Shown one piece after another: positions 1 through 64,000 of a stretch of DNA of 64,000 bases. This DNA is from Parcubacteria group bacterium Gr01-1014_8. GTDB lineage: Bacteria > Patescibacteriota > Minisyncoccia > Phycocordibacterales > UBA2100. The stretch is from positions 69,259-133,258 of the forward strand of contig VMGC01000003.1 of the NCBI GenBank assembly GCA_007376385.1. Reading direction: 5' to 3'. Numbering within the stretch: position 1 is the first letter of the stretch; every line of letters starts with the position of its first letter. Both the position numbers and the translations under genes were made by a program. The notes beneath the pieces were generated by a model, which saw only the letters and a list, made by a program, of their open reading frames with translations, ran no database searches and was not told the DNA's origin.

Positions 1-248
1 TTCCCAGCCCTAGTACCGCCGATCCGTCTGATATAACGGCGACCATGCGGCCTTTCATTGTATAGATGCGGGCATCCTGCTTATGCTTTGCTACGTGGCT
101 GGATACCGCAGCAACACCCGGCGTATACACAAGGGATAGGTCGGCTCGATTCCTCACGGGAGCGGCCGGCAGTATTCGTATCTTTCCGCCAAGTTTCTTG
201 TGAAGTGCGAGAGCCTTTTTGGCGTTGTCATTTTTTTTCATACCGAGA

Positions 249-1763
249 CTATATACGTTTTCCGCGAAAAAATACAGCCTCCACGCTTCCTGGCATTTCT
301 CTGCCTTCAAGCGCTGACCATTTCACTTTTGTTTTGAGGTCCTCGCGCCGCACCTTTGTTTTTCTCTTTAGGTTCAACACAGTAAGGGAGCCGACAAAAC
401 CTTTTTTAACTTCACCGAACCCCTTCCCAAAATTTTGCTTTGGAAATTGTCTTTTTAGGAAAGGACTGACAAATTTCCCCGGATAGTATGCGGCTACCCG
501 TGCGATATCTTGTGAAGTGAATCCACATTCGTTCATAAGCCACGCGCAAACCAGTCCATACGTATCAAGCCACGGCGCTCCGCTGTGATTATTCTCGCAG
601 CACGTGGCGAAAAACAATTCTTTGTCTTTCTTTTTTATGTTTTCTGCTATTTCTTTGTTGTTTTTTCCCGGATACTCATTTGTGAATTTAGTGAATGCAG
701 AAAATTTCTCCTCTTCGGTGTGGGGCGCATGGTCTGTGGCAAGAAATTGGATAAACCCATCTTTCAGCCCTTTGATCAAGGCCTTCCGGTGCCCCGGCGC
801 CTGTATAGCAGGGTTCATCTGAATTTTCGTCCATAACGACGGATCAGCGTCGGTCATTGATGTATCGAACAGAAGGTGCAGCGGAGAAACTTCAAGCACA
901 ATGTCTGCTCCGCGCTTTCTTGCGGCTGTTATCATTTTGAAACTTATCCCCCCGATGGACCAATGACACAGTTTCGCTCGAATGTTGTATTTTTCGATGA
1001 GCGGAAGCAGTATTTTTAACCCTTCGTTCACGCACTCAAGCGGACGCCGTTCAGTATGTGTCTTCCCTGCTACATGCGCCTGAACTATCGGTTCATACTC
1101 GACATGGAACGACACATAATGGTGTTTATACTTGGCAAGAATTGCATCAAGCTCATCTCCATACGTTACCGTGAGGTCGCCTACTGATTTTCCAAAATAT
1201 AATTTGTAGAAATTCTCCCCGGGCTTGCCGAGCGGCTTCGTTTTCGGATCGATGCCAAGATAATTCAGGATAGAAACGGGGTGCGCGAGCTGCTTAACCC
1301 TGGCTCTGTGCCATGTCCATTGTTCTTTGCCTACAACGGGATTTGGGGTATTAGGCATCGCACTCACATGCACGACTCCTCCACTCAGCGCAGCATCCGC
1401 CGCTGTTTTGTAGTCTTCTTTATAGACCTGCTTTCCCGTGTCGTCCTCGCGGGCGTGTATGTGCACGTCTCCGAAACCAGCAAATAGTAAACAATCATCG
1501 TTGAAAATATAGGTCGCCTTTAAACCCTTTCCTCGCTTAGAGACATTTAGTATGAGACCCGTCTTGCTATCAATTTCTACAACTCCCCGGTAAGGCTTTT
1601 TATCATGCCCTGCGATCATCCCCTCGATGGTGACCGTCTTCATTAGTCGCCATTTAAGCACAGCGCCGCAGCAAGTGCCACACGTGAAATTATTACCCCC
1701 ACCACGCTTCCCCTTTTTTAGGCTTGAACCCAACTTCAAGGGCGCGGTTATTTGCGATAGCAC
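249..1763 (-). CDS. Cyclic amidohydrolase, dihydroorotase-like (metal-dependent hydrolase superfamily); true start probably near 1643 (MKTVTIEGM...)
   Basis: GFGDVHIHARED and DHAPH metal-binding motifs typical of dihydroorotase/allantoinase-type amidohydrolases; long ORF. Confidence 0.55.
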   Translation of the reverse strand: MLSQITAPLKLGSSLKKGKRGGGNNFTCGTCCGAVLKWRLMKTVTIEGMIAGHDKKPYRGVVEIDSKTGLILNVSKRGKGLKATYIFNDDCLLFAGFGDVHIHAREDDTGKQVYKEDYKTAADAALSGGVVHVSAMPNTPNPVVGKEQWTWHRARVKQLAHPVSILNYLGIDPKTKPLGKPGENFYKLYFGKSVGDLTVTYGDELDAILAKYKHHYVSFHVEYEPIVQAHVAGKTHTERRPLECVNEGLKILLPLIEKYNIRAKLCHWSIGGISFKMITAARKRGADIVLEVSPLHLLFDTSMTDADPSLWTKIQMNPAIQAPGHRKALIKGLKDGFIQFLATDHAPHTEEEKFSAFTKFTNEYPGKNNKEIAENIKKKDKELFFATCCENNHSGAPWLDTYGLVCAWLMNECGFTSQDIARVAAYYPGKFVSPFLKRQFPKQNFGKGFGEVKKGFVGSLTVLNLKRKTKVRREDLKTKVKWSALEGREMPGSVEAVFFRGKRI

Positions 1764-2010
1764 GCAACTCTTCTTTCGCCTGAAAATTAGTCATCAAATC
1801 TGATCTTAAAATGTCTCTCTTCAGAGCATCAAGCGCATGCAGCGTATGCGCCAGTTTCAATTTACCCGTGAAATCCTTTATATGACTCTGCACAGACTTT
1901 GAGTAGTTGTTATGGACAGCGCTGGCGAGAAACTCATCGGAAGGTTCGGGCATCGAACGATCAACCATGCTCAGAGTATACCCCGTGAGATAGAGATATA
2001 GCGATTGCAA
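1693..2010 (-). CDS. Hypothetical protein (105 aa)
   Basis: ORF only, no recognisable motif; overlaps the upstream-extended start of the neighbouring ORF. Confidence 0.25.
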   Translation of the reverse strand: MQSLYLYLTGYTLSMVDRSMPEPSDEFLASAVHNNYSKSVQSHIKDFTGKLKLAHTLHALDALKRDILRSDLMTNFQAKEELRAIANNRALEVGFKPKKGEAWWG

Positions 2011-2118
2011 TGAGCAGACGAGCTATTTCTGAAATAATTACTGGTGAAATATGACGAGCCGTTATCTCATGGGGTATACGCCCTATCGGAACCGGCTCAC
2101 GCAGGGAAGTGGACAGTT

Positions 2119-4110
2119 TTAAACAAGCGGCTGATGCTCGATGTCTTCCTTCTTTTTTGGAACAATTCCGTGCGCGATGAGGATCTTTTCGAATTCTTCT
2201 CGTTCGATGGTCTCGACTTCAATGAGTTGCTTTGCGATAGCGTCCAAAACCTTGCGATATTTCTTCATGACGTCTTCTGCCCGCTTGTATGCGCCCTCGA
2301 CTATCTTTTTCACTTCCGAATCTATCGCGGCTGATACTTCCTCCGATAACTCTCCGGGTTCGATACCAGCACCAAAAAGTGTCCGGCCAGGCGCAGCTTC
2401 GAGCGCGACGGGCCCCATCTTGTCCGACATACCATACTTGGTGACCATGTCGCGCGCCAGCGCTGAGAGAACCTGCAGGTCATTTGATGCTCCTGTCGTG
2501 ATGTCGTTGAAGATCATCTTTTCTGCGATGTACCCGCCAAGAGAAACAGCGATATCATCCAAAAATTCCAGTTTCGATTGCATGCGTCGGTCTTCAAGCG
2601 GAAGTTTGAGCGTGTATCCTGCAGCGCGCCCGCGCGAAATGATAGAAACTTTGTGTACGGGGTCCGCATACGTCAAGACCGACGCAATGAGCGCATGTCC
2701 CGCCTCGTGATACGCCGTTATCTCCTTCTCTTTCTTGTTAAGCACGTGGCTCCGCCTCTCTGGTCCAAGCATCACCTTCTCTATCGAACGAATGAGGTCG
2801 TATTGTGTCACTTCCTTTCTGTCCTCGCGCGCAGCAAGGATTGCAGCCTCATTCATAAGATTCGCCAAGTCCGCGCCTGAAAACCCCGGGGTTCTCTCTG
2901 CAATGACCATAAGATTCGTATCCGGCCCCATCGGTTTCTGCCTCGCGTGTATCTTGAGGATCGCTTCGCGATCCGACCTGTCCGGCAGATCGATAGTTAC
3001 CCGCCTGTCGAATCGCCCGGGACGAAGCAGAGCGGGATCAAGCACGTCCGGACGGTTCGATGCCGCCATGACGATAACTTTTTCATTCGGTTCAAATCCA
3101 TCCATCTCGACGAGTATTTGGTTCAACGTCTGTTCGCGCTCATCATTTCCCCCTCCCACTCCAGAACCACGAACTCGCCCGACAGCGTCTATCTCATCCA
3201 TGAACACAATGGCCGGTGCGGCTTTTTTCGCGGTTTGAAATAAGTCACGTACGCGCGAAGCGCCGACACCCACGAACATCTCCACAAATTCAGAACCGGA
3301 TATTGAAAAGAAAGGAACACCTGCTTCACCCGCAACCGCTCGTGCTAAGAGCGTCTTTCCTGTTCCAGGCGCGCCCATCAAGAGAACACCCTTGGGGATA
3401 CGCGCGCCTATCTGAATGAACTTTTTTGGATTCTTCAAAAAGTCGACTATCTCTGCAAGTTCCGCTTTTGCTTCTTTTGCACCGGCAACATCTGCGAACG
3501 TAACTTTTTGAACCGTATCTTCCGGAGAAATAAGACGAGCCATCGAGCGACCAAAAGTGAATGCTTGCATGCCGGCACCCCTCACCTGCCTTGAAAGGAA
3601 CCACATGATGCCAAGAAGAAGCAAAACCGGGATTAAAAGCGGCGCGAGCGTGAGAAACCAAAAGCGCGCGCCGCCCTGGTCCTGTATCTCTATCTTTATT
3701 GCCGCAATCTCCTCCGGTGAAAGTCCGTAACGCGCTAAGGTCTCGGTAAGCGGCGCCTCTCCTTCCTTCTGCGAAGTTTTTTCACTTTCATCTTTGTATG
3801 TTGCCTTGATAGTGTCACCTTCAACGGTGAGAGACACTACTTTGTCATCGCGAATGTCATTGGCAAGCTGCGATATTGCTATCTCATCCGCCCCGCTCTC
3901 AATATATTTGCGAACTGCCGAATAGCCCGCTGAAAGTACGAGAAAAACTGCGAACGCAACTGCTAGCTGCATCCAAATACCCGGTCCTTCCGACGGAGGA
4001 ACGGCGGGTTTTTTCCCTTTTTTTCCGTGCAGATCGCCCGGAGTCATTTCTTCGGACATAGACAGCGCATTATACATAAATAGCTTGTCGCAGCTAGTTT
4101 GCGGCGACAA
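2119..4110 (-). CDS. ftsH: ATP-dependent zinc metalloprotease FtsH
   Basis: N-terminal TM segments, AAA+ Walker A GAPGTGKT, second-region-of-homology, HEAGH zinc motif. Confidence 0.95.
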
Positions 4111-4166
4111 GAAAAGATAAAGAAAATGGTAAAGAAATTACCTGTAGTTCAGGTTATAGTGTCGTC

Positions 4167-4610
4167 ATGTCGCTGATAGATAACAAGCGCGGGCTCTTCG
4201 ATTACTCGGTTCTTGAAGAACTCGAGGCTGGTATCGAGTTGTTTGGCTGCGAAGTGAAATCTCTTAGAAACAAACAAGGCTCCTTGAAAGGCGCTCGCGT
4301 CGTTGCGCGCGGCGGCGAAGCATATCTTGTTGGCGCTACCATACCTGCATGGCAAATGGCGAACGCCCCCAAGAGCTATGATCCGGAGCGACCGCGCCGA
4401 TTGCTCTTAAATCAGAAGGAAATCGCCCATATTGCCTCCGCAGAGGGGGAAAAGGGATTGACAGCAGTGCCGATTTCAGTGTATAATAGAGGGCAACGAT
4501 TGAAGCTCGGCATTGCTATCGCGCGCGGGAGGAAAAAAGAAGATAAACGTCATACAATACGTGCGCGCGAGGAGGAAAGAAGGATCGAGAGAACGAAAAA
4601 GCGGAAATAG
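4167..4610 (+). CDS. smpB: SsrA-binding protein SmpB
   Basis: Conserved SmpB N-terminus (NKRGLFDYSVLEELEAGIELFGCEVKSLR) and basic C-terminal tail; tmRNA gene directly downstream. Confidence 0.9.
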   Translation: MSLIDNKRGLFDYSVLEELEAGIELFGCEVKSLRNKQGSLKGARVVARGGEAYLVGATIPAWQMANAPKSYDPERPRRLLLNQKEIAHIASAEGEKGLTAVPISVYNRGQRLKLGIAIARGRKKEDKRHTIRAREEERRIERTKKRK

Positions 4611-4646
4611 TTTGCGGATTTGGATGGACACTGAGGGAGACTGAAG

Positions 4647-4787
4647 ATGGACGACGAACTGCTGTTTATACTCATCGTTATCGTAGGAATCCTACTCTGT
4701 GTGGCATCTCCTTGGTGTATAGAGATATACACCTGGGTTAAGGGGAAGAGCGAATCTCTTTTCCGGGTCTTGCGACTAAAAGAGTAG
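4647..4787 (+). CDS. Candidate 46-aa single-TM micro-protein (MDDELLFILIVIVGILLCVASPWC...)
   Basis: ATG preceded by GAGGGAG about 8 nt upstream, hydrophobic core; below the ORF-track length cutoff. Confidence 0.2.
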   Translation: MDDELLFILIVIVGILLCVASPWCIEIYTWVKGKSESLFRVLRLKE

Positions 4788-4899
4788 CCCGTGCGGACGA
4801 TCGAGGGCCACCCGGTCGTCTGCCTGTCCAAATTCGGAAACAGTTCTTTGAAAATTAAACAGCCAGTCCCCACCTCTGAACCTGAATCAGGTTCAGAGG

Positions 4900-5289
4900 T
4901 GGGGGGTGACTGGTTTCGACAGGAAATTCAATGTGCTTGTGTGCAAGACGGAAGTGAGAACCTTCCTAAAAAATCTCAAACTCTAAGTGCAAACAAAACT
5001 GCACGGGGGGTTCTTTCGCCGATTCAGGCGAAAGACCTCGGCCTCGTTTTCGCTTAATCGCCCAAACGACCGTTCGTTCAGCGGGTACTCGATACCGTTG
5101 ACGCGAGCGTCATAACCATCGAGTCCGGTTTCTATTTCACTCCGAGTAGAGACTTAAAGAAAGAGAGTTAGCCGACGTATGCTTTCGTTCATCTTCTACA
5201 TACATCGGCGAATCTTCAAGATGAACTACGTCTTGTAGACGCGCCTGTGCATCATTTCTTGGACTCGAGTTCAATTCTCGACACCTCCA
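4900..5289 (+). ncRNA. ssrA: tmRNA (SsrA)
   Basis: 5' GGGGGUGACUGGUUUCGACAGG start; 3' tRNA-like end GGACUCGAGUUCAAUUCUCGACACCUCCA whose CACCUCC pairs with 5' GGGGGUG as acceptor stem. Internal tag reading frame ends ...AKDLGLVFA-TAA at 5055-5057. Lies next to smpB. Confidence 0.8.
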
Positions 5290-5346
5290 CTCGATTCGCC
5301 TCTCGCTAACGCTTGAGGCTCGCTCGTGGCAAGCCACCAGTCAATA

Positions 5347-5373
5347 CAAAAACCGCCAAAGATGGCGGTTTTT
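5347..5373. terminator. Bidirectional rho-independent terminator (A-run / GC hairpin / T-run) between ssrA and the convergent micro-ORF
   Basis: aaaaccgcc-aaagat-ggcggttttt. Confidence 0.6.
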
Positions 5374-5392
5374 GTATGTGAACACGTTAATT

Positions 5393-5506
5393 TCACTCCT
5401 CGATCTTCGAGCGATTTGTGGGGCACGACTTACCGCATCCAGAACACGAGCCATCTCCCGGCTTGCACGTGCTGTGTTCTCCGCAATCACATTCGTCTGG
5501 ATTCAT
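5393..5506 (-). CDS. Candidate 37-aa Cys-rich metallothionein-like peptide (MNPDECDCGEHSTCKPGDGSCSGCGKSCPTNRSKIEE)
   Basis: 7 Cys in 37 aa with CxC / CxxC spacing resembling bacterial SmtA-type metallothioneins; below the ORF-track cutoff. Confidence 0.3.
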   Translation of the reverse strand: MNPDECDCGEHSTCKPGDGSCSGCGKSCPTNRSKIEE

Positions 5507-5572
5507 ACTAGTTAACGACTGTTATGAATAAACTACTGCAATCGTATACCCGTATATTTCTCTGTAAAGATG

Positions 5573-6292
5573 CTACAACTCTATTCCCACGGTCACGCTC
5601 ACCGTTCCATCTCCCGCATCCTGAATGTATGCAGCAAACGTCCGAGTATCTTTCTTAGCGGCAATAACGTTCGTGCCTGCCATGTTCGCAGAGGCGTCGA
5701 TTGTCCAACCCTCTGCTTTCAAGCGCGAATTGTAATAGTCGAGGATGCTCTGCGCCGATGCTTTCGTCGTGTAAACAACCGCAGAGCCAGCCGCACCGGT
5801 CGCTGGATTCGTCGAACCGGAATACATAATCGTTGCTCCCGAATATACAGGAGGTGCATCTGATGGCCAATTGCTAGGCATGCCTGCACCGCTTCCGACT
5901 GTCACGCTTCCTTCACCCGTATTATACGTAACTGTGCCATCAGAGTTTCTGTCAACATCGGCACCATTCACTCCAGGAAGATAAGCCGAACCAATAGAAC
6001 CGCCTCGACCTCCCACACCTCCGAAGATGGCTACGAGCAATAAGACAACTGCTACCCCGCCGACTATCCAGAGTATTTTCTTGTTTTTGCCAGCCGGGGC
6101 CGGCGTTGCGCTTGTTCCTTCATCCATAATATATATGTGTCTATAAATAAGTACCCGCAGTCTCTCATCGGTCGCATTCCTGTGCAAGGCTGCATGGGGT
6201 AATGTTCCCCACTGCTTGCCGTCCTCAATGATATGAGACAATTGCCGGACAATACAAACCCGCATATGCAACGAGCGAATTGGTGGAAACAC
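5573..6292 (-). CDS. Hypothetical signal-anchored Gly/Ser/Thr-rich exported protein
   Basis: N-terminal TM segment ILWIVGGVAVVLLLVAIFGG followed by a low-complexity extracellular region. Confidence 0.5.
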   Translation of the reverse strand: MFPPIRSLHMRVCIVRQLSHIIEDGKQWGTLPHAALHRNATDERLRVLIYRHIYIMDEGTSATPAPAGKNKKILWIVGGVAVVLLLVAIFGGVGGRGGSIGSAYLPGVNGADVDRNSDGTVTYNTGEGSVTVGSGAGMPSNWPSDAPPVYSGATIMYSGSTNPATGAAGSAVVYTTKASAQSILDYYNSRLKAEGWTIDASANMAGTNVIAAKKDTRTFAAYIQDAGDGTVSVTVGIEL

Positions 6293-7537
6293 GCGAAAAT
6301 TTACGAACTCTATATCGATAAATTCGCAGGCACTATCAGCGGTCTTACGTCAAAGTTGGACTACTTTACGCATTTGGGAATAAACACTCTGCACGTTCTT
6401 CCGCACTATCCTTCCCCGATGGTCGACGATGGGTATGACGTGACAGATTATCAGAATGTACGTCCGGAATTAGGCACGCTCGATGATTTCAAGAAATTCC
6501 TCAACGAGGCACATAGCCGGGATATATATGTCATCGTCGATTTTGTTCTAAACCACGTCTCGAGTGAACACCCCTGGTTTGTCGAAGCGCGCGCGACCAG
6601 AGAAAACCCCAAACGCAATTTCTTTCTGTGGAGTAACACCGGTCAAGAATTCAAGAACGCGCGGAATGCGTTCGTGGATATTAAGCCATCGAATTGGATA
6701 AAGAACGAGTTAACGGAAGATTATTACTACGCAACATTCTATCCGGAACAACCTGATCTGAATTGGGACAACCCGCTCGTTTTTGAAGAGATGCTCCAAT
6801 ATGCGAAATTTTGGGTGGATCTGGGTGTCGACGGCTTTCGTTTGGACGCCGTGCCGTTCCTCATTAAACGTGAAAACTCACCTTCTCTTGGTCTACCAGA
6901 GACGCATGCGATCTTGAAAAAGATACGCGCGCAGCTCGATGAAAAATATAGCGGCCGGATCGCGCTCCTTGGAGAGGCACATCAGGAACTGAGAGACATG
7001 ATGCAGTACTTTGGCGATGGCGACGAATGCCACATGCTGTATCATTTCCCCATGATGGAACAAATGCTTCTTGCACTGATGCGAAATGATGATTCTGCGG
7101 TTCGCACAATGGTTCAAGCATCGTCCGACATTCCCCCTTCATGTGAGTGGGCAGTGTTTGTGAGAAATCACGACGACATCTCTCTCACAACGCTTCCAGA
7201 TGCCGACCGTATGGAACTCGTTGATTTTCTTGACCCTCAACATCGCTATCCATTCAGCAATCACACGACGACTTCGATGCGCTTGGGAAGCATTTTTGAG
7301 AATCATTCTTCTCGCGTTCTTGAGGCGCTTGAATTGCTGTATTCAGTGCCGGGAGTCAAAGTTCTTTACTACGGCGACGAGATCGGGATGAAGAATCTCC
7401 CTCTTCAGGAAGGCGTGCGCGATTCGCGCGTGTATGTTCGCGGGGAATTCGATTGGAACAGCGCAAATACGATGCTTGCAGACCCCGATTCGCTTTTAAA
7501 CAAGGTCGCGAGATGTATCAAGCGCAGTGCTGCCTGA
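6233..7537 (+). CDS. GH13 alpha-amylase-family glycoside hydrolase (trehalose synthase / alpha-glucosidase-like catalytic domain); start may be M12 at 6266
   Basis: WWKHAKIYELY, DGYDVTDY, VIVDFVLNHVS, GFRLDAVPFL conserved GH13 regions. Confidence 0.8.
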   Translation: MRQLPDNTNPHMQRANWWKHAKIYELYIDKFAGTISGLTSKLDYFTHLGINTLHVLPHYPSPMVDDGYDVTDYQNVRPELGTLDDFKKFLNEAHSRDIYVIVDFVLNHVSSEHPWFVEARATRENPKRNFFLWSNTGQEFKNARNAFVDIKPSNWIKNELTEDYYYATFYPEQPDLNWDNPLVFEEMLQYAKFWVDLGVDGFRLDAVPFLIKRENSPSLGLPETHAILKKIRAQLDEKYSGRIALLGEAHQELRDMMQYFGDGDECHMLYHFPMMEQMLLALMRNDDSAVRTMVQASSDIPPSCEWAVFVRNHDDISLTTLPDADRMELVDFLDPQHRYPFSNHTTTSMRLGSIFENHSSRVLEALELLYSVPGVKVLYYGDEIGMKNLPLQEGVRDSRVYVRGEFDWNSANTMLADPDSLLNKVARCIKRSAA

Positions 7538-8775
7538 TCTGCGATCCTCTCTTTCCTGCCGGCGAACTGTTTCGTGTACACAAGCCCTTCTTGATATACT
7601 TGCCGCACATGAAGTTGGCAGTAGTAGCAAGCATCGATAAGACAACGACGCCAAGCAGCAAAGGCGGGATGGAAGTTTGGACCTCCAATTTTGTCTTGGA
7701 AAGTTCGAAGCGAGGCCACCACATAGATCTGTACGCGACGGAGGGTTCGATACACGGTGAACGCGTCCGTCTCATCCCATCCCTGGATCGCCCGCTAAAC
7801 GATTACTTTTCCGACGAATATTTCACTGAAAATCCAGGAGATTTCGACAAGCGCAAGGAGAAATTCATGTCGACCGTCTACGCATCATTGCTCAAAAAAG
7901 TCCGCGATCAGGAAGATGGCTACGACATAATAGTCGATAGCGTCGCGTATCCTTCATTCTCTTTCAATACAAATACATTTCATAAGCCGGTTCTGACGAT
8001 CGGACATTTTCCTGTTGAGTTCATGCTGAAATTTTATGTCAAAACACTTGGCTGGCCGGAAAATAATACCGTAGTCTTTCCTTCTCGGTTCCAGAATGAC
8101 CACGCCACCTTCTTACCTGAATCAAAAAGGCACGTCATTCCTCACGGCATCGATGAGGCATCGCTGACCTTCAGTCCGGAAGGGGGGAGTGGCATGCTCT
8201 GGATGGCGCGAGTACACCATAAATTCATGAACAAGGGTCTCGACGACGCGTTGACGGTCGCGAACACTCTTAAAAGACCGATATATGCCACGGGGTTCAT
8301 TGAACGCTCTTCTCGAGCGTATTTTGATGAGATCATACGCCCGCTCCTCTCAGAGTATGCAACATTCGATGAACAAGGTATGGCAACTCCAATCGATAAA
8401 AGCCACGTGTTCGGAAACGCAAAACTTTTTCTTTTCCCTCTCAAATGGGAAGAAGCATTCGGTTTGGTCATGTTGGAATCGCTTGCCTGCGGGACACCCG
8501 TCGTGGCGTACGCGCGCGGCGCTGTTCCCGAGATAATCGAAGATGGCACCACGGGATTCATCGTAAATTCCAGCGCGGATGATATTCGAGGCGCATTCAC
8601 CATACAAAAAACTGGCCAGGAAGGTCTTTGCGAAGCAGTTGAGCGTATATATGCCATGAGCAAAGCAGACTACGCCGAAATGAGACGAGCTTGCCGTGCC
8701 CGCATCGAGAAATCGTTCACACGTAGAAGAATGTTCGATGGCTACGAACAGCTTTTCACGACGATCACAACTTAA
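7453..8775 (+). CDS. GT4-family glycosyltransferase; likely true start ATG 7609 (MKLAVVAS...)
   Basis: C-terminal GT-B motif FGLVMLESLACGTPVVAYARGAVPEIIEDGTTGF; the ORF-track 5' extension uses TTG and overlaps the GH13 gene in another frame. Confidence 0.8.
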   Translation: MEQRKYDACRPRFAFKQGREMYQAQCCLICDPLFPAGELFRVHKPFLIYLPHMKLAVVASIDKTTTPSSKGGMEVWTSNFVLESSKRGHHIDLYATEGSIHGERVRLIPSLDRPLNDYFSDEYFTENPGDFDKRKEKFMSTVYASLLKKVRDQEDGYDIIVDSVAYPSFSFNTNTFHKPVLTIGHFPVEFMLKFYVKTLGWPENNTVVFPSRFQNDHATFLPESKRHVIPHGIDEASLTFSPEGGSGMLWMARVHHKFMNKGLDDALTVANTLKRPIYATGFIERSSRAYFDEIIRPLLSEYATFDEQGMATPIDKSHVFGNAKLFLFPLKWEEAFGLVMLESLACGTPVVAYARGAVPEIIEDGTTGFIVNSSADDIRGAFTIQKTGQEGLCEAVERIYAMSKADYAEMRRACRARIEKSFTRRRMFDGYEQLFTTITT

Positions 8776-10079
8776 CGTACTTCACCAAGACTGGGGATCG
8801 CAAGACGGCGGCGGGCAGTCCCTCCTTTGAAGAGTTGCGTTGCGCGTTCTGGCAGGTCACCTCGTTCACCAAGATGAGCGCCAAATTTCATTGCCTCGAA
8901 ACTTGAGCCCAAAAACACGACATGCTTCCCGTATTTCTCTGAAAGTTCATCTACGCTTTCGAACACCTGCTTCAAACCCTCCTTTGCATGAACAGCCCCA
9001 AAAAGATCGAGCTGAACCGGAGCGTGTTTCTTTAATTTCATGAGCGTGATGCCGGTTGCACGATAGAACTCTCCTTTTTTGAACACGTTCGGAAAGTATT
9101 CTGCGACTGTTCGCACAATATCCTGCGGCAGATTTGTGTGGTGTGAGAGCTTAATTTCGCATCCATGATATTTGAAATCCTGTGTTTTAAGAAAAAAGAA
9201 GATCTCAAGCGTGGAGAGATCCCATTTGCGCACCTTTATACATGCATTTTCTATATTTTTTGAGAGTTGAGAAAACACGAATTTTTGGTCGCGGGAAGGA
9301 GGCGTAAAAGTTTTCGTCTTGCTGATGGATCGGTATGATTCCTTGCGTTCGGTTGTTATCTCATATGTCATTTCACCTCGCAGCTCGTGCCAGATCTCAA
9401 CATATGGTTTAGAAAGCATCGCTGTTACCCACGTCTCTTCTTTGTTCACGAGATCTTGTATGCTTCTGACCCCGTATTTATTGAGATACTGGGCAGTGTT
9501 CGGTCCAATGCCCCATACAGAGCAAATGGGAAGCTTCTCTAAAAATTTATGTGCATCTCTAAGCGGGATCGCGGTGCATCCGTCCGGCTTCTTCCATTTC
9601 GAGCCGATCTTTGCGAGCACTTTCGTCGCCGAAAGTCCGATCGAGAATGTCATGCCGAGTTCTGTATCAAGTTCGCGTTTTATCTGCAATGCCGTTTCAG
9701 GATAATTCATCTTATTCACGCGGCGCATGCCGGTAATATCAGCAAAGCACTCATCGATTGAATACTCTTCAACTGCCGGCGTATAACGGCGCACGATCTC
9801 ATACATGCGCTCTGAGAAAAGCGAGTACGTTTCGTAATCGGATGGCAAAATGACTGCCTCGGGGCACAATTTTCTTGCTTCTCCTAATTTCATCCCGCGC
9901 TTTACGCCCCGCGCCTTCACGTCGTACGTGCATGCTGAGACGATGCCGCGTTCTTTTCCCGTAATGACTGGTTTCCCTCTCAGACGCGGATCTTTTGCCA
10001 CCTCACATGCTGCGAAAAAAGAATCTCCGTCAATATGAAGAATGGCATGAGGAAAAGAAGCTGAGATCCCCCATGTCAT
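8772..10079 (-). CDS. dinB: Y-family DNA polymerase IV (DinB-like)
   Basis: ILHIDGDSFFAACE N-terminal Y-family motif, palm/fingers/little-finger-length ORF, sits immediately downstream of lexA. Confidence 0.85.
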   Translation of the reverse strand: MTWGISASFPHAILHIDGDSFFAACEVAKDPRLRGKPVITGKERGIVSACTYDVKARGVKRGMKLGEARKLCPEAVILPSDYETYSLFSERMYEIVRRYTPAVEEYSIDECFADITGMRRVNKMNYPETALQIKRELDTELGMTFSIGLSATKVLAKIGSKWKKPDGCTAIPLRDAHKFLEKLPICSVWGIGPNTAQYLNKYGVRSIQDLVNKEETWVTAMLSKPYVEIWHELRGEMTYEITTERKESYRSISKTKTFTPPSRDQKFVFSQLSKNIENACIKVRKWDLSTLEIFFFLKTQDFKYHGCEIKLSHHTNLPQDIVRTVAEYFPNVFKKGEFYRATGITLMKLKKHAPVQLDLFGAVHAKEGLKQVFESVDELSEKYGKHVVFLGSSFEAMKFGAHLGERGDLPERATQLFKGGTARRRLAIPSLGEVR

Positions 10080-10086
10080 ACGCGTA

Positions 10087-10689
10087 TTAATATTTGCGCA
10101 CTACTGCAGTGACCACGGCTTCGATGCGAAACGATTCTTTTGGATAAAGCGCTCGGTAACGCTTATTCGCCGGCTCAAGATAGTATTGTTCTCCTGCCTG
10201 CGCCGCGAAGCCTCGCGTCGCGGCAGGCAGGCCCCGCTTCCGAAGATATTTCATCGTGTACTCGCTATCTATGCACGCAATAACTATTTGCCCCGGCTTG
10301 TAAGCACTCCTGCGCTCGACAATGACCATGTCGCCCGGTTGTATCCCCGCTTCTATCATGGAATCTCCTTTTACTTTCAGAATGTAGCTCATCTCTTTAT
10401 TCGGCGTGAGATATTCATCGAAATTCATCACGTCGAGAAGCTCTTCCTCTGCAGCTGAAGGAAAGCCAGCCTCTACCAACCCGAGCATCTTTACGCCTTC
10501 TTCTAGGTTCTGTGGCAGAAGTTTCCCCGAGCCGTCCTTTGAGATAACACCCTCTTCTATGAGCGCTTCGATGCGGTAGTTGACCGCGCTCTTTGTTTTG
10601 TACCCCCACAACTTCATCAATTCAGAGAATGTGGGCATCCTTTGCCGCGAACGATAAAACCCTGCCAGCTTTTCCTTGAATTTTTCCAT
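10087..10689 (-). CDS. lexA: LexA repressor
   Basis: N-terminal winged-HTH, C-terminal S24 peptidase with GDSM serine motif and catalytic Lys region. Confidence 0.9.
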   Translation of the reverse strand: MEKFKEKLAGFYRSRQRMPTFSELMKLWGYKTKSAVNYRIEALIEEGVISKDGSGKLLPQNLEEGVKMLGLVEAGFPSAAEEELLDVMNFDEYLTPNKEMSYILKVKGDSMIEAGIQPGDMVIVERRSAYKPGQIVIACIDSEYTMKYLRKRGLPAATRGFAAQAGEQYYLEPANKRYRALYPKESFRIEAVVTAVVRKY

Positions 10690-10702
10690 TCCCCCAGTCT
10701 AT

Positions 10703-10716
10703 AGAACGTTCGTTCT
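10703..10716. promoter_or_regulatory. Candidate SOS box / LexA operator (14-bp perfect palindrome AGAACGTTCGTTCT, GAAC-N4-GTTC Cheo-type core)
   Basis: Perfect palindrome 14-27 nt upstream of the lexA start codon. Confidence 0.5.
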
Positions 10717-10744
10717 GTAGTCAAGCGGGGCTAGCGGAAAAAAT

Positions 10745-11932
10745 CTAGTTGATCACACCAAATTGTTTGCCTACTTTTGCGAATTTTTCGACTGCGGTCT
10801 TGATGTCTTTCGTCGTATGTGCAGCTGAGACCTGTACGCGGATACGCGCTTTACCTTTAGGAACAACGGGAAACGCGAATCCAATAACATAAATCCCCTC
10901 CTTGAAAAGCGCGGCAGCCATCTCAACTGCCTTCTTTTCGTCGCCGAGCATGATAGGCGTGATGGGGTGCTGCGCATCTGGTACTCGAAAGCCCTTTTCT
11001 TTCATGAGCTTTCTAAAGAGGTTGGTGTTTTCCCAGAGTTTTTCGCGATGTTCCGGATGTTTTTTAAGATATTTAATGACATCGAGTGACGTACCGGTAA
11101 CGGCGGTATCGAGGGCATTGGAGAAGAGGTATGTTCGCGAGCGATTGCGTAGATATTCGACGATCTCTTTTTTTCCAGCCGTGAACGCACCGCCAGCGCC
11201 TCCGAGCGCCTTTCCGAACGTGCCGGTCAAAAAGTCGACGCGGTTCTCGACGCCGAAATGTTGCGGAGTTCCTCCGCCCTTTTTACCCATGACACCGTTC
11301 GCGTGCGCATCATCCACCATCACAAGCGCGTCGTATTTGTCGGCAAGATCGCAGATCTTGTCCAGGGGCGCAATGTCCCCGTCCATACTGTATACGCCGT
11401 CTGTCGCAATAACGCGAAGCCTTTTTTCTTTAGTCGCTTTCAATTTTTCTTCGAGGTCCGCCATGTCCATGTGCTTGAATACGTGCCGCTCGGATTTCGC
11501 GAGGCGCACCGCATCAATAATGGAGGCGTGATTCAATTCGTCACTTATTATTGCATCTTGGTCAGTAAAAAATGTCTGGAACAACCCCACATTCGCCATG
11601 AAGCACGACGAATATGTTATCGCATCCTCCATGCCAACGTAATCTGCCACCGCTTTTTCCAGTTCTTTGTGGATAGTCTGCGTGCCGCAAATAAAACGGA
11701 CTGACGCGAGGCCGTATCCCCATTTTTTTACGGCTTTTTCGGATGATTTTTCTACAAACTTCGTCCCCGCAAGACCGAGGTAATTGTTCGAGCAGAAATT
11801 CAGATACTTTTTTCCTCCGACCTTGATCTCCCTATCCTGTTTCGATCGTATAACGCGCTCCGTTTTATACGTTCCATTCTCCCGCATTTGAGCAAGTTCT
11901 TCCGCCAACATTTCCTTGAATTTTCCGTACAT
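10745..11932 (-). CDS. kbl: 2-amino-3-ketobutyrate CoA ligase (glycine C-acetyltransferase)
   Basis: Class-II aminotransferase/AOS family with PLP-lysine region TDGVYSMDGDIAPL; adjacent to tdh. Confidence 0.8.
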   Translation of the reverse strand: MYGKFKEMLAEELAQMRENGTYKTERVIRSKQDREIKVGGKKYLNFCSNNYLGLAGTKFVEKSSEKAVKKWGYGLASVRFICGTQTIHKELEKAVADYVGMEDAITYSSCFMANVGLFQTFFTDQDAIISDELNHASIIDAVRLAKSERHVFKHMDMADLEEKLKATKEKRLRVIATDGVYSMDGDIAPLDKICDLADKYDALVMVDDAHANGVMGKKGGGTPQHFGVENRVDFLTGTFGKALGGAGGAFTAGKKEIVEYLRNRSRTYLFSNALDTAVTGTSLDVIKYLKKHPEHREKLWENTNLFRKLMKEKGFRVPDAQHPITPIMLGDEKKAVEMAAALFKEGIYVIGFAFPVVPKGKARIRVQVSAAHTTKDIKTAVEKFAKVGKQFGVIN

Positions 11933-11934
11933 AT

Positions 11935-13158
11935 CTATCCGCTTATCTTGAAAATGATCTTTGGGTGCTCGTTCATAGCTTTCTCAAAACTTTCGGGGGT
12001 AAATTTATGGAAATCCAGTAGTGTTCCCTTGCCGCTTTTCAAAATGACGTTCCACATATCATCTTGTATACCGTTCGACTTATCCGAAAGCATTCTCTGT
12101 GCTATCTGCCACGTCGCAAATATGCGCCTGCCAATAATGCCATGTAGTGTGAGGCCGCGTACCACTACTTTCGGGGAGAAATTCGGGATGGTCATCGCGC
12201 CGTCTTTAATGCCGAATGCGATGACGTGACCGCCCCGGCGGGTCGAGAGAATGCAGTTATTCAATGAAGCCGCGGGGCCCGCCATTTCCATTGAAACATC
12301 GACGCCTTTGCCATAGGTTAACTCCATTATCCTGTCGATGACTTCTGCATCGTGCTCCCATTCGTGTTCTTTCTTCTTCTTTCTGACGAGAATCGTCTCG
12401 TGAGCGCCCAAGCTCTTCGCCATTTTTAAATTCGCGGGATTCACGTCCACTGCAATTATCTTCACCGCACCGAAACTACGCAAAAGCAATATCGCGAACA
12501 TGCCGATGGGGCCGGCACCCATGACCGCAACTCTCTGACCGCGAAAATCAACAACCGTCGTCGAATGTACGGCATTGCCTATCGGATCAAGGATAGAGGC
12601 TATTTCCGGCCGAATGCGGCTTTGATCGATTGCCCATAGATTCTTGGCGGGGATCTTCACGTACTCCGCGAAAATACCATCGATTGAAATACCAAGGATG
12701 GCCTCATTCATACACACATGATCCTCGCCAATACGACACTGAAAGCAACGACCGCAGGTTACATGCGAGTCTCCCGACACAAGCGCGCCGACCTCGATCT
12801 TTACAGGGTTATTCGGGTCTAGGTCGTTGTACAAACGCTCGACCATTGAACCCATCTCAACAACCTCGCCGACAAATTCATGGCCCATGATGCGCATCGT
12901 CTTTTTTTCCCGTTTCAGTGAGTCGTGCACAAGGTCGCGGAAGGCAGCGCGATTCCACATCCCTCTATCGGTACCACACACACCCGCGTATTTTATTTTC
13001 AAGATCACGGAGAGTGCGTCCTCAGGGTTTTTCCTTTCGTCCAGAACCGGCATCGGCACTTCCCGCATCACAAAGCCCCTGCTTTTCTGCCATCCGTCCT
13101 TGTTCGTATCGAACGTTAGAGCGCGAATAGTGTTCTTTTTAGCCATGGTACTGAACAC
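11935..13158 (-). CDS. tdh: L-threonine 3-dehydrogenase (Zn-dependent MDR family)
   Basis: GHEFVGEVVEMG zinc-ADH motif and GAGPIG Rossmann motif; precedes kbl in a threonine-to-glycine pair. Confidence 0.8.
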   Translation of the reverse strand: MFSTMAKKNTIRALTFDTNKDGWQKSRGFVMREVPMPVLDERKNPEDALSVILKIKYAGVCGTDRGMWNRAAFRDLVHDSLKREKKTMRIMGHEFVGEVVEMGSMVERLYNDLDPNNPVKIEVGALVSGDSHVTCGRCFQCRIGEDHVCMNEAILGISIDGIFAEYVKIPAKNLWAIDQSRIRPEIASILDPIGNAVHSTTVVDFRGQRVAVMGAGPIGMFAILLLRSFGAVKIIAVDVNPANLKMAKSLGAHETILVRKKKKEHEWEHDAEVIDRIMELTYGKGVDVSMEMAGPAASLNNCILSTRRGGHVIAFGIKDGAMTIPNFSPKVVVRGLTLHGIIGRRIFATWQIAQRMLSDKSNGIQDDMWNVILKSGKGTLLDFHKFTPESFEKAMNEHPKIIFKISG

Positions 13159-13217
13159 TGTAGCTCAAACACCGAGGCAATGGAAGCGCTCAACATCTAA
13201 AATATTCCTGAGAAAAC

Positions 13218-15869
13218 CTACCGAGGCCGCGTTCCGGACTCCTTGGCTATGTACGAGGCAAGGCCGCCAGGTCTCGAGTAAGCGTACACGTCTTTTATTC
13301 CCATATCGTGGGCGAGCATCAAAACCATCTCTATCAATTGACTCGAAACCGGTGCATCCGGCGTTATCACGATATCGTCCGAAGGAGTCGGATATTTGAG
13401 AAGCATGTTGTATCCAAGAGAGCTTTCGTCTTCCGGTCTGCTATTAGGAATAACATCAACAAGTGACGCGCCCTCCCTCTGTCCGCCTTTTGGTTTCTTG
13501 TGGAATCGCATGACCGGATCATGCCCGGCATGAAGGTACTTTCGAACCTCCTCGGCATTTAGGGTACGCGTTACTTTTGGGATCGGCTTTTGCTGATAAT
13601 CGGACGAGCAGATAGATATGCAGACGAGAGCATTGCCATGAGGATCGAGAACGGCAGGCGTCAATAATGCATCATAGGTCGTATGCAAGAGTGCGTTGGC
13701 TGAAAGGCTTGTGCGTGCGATCGCTATCTGCCCAAGAAGGTTATCCTTTTCATCAGCGGCAAGAATGACAAGATGCTTCTGTATGTTCTTTTCATACTCG
13801 CTCTTCTCCGGCGAAAGATTGTCCCAGCACTGTCGGTACAACTCATACGAGGGAGCCATCCATCGTGAATATCGGTGAAGAATGGTAAACCGGATTATCG
13901 GTTTCTGGACTCCTCGGCTCGGAGATGTGGAAACTGTGTTTTCCCACCTCCCTCGCTCTACGTCGCCGGTAAAACGACGTGCCGGCATTTTGAGAAGTCC
14001 GAATATTGATTCAAAACGCTCGTAGGGCAATGTCTTCTTCAAAACGCTCCGCTGCACTTTGCCCGTCGACGTCATCGGCAATTCGTCAGCGGAAAAAGAG
14101 GTGAGATACTTCGGCGTCTCATATGCGCTTAAGTACGCCGTGCCGAATAGAAGCGACAACTTGAGCCGACGTTTGGCCTTCTTCTCATCTGTACCCGCTT
14201 TCCAGCAAATGACCGCGCCCGCCTCTTCTCCGTAGCGCTCATCGGGAACAGCAACAACGTACACCTGGTCGATCTCAGGAGATATCTTTTTCAAGGCATT
14301 CTCAAGAGCAACGGGCGAGATGTTAACCCCGCCCTTGATGATGATCTCCCGCTTGCGGCCCTTCAGATAGAAGAATTTCTGCTCGCCAACGACCTTAAAA
14401 TATCCGATGTCGCCCGAGAGAAAATATCCGCCTGCCTGCCGCGTCCGACCAGCGCTATATTCACGTCTTAACCATTTTCGACCAAACCCTGTTTTTAAGT
14501 TTTTCTCCCGCTGTACCGCTTCTTTCAACGATGGAAATTCTTCGTGGTGAATAATTCCTATCGGTTTATGCTTTTTGGTGTGCTCGGCGGCTATACCGTT
14601 ATAATGTTGTCGCCATCGTTCATGTATATCTTGAGTTTGACCGATATAAAATGAACCATCATCACACTTGATGACATAAACATAGAACATTTCTGGTCGC
14701 GGCGCAGGCAGGTCACGGATGGCCGGCTCATTCGTAACATACCCCTCCATAACGGCAGGCCCGCGTATCACCAGTTCACCTTCTTCTCCTTCACCGAGAA
14801 AGTTTCCTTTCTCATCCGATATCTGCACGTCGGCCCATGACATTGCCGAGCCAATAGAATTTTCCTCTATCAGTTTCTCGTATAGACCAGGGGGCAGTCC
14901 CATAGGTACCCCGGTAACGCGAAGCGCTGTTTCAGTCTGCCCATATCCTTGGTAGAGCGGAATATCGAATTTCGTCATGAACTCTTGCATCGTATGCACG
15001 ACCACAGGAGCCGAGCCTATTTGGATGCGATTGAGCCGCAATCCTTTTTTAACGAGCGCGTAACTCTCGGAGCGTCCTACTTGATCGAACAGGATGGATT
15101 GCACTATTGATGTGCAGGTTGCCTGACTTTTCGCAGCCTGCTGCCAGAAATGTGAGTTTGAGTAATTCGGCGTGATCGCAATGCTGCCGCCTGCGAGAAG
15201 CGCCGACAGGCAAAATGTGGTGGAATTTATGTGGTGCAACGGGAGGTTTACCAGAAACCTGTCTTCTTCTGTCATGTGAAGCCATTCCTTGATGCCTTCT
15301 GCGTTCACAACAAGGTTATTGAGAGTCAGTTTTGCTCCTTTTGGATACCCTGTAGTCCCTGATGTAAATAAAATAAGGGCACAATGTGAAAGACCGGATT
15401 CCCAGGCTACCGGTCTATCTGTAATATCGGCAAATCCCGCAAATTCCTGGACTTTGACTTCTTTCAAAAAAATACTCTCAATATTTTTAAGCGCCTCCTT
15501 TTCTGCTATCAATAATGTTGCGTTGTTTATTTTTAATTTGTATTGATACAACTCGCCGGTATCTCGCTTAGTATCGAGTGGAACAGTTACGACTCCGATA
15601 CTCCACGCAGCCCAGCTTATTATGAGGAGTTCGGGCGAATTCTTAAATGCGAGAGCTACTCTATCGCCTCGTTTGATATCAAGCGCGTATAAATAGAGCG
15701 CAGCCTGTTTGATTTTCTGCAGCAATTCTTTGTACGTGATCTCCCCCGAGATCGTTCCTTCGTGATCACACGAGAGGAGCGCGACTTTTCCCGGATTCTT
15801 TTGCGAGAGAGCAGAAATGTGCGAGTAGAGGCTTTGTATGGAAGCATGCTGCATAACAATCATCCTCAA
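13218..15869 (-). CDS. Multidomain AMP-binding (acyl-CoA/acyl-AMP synthetase-like) protein. A ~95-aa GIY-YIG nuclease domain is inserted in-frame, and an uncharacterised ~290-aa C-terminal domain follows
   Basis: LFTSGTTGYPKGA, QGYGQTETA and GYFLSGDIGY adenylation motifs. FYVYVIKCDDGSFYIGQTQDIHERWRQH (UPF0213-type GIY-YIG) lies between the GY.TNEPA and G.F.SGDIGY motifs. Confidence 0.7.
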   Translation of the reverse strand: MRMIVMQHASIQSLYSHISALSQKNPGKVALLSCDHEGTISGEITYKELLQKIKQAALYLYALDIKRGDRVALAFKNSPELLIISWAAWSIGVVTVPLDTKRDTGELYQYKLKINNATLLIAEKEALKNIESIFLKEVKVQEFAGFADITDRPVAWESGLSHCALILFTSGTTGYPKGAKLTLNNLVVNAEGIKEWLHMTEEDRFLVNLPLHHINSTTFCLSALLAGGSIAITPNYSNSHFWQQAAKSQATCTSIVQSILFDQVGRSESYALVKKGLRLNRIQIGSAPVVVHTMQEFMTKFDIPLYQGYGQTETALRVTGVPMGLPPGLYEKLIEENSIGSAMSWADVQISDEKGNFLGEGEEGELVIRGPAVMEGYVTNEPAIRDLPAPRPEMFYVYVIKCDDGSFYIGQTQDIHERWRQHYNGIAAEHTKKHKPIGIIHHEEFPSLKEAVQREKNLKTGFGRKWLRREYSAGRTRQAGGYFLSGDIGYFKVVGEQKFFYLKGRKREIIIKGGVNISPVALENALKKISPEIDQVYVVAVPDERYGEEAGAVICWKAGTDEKKAKRRLKLSLLFGTAYLSAYETPKYLTSFSADELPMTSTGKVQRSVLKKTLPYERFESIFGLLKMPARRFTGDVERGRWENTVSTSPSRGVQKPIIRFTILHRYSRWMAPSYELYRQCWDNLSPEKSEYEKNIQKHLVILAADEKDNLLGQIAIARTSLSANALLHTTYDALLTPAVLDPHGNALVCISICSSDYQQKPIPKVTRTLNAEEVRKYLHAGHDPVMRFHKKPKGGQREGASLVDVIPNSRPEDESSLGYNMLLKYPTPSDDIVITPDAPVSSQLIEMVLMLAHDMGIKDVYAYSRPGGLASYIAKESGTRPR

Positions 15870-15872
15870 GCA

Positions 15873-16622
15873 CTATTTCCTCCGCTGGAACGAGACTTCC
15901 TGTGGCCCAACAGCGTATGGACCAACCTGATACTCTTGGAAAATAAATATCACAGAATCTGCGTTCACGATAAAGGTCGCATAATTTTCCCTTTTTTCCT
16001 CAGTGCCCTCCGGAAAAAACGACCCTTCAAGCATTTTACTCAACTCGCTTCGTGCCTTTTTCGCTACATCATTCAGCGAGAGATCAATGAGCTTCAGCGC
16101 GTCGTCCAGTGTGAGCTCCCGACCGCTTTCGCGTTCAAAATTTAATCCTCTGATATCCGTGAGCGGATGCATGCCGCCCATATATGTGGAGATTGCAAGC
16201 CGAGCACTTACGATGTCAGGGCCAATGTACGTTGAATCGTAGACAGACGAAAGATCATACGGAACATCTGTATCAGTATTATCCAAACCGTATGGCCTGA
16301 ATCCCAGTATGACCTCATCTATTTTTGCCGTAATGGCAGTATCGATGGCTGCGAGCCCAAAATTCGGATATTTCATGGTTATCGTAAATCCTTTTGCATC
16401 TTCCTTGACGAGTTTTGCTATCAGATGGGCTGTTTCCCGATTGCTATCATTCTCTTCTGCGGGCGTATCTATAGAAGTTCTCTGGTACCGTGAGATCCCA
16501 TAGCCGCCGAGAGCGGCTACAAGTAGTACAACCACTATGAGAATTGCGCGTGAGTTCATACGGTAAATAGTACTACACGTGCGCCTGTATATATTTCTTA
16601 ATTTCCTCCGCATCCGGTTCAA
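15873..16622 (-). CDS. Signal-anchored hypothetical protein, possibly DUF3298/DUF4163 (RsiV/PdaC-N-terminal-like) fold
   Basis: N-terminal TM segment then a ~200-aa extracytoplasmic domain; family assignment from memory only. Confidence 0.4.
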   Translation of the reverse strand: MNRMRRKLRNIYRRTCSTIYRMNSRAILIVVVLLVAALGGYGISRYQRTSIDTPAEENDSNRETAHLIAKLVKEDAKGFTITMKYPNFGLAAIDTAITAKIDEVILGFRPYGLDNTDTDVPYDLSSVYDSTYIGPDIVSARLAISTYMGGMHPLTDIRGLNFERESGRELTLDDALKLIDLSLNDVAKKARSELSKMLEGSFFPEGTEEKRENYATFIVNADSVIFIFQEYQVGPYAVGPQEVSFQRRK

Positions 16623-17979
16623 GAACGTCGAAACGCTCCATCAAGCCCTCCAGCTTTGCAAAGGAAGCAGGCCTATCTGGCTCTATACCTATTGCTTCTC
16701 GTATAGTCTCCGAGAATTTAGCAGGCTTGGCGGTTTCAAGACAAATAAGAGGAATTCCTTTCTCCCACATTTGCATGCCAACCTGTACTCCATCCGCAGT
16801 ATGCGGATCAATAATGACATTGTATGCCTTATGTATAGCTCTGATCGTCTGCAATCTATTTTGATGAGTGCTTGAGCCAGCGACAATACCTGTCTCCTGT
16901 ATCTGTTCGAAATCGCGCGTACCGCTTATGTCGAAAGCACCATTCTGCTCCAAATTTTCCCATAGTTCCTGCATGCGGACCGCATCGCGATGCACTAGAT
17001 CGAATATGTATCGCTCGAAATTAGATGCCTTCGAGATATCCATGGATGGACTCGAGGTGACAGAAACTTCCTTGCTCTTGCGAGGTCTATAGACACCTGT
17101 CTGAAAGAATTCTTGGAGTACGTTATTCTCATTCGTCGCCAGAATAAGTCGTTTGATAGGAACACCCATTTGACGCGCGACGAATCCTGCAAGAATGTCG
17201 CCGAAATTGCCCGTTGGTACTGCGTAGCTTACAAATTCGCTGTTTGTTGACGTAGCTTTAAAATATCCATACGCATAATAGACAACTTGGGCGGCAATAC
17301 GCGCCCAATTTATTGAATTAACGGCACCGAGCGAGAATCTGCTTTTAAAGACGCCATCTTCGTTCACTTTCTTAACGACATCTTGGCAGTCATCGAACAC
17401 GCCTTTTATCGCGATGTTGAAAATGTTTGTATCCTGCAGAGTATACATTTGTTTCCTTTGGAATTCGCTCATGCGACCCAGAGGAGAAAGCATGAATACA
17501 CGAATGCCCTTTAGTCCACGCAGGGCATATTCTGCTGCGGAACCGGTATCTCCTGAGGTTGCCCCAAGAATATTGAGGGTGCCCCCGCTTTGAGAGAGTG
17601 CATACTCAAATAACCGCCCGAGAAGCTGAAGCGCAAGGTCTTTGAAAGCAAGCGTCGGACCTTCTGATAGCCCGAGAAGGTAGAGCCCGTCGTCGAGTCT
17701 TTTAAGAGGAGTGATGTGCTCGCTTCCAAATAATTCCGCAGTGTATGTTGCAACAATCAATTGTCTCAATTCCTCCGACGGAATGTCATCGATGAACTTC
17801 TCAAGAATGAAATGAGCAAGTTGCGCATAACTCATCGAACGCATCGCATCCAGGTTTGCATCGGTGAACTTCGGGTATCCGACTGGCACATATAGCCCAC
17901 CGTCAGGCGCAAGACCTTCAAGAAGGATGTTCATGAACGACCGAGGTTCCGAGAGGCCGCGAGTCGAGATATAGTGCAT
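16573..17979 (-). CDS. thrC: Threonine synthase
   Basis: MHYISTRG...GGLYVP N-terminus and PLP-lysine region typical of long-form ThrC. Confidence 0.9.
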   Translation of the reverse strand: MHYISTRGLSEPRSFMNILLEGLAPDGGLYVPVGYPKFTDANLDAMRSMSYAQLAHFILEKFIDDIPSEELRQLIVATYTAELFGSEHITPLKRLDDGLYLLGLSEGPTLAFKDLALQLLGRLFEYALSQSGGTLNILGATSGDTGSAAEYALRGLKGIRVFMLSPLGRMSEFQRKQMYTLQDTNIFNIAIKGVFDDCQDVVKKVNEDGVFKSRFSLGAVNSINWARIAAQVVYYAYGYFKATSTNSEFVSYAVPTGNFGDILAGFVARQMGVPIKRLILATNENNVLQEFFQTGVYRPRKSKEVSVTSSPSMDISKASNFERYIFDLVHRDAVRMQELWENLEQNGAFDISGTRDFEQIQETGIVAGSSTHQNRLQTIRAIHKAYNVIIDPHTADGVQVGMQMWEKGIPLICLETAKPAKFSETIREAIGIEPDRPASFAKLEGLMERFDVLEPDAEEIKKYIQAHV

Positions 17980-17982
17980 ACG

Positions 17983-18408
17983 CTACAGTTCGATGCTATA
18001 TACGTTCGTCTCTTTCCTTTGGAAACCTAATTTTTGATAGAGCTTATTTGCCGCGATGCGGGCCGGCCTTGTCGTGAGATACACTTTTTTTATATGTTTC
18101 TTTCGCGCAACATCCAAAAGAAATTGCATGAGCTTTTCGCCTAAACCTTGTCCCCTATATGCATCGTCGACGACAACATCTTCCACATGTCCGGATCGTT
18201 TGCTTATTTTCTGTATCGTGTACAGAGTCCCGATGCCAACGATGCGCTCTCCATCCTTCGCAACGATGAGTGCGGTGTTGTCATTGTTCACAACGGCTTC
18301 CAGCTCTGAAAGCACCCCGTTGCCTCCCTCATCCCTCAGCTGCTTCAGCAATTTGTTTATATCAGAAAGCGCTTCACCCGTTGCACTCCTCAACTGTTCA
18401 ATGATCAT
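17983..18408 (-). CDS. GNAT-family N-acetyltransferase
   Basis: VVVDDAYRGQGLGEKLM acetyl-CoA binding motif A. Confidence 0.8.
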   Translation of the reverse strand: MIIEQLRSATGEALSDINKLLKQLRDEGGNGVLSELEAVVNNDNTALIVAKDGERIVGIGTLYTIQKISKRSGHVEDVVVDDAYRGQGLGEKLMQFLLDVARKKHIKKVYLTTRPARIAANKLYQKLGFQRKETNVYSIEL

Positions 18409-18467
18409 AGAGATGGACGCATCATACGCGCATCTTCTGTTTCGCTCAACACGCTACAATATCTAGC

Positions 18468-19286
18468 ATGCATGCGTTCTATATTGCGCTTCTCGCTCTC
18501 GTCATTCTCGCCCTGACCGTGGCGACAACATGGTACCCGCCCTCATCGTCGAATAGCCAGCTCGCATCGCCATCTCTAGAAACTGTCGCGCCGGAGACAG
18601 AAATGTCGGAAGCGACGGAAGGAGAGAAAAAAGAGACATATCGGGTGGTAAAGGTTGTCGACGGCGATACGCTCGCTCTCGAAATGGGCGGAAACAGCGT
18701 CACGGTGAGACTTATTGGTCTTGATACGCCTGAAACACTCGACCCCCGTAAACCCGTGCAATGCTTTGGAAAAGAGGCGACGGAACATGCGAAAAAATTA
18801 CTAGAAGGAAGGCGTGTGTCTATCGAAAAGGACCCGACACAAGGAGAATTGGACAAATACGGCCGCCTGCTGGTCTATGTGTATTTACCCGACCTGCCTG
18901 CCGAAGCCTCGGCGCAGGCAGGTGGCTTGATGTTCAACGAACAAATGATATCGGAAGGTTACGGGCATGAGTACACATATAATATTCCTTACAAATATCA
19001 AACGGAATTTAAAGCCGCGGAAAATAAAGCGCGAGAGAGGAAACGAGGTCTCTGGGCTGATAATGCGTGCGCCGAGGAATCAATGCGTGCACCAACCACT
19101 GCTGAAAAACCTATCGTGGTTGTGCCGTCGGGAAATTATGACTGCACTCGCAATACATATAATTGCTCAAGTTTTAGAACGCAGACCGATGCGCAAGCCG
19201 CCTTTGGATCGTGCGGCGGGTCGGAGAACGATATACACAAACTTGATAGTGATAAAGACGGGACTGTGTGCGAGAGCCTTCCGTAA
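18468..19286 (+). CDS. Secreted thermonuclease (SNase-like) with C-terminal Excalibur Ca-binding domain
   Basis: N-terminal TM/signal segment, VVDGDTLAL...RLIGLDTPE SNase core, C-terminal DSDKDGTVCE Excalibur motif. Confidence 0.8.
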   Translation: MHAFYIALLALVILALTVATTWYPPSSSNSQLASPSLETVAPETEMSEATEGEKKETYRVVKVVDGDTLALEMGGNSVTVRLIGLDTPETLDPRKPVQCFGKEATEHAKKLLEGRRVSIEKDPTQGELDKYGRLLVYVYLPDLPAEASAQAGGLMFNEQMISEGYGHEYTYNIPYKYQTEFKAAENKARERKRGLWADNACAEESMRAPTTAEKPIVVVPSGNYDCTRNTYNCSSFRTQTDAQAAFGSCGGSENDIHKLDSDKDGTVCESLP

Positions 19287-20563
19287 CTTCCACAAAGTGC
19301 GAAACCTTGGCACGATACCGACATTTGACTGCTATACTTTTGACAATGTACAAGGCGTTCAGCCGTGTCCTTGGGATCTTGATCGTTGTCATTCTCACGT
19401 CGGGAACATGGGCGTTTGCCACTCTGCCAAAGACAGTGGAGTTCGGCGGAGTAAAAATAAGCGAGGATACTGCAAAACATTTGAAAGGGGGGTGCGAGTA
19501 CGACCCGTATGCAAAATTATATGAGCTGAAAGCCGTCTCGAGTGGGGCGAAAGTCACGCCCACGCTCATCGATGGAGCGTTGAAAGACGGCCTCGATCCA
19601 GCGCTCGTCTGCCGGCTCACAAAACTAATTGAATGGGCACAGGGTCGTGGCTGTGTCCCTATGATAATCTCCGGTTTTCGTACATACGCTCAACAGGCTT
19701 CGATAGTGGCAAGAGGCAGATCAAAGGCGGGGCCAGGAGGTTCCTGCCATAATTTCGGACTGGCAGTAGACATGTCGAACCGTTGCCAAGGGGCGATGCA
19801 GGAGGCGGCACCGCAATTTGGACTGAAAAGCGGATTCCCCGGATATCCAAATCCGATCCACTTTCAATGCATCGAGCACAGCGCAGGTGCCGGACGATCT
19901 TCAGGGTGCAGAGGGTCGTGCAACGGAGGTATGGAAATCGCGCCAGACCCTACGATACTTTCCAATATCCCAAATAGCTCAGCTCCATTGGGCCTCGGAG
20001 ATGCGTTTAGACAGAACACGGGATTGGGTCAGCAGGATCCGCCGTCACCTGCTATTCCCCCGCAGTATGCAACCGCACAACCTCAGCAATTTTTTCAGCC
20101 AACCCAGACGGGACAGCCCGGTCAGACCGGACAGCCGACGACCATAGGAACACCGACGGGAGGAAGTACTATACCGACCACTGGAGAGCCTCCGCCGTCA
20201 GTAGGAGATAAATTGTTGAATCTAGCCTACGGAACTTCAACGATAGGCGGCCCAGTCAACATTGCAACGACAGTTCCTATTATCGTTACAAGCAAAGATG
20301 CAACAGGTCTGCCCGCAAAATCCACGAGCACACGATCAAAAGGATTCTACGGCACAACAACATCGCCGCTACACTTTGAGGAGACGTTCGGGACGAGTGA
20401 ATATGAAGACAACGGAACGTCCTCCGAGGTCGCAAGCAGAAATTGGATGGTACGGATACTCGCAGAATTGCGGGCCACACTTCTTATGATACTTGAGATA
20501 CTCCGACCCTTTGGCATTCGTACGATCATTGACGCCGAGACATACGAGATCCACGATGAATGA
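19268..20563 (+). CDS. Membrane-anchored M15-family (VanY-like) D,D-carboxypeptidase with a Pro/Gln/Thr-rich low-complexity tail; likely start ATG 19346
   Basis: ISGFRTYAQQ...GGSCHNFGLAVDM zinc-peptidase M15B motifs; TM helix ILIVVILTSGTWAF. Confidence 0.65.
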   Translation: MREPSVTSTKCETLARYRHLTAILLTMYKAFSRVLGILIVVILTSGTWAFATLPKTVEFGGVKISEDTAKHLKGGCEYDPYAKLYELKAVSSGAKVTPTLIDGALKDGLDPALVCRLTKLIEWAQGRGCVPMIISGFRTYAQQASIVARGRSKAGPGGSCHNFGLAVDMSNRCQGAMQEAAPQFGLKSGFPGYPNPIHFQCIEHSAGAGRSSGCRGSCNGGMEIAPDPTILSNIPNSSAPLGLGDAFRQNTGLGQQDPPSPAIPPQYATAQPQQFFQPTQTGQPGQTGQPTTIGTPTGGSTIPTTGEPPPSVGDKLLNLAYGTSTIGGPVNIATTVPIIVTSKDATGLPAKSTSTRSKGFYGTTTSPLHFEETFGTSEYEDNGTSSEVASRNWMVRILAELRATLLMILEILRPFGIRTIIDAETYEIHDE

Positions 20564-20614
20564 TGATTAGCAGGCTGATTCAGCGCATGCTATACTCGCG
20601 AAACTAAATAGGAT

Positions 20615-21238
20615 TTGTCCAAAATGGGATTCACTAAATACACCTCTCAAAAGGAACAAGTGCGCGTGCGCATGAATGAAAGCATACGCGCGCCACAGGT
20701 ACGAACTCTTGGCCCAAATGGCGAAAACTATGGTGTTCTCTCTCTCAAGGAAGCGCTCGGTAAGGCACAGGAAGCGGGACTCGACCTTATAGAGATCTCT
20801 CCAAATGCGACCCCGCCCGTCGCTAAAATTACTGACTACGGGAAATTCAAGTACGAGCAGAAGAAGAAGGATAAAGAGGTAAAGTCCAAGGCTCGCGTCA
20901 CCGAAACCAAAGAAGCACAGGTAAAAATAGGCACTAGCTCGAATGATATGAACATCAAGGCCTCTAAGATAGCGGGGTGGCTCAAGGAGGGTCACCGGGT
21001 CAAAATAGACCTCTTTTTATGGGGTCGGTACAAGTATATGGAGTTCAACTTCCTTAAGGAGAGGCTTGAGCGTTTCCTTGCAATCATCCCAGAATCGTAT
21101 AAAATCGCCGACGAGATCAAGAAGAGCCCGAAAGGCCTCTCGGTCGCCATAGAGGGGACGACCTCGAAGAAGCCTGCATCCAAGCCAAAAATGGCCACTC
21201 CGGCTTCCGAATCTCAAACTCCCGAAGGATCCATATGA
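20615..21238 (+). CDS. infC: Translation initiation factor IF-3 (true start may be internal or non-AUG) with K-rich C-terminal tail
   Basis: INESIRAPQVRTLGPNGENYGVLSLKEAL...LIEISPNATPPVAKI. Confidence 0.9.
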   Translation: MSKMGFTKYTSQKEQVRVRMNESIRAPQVRTLGPNGENYGVLSLKEALGKAQEAGLDLIEISPNATPPVAKITDYGKFKYEQKKKDKEVKSKARVTETKEAQVKIGTSSNDMNIKASKIAGWLKEGHRVKIDLFLWGRYKYMEFNFLKERLERFLAIIPESYKIADEIKKSPKGLSVAIEGTTSKKPASKPKMATPASESQTPEGSI

Positions 21239-21414
21239 AATCAAACAAATCATATTCAAAGCGTCTTCGCGTCACGAAGAAGGGCAAGGTTGTCGCGCGT
21301 ACGCCAGGGCATAACCATTTCAATGCAAAAAGAAGCGGTGGCGAGAGACAGCGCCGCAAGCGTGCAGACTCTTTGAACATGACCTCGCAGGACAGAAGCC
21401 GCTTTCTAAATTAG
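21235..21414 (+). CDS. rpmI: 50S ribosomal protein L35 (59 aa; ATGA overlap with the infC stop; not in ORF track)
   Basis: MKSNKSYSKRLRVTKKGKVVARTPGHNHFNAKRSGGERQRRKR; canonical infC-rpmI-rplT order. Confidence 0.85.
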   Translation: MKSNKSYSKRLRVTKKGKVVARTPGHNHFNAKRSGGERQRRKRADSLNMTSQDRSRFLN

Positions 21415-21415
21415 T

Positions 21416-21763
21416 ATGGCAAGGGTAAAGAGAGGAACACTGAAAAATAAGCGACGCAAGAATATCCTTGCGCAGACCAAGGGCTACCGATTCGATCGTT
21501 CGTCAAAGGAACGCGTCGCAAAAGAAGCCATTCTTCATGCCGGCTCTCACGCATTCCGCCACCGTCGCACGAAAAAGCGTGAATTCAGACAACTGTGGAC
21601 CATTCGGCTGAACGCAGCTCTTCGACAGGGTGGGTTTGCTTCGTATAGCAAATTCATCGGCTCTCTAAAGAAAAAAAATATTTCGCTCGACCGCAAATCT
21701 CTCGCAACGCTCGCGAAAGATCATCCAGAAACATTCGCGCGACTCGCGAAACAGCTCGCTTAA
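21416..21763 (+). CDS. rplT: 50S ribosomal protein L20
   Basis: MARVKRGTLKNKRRKNILAQTKGY. Confidence 0.95.
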   Translation: MARVKRGTLKNKRRKNILAQTKGYRFDRSSKERVAKEAILHAGSHAFRHRRTKKREFRQLWTIRLNAALRQGGFASYSKFIGSLKKKNISLDRKSLATLAKDHPETFARLAKQLA

Positions 21764-21768
21764 GTTGC

Positions 21769-21799
21769 GAACCGCGATATATCGGCGGTTCTCCTTTTT
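21769..21799 (+). terminator. Rho-independent terminator after rplT
   Basis: gaaccgc-loop-gcggttc followed by tcctttttc. Confidence 0.5.
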
Positions 21800-21855
21800 C
21801 ACCTCCTCCTTTCAATATCCTGTTTCTAGATCTTGGGGGCGAGCATATACGTGCC

Positions 21856-22548
21856 TTACAAGATTATTTCCGCCTTCTTCCCTGTTGCGCTCCACCCATC
21901 ATGATTGTTGAAGACCGGGCTGTGTTCCGCTCTATCTTTCATAACGCGCTCTATCAATTTTTCGACAAGCGCTTTCGGATCAGAGTCAAAATAGATGGCA
22001 TCATTCGGCCTGTGGGCTAGATTGATGATGTAACGAAGCTCCTCATCGGTTTTCCACGTGCCTTCCAGAATGCCTATCGGACGTCTATCTTCAAACGAGA
22101 CGGCAAATTCATTGATGGTCCCGATGCGCCCGCAGCCTATGATCATCGCATCGCACGAGCGCACCAACAGAAGGTCTCGCCCTGCGTATCCAAATCCGGT
22201 ATACACAATGACGTCAAGATATTCGAGGGGAAGCTTATATACATCAACATGCTCTCGCTCTGTGGACGCTGGAGAAAAACCTATTGAAAAACCGCATTCA
22301 TCCTTCGCGCCCATCGCTGCATACATCGGAAAGCCTGTGGTCGCTCCGGTGACGATAATACCGCCTTGAACGGCGATCTCGCGGCCAACTTCTTTTGCTT
22401 TCTCGAACGCGTCCAGACCGCAGTGCCCAGTTTCCGCTGCACCCGACACGCCGATCTTTACGACACCGTATCCGCTCGGGAGACGACAGAAATTTTTCGG
22501 CACCGCTGTGTGGTTTGGATGTATCGTTCGCATCCTTTTATCGGTCAT
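21856..22548 (-). CDS. TIGR00725 / LOG-like (SLOG) Rossmann-fold nucleotide-binding protein
   Basis: IGVSGAAE...GGIIVTGATTG...PIGILEG pattern typical of the LOG/DprA-like superfamily. Confidence 0.55.
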   Translation of the reverse strand: MTDKRMRTIHPNHTAVPKNFCRLPSGYGVVKIGVSGAAETGHCGLDAFEKAKEVGREIAVQGGIIVTGATTGFPMYAAMGAKDECGFSIGFSPASTEREHVDVYKLPLEYLDVIVYTGFGYAGRDLLLVRSCDAMIIGCGRIGTINEFAVSFEDRRPIGILEGTWKTDEELRYIINLAHRPNDAIYFDSDPKALVEKLIERVMKDRAEHSPVFNNHDGWSATGKKAEIIL

Positions 22549-22568
22549 ACCTCGCTGATTTTACCATG

Positions 22569-22967
22569 CTATTCGTGTACATCCACATTGGCGGCTGAAA
22601 ACAGAGCAGTTTTTCGACGTACAAAATACATCGCAGCGAAACTGCCCGCAACATCCATCAACAGATCAAGCGATGTATCAGGCCGATAATTTGATTCACG
22701 GGGCGCGCCAATAACAAATTCAAATATCTCCCACAAAACGCCGATAATGATCACCAAAGAGATCACGTGAGCCCATCGCGGCGGTATTTTGTACATCGCA
22801 AAAGACCACATCACCGCGAGCGCTGCCCATGCACCTCCTAAAAAATGCAGCACGATGTCATACCACCAGAACACCCAGTGAAGATAGAGAAAGAAACCGA
22901 GAAAATAAAGAAAGGCTGTTATGAGAAGAATGATGCTTTGGGCAAACAATAACTGCCGAACACTCAT
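22569..22967 (-). CDS. Small polytopic membrane protein (about 4 TM), family unassigned (VanZ-like is a guess)
   Basis: Four hydrophobic segments; no catalytic motif. Confidence 0.4.
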   Translation of the reverse strand: MSVRQLLFAQSIILLITAFLYFLGFFLYLHWVFWWYDIVLHFLGGAWAALAVMWSFAMYKIPPRWAHVISLVIIIGVLWEIFEFVIGAPRESNYRPDTSLDLLMDVAGSFAAMYFVRRKTALFSAANVDVHE

Positions 22968-23214
22968 ATGAAAATTTTAACATCGCCAGCAGCTCCAACG
23001 CTGGCGCGAAACAGCCCCGTCAGAGAGCGCATTGGCGCAATCTCGCGGGGCAACTTCGGCGCGGCAAGTACGGCAAGCCTGGGGTTGATGCCAGGTGGGT
23101 CTCCGCATCGTCGCGCCAAGGCGCGAAGAAATGTAGGAATCCCTTTCTTGTACCAAGCAGGTTTAAGTACCAGCCGCTGCCCGCAAGTATAGCACTACAG
23201 TCTTTGGCACACTA

Positions 23215-23826
23215 CTATTCAAGAATCCCGTCCAGGTTCACATCGTACAAAATTTCTTCATGAATGATGCGATAGTTCGTCAATTCCTCCGGTTTGAACC
23301 AATGAGCTATCTCCACGTTCGCCTCCTCAACCGAGCCAGAAGCGTGGGCAAGGTTTCGGACGGCACGCCCGTCTTCATCCGCCATCTGGTATGAATCCAG
23401 GACGAAATCGCCTCGAATCGAGCCAACGTCTGATGTCAGCGGCTCTGTGCCTCCCGTCAGCTTCCGTACTATCTTAACGGCGTGAGCTCCTTGCAAGACC
23501 ATCGCAACAACAGGTCCCGAGGAAAGATACTTCTTTAAGTTTGTAAGAATTTTCGCGGTAATTTCAAGTGGGTCCTGTGAAGGAGGTGTCATCCCCTTGT
23601 CCAAATACCCCTTGATGGTCTTTTCTCCCGTGACCTTTCTCCAGTTTGGATCGAGCGTGTAGTGCGTTTCGACATGCTCTGGTGTTGGCACCATCATTTT
23701 CATGCCGACGAGCTTTAAGCCCGAAGACTCGTAGCGATTGATTATCTCTCCTATCAAAGAGCGTTGAACCGCATCTGGCTTAATAACAACGAGCGTGCGT
23801 TCTTTGCTGTGATGGTCTTGCGGCAT
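23215..23826 (-). CDS. ndk: Nucleoside diphosphate kinase (long form with ~50-aa insertion)
   Basis: ERTLVVIKPDAVQR...NLAHASGSVEEANVEIAHWF (active-site His region). Confidence 0.85.
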   Translation of the reverse strand: MPQDHHSKERTLVVIKPDAVQRSLIGEIINRYESSGLKLVGMKMMVPTPEHVETHYTLDPNWRKVTGEKTIKGYLDKGMTPPSQDPLEITAKILTNLKKYLSSGPVVAMVLQGAHAVKIVRKLTGGTEPLTSDVGSIRGDFVLDSYQMADEDGRAVRNLAHASGSVEEANVEIAHWFKPEELTNYRIIHEEILYDVNLDGILE

Positions 23827-23845
23827 GTATGTACGAAATTAATTA

Positions 23846-26671
23846 TTAGTAGGACGGCATCAAAGGATCTGCATACGGACTGCTCTGCGCTGCTTGATCA
23901 CCTGCATATTTCTTTTTTATCTCGTCTTCAACTTCCTTGCGATCCCTGCCGTACGTACGATACGAAAGTTCTTTCAGCGCGTCAACTGGAGTGTAATCTA
24001 AAGATGGCATCTTCACTGTCTTGATAGTAAATGGTCTCGCGGGCACCCCGTTCACAAGAAGTGCGACGCTTGCGTGGTAGTTCTGTTGATTCTCGAGGTC
24101 ATGCCGCGTAAACACAGGATGGAATTGTTTTTCAAGGAATTCCGCGTCGGTCGTACCGATGCGAAAGACCATTTTTGTACCGACGTTACCGATAACAGCA
24201 TCTCGTATTTTCTCTTCGAGCTGTGCAATGAATTGGTGCGCAATTGTCAGCGAGAGTTTGTATTTACGAGCTTCGGAAAGGATGGTCCCTATGGACGGCG
24301 TCGCGAAGTTTTGGAATTCGTCGATATAAAGATAGAAAACCGGAAGGTCTGCAGATTTCGCATCAACGCGTGAAAATGCCGCTTGCAGGAACTTTGATAC
24401 GAGAACAAGACCAAGAAGCGACGTATTCCTATCGCCAAGCCTGCCTTTCGAGAGGTTCGCGAGAAATATTTTCTTTCCATCAAGGATCTCCCGGAAATCG
24501 AACGCAGATTTTTCTTGCGCTACGATCGGACGCATGATGTCGTTGGCGAGGAAAACGTCGAATTTGCTGGTAATGTACGGTGCGACGTTCTCAAGCGATG
24601 GATCTCCTCCCGCTTTTTCCGCGATGCCTCTCCAGAATTGGACGATAACGGGGTTGGGACACCGTGAAAGTTTCAAATTCCGGAATCCTGGATCTGCAAA
24701 GATGCGTGGGATCTCGAGGAATGTTGAGCCGGAATCCGGGTCTTCGACAACGAGCTGCACCGCATTTCGGTAGTACTGCTCGAACATTGGACCGAATGCT
24801 TCAGGCACATCGGCGTACAGCTTTCGGAAGATTCCGTACACCTCGTCCACGACAAATGTTTTCATTTCCGGCTTGTTGCGGTCATATTCAAGCATATTTA
24901 GTCCCATCGGCCGTGCCGTATGCGCAGGATCGAAATAGATGACATCTTTCGCCCGCTCTGGCGGAACCGATGCAAGAATATCCTCAATATCGGTGCCATG
25001 CGGGTCTATGTAGGCAACGCCGTCGCCATTTTTCATGTCCTGCATGATCATATTCTTCAGAAGCGACGTTTTGCCCGTACCTGTTTGCCCTATGACGTAA
25101 CAATGACGCAGCCGATCCGCAGTGCCGTATTTCACCTCCCTCTCTTCTGCGCCGTAATGGTTGATACCAACGACTATGCCATCTTCCGGCATCTCAACAG
25201 GGGAAGGCGCTTGTTTTGCGTATGATTTCTTCAACTCGCGCGACGTCGTGACACGTTGTGCTGTGAAGTGGAACATTGATGTAATTTCCGATAACGAGAG
25301 AGGTATCGCGTACGAATCGTTATGAACACGATATGTAAAATCGCGCAGGAACCCGGACAAGTTCCAGCGCGATATGCGATTGAATATCAAGTGATTGCCC
25401 CGCGGGTCATCAAGTTGATTGAAAGGCGCTTCGAGATTCTTGAGAAGATCCGTCGCTCTCTCTTCCGTAGGGGCAGACGCAACAATACGAACGACTGTAG
25501 GAGCGATGCGGCTTTTTATCTTGCGCCCGAATTCTTCATTCGCAACTTGGTCTGGATTTCGTCTGAATGTGCGGTCTTTTTCTTCTTTTATGTAGTTCTC
25601 CGATTTAAAAGAAACCTCTGCTATTTCTTTAATGGTATCTAGAAAGTAACTCTCCGGGGTCTTCAGAGCTTTGTGCAAGATCTTCCCTCTCTCCAGCTTC
25701 CGGATTATCCGCTTATAGTGCTCGTTGTAGCGGTCGCCGTCATTTCCAACGACTATTTGAACCGCAGCACCTTCACCGTGCTTCGCAATCTTCGCGAATG
25801 CCGCAAGCATGACGTTCATTGGGTCATGTTCGAACATTTCGGGCGTTTTAAGCGGATACGCCGGGTGCTGCATCTGCGTGGCATATGCCGCAGCATGATA
25901 GCCTTCATAATTAAAAATGTTGTAATCTCCGCGGCATTCGCTGATGAGCGCATTGGGAAAGACAGAAGAAAGAAGACGCTCGGCAAGGGCCTGCCGCGCA
26001 CGCGGTACGGCAAGGTAGAGTGTCGCTTCTTCCGTACCCTCACCGACGGCTATCTCAAGAGAAAATCCTTCATTTTTGCCAAGCAAGGGAAGAAGCCCCG
26101 CATACAACTGTTCCGACGATGAAAGCACTTGTTCCAATTTTTGCTGCTGCTCACTTTCCTTCGTGCCCTCGCTATGCGCCTGAGGATGTATCTCAAAGAG
26201 TACGAGGTGCAACGCTTTGATTATCTTCTCTGGCGGTTTTGCGCCCTTTTGCGGAAGTCCCTGCGCAATGTACCGTATCAGTGCGCGATGAAGGTCATCC
26301 TCCAGATGCACATTTTTCATTTTAGCGACGATGGTGAGTGCATTTCTGACGCCGTGCTGCTCAACTATCTTCAGGAGTTCATCTATCTGGGTGTCGTGGG
26401 TTTCCGGTTCGAGTTGGAGTGCCTTTCGCATTGCTTCGTACTCGGGCATGACAACTGCCTCGTGTAGCACTGATGCGGCGGGAGTTGCCGCATACTCCGC
26501 GACTTCACGTTTTGCGATGCGTTCTTGTTCTGCAATGTTACCGGCTGTTTCGAGTTCTTGCTCTTTTTCTTTCACTTTACCCCGCAAATAAGCAAGCTCC
26601 TCTTCTGGAGTATGGAATTTTTTTGGAGCGGCCACACGCAACCGCTCTCCTACCGCAGAGTGAGGAGACAT
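23846..26671 (-). CDS. Large P-loop NTPase of the TraD/VirD4/TrwB (T4SS coupling-protein-like; FtsK-HerA superfamily) type with a ~480-aa unknown N-terminal region
   Basis: Walker A VIGQTGTGKTS, then YIDPHGTDIED...YFDPAHTARPMGLNML (TraD/VirD4-like), Walker B hhhhDE (FYLYIDEFQNF). Confidence 0.5.
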   Translation of the reverse strand: MSPHSAVGERLRVAAPKKFHTPEEELAYLRGKVKEKEQELETAGNIAEQERIAKREVAEYAATPAASVLHEAVVMPEYEAMRKALQLEPETHDTQIDELLKIVEQHGVRNALTIVAKMKNVHLEDDLHRALIRYIAQGLPQKGAKPPEKIIKALHLVLFEIHPQAHSEGTKESEQQQKLEQVLSSSEQLYAGLLPLLGKNEGFSLEIAVGEGTEEATLYLAVPRARQALAERLLSSVFPNALISECRGDYNIFNYEGYHAAAYATQMQHPAYPLKTPEMFEHDPMNVMLAAFAKIAKHGEGAAVQIVVGNDGDRYNEHYKRIIRKLERGKILHKALKTPESYFLDTIKEIAEVSFKSENYIKEEKDRTFRRNPDQVANEEFGRKIKSRIAPTVVRIVASAPTEERATDLLKNLEAPFNQLDDPRGNHLIFNRISRWNLSGFLRDFTYRVHNDSYAIPLSLSEITSMFHFTAQRVTTSRELKKSYAKQAPSPVEMPEDGIVVGINHYGAEEREVKYGTADRLRHCYVIGQTGTGKTSLLKNMIMQDMKNGDGVAYIDPHGTDIEDILASVPPERAKDVIYFDPAHTARPMGLNMLEYDRNKPEMKTFVVDEVYGIFRKLYADVPEAFGPMFEQYYRNAVQLVVEDPDSGSTFLEIPRIFADPGFRNLKLSRCPNPVIVQFWRGIAEKAGGDPSLENVAPYITSKFDVFLANDIMRPIVAQEKSAFDFREILDGKKIFLANLSKGRLGDRNTSLLGLVLVSKFLQAAFSRVDAKSADLPVFYLYIDEFQNFATPSIGTILSEARKYKLSLTIAHQFIAQLEEKIRDAVIGNVGTKMVFRIGTTDAEFLEKQFHPVFTRHDLENQQNYHASVALLVNGVPARPFTIKTVKMPSLDYTPVDALKELSYRTYGRDRKEVEDEIKKKYAGDQAAQSSPYADPLMPSY

Positions 26672-26759
26672 AGGCTAATTATAGCCTAACGAAGCGAGTG
26701 AAGTGGGAACCTGTTCACACTTCCGAGCGAGTGACGGCTAGACGAGCGAAGTGAGTATA

Positions 26760-28043
26760 TCATCCAGTTCTTAGTGCTTTCGCCCCTATGTCGCGCCGGA
26801 AATATTTCCCTTCGAATTGAATACGCTCGCACGCTTGATACGCCGCATTAAGTGCTTCCTTCAGAGTTCCGCCCACTGCCGAAACGCTTAAGACACGTCC
26901 TCCACTTGTGAGAGTCTGTCCATTCTCGTACCTGGTCCCCGCGTGAAATACGACCACTCCCTCAATTTTTTCTGCTTCTTCTATGCCGGCGATGGGAAGA
27001 TCTCTCTTATACGCGTCCGGATACCCGCCCGAAGCCATGATGACCGTAACGGCAAATCCAGGTTGCCACTCGATATTCTTTTTTGAAATTGTTCCGTCAA
27101 CACTCGCTTCAAGCAGGTCTAGAAGATCCGTTTTGAGAAGACGCATATACACTTCTGCTTCGGGACATCCGAACCTTGAATTGAATTCAATGACTTTCGG
27201 CCCCTGTTTCGTCATCATCAAGCCCGGATAGAGGAGCCCCTGGAACGGCGTGTCCCGTTTTGCCATGGTTGCAATGGCTGGAGCAACTATATGTTTCCTG
27301 ATATCCAATAACTGTTCATCGGTAACCCACGGCACGGGTGCGATGGCGCCCATTCCTCCAGTATTCTTGCCCGTATCGTTTTCTCCGATAGTTTTGTGGT
27401 CTTGCGACGTAGGAAACATAATAAAATCTTTTCCATCAGAAAGTGCGTGAATTGAAATTTCTGGTCCCTCAAGAAATTCTTCGATAACAACCTCGTTTCC
27501 GGAATCTTTGAAGATCTTTTTAACCATGACTTCGTTCAAGAAATTCTCCGCTTCCGCAACCGTCCTGCACACCATAACTCCTTTTCCGAGTGCAAGACCG
27601 CTTGCTTTTACAACGATTGGCGCACCTTTTTCGTGCACGTATCGGAGGGCGTCAACATGAGCCGTGAATACTCTGAATTCTGCTGTTGGAATATTCGCTT
27701 GACGCATTAATTCCTTCGCGAACGCTTTCGAACCTTCGAGCTTTGCAGCAACTTTTGAGGGACTCCAAATTCTAAGTCCGTGAGCCCTAAAAGCATCACC
27801 AATGCCCCCCACGATCGGGTCATCTGAGCCAGCAACGGTTAAGCCCACCTTCTTTTCTTCCGCAAACGCAACGAGTTTATCGAATTCCATCACGCCGATA
27901 GAAATCGGCTCGCCAACTGCATGTGTTCCTCCGTTTCCTGGTGCAATGTAAATCTTCCCAACGCGAGATAATTGTTTCAACTTCCATGCGATAGCGTGTT
28001 CCCTCGAATATGCCCCGACGACGAGAATATCGATGCTCATCAA
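26760..28043 (-). CDS. purD: Phosphoribosylamine-glycine ligase
   Basis: MSIDILVVGAYSREHAIAWKL N-terminus, ATP-grasp fold length and motifs. Confidence 0.9.
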   Translation of the reverse strand: MMSIDILVVGAYSREHAIAWKLKQLSRVGKIYIAPGNGGTHAVGEPISIGVMEFDKLVAFAEEKKVGLTVAGSDDPIVGGIGDAFRAHGLRIWSPSKVAAKLEGSKAFAKELMRQANIPTAEFRVFTAHVDALRYVHEKGAPIVVKASGLALGKGVMVCRTVAEAENFLNEVMVKKIFKDSGNEVVIEEFLEGPEISIHALSDGKDFIMFPTSQDHKTIGENDTGKNTGGMGAIAPVPWVTDEQLLDIRKHIVAPAIATMAKRDTPFQGLLYPGLMMTKQGPKVIEFNSRFGCPEAEVYMRLLKTDLLDLLEASVDGTISKKNIEWQPGFAVTVIMASGGYPDAYKRDLPIAGIEEAEKIEGVVVFHAGTRYENGQTLTSGGRVLSVSAVGGTLKEALNAAYQACERIQFEGKYFRRDIGAKALRTG

Positions 28044-28074
28044 TCCAGTGTATTACACTTTCGTTTACCGAGCA

Positions 28075-28332
28075 CTAAGTTTGGTCTTGGCGACTTTCGG
28101 AAAGACGTTGCCTAAGCTTCGATTTAGCATATCCGCGATATTTTAACTGATGTTCGCGCCGACGTGCATCACCTTCAGCACGATAGGCTTCGTAATATAT
28201 CAAGGTCCACTTATGTTTTCGCGTAAATTTTGACTTTCCCTTAATATGCTCAGAAAGTCGCCGCCTCAGATCGTTTGTCGAACCTACGTACAGCAAACCG
28301 TCCTGATTTTCCAGAACATATACGTAATGCAT
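28075..28332 (-). CDS. Standalone GIY-YIG nuclease-domain protein (UPF0213/YhbQ-like)
   Basis: HYVYVLENQDGLLYVGSTNDLRRRLSEH. Confidence 0.8.
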   Translation of the reverse strand: MHYVYVLENQDGLLYVGSTNDLRRRLSEHIKGKSKFTRKHKWTLIYYEAYRAEGDARRREHQLKYRGYAKSKLRQRLSESRQDQT

Positions 28333-28347
28333 AAGAACAGACCAAAC

Positions 28348-29124
28348 TTATAGCTCGGTTAAAATTTCTGCTCCGCTTTTTGTGACAAGCACTGTGTGTT
28401 CGGCATGCACTGTCCGGGAACCGTCTTTCGTGCGATAGGCGTGGCCGTCTTTGCCCGAATCGACACGCAAATCGCCAGAACCTCTTGCGAACATCGGCTC
28501 AATTGCGATGACATGACCCTCAACAAGTTTGTCTCCTTCCCCGGGAATTCCGTAGTTCGGCACATGCGGCTCTTCATGCACCGTCCGTCCTACTCCGTGC
28601 CCGCTTAGATTGCGCGGAAACCCAAGGTTGTATTTTTTCGCTATGCGCTCCACAGCATGTCCGATGTCGCCGGTCGTGTTCCCCACTTTCGCTTGTGCTA
28701 TTCCTGCGTCGAGCGCCTCATAGGCGGCATGAACTAATTTTTCATCCTCCGGGTCTCGCGCCTCTCCTGCAATACGTGTGATGGCATGGTCGGTAAAGAA
28801 TCCTCCGTGGATGATGCCAAAATCCAACGACACAATGTCGCCATCGTGAATGACATCATCGCTCTGTCCGGCTGGATTATGAACGATGGCACTGTTTATG
28901 GAAACACTGAGAGCTGACGGCATCGGATTTTTATCGCTCGCGTACTTATAGTTAAGGAACGCAGGCTCGTCGCCATCCTCTTCAACCATTCTGCGGGCCT
29001 CCATTTCGAGCTGCCGCGCTGTAATTCCTGGTCGTATCATGCCTGCAAGCGCTTGCAGATGGCGCGCAAGACGCCTGCCGCCCTCTCTCAGGACGGCAAT
29101 TTCTTCAGGGGTTCTTGCTATCAT
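28348..29124 (-). CDS. map: Methionine aminopeptidase type I
   Basis: Pita-bread fold metal ligands (D..D..H..E..E), HGVGRTVHEEPHVPNYG. Confidence 0.9.
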   Translation of the reverse strand: MIARTPEEIAVLREGGRRLARHLQALAGMIRPGITARQLEMEARRMVEEDGDEPAFLNYKYASDKNPMPSALSVSINSAIVHNPAGQSDDVIHDGDIVSLDFGIIHGGFFTDHAITRIAGEARDPEDEKLVHAAYEALDAGIAQAKVGNTTGDIGHAVERIAKKYNLGFPRNLSGHGVGRTVHEEPHVPNYGIPGEGDKLVEGHVIAIEPMFARGSGDLRVDSGKDGHAYRTKDGSRTVHAEHTVLVTKSGAEILTEL

Positions 29125-29744
29125 AACGTTAATCCTAAACGCGTGAGTATGTCCTTGTGAATTGTTTGAATATCAGGTTCACCGTTAACACGATGAATTT
29201 TCCAGCCAAGTTCTTCAAGACGCTTTATAGCAGGCACGACATGCTGTTCATACCACGCAAACCTGCTCGTCATAGCCGCTTCGCTCGCGTCATCGACACG
29301 GCCTCGTGCCGAGAGTCGTGCACGCGCCGCGGCGGGAGAGAGTTCCAGCACAATGGCCTGCAGATTGTCTCCTTCATAAAATCGGACGATCTCATCTACC
29401 AATTCCGACTGTGCAGGCCTGCGGCATACTCCGTCGAGGATCAAATGTTCAGTCCCATGAAATATAGGATTTAAGTGTTCTGCGAGCATGAAAATCGGCA
29501 TAAACGAGGGCAGAAGTCCGCCTGCTTCCACTATTTTTCGCGCCCTTTTTGCAAGTGGCGTGTCTGTCTTGAAGAATTCCCTGAGAAGTCCGCCCATTTC
29601 TGCTCGGTTCACTCCTCTCCCGGAATCTTTACCAGTCAGAAATCGTTCCAATAGATCCGCTTGCGTTCCTTTGCCGGAACCGGAAATACCGAAAAAGACC
29701 ACCGTGACTGGCTTTTCTATTGTTTCTTGTGATTGTGCATTCAT
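29121..29744 (-). CDS. adk: Adenylate kinase
   Basis: P-loop GISGSGKGTQA, LID region; position downstream of secY. Confidence 0.8.
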   Translation of the reverse strand: MNAQSQETIEKPVTVVFFGISGSGKGTQADLLERFLTGKDSGRGVNRAEMGGLLREFFKTDTPLAKRARKIVEAGGLLPSFMPIFMLAEHLNPIFHGTEHLILDGVCRRPAQSELVDEIVRFYEGDNLQAIVLELSPAAARARLSARGRVDDASEAAMTSRFAWYEQHVVPAIKRLEELGWKIHRVNGEPDIQTIHKDILTRLGLTL

Positions 29745-30328
29745 ACGACGCCGAGATTGTACCCTTCTTTTTTAAGAATTGCCATTGTTTCATTCACCGA
29801 ATCGAGCAATTTTCCGGTCGCATTTATCACACGATAGTCATACAGCGGCGCATGATCCGTTATTTCCTCCCCTGCTATCCTCATTCTCTCTCCGAGTTCT
29901 TCAGGAGTCATTGAGGGATTGCGGCTGCGAATGCGTTCGAACAATTCTTCGTGTGATAGCGGAAGAATAAATATTGTCGTTGCGTTGTATTTTTCTTTCA
30001 AGAATTTCGCACCAATGATATCGAGATGCGCGAGAACTATGTGCCCCTTTTGCAACCGAGCCTCGAGGTCTGGCTTGTATACGCCATAGTGAGTACCCAG
30101 TTTCTCGATGTATCTATGCTCAAGAATATTTCCTTTCGCAAGTTCAAGTTGGAATTTTCGCTCTGAAAAAAAGTAGTAATCAACGCCATCAACTTCACCT
30201 GGCCGCGGCAAACGCGTGGTCGCAGTTACTAGCAGCGTGCAATTGGGACATTGCCGCATGATCTCCTGAATTATTGTGTTCTTTCCGCCACCGGAGGGCC
30301 CGGCTATGACGACGATCTGCTTTTCCAT
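29741..30328 (-). CDS. gmk: Guanylate kinase
   Basis: P-loop IAGPSGGGKNT plus TATTRLPRPGEVDGVDYYFFS GMP-binding signature. Confidence 0.75.
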   Translation of the reverse strand: MEKQIVVIAGPSGGGKNTIIQEIMRQCPNCTLLVTATTRLPRPGEVDGVDYYFFSERKFQLELAKGNILEHRYIEKLGTHYGVYKPDLEARLQKGHIVLAHLDIIGAKFLKEKYNATTIFILPLSHEELFERIRSRNPSMTPEELGERMRIAGEEITDHAPLYDYRVINATGKLLDSVNETMAILKKEGYNLGVV

Positions 30329-30363
30329 GCGACATCATAGCACATGGCATAGGGTAAACACGC

Positions 30364-31638
30364 TTAGTATTCTCGTATTGATGTCTGCGCGTCTATTTTT
30401 TTTACGAGATCGAGAACAACAGAAACAACGATGAGAAGCGCAGTTCCACCAATAGTGACCGCCGTAAGCCCCGTTGCTCCTTGAAGCGCGATGGGAAGAA
30501 CAGCTATGGCGCCCAGGAACAGCGCGCCCACAAGCGTAATTCGCGTGATGATGTTGCCGAGATAGTCGGCCGTCATCAAGCCCGGCCGAACGCCGGGAAT
30601 GAATGCCCCATTCTTTTGCAAGTTCTTTGCGATTTGATGCGGCTCAAACGTAATAGCAGTGTAGAAGTACGTAAAGAGAAAGACGAGAAGGAAGTACAAA
30701 ATGCCATACACCCATTGATTATTAAGGAACGTGACTGTCGCGGTAGCGCCATTCGCCAGCCATGGTAATGGAGAACGAGTGAGGAATGTAGCGATCATTT
30801 GCGGAAAAAGGATCAATGAGAGGGCAAAAATTATCGGAATAACGCCGGCTTGATTCACGCGAAGCGGGAGATACGTTGAGATGCCACCGAGAACTTTCGT
30901 CCCTCGTACCCGTCTGGCGTAGGTAACAGGAACTGGCCGCTCCGCTTCCGTAATGAACACAACGCCTGCCGTGATAGCGACCGCAGCCGCAGCGAATGCA
31001 ATGTATGCAGGAAGTTGAGAGATGTCGAATGAAAATATAGCTTGCGCAAGTGCCGCTGGAATTCCTGAAACGATGCCGGCAAAGATGAGCAAAGAAACTC
31101 CGTTCCCGACACCATATTCGGTGATAAGTTCGCCAAGCCACATTAAAAGCAGCGAACCTGCCGCAACAACGAACACATTCGTCACCGTTCCCAACATATC
31201 GAGCTTCGGCACTATGCCGTTTTGCTCAAGAAGCAGAAGAAAGGCAAACGCCTGAAAAAATGCCATCGGCACGCAGAGATACCGAGAATATTGCATGAAT
31301 CGCTGACGCCCTGCATCGCCTTCCTCTTGATAGAGCGCTTTCAATTTTGGCGAGAGGATGGTCATCAGCTGCATGATGATGGACGCAGTAATATACGGAC
31401 CTACCCCGAGCATCACGATTGAGAGGTTTGAAAATCCTCCTCCAGAAAAGATATTCAAGAGGCCGAAAAACTGGTTATTGCTTAAGAAGGCTTCGAGTGC
31501 GCTCACATTGATGCCGGGGGTCGGGATAGCAGCGAGAAGTCGGAATACCATAAGTGCACCAAGAACAAATAAAACTCTCTTCCGCAGCGTCTCGTCTTCT
31601 ATGACGAGCCAAACTTTCCTCATGAATGTATCGAACAT
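30364..31638 (-). CDS. secY: Preprotein translocase subunit SecY
   Basis: 10-TM architecture, conserved SecY N-terminus and plug region. Confidence 0.95.
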   Translation of the reverse strand: MFDTFMRKVWLVIEDETLRKRVLFVLGALMVFRLLAAIPTPGINVSALEAFLSNNQFFGLLNIFSGGGFSNLSIVMLGVGPYITASIIMQLMTILSPKLKALYQEEGDAGRQRFMQYSRYLCVPMAFFQAFAFLLLLEQNGIVPKLDMLGTVTNVFVVAAGSLLLMWLGELITEYGVGNGVSLLIFAGIVSGIPAALAQAIFSFDISQLPAYIAFAAAAVAITAGVVFITEAERPVPVTYARRVRGTKVLGGISTYLPLRVNQAGVIPIIFALSLILFPQMIATFLTRSPLPWLANGATATVTFLNNQWVYGILYFLLVFLFTYFYTAITFEPHQIAKNLQKNGAFIPGVRPGLMTADYLGNIITRITLVGALFLGAIAVLPIALQGATGLTAVTIGGTALLIVVSVVLDLVKKIDAQTSIREY

Positions 31639-31645
31639 ACGTATC

Positions 31646-32101
31646 TTAGGCGACTGTACCGCCGGCTTTTTCTATCGCAACCTTCGCGCTAGCGGTGACC
31701 GCGCAATCTTTGAAACTTAGTTTTTTTGAGAGCGTGCCGCCCCCAACGATCTTCACAAATGGAAATTTCACACTCCTTTCGCTCAAAAGGTCATGTGTTT
31801 TCAGCGTCTTTGGAGTTACCTCGGCGCCCGCATCAAAAGCGCGCTCAAGCTGTTCAAGGGATATTATCACCGCGCGTTGCCTATCGCTTACAACTGTGCG
31901 CCCGCGGTTCTTGCCGTACCCTCGGCGCTTAGGGAGTTTCTTTATGATATCGCGCCATTCTGGCCTCTTCTTGCGGCCTGAGCGTGCATTTTGGCCTTTG
32001 GTGCCGCGCCCAGATGTCTTGCCGCGGCCGCTTGATTGCCCGCGACCAACGCGCTGCTTTGGCCTATCTGATGTTCTTTTCAATGAATGAAGTCCGGTCA
32101 T
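31646..32101 (-). CDS. rplO: 50S ribosomal protein L15
   Basis: RVGRGQSSGRGKTSGRGTKGQ. Confidence 0.95.
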   Translation of the reverse strand: MTGLHSLKRTSDRPKQRVGRGQSSGRGKTSGRGTKGQNARSGRKKRPEWRDIIKKLPKRRGYGKNRGRTVVSDRQRAVIISLEQLERAFDAGAEVTPKTLKTHDLLSERSVKFPFVKIVGGGTLSKKLSFKDCAVTASAKVAIEKAGGTVA

Positions 32102-32102
32102 A

Positions 32103-32750
32103 TTATTTTTCTCCTACATCTTTTTGTACGCCGCTTTTTGCGATTTTCTCGAGCGCTTTCATGGCCGCTCGCGCATTGTTTATTGGATTGTGGCTTCTGG
32201 AGAGAATTTTTGCCGTCACATCTGATACGCCGCCGAGATCAAGTACAGTTCTGACGGATGAACCAGCAACAAGTCCGCGACCGGGACTTGGCCGTATCTC
32301 AATGACGGACGCACAATACTTTGCTTCGATGTTGTGCGGAATACTGCGATTCTTGGTCAATCCCAAAGATATCATGCGTCTTTTCGCCGCACGCGTCGCT
32401 TTTTCTATCGCAAGCGCCGTGTCTGCTGCTTTTCCTAATCCTACGCCGACACGTCCTTTTTTGTCCCCAATAACGATACAGACACTGAAATTGAACCGGC
32501 GTCCCCCAGCCATGACTCGTGCCACGCGCCGAATACCGATCAACTTTTGTGCAAATTCGCTTCTGCGCTCACCACCTCGTTGACCTTTGTCACCTCCGCG
32601 GCGCCTATCACCTCCACGACGTCTGTCGCGTCCGCCACGATGACCCCCATCTTTCTGTCCTACCGGCGCACCAACTACGGCCGCTGTGCTTTCGACTACA
32701 ACTTCCGGAGCCGGTACTTCTTTTTCATCTGATTTATGTTCTGTATTCAT
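32103..32750 (-). CDS. rpsE: 30S ribosomal protein S5 (R/G-rich N-terminal extension)
   Basis: GGRRFNFSVCIVIGDKKGRVGVGLGKAADTALAIEKA. Confidence 0.95.
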   Translation of the reverse strand: MNTEHKSDEKEVPAPEVVVESTAAVVGAPVGQKDGGHRGGRDRRRGGDRRRGGDKGQRGGERRSEFAQKLIGIRRVARVMAGGRRFNFSVCIVIGDKKGRVGVGLGKAADTALAIEKATRAAKRRMISLGLTKNRSIPHNIEAKYCASVIEIRPSPGRGLVAGSSVRTVLDLGGVSDVTAKILSRSHNPINNARAAMKALEKIAKSGVQKDVGEK

Positions 32751-32758
32751 ACAAGTAA

Positions 32759-33106
32759 TTAAAATTGCAGACCAGCGGAACGCGCAGCATCTGCGAACGC
32801 CTTGATAGTACCTACAAATTGGAAGCCGCCTCGATCGAACACAACCGCCACAACGCCTTTTTTGGTTGCCTCTTTCGCCAATGTCACCGCAGCAGCTTCT
32901 GCTCTCTCCCGCGGCGTCTTGCCCTTCTCCGAGGCAGAACTTACAGCAGCGAGTGTTACACCCTTCTCATCATCAATTATCTGCGCGATAACGCGCGTAT
33001 TCGATTTGTATATCGACAGACGTGGTCGCGCACTTGAGCCCTGCACTTTAGCGCGCACTCTGCGATGTCGTCTTTCTCGTCGTTGTGGTTTTGTAAGTGT
33101 TTTCAT
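32759..33106 (-). CDS. rplR: 50S ribosomal protein L18
   Basis: RLSIYKSNTRVIAQIIDD. Confidence 0.95.
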   Translation of the reverse strand: MKTLTKPQRRERRHRRVRAKVQGSSARPRLSIYKSNTRVIAQIIDDEKGVTLAAVSSASEKGKTPRERAEAAAVTLAKEATKKGVVAVVFDRGGFQFVGTIKAFADAARSAGLQF

Positions 33107-33111
33107 ACAGT

Positions 33112-33681
33112 TTACGCTGCCGTTGCGCCAGCAGCTTTCTTACCCTGCTTAATGCGGACAACCTCGCCTTCATAACGGATACCCTTTCCTTTATACGGCT
33201 CCGGCTTCTTCAGCGCTCGAACCGATGCTGCGAATTGCCCTACCTGCTCTTTATCTGCTCCCGAAACGGTGATGATGTTCTTCTCGATAGTGACCGCTAT
33301 TCCCTCAGGGATGGAAACGATGACGGGATGCGAATAACCAAGTGCGAGCTTCAACGTCTTGCCTGCAAGTTCTGCTTTGAATCCGATTCCCTCGACTTGC
33401 AATTTTTTAGCAAACGGCGTGTTGACGCCAGCGATCATGTTGCGAATGTGTGCGGCATACGTACCCCAGAGAGCGCGAGCGAGACGCGTGTTCGCAGACG
33501 GCACGACAGATACCTCTCCGTTCGCGACGGTAACCGCAATAGTAGGATGGAGCGCACGCTTTAGCGTGCCCCCCTTCCCTTTTACAATAACCTCGGCATC
33601 CGCAACAGCAACATCAGTGCCTGAAGGAATTGCAATGGCTTTTTTTCCTGTGCGTGACATATAGATATTACCAAATTTCAA
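33112..33681 (-). CDS. rplF: 50S ribosomal protein L6
   Basis: MSRTGKKAIAIPSG, two-domain L6 length. Confidence 0.95.
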   Translation of the reverse strand: MKFGNIYMSRTGKKAIAIPSGTDVAVADAEVIVKGKGGTLKRALHPTIAVTVANGEVSVVPSANTRLARALWGTYAAHIRNMIAGVNTPFAKKLQVEGIGFKAELAGKTLKLALGYSHPVIVSIPEGIAVTIEKNIITVSGADKEQVGQFAASVRALKKPEPYKGKGIRYEGEVVRIKQGKKAAGATAA

Positions 33682-34063
33682 ACAACGCTTCGCCGCCGAT
33701 CTTTTCTTTTCTTGCCTCTTTGTCGGTCATGACGCCGCGCGGAGTCGAAAGTACTAATGAACCGTGGCCATAGCGGACCGAGACTATTTCACGTGCTCCG
33801 CGGTAAAGCCTGCGCCCCGGTTTGGACACGCGCTTCACTCCATGAATGACGTGTTCCCCCGCAGCGTCATATTTCAAAAGAACATCAATGGTCTTTTTTA
33901 TCTTCTTTCCCTTCTTCTCAACCGATGTCACATAGCCCGCATCCTTCAACTTCTCTGCAATAGCCAATTTGAATGTTGAGAACGGAACAGATACAGACGC
34001 TTTTTTTACAGCACCCGCATTCTTAAGCCGCACTATGAGATCACCGATGGGATCATTAACCAT
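33668..34063 (-). CDS. rpsH: 30S ribosomal protein S8
   Basis: MVNDPIGDLIVRLKNAG. Confidence 0.95.
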   Translation of the reverse strand: MVNDPIGDLIVRLKNAGAVKKASVSVPFSTFKLAIAEKLKDAGYVTSVEKKGKKIKKTIDVLLKYDAAGEHVIHGVKRVSKPGRRLYRGAREIVSVRYGHGSLVLSTPRGVMTDKEARKEKIGGEALFEIW

Positions 34064-34215
34064 GTTAGTTTTCGTTAGCGAATGTGAGCTTTTGCGAGCA
34101 TGAGTTTACAAACAACTTACACCCTGTTAGATCCCGCTGTAGGCGGGACGACTCGGAACGAGTCGTATTTAACAGGGTAAGGAACTTGTAATTCGCTTTG
34201 CTCATAACAATTTCC
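34064..34215. repeat. Structured intergenic repeat, copy A (rpsN stop to rpsH start)
   Basis: Shares a 5' module (GGAAATTGTTATGAGCAAAGCGAATTACAAGTTC...), a CCCTGTTAAAT/ATTTAACAGGG long-range inverted repeat enclosing two small GC hairpins, and a 3' module ending ...CTAACATG with copies at 35454 and 41059. Confidence 0.8.
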
Positions 34216-34401
34216 TTACCAGGACGACTTCTTAATGCCCGGAATATTTCCTTGAAGCGCTTCCTCTCGGAAACAAATACGGCACATGTTGAAATCACGC
34301 ATGAATCCGCGCGGGCGGCCGCATTTAAAACATCGGCGCACGGTTCGCGACGAGAATTTAGGCTTTCGTTGTGCCTTTACTACCATTGATCGTTTAGCCA
34401 T
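34216..34401 (-). CDS. rpsN: 30S ribosomal protein S14 type Z (zinc-binding, 61 aa)
   Basis: [23 protein letters not shown]. Confidence 0.9.
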
Positions 34402-34563
34402 AGAAAATGAAACGCGTACGCAAGGAGTATGATTTGAAGTTCCTGCATCCGAGGCTTACGCACAAGGATTATGGAAACTCCCACATAAGGCCTGTTTCTC
34501 GCAGTCTGCTGCCCTACCAGGGCCGCACTTGCTAAAAAACAAAGCCCCTTACGAGGCCCGGAA

Positions 34564-34593
34564 AATATACGCGAAATGGCCACCAATGTCAAT
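34564..34593 (-). promoter_or_regulatory. Candidate internal sigma-70-type promoter (TTGACA-17-TATATT) inside the r-protein operon, about 160 nt upstream of rpsN
   Basis: Minus-strand TTGACATTGGTGGCCATTTCGCGTATATT within an unusual 206-nt rplE-rpsN spacer. Confidence 0.4.
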
Positions 34594-34607
34594 TCAACCA
34601 AAAACTT

Positions 34608-35144
34608 TTAGTCTCGGAGGGGAAGCCCTAGGTGACGTAGAAAACTTTCAGCCTCTTTTTTGCTTTTTGCCGTCGTTACAATGGTAACGGCAAGACCAAA
34701 AATATCCTTCATGTCCTCGTCAGCAGTTTCAGGAAATACTGTGTGCTCCTTGAGGCCAATGGAGATATTCCCCATCTCATCAATAGCAGCCGGTTTGATT
34801 CCCCTGAAGTCGCGGACACGCGGCAAGACGATATTAACAAGCTTGTCCATGAATGCGTCCCTGCGGCTTCCCCGAAGCGTTACTTGGTACCCCACTGTGT
34901 CGCCTTGGCGCAATTTGAATGTTGCAATCGATTTCTTCGCAGCTCGCGGCGCCGGAGCTTGGCCGGTGAGTCTCGTGAGCCTGTCTACAATGAGCTCTTT
35001 TTTCTTTTTATCGATAGATGCATTGACGCCCGTTGAAACAACGATTTTTACCAGCCGCGGCGCTTGCATCGAAGATGTGTATTTGAAATCTCCTTTCAAG
35101 GCGGCGAACGCTCCCTTTACTTTGTCTACTGTTGTGTGTGTCAT
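34608..35144 (-). CDS. rplE: 50S ribosomal protein L5
   Basis: Conserved L5 core (FKLRQGDTVGYQVTLRG...). Confidence 0.95.
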   Translation of the reverse strand: MTHTTVDKVKGAFAALKGDFKYTSSMQAPRLVKIVVSTGVNASIDKKKKELIVDRLTRLTGQAPAPRAAKKSIATFKLRQGDTVGYQVTLRGSRRDAFMDKLVNIVLPRVRDFRGIKPAAIDEMGNISIGLKEHTVFPETADEDMKDIFGLAVTIVTTAKSKKEAESFLRHLGLPLRD

Positions 35145-35147
35145 ATG

Positions 35148-35453
35148 TTAAAGGGCCGAGCCGCTTTTTACAGTAACGCGTTGTCTTGCGCCGTCTTTGC
35201 GCACTATCTTTATTCGAGTCGGTTTGCCGCTCTTTGGATCAATGAGCATCACATTCGATGCGTGTATGGGGAGAGTCTTGTCGATGATCTGCCCGGAGCG
35301 ATTGTTAGCCGTTGCTCGTCGGTGCTTTTTGACTATATTAACCCCGTCAACTACCACAAGATTCTCGCGAGGAAGTGCACGCACAATAACACCCGAAACT
35401 CCGCGGTTCTTTCCCGCTATAACTATCACCTTATCGCCTTTTTTGAGTTTCAT
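35148..35453 (-). CDS. rplX: 50S ribosomal protein L24
   Basis: MKLKKGDKVIVIAGKNRG (KOW motif). Confidence 0.95.
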   Translation of the reverse strand: MKLKKGDKVIVIAGKNRGVSGVIVRALPRENLVVVDGVNIVKKHRRATANNRSGQIIDKTLPIHASNVMLIDPKSGKPTRIKIVRKDGARQRVTVKSGSAL

Positions 35454-35591
35454 GTTAGTTTTTCTTAGCGAGTGATAGCGAGCTTAGAAACAACTTACAC
35501 CCTGTTAAATACGACCTTTTCAAGGTCGTCCCGCCTCCGGCGGGATTTAACAGGGTTAAGAACTTGTAATTCGCTTTGCTCATAACAATTT
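35454..35591. repeat. Structured intergenic repeat, copy B (rplN stop to rplX start)
   Basis: Same 5' module, CCCTGTTAAAT...ATTTAACAGGG stem with two inner hairpins, and same 3' module ending CTAACATG as copy A. Confidence 0.8.
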
Positions 35592-35972
35592 CTAAACAAC
35601 TTCAGGTGCGAGTGAGCCTATCTTTTGGTATCCGCGCTCGACAACCTCTCGAGGAATCGGCCCGAAGACTCGGTTCGCTTTCGGTTCCTTCTTATCTTTT
35701 CCGGATTTCTCCAGAAGGACAACAGCATTCTCGTCAAAGCGGATGTACGAACCGTCTTTGCGGCGGAACGGCTTGGTCTGTCGAACAACGACGGCACGAT
35801 GAACTTCTTTTTTCTTCACCGCCTTGCGCGGTTGTGCGGTCTGTATGGAAAGAATGACCTCATCGCCGATAGACGCGTAACGTCGTTTACTTCCGCCGGG
35901 AACTTTGAAAATGCGCCCGGTTTGTCCGCCCGAATTATCAGCTATCTTAACTATGGTCTTGTCTTGGATCAT
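35592..35972 (-). CDS. rplN: 50S ribosomal protein L14
   Basis: MIQDKTIVKIADNSGG. Confidence 0.95.
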   Translation of the reverse strand: MIQDKTIVKIADNSGGQTGRIFKVPGGSKRRYASIGDEVILSIQTAQPRKAVKKKEVHRAVVVRQTKPFRRKDGSYIRFDENAVVLLEKSGKDKKEPKANRVFGPIPREVVERGYQKIGSLAPEVV

Positions 35973-35977
35973 ATTGC

Positions 35978-36262
35978 TTATTCCTCGTCTTTGAGGGCGG
36001 CGTGAAGCCGCTCATTAAGTACAAAGTGCTTATGCTTTGAGATGGGCTTCGTCTCTCGTATGGAGACCTTGTCGCCGACCTGGACTGTGTTTCCTGGATT
36101 GTGCACGAGATACTTCTTGCTTCGAAGAATGTATTTTTTGTACGTCGGGTGCTTCACGTATCTCTCGACAGAGACAGTAACCGTGTCTTTCATTGCCGAT
36201 TTAACGACAATTCCGACGAGAACTTTTCCTTTTTGTGTTTGTGGTTCCATAGCGATTTGCAA
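35978..36262 (-). CDS. rpsQ: 30S ribosomal protein S17
   Basis: GIVVKSAMKDTVTVSVERYVKHPTYKKY. Confidence 0.95.
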   Translation of the reverse strand: MQIAMEPQTQKGKVLVGIVVKSAMKDTVTVSVERYVKHPTYKKYILRSKKYLVHNPGNTVQVGDKVSIRETKPISKHKHFVLNERLHAALKDEE

Positions 36263-36264
36263 TA

Positions 36265-36492
36265 CTACGCAGATTTCTTATTCGCCACAAGCTCTCGTGC
36301 ACGTATCTCGGTGAGGAGCCTCGCTATATCCTTGCGCACAGTTCGTCCTTCTTTAACGTTTCGCGAACGGCTCCCGGCCTCACTAAATCTAAAATCGCGA
36401 AGCGCAGCGCGCTTTTCGGCAATCTCCTTTTTCAGGTCATCCATCGAATATTTTTTTAGGTCAGCCATAGAATTATTATCCGCGCGTAACAA
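36265..36492 (-). CDS. rpmC: 50S ribosomal protein L29
   Basis: LKKEIAEKRAALRDFRF; position between rplP and rpsQ. Confidence 0.9.
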   Translation of the reverse strand: MLRADNNSMADLKKYSMDDLKKEIAEKRAALRDFRFSEAGSRSRNVKEGRTVRKDIARLLTEIRARELVANKKSA

Positions 36493-36898
36493 CTTTCGCT
36501 TTTACCGGCAGTTTCGTTCCTGCCTTTCGCAAGGCTTCACGTGCCTGTTGCTCCGGCGCACCATCGACTTCAAAAATAACTCGGCCAGGGCGAACTTCGA
36601 CGACATATCCTTGCACGTCCCCTTTTCCTGAACCCATGCCGACTTCCGCCGCCTTCTGTGTGAACGGCCTGTCAGGAAAAACGCGTGTCCAAACCTTGGC
36701 AGTCTTGCCTGCGGCGCGAGTAAGCGCCCGGCGAGCGGCTTCTAACTGGTTTGACGTGATACGAGCCTGCGTAATTGCTTTCAATCCAAATGAACCGAAC
36801 GCAACAGTAACGCCGCGTGTTTCTGGAGCAAGGAGTCGGTTAGGATTTCTCCTCCCGGTCTGCCATTTTCGAAATTTTGCTTTTTTAGGACTCAACAT
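36476..36898 (-). CDS. rplP: 50S ribosomal protein L16
   Basis: MLSPKKAKFRKWQTGRR. Confidence 0.95.
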   Translation of the reverse strand: MLSPKKAKFRKWQTGRRNPNRLLAPETRGVTVAFGSFGLKAITQARITSNQLEAARRALTRAAGKTAKVWTRVFPDRPFTQKAAEVGMGSGKGDVQGYVVEVRPGRVIFEVDGAPEQQAREALRKAGTKLPVKAKVVTRG

Positions 36899-36903
36899 AT
36901 GGA

Positions 36904-37611
36904 TTATTTACCCGCTGCAGCACGCTGCGACTTGTCATCAGCAAATATTTCTCCGCGGTATATCCATACTTTAACGCCGATGACACCGTACGGAAGATAT
37001 GCCTCCTCGCGTGCAAAATCGATGTCTGCGCGAAGCGTCTGAAGCGGCACGCGTCCTTTCTTTATCTCCTCGGTACGGGACATTTCGGCACCGCCAAGCC
37101 TGCCGGCTATACCGATACGAACCCCCTGTACATCCCGATTCGCCATTACTTTTTCCACTGTCTGCTTCAGCACACGTCGAAACGTCTGACGCTTCTCAAG
37201 GCCTTCCGCAACCATATAGGCAACAACCGGCGCTTGAGATTCAGGGGAACGGACTTCTTCAATGTCGAGTCTCACCGGTCGGGGGGTAGGCTTCTTTGCT
37301 CCGGCAGGCGGAATAACCTTTCGTACCACTGTTTCGATTTCTTTGGTCAATTTCGCGCTCCCCTCGCCACCCCTGCCTATGATGAAACCAGGACGAGATG
37401 TCTTTATGAGAACGCGTATCATCTTTTGATTGCGTTCTATTTCAACCGACGTCACGTAGTGACCTCGAAGTCGTTTCTTCAGGAATCGGCGAATGGCGGA
37501 ATCCACCATGACATGCTCGCGGTACTGTGCAGGAGTTGCAGCAAACCAACGCGACTTCCAATCGCGGATGATGCCAAGTCTATGTGCATATGGATGTACT
37601 GTGTGTGTCAT
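36904..37611 (-). CDS. rpsC: 30S ribosomal protein S3
   Basis: VHPYAHRLGIIRDWKSRWFA; KH domain. Confidence 0.95.
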   Translation of the reverse strand: MTHTVHPYAHRLGIIRDWKSRWFAATPAQYREHVMVDSAIRRFLKKRLRGHYVTSVEIERNQKMIRVLIKTSRPGFIIGRGGEGSAKLTKEIETVVRKVIPPAGAKKPTPRPVRLDIEEVRSPESQAPVVAYMVAEGLEKRQTFRRVLKQTVEKVMANRDVQGVRIGIAGRLGGAEMSRTEEIKKGRVPLQTLRADIDFAREEAYLPYGVIGVKVWIYRGEIFADDKSQRAAAGK

Positions 37612-37614
37612 ATA

Positions 37615-37995
37615 TTATTTGCTCACGGCGACCGCGACTTCTTTTTTCTTCATTTGTTTCGCTGGTTTTGCAACAATTGTCCCAAGCTCGAGAGATATGA
37701 TGCTGCGTGTTCGACGAATCCCTGCCGCGCGTCCTCGCGCCATCGGTTTAAAGCGACGAATCACAAGGCCTTTGTCCACCGATATGGTCTTCACGAAGAG
37801 TGCGCCTGCTGATACGCCCATCCCCCTCGCGTTCGAAACCGCTGAATCAAGTAGCTTCTTGAACGCCGGCGAAGACTTTTTCGGAAGGAACGAGAGCGCT
37901 GTCATAGCGTCGTGCACTGATTTGCCGCGAATAAGGTTCGCAACGAGCCGCGTCTTCTGCGGCGATTGTCGATAATTTGTAAGCGTAGCCTTCAT
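37615..37995 (-). CDS. rplV: 50S ribosomal protein L22
   Basis: SPQKTRLVANLIRGKSVHDAMTALSF. Confidence 0.95.
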   Translation of the reverse strand: MKATLTNYRQSPQKTRLVANLIRGKSVHDAMTALSFLPKKSSPAFKKLLDSAVSNARGMGVSAGALFVKTISVDKGLVIRRFKPMARGRAAGIRRTRSIISLELGTIVAKPAKQMKKKEVAVAVSK

Positions 37996-37998
37996 ATG

Positions 37999-38358
37999 TT
38001 ATTTCTTTGCGGCTTTCGTCGCATCGCCTGACGCTTTTGCAGACGTTGCTGCAGCTATCTCGGCCTCCTTTGCCTTCATTTCTATCTCTTTTTGCATCTT
38101 TCCACCATGGCGGATGAATTTTGTGGTCGGCGCGAATTCGCCCAGTCGGTGTCCAACCATATCTTCCGTTATCAAAACCTCGTCAAAATTCTTACCCGTG
38201 TGAACCAAAAAAGTGTACCCGACGAATTCCGGCGGGATTTGGGAAGCACGTGCCCACGTCTTGATACCGCCAGCTGTCGGCTTACGGTTTGAGACTTTCT
38301 TCATCAATTTTACGTCCACGTAGGGACCTTTTTTAAGTGAGCGAGCCATAATATGCAA
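37999..38358 (-). CDS. rpsS: 30S ribosomal protein S19 (C-terminal extension)
   Basis: [18 protein letters not shown]...HTGKNF. Confidence 0.95.
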
Positions 38359-38438
38359 TTTAAAACCCGCGTCCGCGGGTAGGTCGTAAATGTATAGGAA
38401 TTACTACCTAGAGTCAAGAAAATTAGCTAATATTATGA

Positions 38439-39287
38439 TTATTTTCGCTTTCCGACCTTGCGGCGAGAAACGATAAATACGTTGGAATACTTCTTCGGCC
38501 GGCGCGATTTCTGACCCTTGCCAGTCGGTTTCCCCCACATGGATTTGGCACGACGCAGGCCTCTGCCCTGTTTGCCTTCACCGCCGCCATGCGGGTGATC
38601 AACAGGGTTCATGGCGCTGCCTCGAACTGTAGGGCGAATGCCGAGCCAGCGCGAACGGCCAGCTTTTCCCAGTACCTGCAAACGATGCTCATCATTCGAT
38701 GATTCCCCCACTGTCGCCCACGCTGTACCGATGATGCGTCGGATTTCGGAAGACGGCATTTTAAGGTGCGTGTAGCCAGCGTCCTGTGCGATGACTTCCG
38801 CAAAATTTCCCGCAGAGCGCGCTACCTTGCCGCCCGCACCCGGCATGAGTTCAATATTGAACACGAATGTTCCTACCGGAATATTAGAGAGCGGAAGTCT
38901 GTTTCCACGCTGTATAGGCGCTTGCTCGGAGACAACAAAGGTCTCGCCGACCTTCATTAATTTCGGGACAATGACATACCTGCGTTCTCCGTCAGCATAG
39001 ATAGCGAGCCCGATGAATGCGGAGCGATTTGGGTCGTATTCAATTGTCGCGATGCGCGCAGGAACATTCTTCTTATTCAATCGAAAATCAACATCTCTCA
39101 TGAGACGCTTGTGTCCCCCGCCTTTGTGACGAGTTGTGATGCGGCCGAATGCGTTGCGGCCCGCGGCGCGCTTTTTCCCAGATCGGAGGAATTTCGCAGG
39201 CTTGTGCCCTGAGAGCATCGCGCGGAAGTTGACCCGGCTCATACCGCGCTGCCCATCCGTCGTCGGTTTGTAGAATTTCATGCTCAT
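38439..39287 (-). CDS. rplB: 50S ribosomal protein L2
   Basis: NPVDHPHGGGEGK and overall L2 length. Confidence 0.95.
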   Translation of the reverse strand: MSMKFYKPTTDGQRGMSRVNFRAMLSGHKPAKFLRSGKKRAAGRNAFGRITTRHKGGGHKRLMRDVDFRLNKKNVPARIATIEYDPNRSAFIGLAIYADGERRYVIVPKLMKVGETFVVSEQAPIQRGNRLPLSNIPVGTFVFNIELMPGAGGKVARSAGNFAEVIAQDAGYTHLKMPSSEIRRIIGTAWATVGESSNDEHRLQVLGKAGRSRWLGIRPTVRGSAMNPVDHPHGGGEGKQGRGLRRAKSMWGKPTGKGQKSRRPKKYSNVFIVSRRKVGKRK

Positions 39288-39290
39288 AAA

Positions 39291-39680
39291 TTATGCAATG
39301 GTTATTGTTTCGCCTTTTGTAAGGTATACGTATGCTTTCTTTCCTCCTTGTTTTGTGCCGCGAGCGCCTGTCCTTGAGTTTCGAACCTTCTTCTCAGGAA
39401 CCGATACTACGCGAACCATGCGAGGTTGTACTTTGTAGTACTTCAGAACGGCCTCTGATATTTCCCTCTTGGTAGCACGGGATGCCACGTCAAACACATA
39501 CACGCTCATCAACGCCGCTGCAGTTGCTTTCTCTGTTATCCGAGGACGCATGAGGATGTGCGAGAGATCAGTGTTACTTTTGCTCTCACTTCGGCGAGTT
39601 ATTTGGCTCGCAGGTGCGGCAACAGAAAGCACGTCCGCCTTCGGTTCCGTCTTTGGTTTTCTGCTGAAAAGTGCATTCAT
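39291..39680 (-). CDS. rplW: 50S ribosomal protein L23 (N-terminal extension)
   Basis: ILMRPRITEKAT...YVF core. Confidence 0.9.
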   Translation of the reverse strand: MNALFSRKPKTEPKADVLSVAAPASQITRRSESKSNTDLSHILMRPRITEKATAAALMSVYVFDVASRATKREISEAVLKYYKVQPRMVRVVSVPEKKVRNSRTGARGTKQGGKKAYVYLTKGETITIA

Positions 39681-39688
39681 AAATATTT

Positions 39689-40444
39689 TTATTGGTCACC
39701 TTTTTCCACCTCGCGCACTGACGTTACACTCGCTTTTGCTCGCTTCGTTTTTGCAGGCGCCTTCTTCTCGTCTTTCTTTTGTTCCCCAAAACGATGCGCA
39801 AGAATTGCAACAGCTGCCTCTGGATTCTCTATCACGAGGTATGAGTTTCTCATAACAGACACCGGATTCAGTTCGCGCACTGCCCTGCATTCGATGTTTG
39901 CGATGTTGCGAAAACTTTTCACCGATGCTTCGCGCGGGTCAGCAAGGGCAACGAGCGCCGCGTTCCGTGTCTTTTCGTGCATGGCATTAAAACCAAGCGC
40001 CTTTCCGAGCGAGGCGATCGCTTTCTTTGCGAGGGCGGTCTTCGGCGCATCGATCCCGAATGAATCAACGAACACAACTTCGCCACTCTTCAATTTTCGA
40101 GAAAGCGCCATTGCGAGCGCTTTGATGCGCATCTTTCTCGGGATCTCGCGGGCATATGACTTTTCATTGCGAGGGCCGTGCGTCACTCCACCGCCGCGCC
40201 ATATCGGCGAGCGTATAGAACCGTGACGAGCGCGGCCAGTTCCCTTTTGCTGCCATGGTTTTTTGCCGCCGCCCCGTACCTCGCCGCGCTCCTTTACGTG
40301 CGCGACCGGTGTGCGAGCATTTGAAAGCATAGATGTCACGACCTGATGCATCAGCGAATCATTCCACGCAACATCAAAGACACGCTCTGGCAATTCCACC
40401 GAGCCTGACTTTTTTCCTTGTGTGTTGTATACGTCGTATTTCAT
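39689..40444 (-). CDS. rplD: 50S ribosomal protein L4
   Basis: MKYDVYNTQGKKSGSVELPERVF. Confidence 0.95.
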   Translation of the reverse strand: MKYDVYNTQGKKSGSVELPERVFDVAWNDSLMHQVVTSMLSNARTPVAHVKERGEVRGGGKKPWQQKGTGRARHGSIRSPIWRGGGVTHGPRNEKSYAREIPRKMRIKALAMALSRKLKSGEVVFVDSFGIDAPKTALAKKAIASLGKALGFNAMHEKTRNAALVALADPREASVKSFRNIANIECRAVRELNPVSVMRNSYLVIENPEAAVAILAHRFGEQKKDEKKAPAKTKRAKASVTSVREVEKGDQ

Positions 40445-40449
40445 ATAAT

Positions 40450-41058
40450 TTAGCCTCGGATCTCAACCAGCGTGCCGGGCCTTCCTGGCACGGCACCTGA
40501 GATAACAAGAGTATTGGATCCAGCATCAACCTGCAAAACACGCAGATTCCTCACGGTTATTCGATCGCCTCCCATGCGGCCGGCCATTCGCATCCCTTTC
40601 ACCACGCGTCCGCCGGCACGACCGCCGCCTCCGATTGAACCCGGAGAACGCTCTTTGTTTTTTTGACCGTGCGAGCGAGGGCCTCCCTTAAAACCGTGCC
40701 TCTTCACGACACCTTGAAAACCCTTTCCTTTTGATATCGCGGACACTTCAACAATATCGCCCGGTGCAAACACTGAGACATTTATTGTCGCGCCCCTTTC
40801 CATTGTTTCCGCTCCTTTAAATTCTCGGGCGTATCGGAAATTTCCGAGATCTTTGAAGTGCCCTTGTACCGCCTTGCTCAGATTCTTCTGTTTCCGGTCG
40901 CCGAAGCCAAATTGCACGGCCGCGTAGCCATCCTTTTCAACACTTTTAGCCTGAGTCACTGTGAGTGGCCCAGCAGTAATGATGGTCGCAGCAGCAACTG
41001 CGCCATCTTCATTGAAGATCTGGGTCATTCGACCCTTAGTTCCGAGCATGAATTTCAT
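40450..41058 (-). CDS. rplC: 50S ribosomal protein L3
   Basis: MKFMLGTKGRMTQIFNEDG. Confidence 0.95.
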   Translation of the reverse strand: MKFMLGTKGRMTQIFNEDGAVAAATIITAGPLTVTQAKSVEKDGYAAVQFGFGDRKQKNLSKAVQGHFKDLGNFRYAREFKGAETMERGATINVSVFAPGDIVEVSAISKGKGFQGVVKRHGFKGGPRSHGQKNKERSPGSIGGGGRAGGRVVKGMRMAGRMGGDRITVRNLRVLQVDAGSNTLVISGAVPGRPGTLVEIRG

Positions 41059-41170
41059 GTTAGAGATTCTTAGCGAGTTACTACGAGCTTAGAAGCTCTT
41101 ACACCCTGTTAAATGCAACTCTTCCGAGGTTGCCCCGCCTCTGGCGGGATTTAACAGGGTTGTGAAAACT
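41059..41170. repeat. Structured intergenic repeat, copy C (5' leader immediately upstream of rplC start; lacks the 5' module of copies A/B)
   Basis: ACACCCTGTTAAAT-[two hairpins incl. CCCGCCTCTGGCGGG]-ATTTAACAGGGTTG plus conserved 3' module ...CGAGCTTAGAAGC...CTAACATG. Confidence 0.75.
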
Positions 41171-41321
41171 ATAGTCGTCCTCGCTTCGCTTCGACCCCTT
41201 AGTTTTCAACAAAAAACCGCGCCACTGGCGCGGATGGTTCATCCGAGTCCAGTGGTCCCGTATTGGGACATGGGTGACCCGTGAGATGGCGGCCTTGCGG
41301 CCTATCTCATGGGTTCGCGGC

Positions 41322-41350
41322 ACTATACACCCCATGAGATAACAAGTCAA
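41322..41350 (-). promoter_or_regulatory. Candidate sigma-70-type promoter of the rplC-led operon (TTGACT-17-TATAGT)
   Basis: Minus-strand TTGACTTGTTATCTCATGGGGTGTATAGT; predicts a ~255-nt structured leader containing repeat copy C. Confidence 0.5.
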
Positions 41351-41414
41351 AAACTTCTCGTACAGAACAGATTTTCTATCTCACGGGGTACACGAGGAGT
41401 GTACGGGATGCAAA

Positions 41415-41849
41415 CTAACTTGTTGCAGGGGGATTGTCGGCAGCGGACGCCAGCGAAGCGTTTTCCTTTCTGTGATGAATATCGTAGAGATGTTTCAAGA
41501 GCACCATGGTAAGCGCCAACGAGACCAAAATGACGCCATATAACGCAGGCATGGACAGCTGTCCTATCGGTCCTGCGGATGACTGGAAGCTGGAAGGAAC
41601 AAACGTTTGTTCCGGAAGGAAATCTTCCGCGACTCCCTGTTTCTCTGCTTCGCCTGCAAGCGACTCAACTAAAACGGCAAGTTCGCTCTCAGATAGTTCG
41701 CTTGAACGCGGATCACTCAATAAAGATGCGCGTATTTCATCGCGAAGCAGTACTGAATCATCCGCTTGCGCAAAAACACTTATCGGGAGAACGAGCGCTC
41801 CTGCAAACAAAATCACTAGTGCAGTTTTTTTAATTGAATGCACGTTCAT
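41415..41849 (-). CDS. Hypothetical exported protein (signal peptide plus C-terminal TM anchor)
   Basis: MNVHSIKKTALVILFAGALVLPISVFA signal-like N-terminus; hydrophobic C-terminal segment followed by HHRKE. Confidence 0.45.
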   Translation of the reverse strand: MNVHSIKKTALVILFAGALVLPISVFAQADDSVLLRDEIRASLLSDPRSSELSESELAVLVESLAGEAEKQGVAEDFLPEQTFVPSSFQSSAGPIGQLSMPALYGVILVSLALTMVLLKHLYDIHHRKENASLASAADNPPATS

Positions 41850-41853
41850 ACGT

Positions 41854-42876
41854 CTAGAGTTCTTGGAAAATCGGGATAATGTTCACCGTCGCGGTCGGCT
41901 TTGGCAGAAATACCCCGCCGCTCGACTTCGTGCAGGAGAGTGTGTAGGTGGTCTGCGTAGAAATAGCGCTTGAAGTCTGCGTCCCAGACGTGCCTGACCA
42001 CGCATCGGTTATGTCGGGGTTATCCTCGGTGACTGTGCACGATGTTATGCCGGAGCTAATCCAGCTAACCTCTGTGGTCTCGCCTGCTCTGATGAGTGAT
42101 GGAGATACAGCGATGTCGGCCGCAGATGCGTCTCCTCCGCCAGAGAGACATGCGCCATTTGCACATCCATATGCGCACGCTTGTTCAAACTGATTCGAGC
42201 ACGTAGGAGGGTTTACTCTTCTGTAGAGGTCATTGCCTACGCACGTGAACTGCGGGCTGCATGCGGCATTAACAGTTACGGTTACATTACATGACCATGA
42301 CTCCGTTTGTACCAAGGCATCCCCGCTCTGTACCGACGAACGCGTACCTGTAAGCGTGTAGGTCGTACTTTGTGTCGGTGTGACCGACCACGAACCTGCC
42401 CACGCAACACCGCCAGGCGTTGGCGAGAGCGTTCGGGTCCATGGGTTAATGGGATCCGTTTCTGAACTCCACGAAAGATTGGATACTTGGCCGGATGCTA
42501 CTGTTAACGGCGACGCATATATGACACATCCGGAGCTTGGCTGTATCGGCGTATCGCAATCGCCGCTCTGATGGGGATTTGACGGACATGAGGCGGGAAC
42601 GATGCGTAACCCCGATCCGCTGTATTCCGTAAAACGAGTTTCTGAAGAAACTATGCCATCCTGCATTTGCAAAGCCCCGCTGAATTGAAAGACAGCTATC
42701 GAGAGCATACCGAACAATATTGCCCAATATGTGCGCGTAGATATGCCGCGCAAAATCTTCTCTGCAGAAAGCAACCGCATAACCCGTTCTGTACATTGTC
42801 CTATAGACACACGAGAGAAACAATGCGGTGCCTGTGCATAATTGTCCGCATACCTTTTTACAATCTCCTTCCGCAC
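41854..42876 (-). CDS. Hypothetical Cys-rich, Ser/Thr-rich surface protein (N-terminal TM)
   Basis: TM segment YWAILFGMLSIAVFQF; ~20 Cys; T/S-rich C-terminal half. Confidence 0.45.
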   Translation of the reverse strand: MRKEIVKRYADNYAQAPHCFSRVSIGQCTERVMRLLSAEKILRGISTRTYWAILFGMLSIAVFQFSGALQMQDGIVSSETRFTEYSGSGLRIVPASCPSNPHQSGDCDTPIQPSSGCVIYASPLTVASGQVSNLSWSSETDPINPWTRTLSPTPGGVAWAGSWSVTPTQSTTYTLTGTRSSVQSGDALVQTESWSCNVTVTVNAACSPQFTCVGNDLYRRVNPPTCSNQFEQACAYGCANGACLSGGGDASAADIAVSPSLIRAGETTEVSWISSGITSCTVTEDNPDITDAWSGTSGTQTSSAISTQTTYTLSCTKSSGGVFLPKPTATVNIIPIFQEL

Positions 42877-43724
42877 ATGGCCCGGGAAACAACGTCTGTT
42901 TTGGAGACATCCATAATGGAACCAGTCTGTATACTGCGCATATTCTCCCGCAGAGAATCCTGCAATGCGTATACGCCCTCCGGTGCAATACGGGGATCAT
43001 TTCCAGGATAGGCTGTCAGCCAATCTTTTTCTGTGATGGCCATCGCCGCTTTCACTGCATCCCGCGCTTTCTTCAGGGCAGCTTCCTTTTCGCCAAGTTC
43101 AAACAGCGCGATCGAATGCGAACTAAGAAGCCAGGGATTTTCCGGAAAAAGCTGGAGGCCATGTTCCGTCGCCGCACGTGCGTCGCGAGGGCAATTGCTT
43201 TTAAGCAGGACCCACGCGTAATCATTTAATCCAGCCCAATTTGACGGCTCCCGAGACAAGTAGAGTTCGTAATCTCTCGCGGCAGCCTCATAATCAGTCA
43301 TGAAACCCTCGATAAGGCCTCGCACGTAATAGGAATTCGCCTGTGCATCGCCGTGCTCGGAGATCTCGATAGTTATGTGAGCCAGCGCGGTTGCAAAATC
43401 ACTTCTCAAAAAATAGATCCGTGCAAGTTCGTGATGCACGTATGGAAAATGGGGCATGATAAAGGCGGCTTTTTTCAGATACGTCTCGGCTTTTTTAATG
43501 CTGTATGCATCGTCGCGTGTATTGAGAAAATACGAACCCATTTCATACAGAAGTTTCGGGTCATTAGGTGCGAGCATTCGTGCAGACTCAAGATGGATGC
43601 CCTCCCACAGCGCGTGCGCGAGAGCCGTGCGATAAAAGAAGATGAGCCCCGCAACAAACAACACCGACAAGGACGCGGCGACGATCAGCTTTGCCGATCT
43701 TGCCTTCCACATGCCGTGCATCAC
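42858..43724 (-). CDS. Membrane-anchored TPR-repeat protein
   Basis: N-terminal TM plus tetratricopeptide-like repeats (A..Y...A..Y helices repeated). Confidence 0.55.
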   Translation of the reverse strand: MMHGMWKARSAKLIVAASLSVLFVAGLIFFYRTALAHALWEGIHLESARMLAPNDPKLLYEMGSYFLNTRDDAYSIKKAETYLKKAAFIMPHFPYVHHELARIYFLRSDFATALAHITIEISEHGDAQANSYYVRGLIEGFMTDYEAAARDYELYLSREPSNWAGLNDYAWVLLKSNCPRDARAATEHGLQLFPENPWLLSSHSIALFELGEKEAALKKARDAVKAAMAITEKDWLTAYPGNDPRIAPEGVYALQDSLRENMRSIQTGSIMDVSKTDVVSRAMCGRRL

Positions 43725-44863
43725 TTGCTTATCTCACCGTATTTTATGAGAAACTCCTTGAAGTTCGGATTGAGTTCTGAGAGGTCAATGTAGCCTTTGT
43801 AGTAGCGCTCCCAATCAGCCTTTGAGCGCGCTCCCCCCTCGCGCAAAAAAGCAAGATAGTAGCCCTGGTGGACTGCTGGATCCTTCTCGACGAGCGTCAT
43901 GAGCGCATTCAGATACTTGTTGATCTCGGCTTTTGCGTCCGTACCCTGCACATCGTACAGCGCAAGTGCATAGTTGAAATATGTATACGGAAGACGCGAC
44001 GCGATAAGCGGAATGGGGGCTCCTTTCTCATCCCGCGTGGTCTCATTCAATTTCACCAATGCATCCAAGGCTATTTTAGCGTCCTCAAGATACTCCGGCT
44101 GTACCCTCGCCATCACTCCATAGAGATATGATTTCCAAAAGAGGAACCGGGGCTCAACCATATACTCGAACGGCCTTCCCTCGACGGTCTTCAATTCTTG
44201 GGGAAGCAAGGCATCCGCAGATGCTATGACCTTCGCTATTTCCCCCGCGTATTCCTTTTTTTGAGCTGGCGTCGCGTTCCAGTCTCCATATAAATTCCGG
44301 ATCCTGTCCGTATACCACTGACCTATGCGAAATTGAGCCTCCGTTGTCGGATACAAGGATATGGAATATTCCGCAAGATTGCGTATCGAGGTAGCCGCGT
44401 CATCTTGGACAAGGAAACTTTGGAACGGTTCGCCGACAAATACTTCATCAAATACGAATGGTTCAAATGCCGCGTTGATATAACCGAGTAATTTGTTCAC
44501 CTGGAGAGCTTTCTCATAGTTTGTTTTGCTGAGCGTATAGGTCTCCTTTGTCAGCTGTACCGCTTCAATGCGCTTGCGAGCATCGCCGCTCATGAATTTA
44601 CCGGTATCAACTACAGAACGCGCAACAAAATTTGGCTCCGATGAACCCCGCATGACCAGCTCCGCCTGTGCGACCGCCTCATCAGATCTCCCCTGCGCTG
44701 CAAGATGCAAAGCAGTGTCCGTCATTTTCTTTTGTTCTTCTTCGCTTAAGCCGCCTCGCAATAAAAAAAGGTCCGGGCGAAAGACATACAAAGCCGCCGT
44801 CGAAAGAACTGCCGCAACAAGAAGTATAAGAACGATGATCCCCCGTATGTTTGTTCCAGTCAT
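43721..44863 (-). CDS. Hypothetical membrane-anchored protein, possibly TPR-like helical repeats
   Basis: N-terminal TM IIVLILLVAAVLSTAALYV; alpha-helical repeat-rich. Confidence 0.4.
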   Translation of the reverse strand: MTGTNIRGIIVLILLVAAVLSTAALYVFRPDLFLLRGGLSEEEQKKMTDTALHLAAQGRSDEAVAQAELVMRGSSEPNFVARSVVDTGKFMSGDARKRIEAVQLTKETYTLSKTNYEKALQVNKLLGYINAAFEPFVFDEVFVGEPFQSFLVQDDAATSIRNLAEYSISLYPTTEAQFRIGQWYTDRIRNLYGDWNATPAQKKEYAGEIAKVIASADALLPQELKTVEGRPFEYMVEPRFLFWKSYLYGVMARVQPEYLEDAKIALDALVKLNETTRDEKGAPIPLIASRLPYTYFNYALALYDVQGTDAKAEINKYLNALMTLVEKDPAVHQGYYLAFLREGGARSKADWERYYKGYIDLSELNPNFKEFLIKYGEISK

Positions 44864-44868
44864 AGAGA

Positions 44869-45195
44869 TTATTTTCCCCCGCTGCCTCCGCTTCCTCCGG
44901 CACAGCCATCACAACAATCACCTGCGCCAGCGTCACCTGCATCACCTGCATCACCTGCGCAGCCTCCACACCCACCGTCGCTGCAACCATCCGACGTGCA
45001 ACTCGAACAACTCGAACAACTGCCCGGGGCATCGGCGCGCGCCACATCAGAATTTCCTAAAACTCGCTCGCCGCCTCCCCCTCCAAATACGCGCGGCGCA
45101 ATGACAGTAAGAAGCACGATGACAGCACCGAGGAACAGTAACCCCGCATTCCGGATCGCCTTATATCCTCGCTGGGAGATGCGTACAATAGCCAT
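44869..45195 (-). CDS. Small protein with one TM helix and a Gly/Ser/Cys/Asp-rich C-terminal core; candidate RiPP precursor
   Basis: Core SCSSCSSCTSDGCSDGGCGGCAGDAGDAGDAGAGDCCDGCAGGSGGSGGK resembles microcin-B17/TOMM-type cores; lies in the island with YcaO and SagB-type genes. Confidence 0.5.
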   Translation of the reverse strand: MAIVRISQRGYKAIRNAGLLFLGAVIVLLTVIAPRVFGGGGGERVLGNSDVARADAPGSCSSCSSCTSDGCSDGGCGGCAGDAGDAGDAGAGDCCDGCAGGSGGSGGK

Positions 45196-45269
45196 AGCGA
45201 AAGTATATCAGTACACAGCACAATATCCGCGCCTTATGTGGATATGTACTTCCACCCTATCTCGCCCTG

Positions 45270-46463
45270 CTATTTTTGTATCCAATCATTGGTTTGAAAG
45301 ATCGAAAAATCCAAAGCGCATACATTCGCTGTCTCGATAACCCGATGCAGAGGCTCGTGCGCAAACGATAGATCGAGCGACCAGAAGATTTCCCGTATGG
45401 GCGGCTCGCCCCGGCACAGCGCTTTGAGTTCGAACCAGCGTGTATACGGGCTACAGCGACAAGGACGATTTTGCCATGCACCTTTTATAACCTTCTCGGT
45501 CCCGTCCTCGTACCGTACCGTCGCAAGCGATACGCCGCTCGTGGCCGGAAAGTAAGTCGCAATGCCGAGATGAGGCCTCGCAAATGTAAAACTTCGGCTA
45601 TGGAGCGCAAAGATGATCCATGCGTGCATCATCAATAGACCTAGACAGATGATGGCCATGCGCCATATGTAGGTGCCACTGGGTTTTTTTGCAGGCACGT
45701 CGAACCAAAAAAGCGCGGGCAAGATCGGCACGATAAGCAACATGTAGTATTGTTCAAAGACAACGCCTGCATACACATGGAACGCTACAAAGACGCTCAG
45801 TACGCCTCTGCGATACCGCGCGTCTTTAGAAAGGAGGTACCACACGCCGATCCACTGCAGAGCAAACGCTCCATGTACGAACCATAATTCGACGCCTGCA
45901 GGAATGAGCGGCATATCCTTCGGCAGGCCATCCAAGATATACGCGCGATAAAATTCTGTGACACCGCCAAGTACATACAGAAAGACAACAAGAGCACGCG
46001 CTGTCCATTCCTTGCATGCGGCAAATAACAGCACCGCTGACAGCAGGAGGTGCAGGTATGAGTACGCTTCGCCGGCTTCATATGAGAGAACGAGGAGAAA
46101 AAAAGCTTCCCACAACCAAGTCAGAAGAAAGATGCCGTGTGCCGCGAGCCATCGACCCCTGATCGCCGCAAATAAAGCAACCGTTTGCAGAATGAACAGG
46201 AAGCCATACAGCGCCGTCTGCGAATAACCGTATTGTTTTAAATTTAGGAAATACCATTCACCGCATTGCTGAAAAAACGGCCAGCATGTATACACGTTGC
46301 TTTGGTATGCCTGAACGGTGCCCGCATCATCGCCGACAAACGTTGCGAAGAGGAACATCTGATACGCGAGCGCAATGAAAAATAAGATGCGCGCGTTTTC
46401 GGAAGGCAAAAATTCGCTCAAAGAGAAAAACTTCTGGTAGGAATCACGGAGGCGCTCCAACAT
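45270..46463 (-). CDS. Polytopic integral membrane protein (8-10 TM); family unassigned (HTTM/SdpB-like is one possibility)
   Basis: Multiple hydrophobic helices rich in W/Y/F; first gene of a minus-strand operon that includes the Cys-rich peptide. Confidence 0.4.
   Translation of the reverse strand: MLERLRDSYQKFFSLSEFLPSENARILFFIALAYQMFLFATFVGDDAGTVQAYQSNVYTCWPFFQQCGEWYFLNLKQYGYSQTALYGFLFILQTVALFAAIRGRWLAAHGIFLLTWLWEAFFLLVLSYEAGEAYSYLHLLLSAVLLFAACKEWTARALVVFLYVLGGVTEFYRAYILDGLPKDMPLIPAGVELWFVHGAFALQWIGVWYLLSKDARYRRGVLSVFVAFHVYAGVVFEQYYMLLIVPILPALFWFDVPAKKPSGTYIWRMAIICLGLLMMHAWIIFALHSRSFTFARPHLGIATYFPATSGVSLATVRYEDGTEKVIKGAWQNRPCRCSPYTRWFELKALCRGEPPIREIFWSLDLSFAHEPLHRVIETANVCALDFSIFQTNDWIQK

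Positions 46464-64000: not shown

Follow-up and report, generated by a model that had tools for sequence, protein, structure and literature searches.

Why should an AMP-binding enzyme carry a nuclease domain of the GIY-YIG family inside its own reading frame? The question is raised by an 883-aa protein encoded in the window, as we call the whole 64-kb stretch of DNA analysed here. An initial annotation had seen in it an acyl-CoA synthetase-like protein into which a GIY-YIG module had been inserted, and proposed that a mobile element had invaded the enzyme or been domesticated by it. The answer depends on where exactly the module begins and ends, on what its ends look like, and on where else the same unit occurs.

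The insert and its host gene

Three features define the insertion in the window:

13218-15869, minus strand: host gene, encoding an intact ANL (AMP-binding) enzyme of 883 aa; from the ORF list, Pfam and NCBIfam.
14431-14712, minus strand: inserted element, 282 nt, residues 387-480 (LPAPRPEMFYVY...SAGRTRQAG); from orthologue alignment, codon-level junctions and empty sites.
14484-14690, minus strand: GIY-YIG catalytic core, residues 394-462; from PF01541, invariant columns, the AF2 fold and Foldseek/HMM matches.

The host protein belongs to the ANL superfamily, as PF00501 (E 6e-61), PF13193 (E 7e-6) and A-motifs in the expected order indicate. Pfam assigns residues 23-377 to AMP-binding, 394-462 to GIY-YIG (PF01541) and 523-604 to AMP-binding_C, and the C-terminal 270 aa or so form a further domain, specific to the family. 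Every match to an acyl-CoA ligase model of NCBIfam stays below the equivalog cut-off. The best 120 orthologues, found in Kaiserbacteria and other Patescibacteria, have 633-807 aa, and PF01541 is present in none of the 120 best homologues; the possibility that all orthologues share the segment, which the initial annotation had raised against itself, is thereby settled. At the strain level, the databases contain no near-identical genome with an empty site, host homologues being 69% identical at best.

In an alignment with 10 orthologues, the extra segment lies between ..EPAxRD and GYFL[ST]GD. Its exact length of 282 nt comes from codon-level comparison with two syntenic orthologous loci (L207 and L208), at which ADH and DUF3298 genes keep their synteny with the host gene and the sites are empty (AAC^GGA and GAT^GGG; the caret marks a junction throughout). 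The copy in the window, CCTGCCTGCGCCGCG...CGCGGCAGGCAGG, encodes 94 aa and interrupts a codon for Asp (GA^C ... GG^C); it starts with Leu and ends in ..QAG, which is followed by Gly (Gly^Gly). The empty site would read ATCCGTGA^CGGATAT. At the window site, the sole one that could be compared with an empty allele, there is no sign of target duplication beyond a possible 1-nt ambiguity (C^C). Since orthologues lack the segment and the syntenic loci have empty sites, it is an insertion and not the ancestral state. Thus, the in-frame GIY-YIG module of the 883-aa ORF stands as initially annotated, and so does its place in the gene; only its ends, put at 14430 and 14714, were 1-2 nt too wide on each side. 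The orthologue alignment that had been proposed as a check confirmed the insertion point; Pfam and the junction residues gave no sign of an intein.

The position within the ANL fold needs to be revised. The insert had been assigned to the linker between the N- and C-subdomains, with GYFLSGDIGY read as an A8-like motif. We take GYFLSGD to be an A7-type motif (Y-x-T/S-G-D) and not A8, and the A8/hinge stretch is presumably LKGRKREIIIKGG at about residues 502-514, some 20 residues past GYFLSGD; the ATP site would be near D487. Because the hinge lies that far downstream, the insert belongs to the N-terminal subdomain, outside the N/C linker; judged by the motifs and by the secondary structure that AF2 predicts, it is located between A6 and A7. 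Insert and full protein were predicted as two separate AF2 models. In the full-length model (mean pLDDT 85.5), the ANL fold is predicted to be intact around the insert, which would leave from the turn between A6 and A7; the insert itself, which the alignment used did not cover, has low pLDDT there (41-72 per 10-residue block).

The module is a GIY-YIG domain of the UPF0213/Slx1 type, in agreement with its initial designation as UPF0213-type. Its PF01541 score is 55.9 bits (gathering cut-off 22.6; E 5e-15), and in profile comparison its nearest structures are 1zg2 (8.5e-15) and 1ywl (9.5e-15), followed by SLX1 (3e-3). The separate model of the insert (pLDDT 79.6) has predicted strands at residues 10-17, 22-27 and 51-60 and helices at 30-38, 63-73 and 76-87, that is, the beta-beta-alpha-beta-alpha-alpha order of the GIY-YIG fold with a three-stranded sheet and helices, and Foldseek ranks 1zg2, 1ywl and Slx1 (6seh) at the top. 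The residues of the invariant columns are all kept (Y13, Y23-I-G, R33, H37 and E70 in insert numbering). From these residues and the predicted fold, the nuclease is likely to be active. A separate DNA-binding domain, as found in homing GIY-YIG enzymes, did not appear in the Pfam search of the host protein.

A reading frame between inverted repeats

The insert is bracketed by two arms:

14693-14712, minus strand: 5′ arm of the terminal inverted repeat, CCTGCCTGCGCCGCGACCAG, encoding LPAPRP; from inverted repeats, conservation and covariation.
14431-14452, minus strand: 3′ arm of the terminal inverted repeat, CTGGTCGGACGCGGCAGGCAGG, encoding (A)GRTRQAG; from conservation, covariation and fold.

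Across copies, the ends take the general form CCTGCCTGC-GC-CGCG-N5 ... N5-(C)GGR-CGCG-GCAGGCAGG, in which the outer 15-20 nt form an imperfect inverted repeat. The loop between them is the GIY-YIG ORF, which has no conserved start codon and no stop codon. When translated, the arms give linker-like peptides, LPAPRP and GR(T/A)RQAG.

Core and ends of the element are conserved in different ways. In the core, the information at codon positions 1, 2 and 3 is 1.18, 1.34 and 0.45 bits, a bias that indicates selection on the protein. The terminal 15 nt carry 1.8-1.9 bits at each codon position (45 copies); being fixed even at synonymous sites, they are under a constraint at the level of nucleic acid. 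Pairing in the terminal stem extends to 92.6% of cells, where slid controls give 28-50%, and its covariation score of 0.098, against 0.052 in shuffles, was reached by none of 500 shuffles. One pair (16/265) joins two four-fold-degenerate third positions and occurs as GC in 18 copies, AU in 8, CG in 4 and UA in 4. In the single-stranded DNA fold, the terminal stem closes the element in both the MFE and the centroid structure (z -2.55). Mismatches of the G-T and A-C kinds are about equally frequent in the stem, which mildly favours a stem acting in DNA rather than in RNA.

Copies in other genes and hairpins that lack the ORF

Six close homologues of the insert retain the flanks DLPAPRP and ARQAG in unrelated contexts. 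At E<=1e-30, 138 clusters were retrieved by a profile search. Most of the best 150 matches are proteins of 100-1101 aa with the module internal, and LPA...QAG was found in 90 of 149 proteins, with exactly 94 aa in 55 of these 90. The host proteins match at least 41 Pfam families. HsdS of type I restriction-modification (R-M) systems makes up about half of the hosts (59 of 123), which may descend from few insertions, and independent events are fewer than the counts of 50%-identity clusters suggest; other hosts include HsdM, HsdR, DUF1156, trigger factor, TrmD, ArgRS, QueC, MsrB and TatD. At the DNA level, 164 genomic relatives were found and 80 loci were kept, and the length is exactly 282 nt in 42 of these 80. 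By record titles they come from Patescibacteria, Pseudomonadota, Thermodesulfobacteriota, Nitrospirota, Verrucomicrobiota, Planctomycetota, Bacteroidota, Acidobacteriota and others, more than 12 phyla altogether, a spread that rests on the taxonomy of metagenome-assembled genomes and is open to contamination. Complete genomes with the element include OY771548.1, OZ000552.1 and CAXXCO010000002.1. Neither phages nor plasmids offered an evident vector: IMG/VR gave one weak partial match, and plasmid records gave only YazA-type genes about 40% identical to the module.

Copies lie within host ORFs, in sense orientation. None of the more than 60 sense copies has an internal stop; the same frame is open on both sides, and the host continues downstream. 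As this read-through goes together with an ORF that lacks its own start and stop, the host protein, with the nuclease as one of its internal domains, would be the only form in which the nuclease is made. As a rule, the element interrupts an Asp codon (GA^Y; YGA^YGR). A comparison of 42 dissimilar sites shows G at position -2 in 37 of them, A at -1 in 31, and C or T at +1 in 33. The flanks of the target show no general complementarity to each other (maximum 0.31 against 0.37 for the 95% level of the null), and the pairing ATCCG..CGGAT at the window site is a coincidence.

The repeat also occurs in the window with no ORF in its loop, and a second GIY-YIG gene lies further on:

10193-10231, unstranded: ORF-less hairpin, 39 nt, CCTGCCTGCGCCGCGAAGCCTCGCGTCGCGGCAGGCAGG, reading LPAATRGFAAQAG in frame in a LexA-like Peptidase_S24 gene (10087-10689, minus strand).
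18893-18922, unstranded: ORF-less hairpin, 30 nt, CCTGCCTGCCGAAGCCTCGGCGCAGGCAGG, reading LPAEASAQAG in frame in an SNase-family gene (18468-19286, plus strand).
28075-28332, minus strand: free-standing GIY-YIG ORF between the Peptidase_M24 (map) and purD genes.

In the 64-kb window, CCTGCCTGC occurs six times, against 0.45 expected, in an arrangement of three inverted pairs. The identical 30-mer is also found in loci of Bacteroidota and Planctomycetota, and exact copies are present in at least 120 metagenome contigs, in every frame and in intergenic DNA. A frame rule as a general property of the 30-mer is ruled out by these copies, and the strict in-frame state of the two hairpins in the window may reflect survivorship rather than mechanism.

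The free-standing gene between map and purD exists where the initial annotation put it. It is, however, neither the source nor a close paralogue of the insert: the two are 36% identical, and the free-standing ORF has its own, different inverted repeat of 24 nt. That a mobile element invaded the host enzyme was correctly seen, as the insert is missing in orthologues and the same cassette sits in unrelated hosts; its supposed domestication finds no support, given this range of host families and the lack of the cassette in all 120 best orthologues. The terminal inverted repeats, the missing start and stop, the fixed 282 nt, the ORF-less hairpins and the wide distribution had gone unmentioned.

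A probable selfish element in the frame of its host

We consider it likely, with a probability of roughly 0.8, that positions 14431-14712 are one copy of a widespread selfish element, which is expressed as a fusion with the host protein and whose nuclease mobilises it by way of the hairpin. By analogy with the Ssn GIY-YIG nucleases, the nuclease would recognise the hairpin or cruciform formed by the element ends, probably on single-stranded DNA, and would cut the base of the hairpin or its immediate vicinity, or else targets of the form GA^YG. GIY-YIG enzymes are, to our knowledge, hydrolytic nucleases, and we know of no strand-transfer activity among them; integration would therefore need host functions, and movement could be finished by repair or ligation. 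The ORF-less hairpins of 30-39 nt may be moved in trans by the same nuclease. Other insertions, we propose, would kill the host gene or leave the nuclease unexpressed, so that only in-frame sense insertions at tolerant surface sites, with which the host gene survives and the nuclease is expressed, would persist. Spread between phyla would be aided by the frequent presence of the element in type I R-M genes, and the enrichment of such genes among the hosts suggests this route.

The short hairpin could instead be the primary unit, in the manner of REP or NTS repeats, with the GIY-YIG ORF either a guest that homes into its loop or a hairpin processor that serves the host. In our sample the 30-mer, with its 120 or more contigs, is far commoner than the full element, and a long stretch of the LPA.. 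type occurs in one of 80 loci of the 30-mer and is not a nuclease. Further hairpins are nested in or beside elements at three loci (L019, L027 and L029), and tandem solo or deleted copies occur in P0124 and P0236. A host-serving role would have a parallel in Neisseria, where an Ssn nuclease modulates transformation (PMC11893778). Against this stand the fixed length and the constant register of ORF and ends in 42 of 80 loci, and an ORF with no start or stop of its own, for which a co-adapted unit is a better fit than repeated captures. We regard a hairpin that came first as unlikely.

A classical homing cassette, the nuclease of which cuts empty alleles and is copied by homologous repair, with ends that are mere linker coding, would explain why the same sites are reoccupied across many clusters, in HsdS (..LVPQDPND^EPAS.. 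and ..EGRD^YEPAS..) as well as in HsdM (..DD^GIPFEEKM). It would also account for the short preferred target, YGA^YGR, which resembles the cleavage motif CNNNG of I-TevI. However, linker coding requires neither ends that are fixed at synonymous positions nor compensatory changes between them, and hairpins of 30-39 nt with the same ends lie in unrelated genes and intergenic DNA. Flanking homology cannot account for new sites in 41 unrelated Pfam families, and the DNA-binding domain of homing GIY-YIG enzymes is lacking. Homing of this kind is thus distinctly unlikely.

Removal of the element after transcription or translation, by an intein, a group I or II intron, excision guided by the stem in RNA, or ribosomal bypass, is very improbable, even if the terminal stem would place the two junctions side by side in the mRNA. 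Pfam gave no Hint or intein match, and the junctions are Leu and Gly^Gly instead of Cys/Ser and His-Asn^Cys/Ser/Thr, in line with the initial statement that intein signatures are absent. Rfam gave no match at E<=1 for positions 13900-15200 on both strands, which rejects a group I/II intron or a known structured RNA. A length in multiples of three, the lack of stops and a single frame in more than 60 copies would be needless if the element were spliced out, and bypass needs matching codons, whereas those before and after the element (GAC and GGC) differ. Scarcely credible is a domesticated fusion in which the ANL enzyme uses the nuclease domain, since the intact frame of 883 codons and the retained catalytic residues that speak for it are outweighed by the absence of the domain from the best orthologues, by the same cassette in unrelated hosts and by linker-like junctions at a surface turn, and we know of no function that would connect acyl-adenylate chemistry with a DNA nuclease.

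If the reading as a selfish element is true, nuclease-encoding selfish elements would have a third way to live in a gene without killing the host: introns leave the RNA and inteins leave the protein, whereas this element is merely tolerated as a domain at a surface turn and borrows the promoter, ribosome-binding site and stop codon of its host. It would explain GIY-YIG annotations inside HsdS, HsdM, HsdR, methyltransferases, tRNA enzymes and other proteins of metagenome-derived genomes, and would caution against taking such architectures for functional fusions. For dozens of protein families, the copies would show by natural example which sites tolerate an insertion, and the small nuclease (about 90 aa), together with its defined cognate hairpin (about 30 nt), might find uses like those of the Ssn enzymes. 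Hairpin repeats (REP, NTS, RPE) would thereby be joined with homing-type nucleases.

Comparison with known systems

The full-text literature searched contained no description of the element as a defined unit, the nearest being the paper on Ssn and a single-case remark from 2006, and as a class it is probably undescribed. Whether a start- and stop-less nuclease ORF in the loop of a DNA hairpin, in-frame insertion, typically into Asp codons, expression solely within the host protein and non-autonomous derivatives of 30 nt together make up a distinct new class of mobile element is, in our judgement, evenly balanced. On that reading, with the same even odds, the element would be in effect a non-splicing, transposon-like counterpart of the intein.

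Ssn nucleases are GIY-YIG enzymes that bind hairpin repeats of about 30 nt flanking their own genes, and hairpin-guided cutting of adjacent ssDNA has been demonstrated for them (Chenal et al., Nat Commun 2025; PMC11893778). Their architecture was called IS-like by the authors, and the NTS repeats are rarely inside genes (2%) (PMC11893778). The element shares with Ssn a small single-domain GIY-YIG nuclease gene bracketed by inverted repeats and hairpins of about 30 nt in many copies. In contrast, Ssn genes stand alone and have start and stop codons, of which the element ORF has neither, and each Ssn flank is a whole hairpin, whereas the element ORF sits within one split hairpin. The module may also be set apart from the Ssn family (CDD cd10448), its nearest solved relatives being UPF0213 proteins. 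The SRM motif of the Ssn system, HGTCWYN(0-2)YYVSBRHN(0-5)WNVSBRGN(0-2)RNCYNB, has no match on either strand of the 64-kb window (shuffle mean 0.3). A single GIY-YIG domain insertion, in MCA0838 of Methylococcus capsulatus, was reported as unique (Dunin-Horkawicz, Feder and Bujnicki, 2006; PMC1564403); it is missing in an 80%-identical homologue, and its authors considered it recent and possibly parasitic. The description of that case mentions neither repeats at the ends nor a fixed length, a rule on the frame, copies lacking the ORF or a distribution.

IS200/IS605 and REP-RAYT elements resemble the present one in hairpin ends, a short target without duplication and many short hairpin derivatives. 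They differ in using a Y1 (HUH) transposase with a covalent intermediate, in not being in frame and in having no GIY-YIG domain; membership in these groups was rejected, as GIY-YIG is the only enzyme domain that the element encodes. With the homing endonucleases I-TevI and Seg it has in common a GIY-YIG catalytic domain in a selfish element and a short preferred motif for cutting or insertion, whereas those enzymes have their own translation signals, a separate DNA-binding domain, homology-dependent homing and no terminal inverted repeats. Like inteins with homing endonucleases, it is an in-frame selfish insertion that encodes a nuclease and relies on host transcription and translation; unlike them, it has DNA-level terminal repeats, lacks a Hint domain and splicing residues, and shows no sign of removal from the protein. 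The last relatives in kind are the Rickettsia palindromic elements (RPE), which, as Ogata and colleagues are reported to have described in 2000, are 100-150 bp long, encode no ORF themselves and occur solely in Rickettsia and related bacteria. With RPEs the element shares palindromic ends, a position inside ORFs, a multiple-of-three length and read-through. Compared with them by description, the element differs in that it encodes its own nuclease and is distributed over more than 12 phyla.

Insertion into the ANL gene

The gene interrupted by the GIY-YIG segment belongs to the acyl-CoA ligase-like ANL enzymes as grouped by NCBIfam, with every match below the equivalog cut-off. In its product, Pfam finds AMP-binding at residues 23-377, GIY-YIG at 394-462 (E 5e-15) and AMP-binding_C at 523-604. 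PF01541 is found in none of the 120 best host homologues, which are proteins of 633-807 aa from Kaiserbacteria, Paceibacterota and other Patescibacteria. Alignment with ten homologues leaves a single clean extra block at the ..EPAxRD / GYFL[ST]GD boundary. Two orthologous loci have conserved neighbours (ADH downstream in both, DUF3298 upstream in one) and carry empty sites, ..CAG AAC/GGA TAT.. and ..CGA GAT/GGG TAT.., against the occupied ..CGT GA[C CTG CCT ... CAG GCA GG]C GGA TAT.. of the window. From these junctions the insert is exactly 282 nt, 14431-14712.

Host gene and inserted element
13218-15869, minus: ANL host ORF, 883 aa, from the ORF list
14431-14712, minus: inserted element, exactly 282 nt, residues 387-480, from codon-level comparison with the empty sites

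The insert interrupts an Asp codon between its second and third bases, and no target duplication is seen at the window site relative to the two empty orthologous sites. The initial annotation had described an in-frame GIY-YIG insert in an AMP-binding protein; Pfam, the orthologue alignment and the codon-level junctions confirm this and the insertion point, and the segment has no counterpart in the best 120 homologues. The segment itself stands, while its proposed ends, 14430-14714, were each 1-2 nt off. The element is a recent insertion relative to the ANL gene family.

The proposed position in the linker between the N- and C-terminal subdomains has to be revised. We take GELVIRG..MEGY to be ANL motif A6, GYFLSGD to be A7, not A8-like as first annotated, and LKGRKREIIIKGG to be A8/hinge. 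Since A7 directly follows the insert and A8/hinge comes about 20 residues later, the insert lies outside the inter-domain linker. Together with the AF2 strands around it (E364-369, then the insert, then E482-494 and E497-505), these motifs place it in a predicted turn of the N-terminal subdomain. The full-length AF2 model of the chimera (mean pLDDT 85.5) is confident for the host domains on either side and of low confidence for the insert, as the alignment does not cover it.

Modelled separately, the insert (pLDDT 79.6) has the beta-beta-alpha-beta-alpha-alpha GIY-YIG topology with coil at either end. The nearest solved structures are UPF0213 proteins BH0048 (1zg2) and EF2693 (1ywl), at E about 1e-14, with SLX1 next, and Foldseek with the insert model leads to the same three families. 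Every residue that the family keeps invariant or nearly so is present (Y, YIG, R33, H37, E58, R69-E70 and the LKTGFGRKW block), so that the nuclease is probably active.

The ANL protein has two further peculiarities. A second in-frame insertion of 84 nt (about 13893-13976, minus; residues about 632-659; AF2 pLDDT < 50) is absent from orthologues, and one orthologue, P0077, has another, different insert in that linker. The 84-nt insertion has a near-identical 9-nt direct repeat (CGTTTTACC / CGGTTTACC, RFT..RFT) at its borders, contains a central palindrome, GGAGGTGGGAAAAC-ACA-GTTTCCACATCTCC, and has no second copy within the window. The conserved C-terminal domain of the ANL family, about 270 aa (residues about 604-883; window 13218-14060, minus), has no Pfam match and is modelled at pLDDT > 90.

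A family of in-frame elements in unrelated hosts

The element ends form an inverted repeat, 5' CCTGCCTGCGCCGCGACCAG ... CTGGTCGGACGCGGCAGGCAGG 3', translated in the host frame as LPAPRP and GRTRQAG, and in single-stranded DNA folds the terminal stem closes the entire window element in the MFE and centroid structures alike. A search with the 94-aa product found six proteins, 55-60% identical, each with DLPAPRP and ARQAG ends retained. Their contexts are unrelated and include a DUF1156-type N-terminus and an HsdM-like C-terminus, and the DNA of these close relatives has the same ends. A profile of these seven sequences, run on 1.84 billion representatives, matched 138 clusters at E<=1e-30. In most of the best 150 matches the module is internal to a protein of 100-1101 aa. 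LPA...QAG was found in 90 of 149 proteins examined, spanning exactly 94 aa in 55 of the 90, and the residue preceding LPAP always has a codon that can end in C.

Among 123 element-bearing proteins, Pfam detects GIY-YIG in every one, Methylase_S (HsdS) in 59 and 41 families in total. Less frequent hosts include DUF1156, N6_Mtase, HsdM_N, HSDR_N, TypeIII_RM_meth, SelR, PseudoU_synth_2, trigger factor, TatD, QueC, TrmD, ArgRS domains, MGMT, TfoX and others. A tblastn-based scan of one genome per species, and hence independent of gene calls, gave 164 relatives, of which 80 loci were retained. By title these cover many CPR lineages, Gamma- and Zetaproteobacteria, Thermodesulfobacteriota, Nitrospirota, Nitrospinota, Verrucomicrobiota, Planctomycetota, Bacteroidota, Acidobacteriota, Bipolaricaulota, Neomarinimicrobiota and one archaeal MAG. 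The distance from CCTGCCTGC to GCAGGCAGG is exactly 282 nt in 42 of the 80. IMG/VR viral contigs and PLSDB plasmids essentially lack the element.

Every sense copy is free of internal stops, and the same frame is open on both sides, often for hundreds of codons. The Met immediately before FYVYV in the window copy is replaced by G, N, D, K or others in relatives, so no start codon is conserved in the family; a stop codon is absent as well. Without start or stop, 3n in length and in a single frame, the element is, as its sequence indicates, read through by design as part of the host protein.

Variant cassette sub-families exist (loci L020-L024, L040, L050; L059, L061, L065, L067, L074, L077, L079), one with a diverged 5' arm (TTACCTGCGCCG), and a Bacteroidales group is entirely without CCTGCCTGC ends. 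Three proteins, P0127, P0236 and P0124, include an HsdS with two full copies, one with a 69-nt internally deleted copy and a full copy in tandem, and one with a full copy directly followed by a solo hairpin (an ORF-less copy of the ends). On marine metagenome contigs L001-L004 (positions 1-246), an apparent IS-type transposase ORF ends just upstream of an element-bearing HsdM C-terminal fragment, and the host gene appears truncated. At L013, L017 and L030 the element has 41-46% GC against 25-34% for the locus, not having fully adopted host composition.

Selection on the ends, and hairpins without the ORF

Selection was compared across 45 distinct 282-nt copies. In the core, codon positions 1, 2 and 3 carry 1.18, 1.34 and 0.45 bits of information, as for a protein under purifying selection. 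The outermost 15 nt at both ends hold 1.8-1.9 bits at all three positions alike, so that the nucleic acid itself is constrained there. The ends pair as 1-9/274-282, 12-15/270-273 and 16-20/261-265, with asymmetric bulges between the helices (GC on the 5' side, CGGR on the 3' side). In 44 distinct sequences, 92.6% of stem cells hold standard pairs, against 28-50% with the partner slid 1-3 columns. Both-side changes occur in 26 cells against 9.1 in shuffles, and the covariation score is 0.098 against 0.052, neither value being reached in 500 shuffles; as the copies are related by descent, these statistics are indicative, not exact probabilities. The clearest pair, 16/265 (GC 18, AU 8, CG 4, UA 4), joins the third positions of an Arg and a Gly codon, both four-fold degenerate. 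These patterns in the aligned copies show protein-level selection on the nuclease and selection on the ends to pair. G-T mismatches are about as frequent in the stem as A-C mismatches, which mildly favours a structure acting on either DNA strand over one in sense RNA.

The window contains six occurrences of CCTGCCTGC, where 0.45 would be expected, and they form three inverted pairs; one bounds the GIY-YIG element and two are short hairpins.

ORF-less hairpins of the window
10193-10231: 39 nt, in frame in a LexA-like Peptidase_S24 gene, reads LPAATRGFAAQAG
18893-18922: 30 nt, in frame in an SNase-family gene, reads LPAEASAQAG

The 30-mer is identical in one Bacteroidota and one Planctomycetota locus, near-identical copies occur elsewhere, and at least 120 metagenome contigs hold it exactly. 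Among the metagenome matches listed, it lies in all frames and apparently also between genes, and in full-element orientation the next base is mostly C/T. With the internally deleted and tandem copies of P0124 and P0236, the solo hairpins have the look of non-autonomous forms derived from the full element.

Hairpins of other types (CCTGTGCG..CGCAGACAGG, TGCGTGCGGACACGCA) lie within or beside element ends at L019 and L029 (about 3270-3296), at L027 (2955-2986) and upstream of the match at L072, L076 and L085, which suggests several related hairpin families inserting into one another. The free-standing GIY-YIG ORF of the window (28075-28332, minus) lies within its own 24-nt inverted repeat (28064-28362; arms 28064-28087 and 28339-28362, 88% complementary), one arm of which overlaps the last codons and stop of map. 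It looks like a second, different hairpin-bracketed mini-element that supplies its own start and stop; nowhere else in the window is the 11-nt core of its repeat found.

Proposed mobility and relation to known systems

Of 42 sites whose flanks are dissimilar, 37 have G at position -2, 31 have A at -1, 33 have C/T at +1 and 25 have G at +2; the insertion typically falls within an Asp codon of the form GAY, and the codon after it starts with G. No general complementarity between left and right flanks was found at these sites. The GAY preference could reflect cleavage or integration specificity; the I-TevI catalytic domain, for example, prefers CNNNG. Survival at Asp-Gly or Asp-Glu surface turns would account for it equally well.

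We regard the cassette as a selfish in-frame mobile element, with a probability of roughly 0.8-0.9. A specific hairpin-directed mechanism is proposed more tentatively, at somewhat less than even odds. The nuclease would recognise a hairpin or cruciform built by the element ends and cut at the hairpin foot or at GA^YG sites, possibly on single-stranded DNA by analogy with Ssn GIY-YIG nucleases, which act on ssDNA with NTS hairpins (PMC11893778). Host ligation and repair would complete excision and insertion, selection would retain only copies with a working host protein and an expressed nuclease, and residence in horizontally moving type I R-M genes would carry the element across phyla.

It is possible that the hairpin is the primary repeat and the nuclease ORF its secondary guest. 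Pure allele-to-allele homing accounts for the recurrent HsdS sites, but not for ends that are constrained and co-vary, for solo hairpins or for an element spread over 41 Pfam host families. The frame rule (no stops, single frame), junction residues unsuited to splicing and the lack of any Hint or Rfam match contradict an intein or intron, in line with the initial annotation, which saw no intein splicing signatures. A functional fusion of nuclease and ANL enzyme is contradicted by orthologues lacking the insert and by unrelated hosts carrying the element.

A single Slx1-like GIY-YIG insertion was described in Methylococcus capsulatus HsdR, absent from an 80%-identical homologue, and parasitism was raised as a possibility (Dunin-Horkawicz et al., 2006; PMC1564403). 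A full-text literature search of incomplete coverage found no description of the element as such, and a prior one may exist. The closest experimentally characterised system is Ssn/NTS, whose architecture differs and whose hairpin motif, SRM, is absent from the 64-kb window. Closest in lifestyle are Rickettsia palindromic elements, which are in frame and translated without an ORF, and inteins, which are in frame and nuclease-encoding like the element but are spliced out. There is a fair chance that the element deserves a class of its own beside them.

Follow-up and report, generated by a model that had tools for sequence, protein, structure and literature searches.

What does an ATPase of the coupling-protein (T4CP) type do in a housekeeping gene array, with no conjugation gene beside it? 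The T4SS of Patescibacteria is essential and relaxase-less. It usually lacks a cis-encoded T4CP as well (PMC12102498, PMC10633639), and a separate canonical VirB4 is often encoded near dnaA/dnaN (PMC12102498). Of 3,035 Patescibacteria genomes, 2,918 (96%) carry T4CP homologues, with orphan copies published in 2025, and only 148 of 5,713 Patescibacteria T4CP copies lie near virB4 (PMC12102498).

A T4CP-lineage ATPase gene in a housekeeping array

The window, that is, the whole 64,000-nucleotide stretch analysed, contains a reading frame that runs from ATG to stop and encodes 941 aa. An earlier note had described this frame as carrying a Walker A motif, a DPHG(T/E)D box and a Walker B motif in that order, and its coordinates and motif positions were verified. 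The features are as follows.

23846..26671 (-): T4CP-lineage ATPase CDS, 941 aa, DUF8128 + TraG-D_C family
26237..26671 (-): helical N-terminal module, aa 1-145 (hhalign and alignment; helices 22-136 in the model)
25181..26236 (-): DUF8128 region, aa 146-497, alpha/beta, folded like the VirB4 (TrwK) N-terminal domain
23897..25180 (-): RecA-like nucleotide-binding motor, aa 498-925, VirB4/VirD4 type
25067-25090 (-): Walker A GQTGTGKT, aa 528-535 (motif search and homologue alignment)
24989-25006 (-): DPHGTD box, aa 556-561, aligned to DPNGD of TrwB
24479..24874 (-): all-helical insertion, aa ~600-731, between Walker A and Walker B (model secondary structure)
24317-24334 (-): Walker B YLYIDE, aa 780-785 (motif search and homologue alignment)
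24221..24277 (-): SEARKYKLSLTIAHQFIAQ, aa 799-817, aligned to the RK...Q...Q motif of TrwB
26760-28043 (-): purD, upstream neighbour across an 88-nt gap, syntenic in Kaiserbacteria loci
23215-23826 (-): ndk, downstream neighbour, 19 nt after the ATPase stop

The window annotation confirmed purD and ndk as flanking genes, in agreement with the housekeeping setting proposed earlier, and the purD-ATPase-ndk block lies downstream of the ribosomal rpl/rps spc-secY-gmk-adk-map array. The ndk and ATPase genes are probably co-transcribed. Promoters and terminators scanned around the ATPase gene did not exceed the shuffled expectation, and the scan is therefore uninformative on operon structure. At least 120 full-length clusters resemble the protein at 70-86% identity and 96-100% coverage, most of them carrying PF26449 and PF12696; the gene is therefore real. 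The ATPase also proved to be an orphan within the window, as had been claimed: Pfam annotation of the called genes, which covered the window plus some 10 kb past its low end, detected no relaxase, VirB4, VirB6, VirB8 or pilin family, although about a dozen window genes had no Pfam match at all and divergent components could escape such a search.

The motor belongs to the coupling-protein lineage

Two T4CP profiles passed their cut-offs on the 941-aa protein, TraG-D_C (PF12696) with 31.7 bits against 22 and TrwB_AAD_bind (PF10412) with 25.3 against 20.5, while PF02534 (16.0 against 20.1) remained below threshold. DUF87 and FtsK_SpoIIIE fell below their own cut-offs. When the family profile was compared with the sequences of solved structures, TrwB (1.6e-6) and DotL (3.3e-6) ranked first, followed by HerA (2.5e-3). 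Since the T4CP profiles pass, DUF87 and FtsK_SpoIIIE fail, and TrwB and DotL come ahead of HerA, the best matches are not to HerA/FtsK helicases. None of the hallmarks of HerA or FtsK-SpoIIIE that were looked for, namely a family-profile score above threshold, a HAS-barrel with a NurA partner, or a multi-TM N-terminus with a gamma domain, was found in the ATPase. These sequence comparisons support placement of the protein in the VirD4/TraD/TrwB coupling lineage rather than with HerA or FtsK.

Within that lineage the protein is atypical. The earlier description as TraD/VirD4-like stands as to the lineage (PF12696, PF10412, TrwB and DotL first), but the protein is not a canonical TraD or VirD4. 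All NCBIfam TraD/VirD4 cut-offs were missed, by about 7-fold or more (SXT_TraD, 53.7 against 366; CD1115, 40.4 against 250; TOL TraD, 34.7 against 648; F-type TraD, 16.7 against 521). VirD4, TrwB, TraD and DotL have a two-helix membrane anchor, whereas the window ATPase has no predicted transmembrane segment (maximum Kyte-Doolittle 19-residue mean, 1.37) and its orthologues have one helix. Unlike those T4CPs, it has an extra 350-aa domain with the VirB4-NTD fold, and it is encoded by a chromosomal core gene without adjacent relaxase or T4SS genes. A precomputed PF26449 match on the 941-aa protein assigns it to the DUF8128 + TraG-D_C family. NCBI names this family 'TraM recognition domain-containing protein'; we found no literature on DUF8128 and only irrelevant papers under that name.

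None of the motif residues G528/G531/G533/K534, D556/P557/G559, D784/E785, E800/R802/K803 and Q813/Q817 varies among 63 homologues, the most distant of them at about 30% identity; they are therefore functional signatures, not chance matches. The segment with E800/R802/K803 and Q813/Q817 may act as an arginine finger or sensor. With all catalytic residues intact, the ATPase is predicted to be an active enzyme.

Mobile-element relatives point to the same lineage. A Patescibacteria-like protein with a T4SS-DNA_transf match shares 46% identity with the motor; its gene lies in a mobile-element-like locus, two genes from Replic_Relax, with a DUF87 ATPase, an HTH_17 gene and an antitoxin nearby. A homologue on a Bacillus subtilis plasmid is collinear over NTD and motor (query aa 197-884; E 4e-33; NTD profile Prob 99.3%). 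This 'DUF87 domain-containing protein' (WP_121549396.1, NZ_CP032854.1) is encoded in the T4CP slot of a Tcp-like locus, directly upstream of Replic_Relax; TcpC, TcpE, an AAA_10 VirB4 and a further 784-aa 'conjugal transfer protein' come after it. The plasmid homologue has the same two-domain order and no TM helix, but is only 22% identical to the window ATPase, is plasmid-borne and lacks the N-terminal adaptor module. Apart from a short motif that precedes the motor, the NTD of P0219-type mobile-element T4CPs showed no detectable homology to DUF8128.

A small partner is fused to the ATPase in Kaiserbacteria

The model aligned with TrwB over 364 of 420 residues. Judging by where it lies and by its helices, the insert at aa ~600-731 may correspond to the T4CP all-alpha domain. 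A helical insert occupies the equivalent position in the VirB4 CTD; this feature therefore does not discriminate between T4CP and VirB4. The isolated N-terminal 500 aa gave no Pfam match.

Comparison with other Parcubacteria accounts for the N-terminal module. Orthologues there are about 800 aa long with a single membrane helix at the N-terminus, and a conserved gene for a ~140-aa protein precedes them. In 34 loci this small ORF directly precedes the ATPase gene on the same strand, often with a gap of -4 to +8 nt. Its product aligned with aa 20-145 of the window ATPase (hhalign Prob 97.3%, E 2e-11, 121 columns), and the two share the motif ...G..A...A....P..LD.FHD.L, which in the window reads HGVRNALTIVAKMKNVHLEDDLHRALI. 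One TM helix was found in nearly all N-terminally complete short forms (Kyte-Doolittle 2.0-3.7) and in none of the fused forms. In Kaiserbacteria, the small partner is thus fused onto the ATPase N-terminus, in place of the lost membrane helix. Orphan T4CP homologues in Patescibacteria are already known (PMC12102498), and the fused Kaiserbacteria form is a new variant.

Stand-alone members of the partner family number at least 808, and a Pfam scan found no domain in any of them; a PDB sequence search with the partner profile returned nothing significant. Two further upstream ORFs, a second small-ORF family in Uhrbacteria-like loci (cluster 13) and a 148-aa ORF upstream of a 2006-aa ATPase homologue, had no detectable homology to the partner family, and we therefore make no claim of universality for the partner. 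Cagbeta-CagZ of Helicobacter pylori likewise combines a T4CP with a small helical regulator. By this analogy of arrangement, the partner might serve as an adaptor or regulator.

The ATPase gene is a conserved core gene

The family comprises at least 569 loci in contigs sampled at one genome per species from bacteria and archaea, and 5,041 clusters at 50% identity with E<=1e-30. Across Kaiserbacteria the ATPase is 63-74% identical, compared with 50-67% for purD, 54-66% for map, 39-59% for adk and 72-81% for secY, and the purD-ATPase-ndk synteny is kept. No T4SS gene recurred as a neighbour in 80 related loci. Judged by this conservation, the ATPase is a vertically inherited chromosomal core gene of Parcubacteria, not mobile-element cargo. 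The ATPase is no peculiarity of this one genome, and orphan T4CP homologues in Patescibacteria are on record (PMC12102498).

Proposed function and alternatives

Our preferred reading, to which we give somewhat less than an even chance, is that the ATPase is a domesticated T4CP that serves the relaxase-less Patescibacteria T4SS in trans, with its partner fused in Kaiserbacteria. By lineage the ATPase descends from the T4CPs of monoderm conjugation and is now fixed in the chromosome and passed on vertically; it is built of a putative helical adaptor (aa 1-145), a VirB4-NTD-like domain (aa 146-497) and a motor with a helical insert (aa 498-925). Presumably as a hexamer, it would form a ring-shaped ATPase for ATP-driven translocation or substrate recruitment, and would hand DNA or protein substrates to the channel of a T4SS-like apparatus encoded elsewhere on the chromosome, rather than conjugate plasmids. 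In most Parcubacteria it would be tethered by its single N-terminal membrane helix and would work with the small soluble protein from the gene just before it; in Kaiserbacteria this helix is lost, and membrane docking would therefore need protein partners. The role in DNA uptake or pilus-associated transport suggested by the earlier note is conjecture. This housekeeping-conserved ATPase, present in nearly every genome, stands out as a candidate for the missing substrate gate of the T4SS or, failing that, for an unrecognised core function. In either case, the VirB4-like N-terminal domain, the dedicated small partner outside any Pfam family and the fused Kaiserbacteria form go beyond the published HMM census, and the last of these, naturally soluble and without a TM helix, suits biochemistry and cryo-EM.

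The crenarchaeal Ced system offers a parallel for such a role. CedD and CedB resemble the ATPase family in combining a TM helix, an NTD and a VirB4/HerA-like motor; the CedD gene is chromosomal, lies apart from the channel genes and acts in non-conjugative DNA import, and the CedD NTD superposes on the VirB4 NTD. On the other hand, these proteins are archaeal and match the ATPase weakly, at the P-loop level only (NF053655, 21 bits against 600), with no evidence of orthology.

Alternatively, the T4CP and its small partner could be a T4SS-independent housekeeping motor, a stand-alone translocase of nucleic acids (or proteins) in a core process such as DNA uptake and scavenging or chromosome handling. 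The gene is constrained at housekeeping level and lies inside the ribosomal/secY/adk/map/purD/ndk array, in other lineages it has dnaX, gyrBA and pheST as neighbours, VirB4 is less widespread than the family, the form in Kaiserbacteria is predicted to be soluble, and the sole conserved partner is a small protein and no T4SS gene. Nevertheless, we consider this reading unlikely: no DNA-binding domain was detected in the ATPase, neighbourhoods are variable and carry little functional information, and, to our knowledge, every characterised relative works with a membrane channel. Nor is a missing segregation motor evident, as Saccharibacteria have FtsK; transcriptome papers on Saccharibacteria report it, and the idea that the ATPase replaces FtsK was therefore dropped. 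A bolder form of this alternative, which we regard as quite unlikely, makes the ATPase and its ~140-aa partner a new T4SS-independent two-component machine, near-universal in Parcubacteria. A conjugation motor would here have been exapted to a core process, for example the uptake or handling of host-derived nucleic acids, and the Kaiserbacteria version would be its soluble single-chain form.

The two-domain arrangement of a VirB4-type NTD, here about 350 aa with the VirB4-NTD fold, and a RecA-like CTD is present in the ATPase and raises the question of a second VirB4-like assembly or energising ATPase that pairs with the canonical VirB4, as proposed for CedD with CedB. This is distinctly improbable. 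The sequence models of VirB4 (represented by TrwK of R388 and T. pseudethanolicus VirB4) failed, with AAA_10 (PF12846) at 12.6 against 27.5, TIGR00929 at 25.6 against 643 and PF03135 absent, and no VirB2, VirB3, VirB6 or VirB8 gene lies beside the ATPase gene in the window annotation or the related loci. The small partner is soluble, unlike VirB3. Moreover, the AAA_10 VirB4 of the Bacillus plasmid showed no similarity to the ATPase by blastp or hhalign, whereas the T4CP-slot protein of the same plasmid is clearly homologous.

That the ATPase is a relic or passenger of a prophage or an integrated conjugative element, or a defence ATPase of the HerA/DptH kind, is barely credible: synteny is conserved with no integrase, relaxase or defence partner nearby, GC is native at about 0.49-0.50, constraint is at housekeeping level, 24 of 25 viral-contig matches cover little or none of the NTD and PADLOC matches are confined to the P-loop motor. 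Synteny, composition and conservation led us to reject both the defence-system and the prophage reading.

The family also bears on the divergence of VirB4 and VirD4: as it combines a VirB4-type NTD with a T4CP-type motor, it may be a surviving VirB4-VirD4 intermediate.

The ATPase gene and its genomic setting

The open reading frame between purD and ndk (window 23846-26671, minus strand) runs from an ATG to a stop codon without interruption and encodes 941 aa with the three motifs that the earlier note had described:

Motifs of the 941-aa protein
aa 528-535, GQTGTGKT (Walker A)
aa 556-561, DPHGTD
aa 780-785, YLYIDE (Walker B)

When 63 homologues, the most distant at about 30% identity, were aligned, no variation was seen at the Walker A glycines and lysine, at D556/P557/G559 and D784/E785, or at E800/R802/K803 and Q813/Q817; this is therefore a real gene, and the P-loop enzyme that it encodes is predicted to be active. 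PurD lies 88 nt upstream and ndk 19 nt downstream, and the gene is co-directional with the long array rpl/rps (spc operon)-secY-gmk-adk-map-GIY-YIG-purD. The window matches positions 26648-90647 of a metagenomic contig of 90.7 kb (ENA ERZ27284378 k139_135950). The GIY-YIG gene is a free-standing 85-aa ORF between map and purD (28075-28332); a second GIY-YIG domain lies inside an 881-aa AMP-binding enzyme (13218-15869), and both may be homing-endonuclease insertions. Neighbouring genes were annotated using precomputed Pfam matches and a separate Pfam scan, about a dozen of them having no Pfam match. No relaxase, VirB4, VirB6, VirB8 or pilin family was found among the Pfam-annotated called genes, either in the window or in some 10 kb adjoining its low end, which confirms the earlier description of an ATPase free of relaxase and VirB neighbours.

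More than 120 full-length clusters with 70-86% identity to the window protein carry Candidatus Kaiserbacteria names, and many of these, with precomputed matches to PF26449 (DUF8128) and PF12696, bear the label 'TraM recognition domain-containing protein'; the source organism is a Candidatus Kaiserbacteria (Parcubacteria, CPR/Patescibacteria). Among genomes chosen one per bacterial and archaeal species, at least 569 loci, among them some from Kaiser-, Lipton-, Moran-, Portnoy-, Uhr- and Yanofskybacteria, have a homologue (query aa ~150-921 aligned at about 40% identity), and 1.84 billion 50%-identity representatives yielded 5,041 matches at E<=1e-30. Across Kaiserbacteria loci, the ATPase is 63-74% identical to the window copy, which is more than purD (50-67%), map (54-66%), adk (39-59%) and gmk (47-57%) and slightly less than secY (72-81%). 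The gene order purD-X-ndk recurs among related loci, and the base composition of the region is native. The gene is thus inherited vertically under purifying selection at housekeeping level, and these features argue strongly against mobile-element cargo.

Family assignment of the motor

The C-terminal half of the protein matched TraG-D_C (31.7 bits, cut-off 22) and TrwB_AAD_bind (25.3 bits, cut-off 20.5), whereas DUF87/HerA, FtsK_SpoIIIE and AAA_10/VirB4 each stayed under their own cut-offs, so that its Pfam profile assigns this half to the coupling-protein families. Matches to NCBIfam TraD/VirD4 models were weak, and the best of them, SXT_TraD, reached 53.7 bits where the cut-off is 366. When the family profile was compared with all PDB sequences, TrwB (1.6e-6) and DotL (3.3e-6) preceded HerA (2.5e-3). 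Comparison of the motor by fold gave 28.8 for the DptH C-domain, 27.7 for TrwB (364/420 residues aligned), 26.2 for HerA, 23.8 for DotL, 21.9 for Cagbeta and 18.0 for FtsK; by fold, therefore, the motor is VirB4-like and VirD4-like to an equal degree. Of the earlier TraD/VirD4-like reading, the coupling-protein lineage and the orphan position in the window stand, but the protein is not a canonical TraD/VirD4, nor is it unusual for its clade.

A small partner and its fusion in Kaiserbacteria

Orthologues outside Kaiserbacteria are about 780-850 aa long, and nearly all that are N-terminally complete begin with one helix of strong hydrophobicity (Kyte-Doolittle 2.0-3.7) that directly precedes the first conserved DUF8128 strand. 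In 34 of the loci examined, an ORF of about 140 aa directly precedes the ATPase gene in the same orientation, and the gap is often -4 to +8 nt. This small partner has a conserved C-terminal motif (...G..A...A....P..LDaFHDaL..LY..L..rG), matched nothing in Pfam or PDB, and has at least 808 stand-alone relatives, every one unannotated. Profile-profile comparison established that the N-terminal ~145 residues of Kaiserbacteria proteins are homologous to it (Prob 97.3%, E 2e-11, 121 columns); the window protein is therefore a partner-ATPase fusion in which the membrane helix was replaced. No TM helix was predicted in any of the 22 long-form loci. Since eight Uhrbacteria-like loci have a different, non-homologous small ORF upstream, we do not claim a universal partner.

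Near the short-form gene (for example at L028:12424-14122 and L068:2812-4380), a GtrA-like membrane protein recurs at +1 (12 loci) and dnaX at +2 (11 loci). Upstream, the opposite strand encodes large polytopic membrane proteins that matched no Pfam family (17 + 9 loci). From their sequences, we suspect these of being GT-C-type glycosyltransferases; the recurring neighbourhood may reflect no more than synteny, or it may point to the cell envelope. Across the 80 related loci, the sole hint of a T4SS-type neighbour is a 699-aa MORN-repeat protein directly downstream of a family member (L036:12461-14560), with a T4SS_pilin match (PF18895) of 21.4 bits, under the cut-off of 26.6.

Relatives on plasmids and phages

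The closest motor relatives outside the family are 43-46% identical, lack a TM helix and differ in the N-terminal region. One has a T4SS-DNA_transf match and lies in a mobile-element-like locus, with a Replic_Relax gene two genes away and a DUF87 ATPase, an HTH_17 gene and an antitoxin close by. In annotated plasmids, the best homologue over the full architecture (query aa 197-884, BLASTP E 4e-33) is encoded on Bacillus plasmids of ~25 kb and named 'DUF87 domain-containing protein'; its N-terminal domain (NTD) matched the DUF8128 profile (Prob 99.3%, E 3e-20). Its gene is directly upstream of a replication-relaxation gene, and TcpC, TcpE, an AAA_10 VirB4 and another 'conjugal transfer protein' of 784 aa come after it; the position is that of the coupling protein in a Tcp-like conjugation locus. 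The VirB4 encoded by the plasmid itself showed no similarity to the window protein. A C. botulinum pCLK homologue (NTD Prob 98.1%) sits after a TrbC/VirB2 gene, and the two-domain architecture is also found in phrog_5156 (function unknown) and Bacillus phage G gp156. In IMG/VR contigs, 24 of 25 matches cover little or none of the NTD. The family therefore stems from a monoderm T4CP type already bearing a VirB4-like NTD.

Parcubacteria also have a paralogous family, fused as a 968-aa protein in L036:18049-20955 (DUF8128-like NTD Prob 100%, motor 37% identical) and split in L028:824-3639, where a 423-aa NTD-only ORF (Prob 99.9%) overlaps by 4 nt a 515-aa motor ending in a C-terminal treble-clef zinc finger. 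Both adjoin HARE-HTH proteins, and that in L036 also a sigma-70 region 4 protein. Some homologues (P0164, 2006 aa; P0166, 1584 aa; locus L085:10001-16021) have Pro/Ala/Gly-rich low-complexity C-terminal tails of 800-1200 aa terminating in a conserved GEV(F/Y)VDERGNVI(I/V)GE motif. An N-terminal TM helix is clear in P0166, and P0164 has a chromosomal setting with pheST and gyrBA.

Possible functions

Quinonero-Coronel et al. (2025) surveyed 3,035 Patescibacteria genomes, of which 2,918 had VirD4-type T4CP homologues (5,713 in all, only 148 near virB4) and 2,417 had VirB4, often near dnaA/dnaN; relaxases were rare (PMC12102498). Their census thus already covers the orphan status, and the gene class itself is known; we infer that the present family is among the homologues counted. 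In Ca. S. epibionticum, a T4CP homologue is non-essential and the T4SS genes are essential, and these authors concluded that T4CP exaptation 'cannot be ruled out' (PMC12102498). Wang et al. (2023) described an essential T4SS without recognisable coupling and relaxase proteins (PMC10633639).

The family combines a conserved VirD4/VirB4-type motor with intact catalytic residues, a VirB4-like NTD and a dedicated small partner, fused here. Such an ATPase would form a ring for ATP-driven translocation or recruitment, and would act at the membrane via its NTD and partner. Our leading reading, held tentatively and at somewhat less than an even chance, is that the ATPase, encoded in trans, serves the relaxase-less chromosomal T4SS of Patescibacteria in coupling or in the gating of substrates. 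The gene is under housekeeping-level constraint and has no cis-linked T4SS genes. A core translocase independent of T4SS is possible but unlikely. The closest functional analogue in the literature is archaeal CedD, which has a TM, an NTD and a VirB4/HerA-like motor, is encoded away from cedAB and is needed only for DNA import; the CedD NTD is reported to superpose on that of VirB4, which the NTD of the window protein also resembles. By this analogy, a second VirB4-like energising subunit, as proposed for CedD with CedB, is conceivable, though we consider it doubtful. A mobile-element or defence remnant is highly improbable, given synteny, base composition and conservation. Our literature searches found no mention of the VirB4-like NTD, the partner family or the Kaiserbacteria TM-to-partner fusion, and these offer a practical way into experiments.

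Other features of the window

An insert of about 16.5 kb (~41100-57600) parts rpsJ (S10, ~57610-57981, minus strand) from rplC (~40450-41058, minus strand). It includes six genes without Pfam matches, one with a faint TPR, two large proteins without Pfam matches (421 and 899 aa) and the following:

Annotated genes of the rpsJ-rplC insert
46462-48171, PQQ-like beta-propeller
48217-49644, YcaO
49647-50375, nitroreductase
50923-53564, two CapK_C/AMP-binding-like genes

Because YcaO is accompanied by a nitroreductase-type dehydrogenase, the insert suggests an azol(in)e RiPP-type cluster within the ribosomal super-operon. Between tuf (62387-63586) and rpsJ, a region of low GC (58000-62300, 0.41-0.45) containing a RusA endodeoxyribonuclease (59844-60296) and a 255-aa ORF with a weak CTLH match alone may be a small phage-derived insertion. 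At 8772-10689, a Peptidase_S24 gene (LexA/UmuD-like, 200 aa) immediately precedes a Y-family polymerase gene (IMS, 435 aa), the two forming an umuDC-like pair in this reduced CPR genome.

Follow-up and report, generated by a model that had tools for sequence, protein, structure and literature searches.

A palindromic repeat, probably an inserted mobile element, at three sites in the ribosomal-protein operon of a Candidate Phyla Radiation bacterium

Three copies in one operon

The minus-strand ribosomal-protein (r-protein) operon of a tiny-genome bacterium of the Candidate Phyla Radiation (CPR) holds three copies, A, B and C, of a hairpin-forming repeat about 150 nt long. All three lie in this one operon of the window, the whole 64-kb stretch of DNA that was searched (p about 0.03 for chance clustering). 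Each is built around a core in which a 12-bp stem (ACCCUGUUAAAU/AUUUAACAGGGU) closes two small hairpins, flanked by a left (L) and a right (R) hairpin. The parts are as follows.

34064..34215, minus strand: copy A, whole element, 152 nt, from the rpsN stop (34216-34218) to the rpsH ATG (34061-34063)
34181..34215, minus strand: copy A L hairpin GGAAATTGTTATGAGCAAAGCGAATTACAAGTTCC, with loop motif GAGCAAAGCGA
34121..34178, minus strand: copy A T-shaped core, a 12-bp stem and two hairpins, interior inverted relative to B and C
34064..34120, minus strand: copy A R module, the mirror of L plus a 12-nt insert, 3' end ...GAAAACTAAC touching the ATG
35454..35591, minus strand: copy B, whole element, 138 nt, from the rplN stop TAG (35592-35594) to the rplX ATG (35451-35453)
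35559..35593, minus strand: copy B L hairpin, with the AG of the stop codon as part of its stem
35499..35556, minus strand: copy B T-shaped core
35454..35498, minus strand: copy B R module, 3' end ...AAGAAAAACTAAC, then ATG
41059..41207 (end approximate, ~41207), minus strand: copy C, whole element in the rplC leader, from a conserved leader hairpin (41217-41233) to the rplC ATG (41056-41058)
41164..41207, minus strand: copy C L hairpin, of another subtype (GAAAACTAAGG...TATAGTTTTC)
41103..41160, minus strand: copy C T-shaped core
41059..41102, minus strand: copy C R module, 3' end ...AAGAATCTCTAAC, then ATG
41329..41389, minus strand: diverged core-like palindrome with compensated arm variants (CCCCGTGAGATAG...CTATCTCATGGGG)
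41276..41314, minus strand: second diverged core-like hairpin (ACCCATGAGATAGG-CCGCAAGGCCGC-CATCTCACGGGT), with one inner hairpin

The first-pass annotation had placed three copies here, and several measurements confirmed them. The arm 11-mer CCCTGTTAAAT occurs six times in the window at up to one mismatch, as three arm pairs, where 0.85 occurrences are expected and 0 of 100 shuffles reach six. A covariance model of the core, run with filters off, found just copies A, B and C in the 64 kb (E 1e-8 to 1e-11), and the three copies fold far better than shuffled sequence (z = -4.5, -5.5 and -7.3). The independent Logan assembly L002 starts within copy B and ends within copy A, so the copies are not an assembly artefact; A and B act as repeats in the assembly graph. 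The extents first given for A and B stand, while C is longer than had been proposed, with an extra 5' hairpin at 41164-41207.

The anatomy was also largely as described. A long-range inverted repeat encloses two hairpins in all three copies, in the form of perfect 12-nt arms around a T-shaped core; A and B share 25 identical nucleotides of 5' module, and a 3' module adjoins the ATG in A, B and C. The hairpins of A do differ in order from those of B and C, as had been noticed, but what has changed is the orientation of everything that the arms enclose, inverted as one block. On the sense strand the core of copy A has a single mismatch, A.C, which reads as G.T on the opposite strand, and the outermost pair of the L hairpin is A-U in copy B and G-C in copy A. 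The L subtype of copy C is also found in Saccharibacteria and Nomurabacteria copies, and the arm variant of the diverged palindrome at 41329..41389 recurs in a Kaiserbacteria locus (L040). At 138-152 nt the copies carry no transposase gene, and their sole ORF is a spanning frame of 42-46 codons.

Covariation and spread of the core

The exact-arm pattern was found at more than 119 loci, against about 10 expected. Among the matches listed are many classes of Patescibacteria, four Omnitrophota MAGs, Desulfobacterota, one Spirochaetales MAG and others, where the taxa are MAG labels and mis-binned contigs are possible. The repeat is thus not specific to r-protein operons, its core being spread through numerous genomes and phyla. 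Besides the three copies in the window, other MAGs have copies on several contigs or several copies per 8 kb, and the same 8-kb loci hold further diverged, nested and tandem copies. The stem with two hairpins is the predicted fold of 100 of 130 core sequences. A search of 2.9 M viral contigs gave a single dubious match. Against Rfam 15 the sole match at the gathering threshold was tmRNA, and relaxing to E<=10 added just spurious sub-threshold matches; neither Rfam 15 nor the searchable literature describes such palindromic repeats in the CPR, and no paper in it matches the element.

The inner stems have strong covariation support. Pairing is kept in 98.6% of alignment cells, compared with 77.7% in shuffles and at most 50% when partners are slid, and 677 cells show double changes, compared with 165 in shuffles. 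All four Watson-Crick types are used at 14/14 inner pairs, and G.T (G.U) pairs make up about 1%. Loops are 3 nt long in 133 of 192 cases, and the core lies in either orientation relative to genes (29:23, not significant). R mirrors L closely enough that one motif search is satisfied in both orientations, and the strand asymmetry is likewise mirrored: for L the better fold is that of the sense strand and for R that of the antisense strand, the sense strand of R having A.C where the antisense strand would give G.U. Heavy inner-hairpin covariation that is almost purely Watson-Crick, together with loops of mostly 3 nt and flipping orientation, fits a DNA palindrome.

Junctions, gene context and the spanning frame

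The element is absent from these three junctions in about 50 related operons, and the core is absent from 46 related loci (401 kb). Near-zero spacers, said earlier to be normal here, are indeed seen in relatives. In most of them rpsN and rpsH overlap by 7 nt (tcATGGTAA), where the window has cTGGTAA-[152 nt]-ATGGTTA, and rplN/rplX spacing is -4 to ~30 nt, with values of -4 to 57 nt in the nearest relatives, so these two genes overlap or have a short spacer. The rplC leader of locus L206 is homologous but has the hairpin, 11 nt and then the ATG. Other palindromes occupy the rpsN/rpsH junction in three other lineages, the rpsM/rpsK junction carries different cores in L040 and L054, and different cores sit within the same L/R modules at L135, L130, L124, L131 and L054. 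Since the element is missing from relatives, the ancestral genes overlap and the modules reassort, the copies are best read as insertions of a MITE/REP-like element. Because other families sit at other junctions of related operons, the junctions look like hot spots for palindromic inserts.

Two short repeats flank copy A.

34216..34222, minus strand: left 7-nt direct repeat, CTGGTAA
34057..34063, minus strand: right 7-nt direct repeat, ATGGTTA

A 7-nt direct repeat also flanks the inserts of L145 and L128 at copy A's site, and in L129 the same duplication is present with its repeats just 5 nt apart. As L129 illustrates, the repeat at copy A could be a duplication that was there beforehand. No such repeat flanks copy B or copy C. 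The genes that recur within 8 kb of the copies include no transposase or HUH family, and no autonomous parent sharing the element's ends was seen there. RAYT was not seen either, among these neighbours or elsewhere in the 64-90 kb of genome covered.

Full copies fit flush into the space from a stop codon or terminator to the next start codon, and the genes concerned are mostly highly expressed. Eleven of 26 precede r-protein genes (p = 2e-6), and the remainder precede nusA (three), recA (two), groEL, dnaJ, hsp20, topA and similar genes. Their core-to-ATG distance is fixed at 33-46 nt. Core-only copies are also found between convergent and divergent genes. The terminator scan flagged none of the three cores as an intrinsic terminator, and the core is followed by GUGUAAG, with no U run. 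The genome is poor in Shine-Dalgarno (SD) sequences, and its native junctions have the form A-rich-TAA-N1-6-ATG. Full copies seem built to keep translation going, and with their flush placement this upholds the earlier idea that each copy supplies a translation-initiation region.

Copies that lie between two cistrons have an ATG in the L loop, from which a frame of 32-62 codons runs through the entire element to a stop 1-3 nt ahead of the downstream AUG. Copies A and B both have it.

34065..34205, minus strand: copy A mini-ORF, 46 codons, ATG 10 nt past the rpsN stop and TAA 1 nt ahead of the rpsH ATG
35455..35583, minus strand: copy B mini-ORF, 42 codons, ATG 8 nt past the rplN stop and TAA 1 nt ahead of the rplX ATG

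The frame is open in 7 of 8 intercistronic copies ascertained from DNA, despite unrelated cores of 30-125 nt, and in neither of two leader copies; copy C, L049 and the AT-rich subfamilies are among those without it. Statistical support in the unbiased set is modest, with p = 0.018 for the reading phase and 0.067 in the Fisher test. Four extra sites between cistrons, which were ascertained through the ORF peptide itself and not through DNA, show an ATGA overlap or a 5-10-nt gap upstream and 1-3 nt downstream. This placement suggests that the mini-ORF may act as a translational relay which passes ribosomes to the next gene. We know of no counterpart to an element-spanning relay frame.

Origin of the element and comparison with known systems

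Between the two readings first offered for the repeat, the MITE-like one is favored by its absence from related junctions, the other palindromes found there, the reassorting modules and the dispersal of the core over phyla. A simple MITE scattered in random contexts does not describe it, since the copies occupy flush stop/start sites of mostly highly expressed genes. The repeat is probably a non-autonomous mobile element of the MITE/REP kind, palindromic and dyad-symmetric, that inserted at these sites, is maintained at the DNA level and seems equipped with a relay. It is modular, a T-shaped palindrome with a conserved 12-15-bp stem and two hairpins of free sequence, set between the mirror hairpins L and R. 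On this reading it entered the rplC leader and two stop/start junctions of the r-protein cluster that overlapped or had hardly any spacer, after the split from relatives whose r-proteins are about 82% identical. Palindromy and flipped interiors would be kept at the DNA level, with intrastrand hairpins or cruciforms acting as templates and the segment between the arms inverting, and perfect pairing would not be kept by selection on the mRNA fold.

The element would be co-transcribed with the operon and tolerated, possibly even useful. Its 3' end would recreate the SD-less native junction of the genome (A-rich, UAA, 1 nt, AUG). In copies between cistrons, the L-loop AUG, 0-10 nt from the upstream stop, would start a frame whose translation unwinds the whole element; as this frame ends 1-3 nt before the downstream AUG, ribosomes may thus be relayed by termination-reinitiation, with coupling preserved.

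The bias toward highly expressed genes and the fixed spacing from R to the ATG could instead reflect a selected host function. A dedicated cis-regulatory or processing RNA would make the repeat a regulon signal and not selfish DNA, its fold binding an r-protein, RNase III/Y/E or a Nus factor and setting the stability, cleavage or translation of rplC, rplX and rpsH. The strong predicted fold and the enrichment of full copies before r-protein, nusA, recA and chaperone genes at 33-46 nt agree with this, the stem sequence, invariant across phyla, suggests a sequence-specific binding partner, and the R module may loosely resemble boxA (GCUCNUUAAAAAUC). Its position is not kept across some 50 related operons, however, and unrelated palindromes sit at the same junctions; core orientation relative to transcription is near random; G.U is nearly absent, and the sense strand of R has A.C where antisense would have G.U; core-only copies also lie between convergent and divergent genes; and Rfam gives no match even at E<=10. 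We consider regulatory or processing RNA unlikely as the primary nature of the repeat. An r-protein leader or autoregulatory mRNA structure was rejected on the unconserved position and the lack of G.U-tolerant, strand-specific covariation.

It is quite improbable that the repeat, in place of being a transposing element, serves a site-specific enzyme of the host or a plasmid, for example as a folded single-strand site of recombination or nicking of the attC, Xer or HUH-Rep type, with the flip/flop T-shaped core as a working substrate, as in parvovirus ITRs. The T shape, the 3-nt loops, the flip/flop orientations, the Watson-Crick-only pairing and the GAGC-type motifs in the L and R loops would all suit such a site. 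We take the GTTAAAT/ATTTAAC of the core arms to fit the attC core-site consensus strings, and the arm string TGTTAAAT to match the outer portion of the XerD arm of E. coli exactly. The two core strings are in reverse order relative to attC, though, and no cassette array, integrase, Xer or Rep gene lies beside the copies, which are inside essential operons where recombination would be harmful. This explanation also partly overlaps the mobilisation step of the insertion reading. In attC the order is 5' R'' (RYYYAAC) ... R' (GTTRRRY) 3', in a cassette array beside intI; an integron attC site was rejected, as GTTAAAT...ATTTAAC reads the same on both strands and the contexts are housekeeping operons.

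That the functional product is a small protein encoded by the repeat (MSKANYKFLTLLN...KKN, 32-62 aa) is already disfavored and very hard to credit: the frame is open in most intercistronic copies and gene callers predict it in four assemblies, but from copy to copy the peptide has an unrelated middle third, which follows the inversion and the compensatory changes of the hairpins, L135 reads homologous R-module nucleotides in different frames, unrelated cores give unrelated peptides, these proteins have no recorded Pfam domain, and the frame is missing in copy C, L049 and all AT-rich subfamilies.

A broader proposal, which we offer tentatively and at somewhat less than even odds, is that these are cross-phylum "self-insulating" mobile palindromes, with a T-shaped, ITR-like core and, in a Kaiserbacteria-type subfamily, a built-in relay mini-cistron. 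The arm sequence common to Patescibacteria, Omnitrophota and Desulfobacterota would then imply horizontal spread and a structure-specific enzyme. Likewise, a relay AUG that overlaps or closely follows the upstream stop and a UAA that abuts the downstream AUG would restore termination-reinitiation coupling, which would let the element spread into the most highly expressed operons that SD-poor streamlined genomes have, and perhaps become domesticated there.

Small palindromic repeats are known from a few well-studied genera. CPR genomes are supposedly streamlined, yet here such elements are inside the r-protein operon itself. Specialists may be interested in the 12-15-nt arm sequence found across phyla, in inner hairpins that evolve freely while staying perfectly paired, and in the reassorting modules. 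The fitted mini frame between cistrons offers a testable way for an operon to tolerate a 150-nt structured insert with coupling intact. In practice, the element breaks assemblies and gives rise to false small-ORF calls, and it is easily confused with a leader of the riboswitch type.

REP/BIME and REPIN sequences of Enterobacteria and Pseudomonas, mobilised by the HUH Y1 transposase RAYT, are likewise short palindromes without transposase coding, and also occur in many copies as hairpins in transcribed intergenic or intercistronic spacers. REPs are thought to be recognised as folded single strands, a likeness that may extend to this element. A REP consists of one imperfect hairpin, 20-40 nt long and tagged with GTAG/CGTC, and is specific to a genus, whereas this element has a three-way core between mirror hairpins and an arm sequence common to several phyla. 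Membership in the REP/REPIN class was rejected, as the three-way core starts ACCC, ends GGGT and lacks the GTAG/CGTC tag.

Correia elements (Neisseria) and ERIC/IRU (Enterobacteria) are likewise dyad-symmetric units of 100-150 bp next to or between genes and co-transcribed with them; their RNA hairpins affect processing or stability, and expression signals can come from their ends. A Correia element is bounded by 26-bp terminal repeats with a TA duplication, and the family belongs to one genus, whereas here modules reassort, with the same L/R around different cores. BOX elements of Streptococcus pneumoniae share modularity (boxA-boxB-boxC, compared with L-core-R), stable folds and a place near gene starts, but their sequence is unrelated, their modules are not mirror images and they have no T-shaped core.

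The parvovirus/AAV ITR is a structural analogue only, with flip/flop forms, a stem flanked by GAGC-type motifs and two 3-nt-loop hairpins. An ITR measures about 125-145 nt and ends a linear ssDNA genome that uses rolling-hairpin replication, unlike the units here, which are 57 nt long, chromosomal and inside operons. The T shape and flip/flop agree in geometry only, and with no linear ssDNA terminus a parvovirus-type terminal repeat was rejected; the likeness is analogy and not membership. Rickettsia palindromic elements (RPE) are likewise palindromes of reduced genomes that survive in essential genes by staying translatable. They insert in frame within a protein and join it, whereas the frame described here is a separate mini-cistron between two genes.

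Copies of the repeat in the ribosomal-protein cluster

Encoded on the minus strand, the ribosomal-protein cluster extends from rplC at 41058 to secY at 30364, without an L30 gene and with no S10 gene upstream of rplC. The S10 gene, rpsJ, was found about 16 kb off the rplC cluster, near tuf and a RusA-like gene (window about 57610-57981, minus strand; 6060-6431 in L208, where L plus a number denotes a locus from another genome or metagenome). The first-pass annotation had placed three copies of a structured repeat in the cluster, and their positions were borne out on the minus strand.

34064-34215, minus strand: copy A, between rpsN and rpsH
35454-35591, minus strand: copy B, between rplN and rplX
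41059-41207, minus strand: copy C, in the rplC leader
41329-41389 and 41276-41314: diverged core variants in the rplC leader
L module: AT-rich weak hairpin with the loop motif GAGCAAAGCGA
Core: three-way junction in which a 12-bp stem, ACCCUGUUAAAU/AUUUAACAGGGU, closes two hairpins with zero unpaired junction bases
R module: reverse complement of an L-type unit, with the 3' end ...AAAAACUAAC immediately before the AUG

Copy C had been described as lacking the 5' module, but an L hairpin of another subtype was found at 41164-41207. The two inner hairpins had been said to vary in order; copy A does differ in this way, but because everything between its arms is inverted. The arm 11-mer occurs 6 times in the window against 0.85 expected. 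A covariance model of the core, run over the whole window with filters off, matched the cores of copies A, B and C only, and the modules flanking them do not recur elsewhere in the 64-kb window, which is the searched extent of the host genome; a look-up by EF-Tu led to one and the same contig, which stops 40 nt past the window. An independent assembly starts inside copy B and finishes inside copy A, as is typical of assemblies at repeats.

Other features were recorded in the window and its relatives. The 206-nt rplE/rpsN spacer (34402-34607, minus strand) has a promoter-like site close to consensus, TTGACA-17-TATATT (34592-34564), then a hairpin with a T run (34559-34532) and a leader of about 130 nt. 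The arrangement is kept whole in the Kaiserbacteria loci L206 and L207 (184 nt) and so appears to be an internal promoter with leader, of ancestral origin, serving rpsN-rpsH; there is no relation to the repeat. In the rplC leader, ahead of copy C (41208-41350, minus strand), there is a promoter-like site, TTGACT-17-TATAGT (41350-41322), followed by a structured RNA of about 100 nt; L206 keeps the 3' part of this RNA (CCCAAUACGGGACCACUGG...hairpin CCGCGCCAGUGGCGCGG). This RNA has no Rfam match and may be an r-protein leader of the L3/L4 type. The 89-nt rplB/rpsS spacer (38350-38438, minus strand), which in relatives measures 14-126 nt or holds large inserts, has a promoter-like site at 38417-38389 and a hairpin, ACCCGCGGACGCGGGT (38380-38365), which also takes the ACCC...GGGT form. 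A GIY-YIG-domain ORF of 85 aa (28075-28332, minus strand, between map and purD) is missing in the otherwise syntenic L203 and L206 and therefore appears to be a small nuclease gene gained by insertion, and smpB (4167-4610) adjoins the tmRNA gene (4902-5292; tag ANKTARGVLSPIQAKDLGLVFA). Several r-protein junctions of relatives, and none in the window, carry a 27-nt intercistronic motif, TAG-TTCGAC-NNN-CTCACTATAAATA-N3-6-ATG (L203 994-1015 and 4521-4542; L143, L150, L156, L163; similar in L206, L158, L164), reminiscent of the T7 promoter core.

Insertional origin and DNA-palindrome signature

NCBI lists an identical RplE under Parcubacteria group bacterium Gr01-1014_8, and the closest relatives are Kaiserbacteria, with RplE identity of 78-82%. 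The core has zero matches over the 401 kb formed by about 42 related metagenome operons (RplE identity 57-80%) and the four nearest relatives. At rpsN/rpsH most relatives have a 7-nt overlap, tcATGGTAA, and the window has cTGGTAA-[152 nt]-ATGGTTA; at the same spot three other lineages carry different palindromes, also between two (A)TGGTAA copies. Since L129 has this duplication with merely five bases separating its copies, the 7 nt can be read as a target-site duplication or as a precondition for insertion. Neither of the target-site models tried, TA and 7-nt, holds consistently from copy to copy. In the nearest relatives rplN/rplX has a -4 overlap or a spacer of 27 to 57 nt. Kaiserbacteria L206 has an rplC leader homologous to that of the window, ending in hairpin-ATAAACTATAT-ATG; copy C is therefore an insertion, and with it the T run that gives the hairpin its terminator look. 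Judged from these junctions, the copies are best taken as insertions and not as ancestral structure.

The modules also reassort, as L135, L130, L124 and L131 share the L and R modules of the window around wholly different central hairpins, and at one junction, rpsM/rpsK, L040 and L054 carry cores that differ. Further lineages possess AT-rich palindrome families of their own, at other junctions again. Lineage-specific AT-rich inserts of 80-190 nt were seen at varying r-protein junctions of CPR relatives, in L128, L130 and L206 (the CGAAATCCGAA... family), in L206/L207 (the GTCATAAGTCA... family) and in L139, L161, L162 and L204, so palindromic inserts are general in this CPR clade. No recurrent transposase or HUH gene lies near the copies (764 neighbouring ORFs clustered into housekeeping families only), and a search of IMG/VR for a phage vector gave one atypical match.

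The family was scanned for as ACCCTGTTAA-N30-48-TTAACAGGGT in one genome per species, and the matches listed include more than 119 loci, against about 10 by chance on our own estimate; a handful of them resemble chance matches. With the taxonomy of metagenome-assembled genomes (MAGs) taken as labelled, the listed loci come from Patescibacteria (Kaiser-, Nomura-, Taylor-, Nealson-, Moran-, Doudna-, Saccharibacteria and others) and from four Omnitrophota MAGs, several Desulfobacterota, one Spirochaetales MAG and a few more. Among the genes of the non-CPR loci are those for anthranilate synthase and for GlpA-like and PaaK-like enzymes, so these loci are not obviously mis-binned CPR contigs. The core L117 3287-3346, from the 'Deltaproteobacteria' MAG AUK176, is 86% identical to copy B over 64 nt, inner hairpins included; such likeness under another phylum's label points to horizontal transfer or mis-binning.

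A stem with two hairpins is the fold of 100 of 130 cores. The core model found further diverged, tandem or nested copies in core-bearing loci, some with compensated arms such as ACCCCGTGAAAT/ATTTCACGGGGT. Nested or tandem cores were recorded at L079 4590-4690, L026 4967-5067, L008 2050-2162, L014 5447-5520 and L106 3480-3547; in L079 the place of the second hairpin in an outer ACCCCGTTAAAT core is taken by an inner one. The WOR-3/Stahlbacteria MAG loci L029, L053, L058 (three copies), L065, L041 and L067 share the 12-nt arms of the family around an AT-rich interior of about 40 nt, with the two inner hairpins missing and ATCTGCGT-like repeats flanking the arms. These arm pairs could represent a sub-type of their own, or another element that uses such arms.

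The compensatory changes first noticed by eye were borne out on an alignment of 142 distinct cores. Paired cells make up 98.6%, against 77.7% when shuffled and at most 50% with partners slid, and double-sided changes number 677 against 165 in shuffles. All four Watson-Crick types occur at 14 of 14 inner-hairpin pairs; the outer stem is almost invariant. A selected mRNA fold would covary differently. G.U makes up about 1% of core pairs, 133 of 192 loops have 3 bases, and the two core orientations split 29:23 with respect to flanking co-directional genes, which is not significant. In the 25 gene-oriented full copies the sense strand gives the stabler L and the antisense strand the stabler R, and the G.U pairs are distributed as mirror images. 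These four features are those of a DNA palindrome, whose arms are complementary on both strands.

Gene context and a mini-ORF across the element

On crude ORF calls, cores lie between co-directional genes 79 times and between divergent or convergent genes 20 times, and the core-to-start distance peaks sharply at 35-44 nt. Because native spacers measure 0-10 nt, an insert necessarily sits flush with the stop and start codons, and this position alone is no evidence for function. The gene bias of the full copies is such evidence. R-protein genes follow 11 of the 26 full tripartite copies (binomial p = 2e-6, assuming that they make up at most 8% of genes), and the remainder precede nusA (three times), recA (twice), groEL, dnaJ, hsp20, topA, mraZ, a BipA-like GTPase gene, atpF, serS and others.

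Shine-Dalgarno sequences are scarcely used in the host genome, and native junctions read A-rich-TAA-N1-6-ATG, a signature that the 3' end of R matches exactly. In the Kaiserbacteria-type subfamily an ATG in the L loop (ttATGagc) starts a frame that crosses L, core and R and ends at a TAA 1-3 nt upstream of the next gene's ATG. All three frames meet a TAA within R, and one frame only reaches the last. The spanning frame is open despite unrelated cores of 30 to 125 nt in copies A (46 codons) and B (42) and in L040 (42), L054 (62), L130 (49), L135 (32) and L124 (36). Copies C and L049 lie in leaders, with no cistron ahead of them, and there the frame is closed or missing. For these DNA-ascertained copies the reading phase alone gives p = 0.018, and the contrast of intercistronic with leader copies p = 0.067.

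A peptide search returned four predicted proteins, and the frame fits between cistrons at all four loci: rpsN/rpsH, rplW/rplB, and gatC and trpD, each with its next gene, where the mini-ORF ATG overlaps the upstream TGA. At the last two (L210 1480-1495 and L211 2090-2105) the upstream gene extends into L, where the TGA of ttATGAgc ends it, so the element provides both that gene's stop and the mini-ORF start. The middle third of the peptide is unconserved, and L135 reads homologous R nucleotides in different frames; translation itself, not its product, would therefore matter. The AT-rich subfamilies have no spanning ORF. From the frames we would give perhaps an even chance that the mini-ORF is a relay restoring termination-reinitiation coupling.

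Alternatives and comparison with known systems

The element does not fit an r-protein leader, as the position is not conserved and the covariation is not of the RNA type. A promoter role was rejected: a sigma-70 scan flags zero sites in the copies, and in other subtypes the TATAAT-like strings are parts of AT-rich palindromic stems, at variable distance to any -35. An intrinsic terminator was dismissed for want of a U run after the core.

Rfam 15 returned nothing relevant at the gathering threshold or at E<=10, the open literature gave no description by arm sequence or by CPR taxon names combined with MITE, REP or palindromic, and CPR phyla go unmentioned in a 2024 survey of conserved prokaryotic MITEs. 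We also see what we take to be resemblances to attC core sites, the XerD arm TGTTAAAT, rrn boxA, 16S nucleotides ~1496-1504 and the GAGC repeats bound by AAV Rep. The order of core strings is wrong for attC, and the parvovirus ITR, alike in geometry (a T shape, flip and flop), serves as an analogy only. The element works like REP/REPIN, Correia, ERIC and BOX, the small palindromic repeats of other bacteria, and is classed here as a variant of them; the defining tag and single hairpin of REP are missing from it.

Follow-up and report, generated by a model that had tools for sequence, protein, structure and literature searches.

Among described peptide-modification systems, those closest to the locus reported here are microcin B17 (McbA; McbBCD) and other LAPs such as streptolysin S (SagA/SagBCD), plantazolicin and the heterocycloanthracins, in which the C-terminal part of the precursor is rich in Gly, Ser and Cys. 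YcaO enzymes may also act alone: the bottromycin YcaOs and the archaeal McrA-thioamidation YcaOs work without a partner. Two other systems resemble single parts of the locus. SdpC of Bacillus subtilis is a Sec-signal toxin precursor that is matured with the help of SdpB, a membrane protein of the HTTM/gamma-carboxylase family, and Hedgehog/Hint-type proteins are autoprocessing. The DNA analyzed here, referred to as the window, is a stretch of 64,000 nucleotides from Parcubacteria group bacterium Gr01-1014_8 (GCA_007376385.1, VMGC01000003.1:69259-133258). An earlier note, made from the sequence alone, had picked out one small ORF in it as a microcin-B17-like candidate precursor peptide.

This ORF (44869..45195 (-)) encodes a 108-aa protein, listed by NCBI as hypothetical protein G01um10148_720 of Parcubacteria group bacterium Gr01-1014_8, and as used here it is the founding member of an unnamed family of the candidate phyla radiation (CPR). 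The start codon is ATG, and because an in-frame stop lies 5 codons upstream with no alternative start between the two, the start is unambiguous; the earlier note had recommended a check for alternative starts, and the ATG stands. The last 50 residues comprise G17, S9, C9, D7, A6, T1 and K1, which amounts to 96% G/S/C/D/A, and their sequence is exactly as had been quoted in support of an almost exclusive G/S/C/D/A composition. In a six-frame scan of the whole 64 kb, this tail was the sole stop-free 50-aa stretch with at least 80% of these residues. The (GDA)n repeat that had been read as a sign of repeat expansion was also recovered, and is one of three 9-bp tandem arrays placed within the tail by TRF: SGG at 44874-44899, GDA at 44933-44958 (100% match, 2.9 copies) and SCS at 44999-45021. 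Three ORFs in other frames overlap the gene, including 44568-45104 (+) and 44682-45047 (-). Among the overlapping frames, only that of 44869-45195 was recovered in relatives, and these two ORFs are most likely by-products of the repetitive codons.

Because a word-indexed (k-mer-prefiltered) protein search with the 108-aa query returned the query alone, the family was traced through neighboring genes. The 397-aa membrane protein encoded upstream has six homologs (44-50% identity), and the small ORF was present at the same position in every contig. Gene callers had left it uncalled in one of these relatives (L008; loci are given L numbers), called the wrong frame in L010 and truncated it at an internal Met in L002 and L011. 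All seven sequences share a common plan, M-x-x-x-R-x-x-x-R-G-Y-K-x-x-R-N-x-G-L, then a TM helix with P-R-x-F-G at its end, some 15 linker residues, (V/I)-A-x-A-D-A-P, and a variable G/S/C/D tail with GDCC(D/G)G near its end. Pairwise comparison of the seven over the ungapped first 37 codons gave differences at codon positions 1:2:3 of 382:193:511 (3 > 1 > 2), a pattern characteristic of a hydrophobic segment that is translated. When 1.84 billion representatives were searched exhaustively with phmmer, 18 hits were obtained at E<=1e-3, of which 16 are proteins of 76-134 aa with the same architecture. No Pfam or NCBIfam model matched the 108-aa protein or its small relatives, and no account of the family or of this cluster type was found in the literature on YcaO or RiPP precursors in CPR/Patescibacteria.

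The view that the ORF arose by chance in repetitive, locally GC-rich DNA could appeal to the low-complexity sequence, the missing Pfam or NCBIfam hit and the three ORFs that overlap in other frames. Against it, the frame, start, N-terminal sequence and motifs are kept across dozens of genomes, the substitution pattern is of the coding type, and both the promoter element described below and the spacing to the next gene are conserved. We give this view next to no credence, as conservation, the phmmer relatives and the codon pattern refute it for practical purposes. A reading frame that was not conserved in relatives had been named earlier as grounds for doubt; the same frame is open in them, with the same architecture. 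To judge from these sequences, 44869-45195 (-) is a genuine gene and a member of a CPR-specific family of exported or anchored pre-proteins of ~100 aa.

From its N-terminus onward, the 108-aa protein comprises a basic segment, a single strong TM helix, a linker, the motif A-x-A-D-A-P and a tail of 54 aa. The basic segment (residues 1-17, M-A-I-V-R-I-S-Q-R-G-Y-K-x-x-R-N-x; 45145..45195 (-)), delimited from alignments, is predicted to be cytoplasmic and is a possible recognition element. The TM helix, or signal-anchor h-region (residues 18-34, 45094..45144 (-)), was placed by hydropathy and conservation and ends in conserved Pro34; the Kyte-Doolittle 19-residue maximum of 2.46 (residues 19-37) bears out the TM-like hydrophobic segment reported earlier ahead of the tail. 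The A-R-A-D-A-P motif (45025..45042 (-); consensus x-A-x-A-D-[A/V]-P) is a putative signal-peptidase-I AxA-type site, and cleavage at AxA|D would leave a putative "mature" tail from D55. The tail itself (residues 55-108, 44872..45033 (-)) is a candidate heterocyclization core; it is hypervariable and rich in Cys, Ser, Gly and Asp, with 9 Cys, 10 Ser+Thr and a conserved GDCC(D/G)G close to the end. Charges are unevenly distributed, with 4 K/R and 0 D/E in the N-terminal flank versus 8 D/E and 1 K in the tail. Across 18 sequences, G23, A54 and D55 are invariant, and R9, R15, L19, P34 and P57 are at least 90% conserved.

In most members, AxA lies ~20 residues beyond the h-region, which is long for signal peptidase I. 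Only in L031 does the site (VRA|DAP) directly follow the h-region, as in a canonical signal peptide; the neighboring p144 protein carries VFAQA|DD. The N-terminal half of the 108-aa protein resembles a signal for export or anchoring and not the soluble leader of a RiPP. The protein ends in GGK and carries no Hint domain. In L033 a Hint (intein-like) domain comes directly after the Cys/Gly-rich stretch, and in L012 a folded domain of unassigned type takes this position.

An extended -10-like promoter element, TGATATACT (45202..45210 (-)), ends 6 nt before the ATG, and an element of this type recurs, with unchanged spacing, in 7 close relatives and many distant ones; TG(N)TATACT ends 6-9 nt ahead of the ATG in all close and many distant relatives. 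The window contains 6 occurrences of TGNTATACT (0.65 expected), and the arrangement of extended -10, 6-8 nt and ATG also precedes two long ORFs, at 7592 and 19330. The predicted extended -10 element is taken to be the normal promoter type of this genome. As no Shine-Dalgarno sequence was seen upstream of the small ORF and the -10-like element lies 6 nt from the ATG, a leaderless mRNA is probable. The small-ORF stop and the start codon of the following gene are 5 nt apart in the window and 5-14 nt apart across the window and close relatives, so that the small ORF probably heads a transcript with that gene. A DnaA-box-like octamer, TATCCACA (45237..45244 (-)), lies upstream of the promoter element; it is present upstream of most family members at variable spacing, and occurs 3 times in the window (1.04 expected). 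Pairing of TATCCACA with the upstream membrane gene's 3' end into a terminator-like hairpin was considered and dropped, as the octamer is also found where that gene is absent.

The upstream membrane gene (45270..46463 (-)) encodes a 397-aa polytopic protein with a putative vitamin-K gamma-glutamyl carboxylase-like (HTTM-like) fold, a C-terminal alpha/beta domain and the conserved Cys motifs TCWP..C and RPCRCSPY; Pfam HTTM did not match it. The earlier note had placed the small ORF in an operon headed by this gene. The two are indeed 75 bp apart on the same strand, but the small ORF has its own promoter-like element and is therefore not simply the second cistron of a membrane-protein operon, and the HTTM-like gene is an accessory that occurs in some lineages and is absent from most family loci.

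Downstream, the ATG 5 nt after the small-ORF stop is that of p380 (43721..44863 (-)), the most constant partner of the small ORF. Its 380 aa comprise a TM helix at the N-terminus and an all-alpha solenoid of TPR-like type. This architecture led to rejection of p380 as a divergent SagC-like partner. Conserved downstream of p380, and in the same operon, is a gene for a 288-aa TPR protein (42858..43724 (-); Pfam TPR families) with an N-terminal hydrophobic segment, beyond which the (-) strand encodes two more membrane or secreted proteins and then the rplC-led genes (rplC, rplD, rplW, rplB onward).

The divergent operon on the other strand begins with a 569-aa fusion of a phosphoribosyltransferase-like (PRT) domain and a PQQ/BamB-like beta-propeller (46462..48171 (+)), found in many, not all, family loci and kept in L097 despite the absence of YcaO there. 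It is followed by a 475-aa YcaO of predicted SagD/TOMM cyclodehydratase type (48217..49644 (+); Pfam, TIGR03604), with the C-terminus ...PHPFV, and immediately downstream by a 242-aa SagB-family FMN dehydrogenase (49647..50375 (+); TIGR03605, Pfam Nitroreductase). The YcaO start (48217) is 3.0 kb from the small ORF, on the opposite strand and divergent, in agreement with the earlier estimate of about 3 kb to YcaO/SagB. Two PaaK/CapK-like adenylate-forming enzymes (425 and 455 aa; 50923..53564 (-)) are accessory and present in some lineages only. Pfam/NCBIfam scans of the 397-, 380-, 340- and 144-aa proteins and of the 421-aa and 899-aa genes gave nothing beyond the CapK-like pair. Pfam/NCBIfam models detected no E1-like/Ocin-ThiF partner and no RRE in the scanned cluster genes from 41.4 to 57.6 kb; an ABC exporter, a peptidase and an immunity gene were likewise not detected among the cluster genes scanned in this way. 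A cryptic RRE may lie in YcaO residues 1-100 or in the PRT-propeller protein.

Linkage between the family and YcaO was then assessed across loci, as the earlier note had advised. A YcaO-profile scan with one genome per species gave 79 loci, 26 of them CPR-type, whose YcaOs are 29-46% identical to that of the window. Small ORFs of the family were indeed found in 21 of the 25 assessable CPR loci fetched through their YcaO (tblastn and ORF scanning), a count that rests on kin loci and, through their shared ancestry, overstates independence. Most members lie 1-400 bp from YcaO. A strict rule stated in advance (a hydrophobic run, x-A-[DE]-x-[PTV], and a tail with at least 75% G/S/C/D/T/A/N/E) gave 19 hits in 385 kb of CPR YcaO loci and 0 in 940 kb of other YcaO loci; in the window, its one hit was the 108-aa ORF itself. 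Working in the reverse direction, the small protein P0015 led to L091, where it adjoins PRT-propeller and YcaO genes, and a p380-profile scan of metagenomes led to L094 and L099, in which YcaO is adjacent.

Gene order varies. The commonest order is small ORF <-> YcaO > SagB > PRT-propeller, with no membrane gene between; the enzymes are found either as YcaO > SagB > PRT-propeller or as PRT-propeller > YcaO > SagB. The small ORF may be divergent, set apart by the HTTM-like gene or, as in L035 and L037, placed directly after YcaO; in L021 small ORFs adjoin an HTTM-like gene. The recurrent set is therefore the small ORF, YcaO, SagB and p380/TPR, while PRT-propeller, CapK-like and HTTM-like genes come and go. 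In L096 and L097, the small ORF, p380, TPR and PRT-propeller genes are kept, YcaO and SagB are absent and teichoic-acid-type genes are present instead; the small protein of these loci is ordinary in sequence, contains 2 Cys and terminates in a D/G-rich stretch. Since the family and its TPR partners persist in L097 without YcaO/SagB, the basal role of the family is not that of a YcaO-dependent antibiotic.

For the type of enzyme, profile scores, terminal motifs and distant homologs were compared. The window YcaO matches Pfam YcaO at 3e-44 and scores 186.6 bits against TIGR03604 (SagD), below the cutoff of 219, yet this is its best NCBIfam hit; SagB scores 123.7 bits against TIGR03605, above the cutoff of 78.4. 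The ExxER and EIIERD acidic motifs are invariant in the YcaO alignment. All CPR YcaOs terminate in PHPF-x, several in PHPFP, and this C-terminus resembles in sequence the PxPxP that is the canonical motif of azoline-forming YcaOs (PMC12338566). The closest solved YcaOs by sequence are archaeal thioamide-forming enzymes (top hits PDB 6pe3/6ci7). SagB adjacency, the SagD best model and PHPF-x point to azole formation, not to amidine or thioamide formation. The more distant homologous YcaOs of L036, L038 and L039 (26-30% identity) have classical soluble-leader precursors directly upstream, with cores rich in Gly, Cys, Ser, Thr and Asn, like CTSAGGGNCGTGCGGGGGGG or CTNSGNGCTGSC, and these precursors associate the YcaO lineage with Gly/Cys-rich cores.

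Tail composition was also compared with the presence of SagB. Tail Cys density had a median of 0.16 where SagB is present (n=22), and was 0, 0, 0.03 and 0.09 where it is absent (L035, L037, L097 and L010, respectively); C+S+T density was 0.35 with SagB versus 0.13 without. One-sided Mann-Whitney tests on loci that share ancestry, and whose independence is therefore overstated, gave p values of 0.006 (Cys) and 0.001 (C+S+T). L035 and L037 have a YcaO without SagB, and their tails contain no Cys. In L018, L024 and L030, SagB is present and the tails have merely 1-3 Cys and many Ser/Thr.

On this evidence, we put at roughly 55% the reading in which the adjacent YcaO/SagB pair modifies the 108-aa protein as a TOMM-like substrate that is exported or anchored in the membrane, rather than set free as a soluble RiPP of the leader-core kind, and that acts at the cell surface together with TM-anchored TPR-like proteins. 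The tail is probably the substrate of these enzymes because the family almost always adjoins the pair. The gene's own extended -10 promoter would drive its transcription, probably into a leaderless message, together with that of the TM-anchored TPR-like solenoid gene that begins 5 nt downstream. The first ~55 residues (basic segment, TM helix, linker and AxA|D(A/V)P) would serve as leader and export signal combined, with the TM helix oriented N-in/C-out by the positive-inside rule. In a cytoplasmic stage, as enzyme family and genomic linkage suggest, the SagD-type YcaO would use ATP to cyclodehydrate tail Cys, and perhaps Ser/Thr, and SagB would then oxidize the azolines in the tail to azoles. 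The tail might next come to lie outside the membrane, where it could stay anchored or be released at the AxA site and be handled by the TPR-like membrane proteins. In the lineage of the window, handling or additional modification of the tail might also fall to the membrane protein of putative gamma-carboxylase fold. A role in cation binding or at the surface would fit an acidic product rich in Gly, Asp and azoles or thiols better than would the poisoning of DNA gyrase.

Several observations count against this substrate reading. The YcaO scores below the curated TIGR03604 cutoff and its nearest solved relatives are thioamide-forming. With an N-in/C-out topology the tail would end up outside, where no cytoplasmic ATP-dependent enzyme could act on it, so that modification would have to precede insertion; this order is plausible since a protein of ~100 aa leaves the ribosome before much targeting. 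The E1/RRE search came up empty, AxA is far from the helix, L096/L097 lack YcaO, the tails of L035/L037 are Cys-free and those of L018/L024/L030 are Cys-poor despite SagB. Folded domains after the low-complexity region (L033, L012) suit a flexible stalk as well as a core. In the main rival, the 108-aa protein is exported or anchored and left unmodified; this low-complexity, acidic protein rich in Gly, Asp and Cys would serve as a stalk, a cation binder or a part of the envelope alongside the TPR-like proteins, YcaO and SagB would act elsewhere, and their adjacency would reflect inherited synteny near a ribosomal-protein operon. Consistent with this, the module of small ORF, p380, TPR, p340 and p144 outlives the loss of YcaO/SagB in L096/L097 and adjoins rplC in several lineages, the protein has signal-anchor features, the low-complexity region joins the anchor to a folded C-terminal domain in L033 and L012, no E1/RRE partner was found and several tails are almost Cys-free. 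Synteny accounts poorly, however, for an adjacency to YcaO that survives inversions and insertions and is also seen away from ribosomal genes, or for L017 and L022, where few recognized cluster genes besides YcaO and SagB are nearby; the C/S/T content of the tail tracks SagB, and no other conserved small ORF accompanies the CPR YcaOs. We consider the unmodified envelope protein a possible but doubtful explanation.

A secreted antibiotic precursor of the classical microcin-B17/LAP type, whose leader is read by a BCD-type synthetase and whose core becomes a diffusible toxin, is improbable. The Gly/Ser/Cys-rich core and the nearby SagD-type YcaO and SagB fit that description, but neither a TM helix inside the leader nor a strongly acidic tail (8 D/E) does, and structural TPR genes lie immediately downstream. 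The protein has no homology to McbA or any catalogued precursor family, and the neighbors scanned include no McbB/E1-like, ABC exporter, leader peptidase or immunity gene. Many reduced CPR genomes, moreover, retain the locus in an unchanged chromosomal position, and this conservation suggests a housekeeping-like role, not a sporadic bacteriocin island. Less probable still is that the true YcaO/SagB substrate is the 66-aa Cys-rich ORF at 50473-50673 (-), which has a signal peptide and the pattern CxxxCRxC...C..YC. It lies 98 bp from the sagB end, and a homolog occupies the corresponding position in L002-L004. Beyond the window it turned up in a single related lineage and at none of the other CPR YcaO loci, and for this occurrence in just two lineages it was rejected as a general substrate. 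It is also downstream of the CapK-like genes and on their strand, and its spaced Cys resemble those of a disulfide-bonded secreted mini-protein.

Placed in the setting of the CPR, the substrate reading extends to a broader picture that we hold only tentatively. In Paceibacteria, Parcubacteria and relatives, a system beside the ribosomal-protein operon would consist of a partner-less SagD-type YcaO and SagB that put azoles on a Sec-type, anchored or secreted acidic Gly/Cys-rich protein, TM-TPR scaffolds that display or handle it and, in some lineages, a gamma-carboxylase-fold enzyme or Hedgehog-like Hint domain for its further processing. CPR bacteria have tiny genomes with few recognizable biosynthetic clusters, and YcaO/SagB and the small partner are nevertheless kept across many lineages, next to the ribosomal-protein operon in that of the window and several related ones. 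If the tail is heterocyclized, the family would provide a TOMM without an E1-like partner and with a leader that serves at the same time as a membrane or export signal, and the rules of RiPP genome mining would be widened; RiPP-mining tools and gene callers currently miss such ORFs, and we have seen no TOMM described whose "leader" is an export signal. The product would then be an azole-bearing surface component, for example a cation/metal chelator or host-attachment element and not a diffusible antibiotic, and organisms whose episymbiotic lifestyle depends on the envelope would possess a modified surface or metal-binding molecule. Even with an unmodified tail, the family would be a CPR envelope component that is widespread, so far unannotated, newly defined here and recognizable by a clear motif signature.

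Comparison with the systems named at the outset supports part of the original idea. As in microcin B17 and other LAPs, the C-terminal part is of the Gly/Ser/Cys type, the gene is near a SagD-type YcaO and a SagB-type FMN dehydrogenase, and the core is hypervariable and repeat-expanding. Unlike in those systems, the 108-aa protein has no sequence kinship to any catalogued precursor; full-length hits in two large protein searches were all CPR-type small proteins of the same architecture, so that the test for membership of the McbA family was negative. The scanned cluster genes of the window yielded neither an E1-like C protein or RRE nor an exporter, protease or immunity gene, and Pfam/NCBIfam detected no equivalents of McbB, McbE, McbF or McbG among the genes scanned near the small ORF. 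Where those systems have a soluble leader, the 108-aa protein has a basic segment, TM helix and AxA, followed by a very acidic tail. The gene, at a conserved CPR locus, is probably co-transcribed with TM-anchored TPR-like genes, and the family also occurs without the enzymes. "Microcin-B17-like" therefore fails as a statement of family membership, given the lack of homology to known precursors and of any E1-like/McbB partner, exporter or immunity gene among the genes scanned. The idea of a TOMM core survives in part: the tail is the most plausible YcaO/SagB substrate, by adjacency and by the C/S/T content that tracks SagB, while the leader looks to be of the export or anchor type.

The window YcaO shares with the standalone YcaOs a size of ~440-475 aa and the lack of a fused or adjacent E1-like domain, and differs from them in its adjacent SagB, SagD best model and PHPF-x C-terminus, and in having no TfuA. 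As with SdpC and SdpAB, a protein with a putative export signal and Cys adjoins a polytopic membrane protein of putative gamma-carboxylase fold; no sequence homology was seen, however, most family loci have no HTTM-like gene, and SdpC itself is neither low-complexity nor linked to YcaO. The likeness to Hedgehog/Hint-type proteins is confined to L033, in which a C-terminal Hint domain right after the Cys/Gly-rich region implies, by analogy, self-cleavage and possible transfer of the C-terminus of the tail. Two features that define LAP clusters, an E1/RRE partner among the genes scanned and a soluble leader, were not recognized; the 108-aa family is, as far as its sequences indicate, TOMM-like in composition and linkage.

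In the lineage represented by the related loci L096 and L097 (L096/L097:5512-7605 (-) and 7233-7691 (+)), both YcaO and SagB are absent, and the following genes are present: the fusion of a phosphoribosyltransferase-like domain to a PQQ/BamB-like beta-propeller (PRT-propeller), the small protein, the TM-anchored TPR-like protein p380 and the TPR protein. The middle part of this small protein is non-repetitive and contains two Cys residues. Because the PRT-propeller is kept together with the small-protein module where YcaO is lacking, it is linked to that module and not only to YcaO.

Two members of the small-ORF family carry additional C-terminal sequence. The member at L033:4193-5011 (-) has the basic N-terminus and hydrophobic segment, followed by P-A-N-A-D-T-D, then CDCECSECSECSECSECSGGGGC..., and a fused C-terminal Hint/intein-type autoprocessing domain ending in ...IVHNC; the next gene encodes a TM-anchored TPR-like protein. 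This fusion suggests that the Cys-rich segment may undergo Hedgehog-like self-cleavage or transfer. At L012:1-714 (-), directly divergent from YcaO, the Gly/Cys-rich stretch of the family member leads into an unassigned domain (...FICTELYRQGRLSIAWYEADSRF...) that continues past the contig edge, and this incomplete domain had no match in Pfam.

Public gene calls for the family were often wrong, with ORFs missing, out of frame or cut at an internal Met. Faulty records concern L008:3870-4220, L010:4738-5136, L002:11245-11541, L011:1519-1812 and L032:1298-1660; in the last of these, N replaces the low-complexity part through masking. As a consequence, protein databases hold too few members of the family. 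Two contigs with the CPR-type cluster described here, L024 and L030, bear the labels of Methanosarcinales and Bathyarchaeia MAGs, which are probably binning errors.

An extended -10 element, TGnTATACT, precedes ATG at 7592-7600 (+), 19330-19338 (+) and 45202-45210 (-), and occurs six times in the window (0.65 expected). The motif stands 6–8 nt from the ATG of long ORFs, at which no Shine-Dalgarno sequence was evident, so the Gr01-1014_8 genome seems to use leaderless mRNAs regularly. The small ORF also has a DnaA-box-like octamer, (T/A)TATCCACA (45237-45244 (-)), 5' of its -10 element. The octamer likewise precedes the -10 element in most family members (L002, L005, L007, L011, L014, L020, L024, L091, L092, L094 and others), in the exact form TTATCCACA in L014 and L020. 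Its distance from the -10 element varies, roughly 10–40 nt where measurable. Three copies were observed in the window against 1.04 expected, one of them intergenic (50843-50850 (+)) and 5' of a 66-aa ORF.

This 66-aa ORF (50473-50673 (-)), missed by the gene caller, is flanked by sagB on one side and the CapK-like adenylate-forming enzyme genes on the other. Its signal peptide is clear, its C-terminus is rich in Cys (...NSCMSICRNCYKGKRCGSYCAGWKR), and the ORF gave no Pfam match. A 79-aa counterpart at L002:5921-6160 shares the pattern C..x3..CRxC...C..YC; no lineage other than these two was found to have the type. Two envelope proteins, both without annotation, hold a conserved position, flanked by the TPR gene and rplC. 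The 144-aa protein (41415-41849 (-)) has a signal peptide (boundary between VFAQA and DD) and a C-terminal TM helix; the 340-aa protein (41854-42876 (-)) combines a TM helix with a beta-type domain rich in Cys, Ser and Thr.

More distant homologs of the window YcaO (26–30% identity), in L036, L038 and L039, have precursors of the classical soluble-leader LAP type directly upstream (L036:9666-9863 (+), L038:9618-9845 (+) and L039:3120-3356 (+)), with sequences such as ...SNSCTSAGGGNCGTGCGGGGGGGFSLPRR and ...CTNSGNGCTGSCNRCSG.
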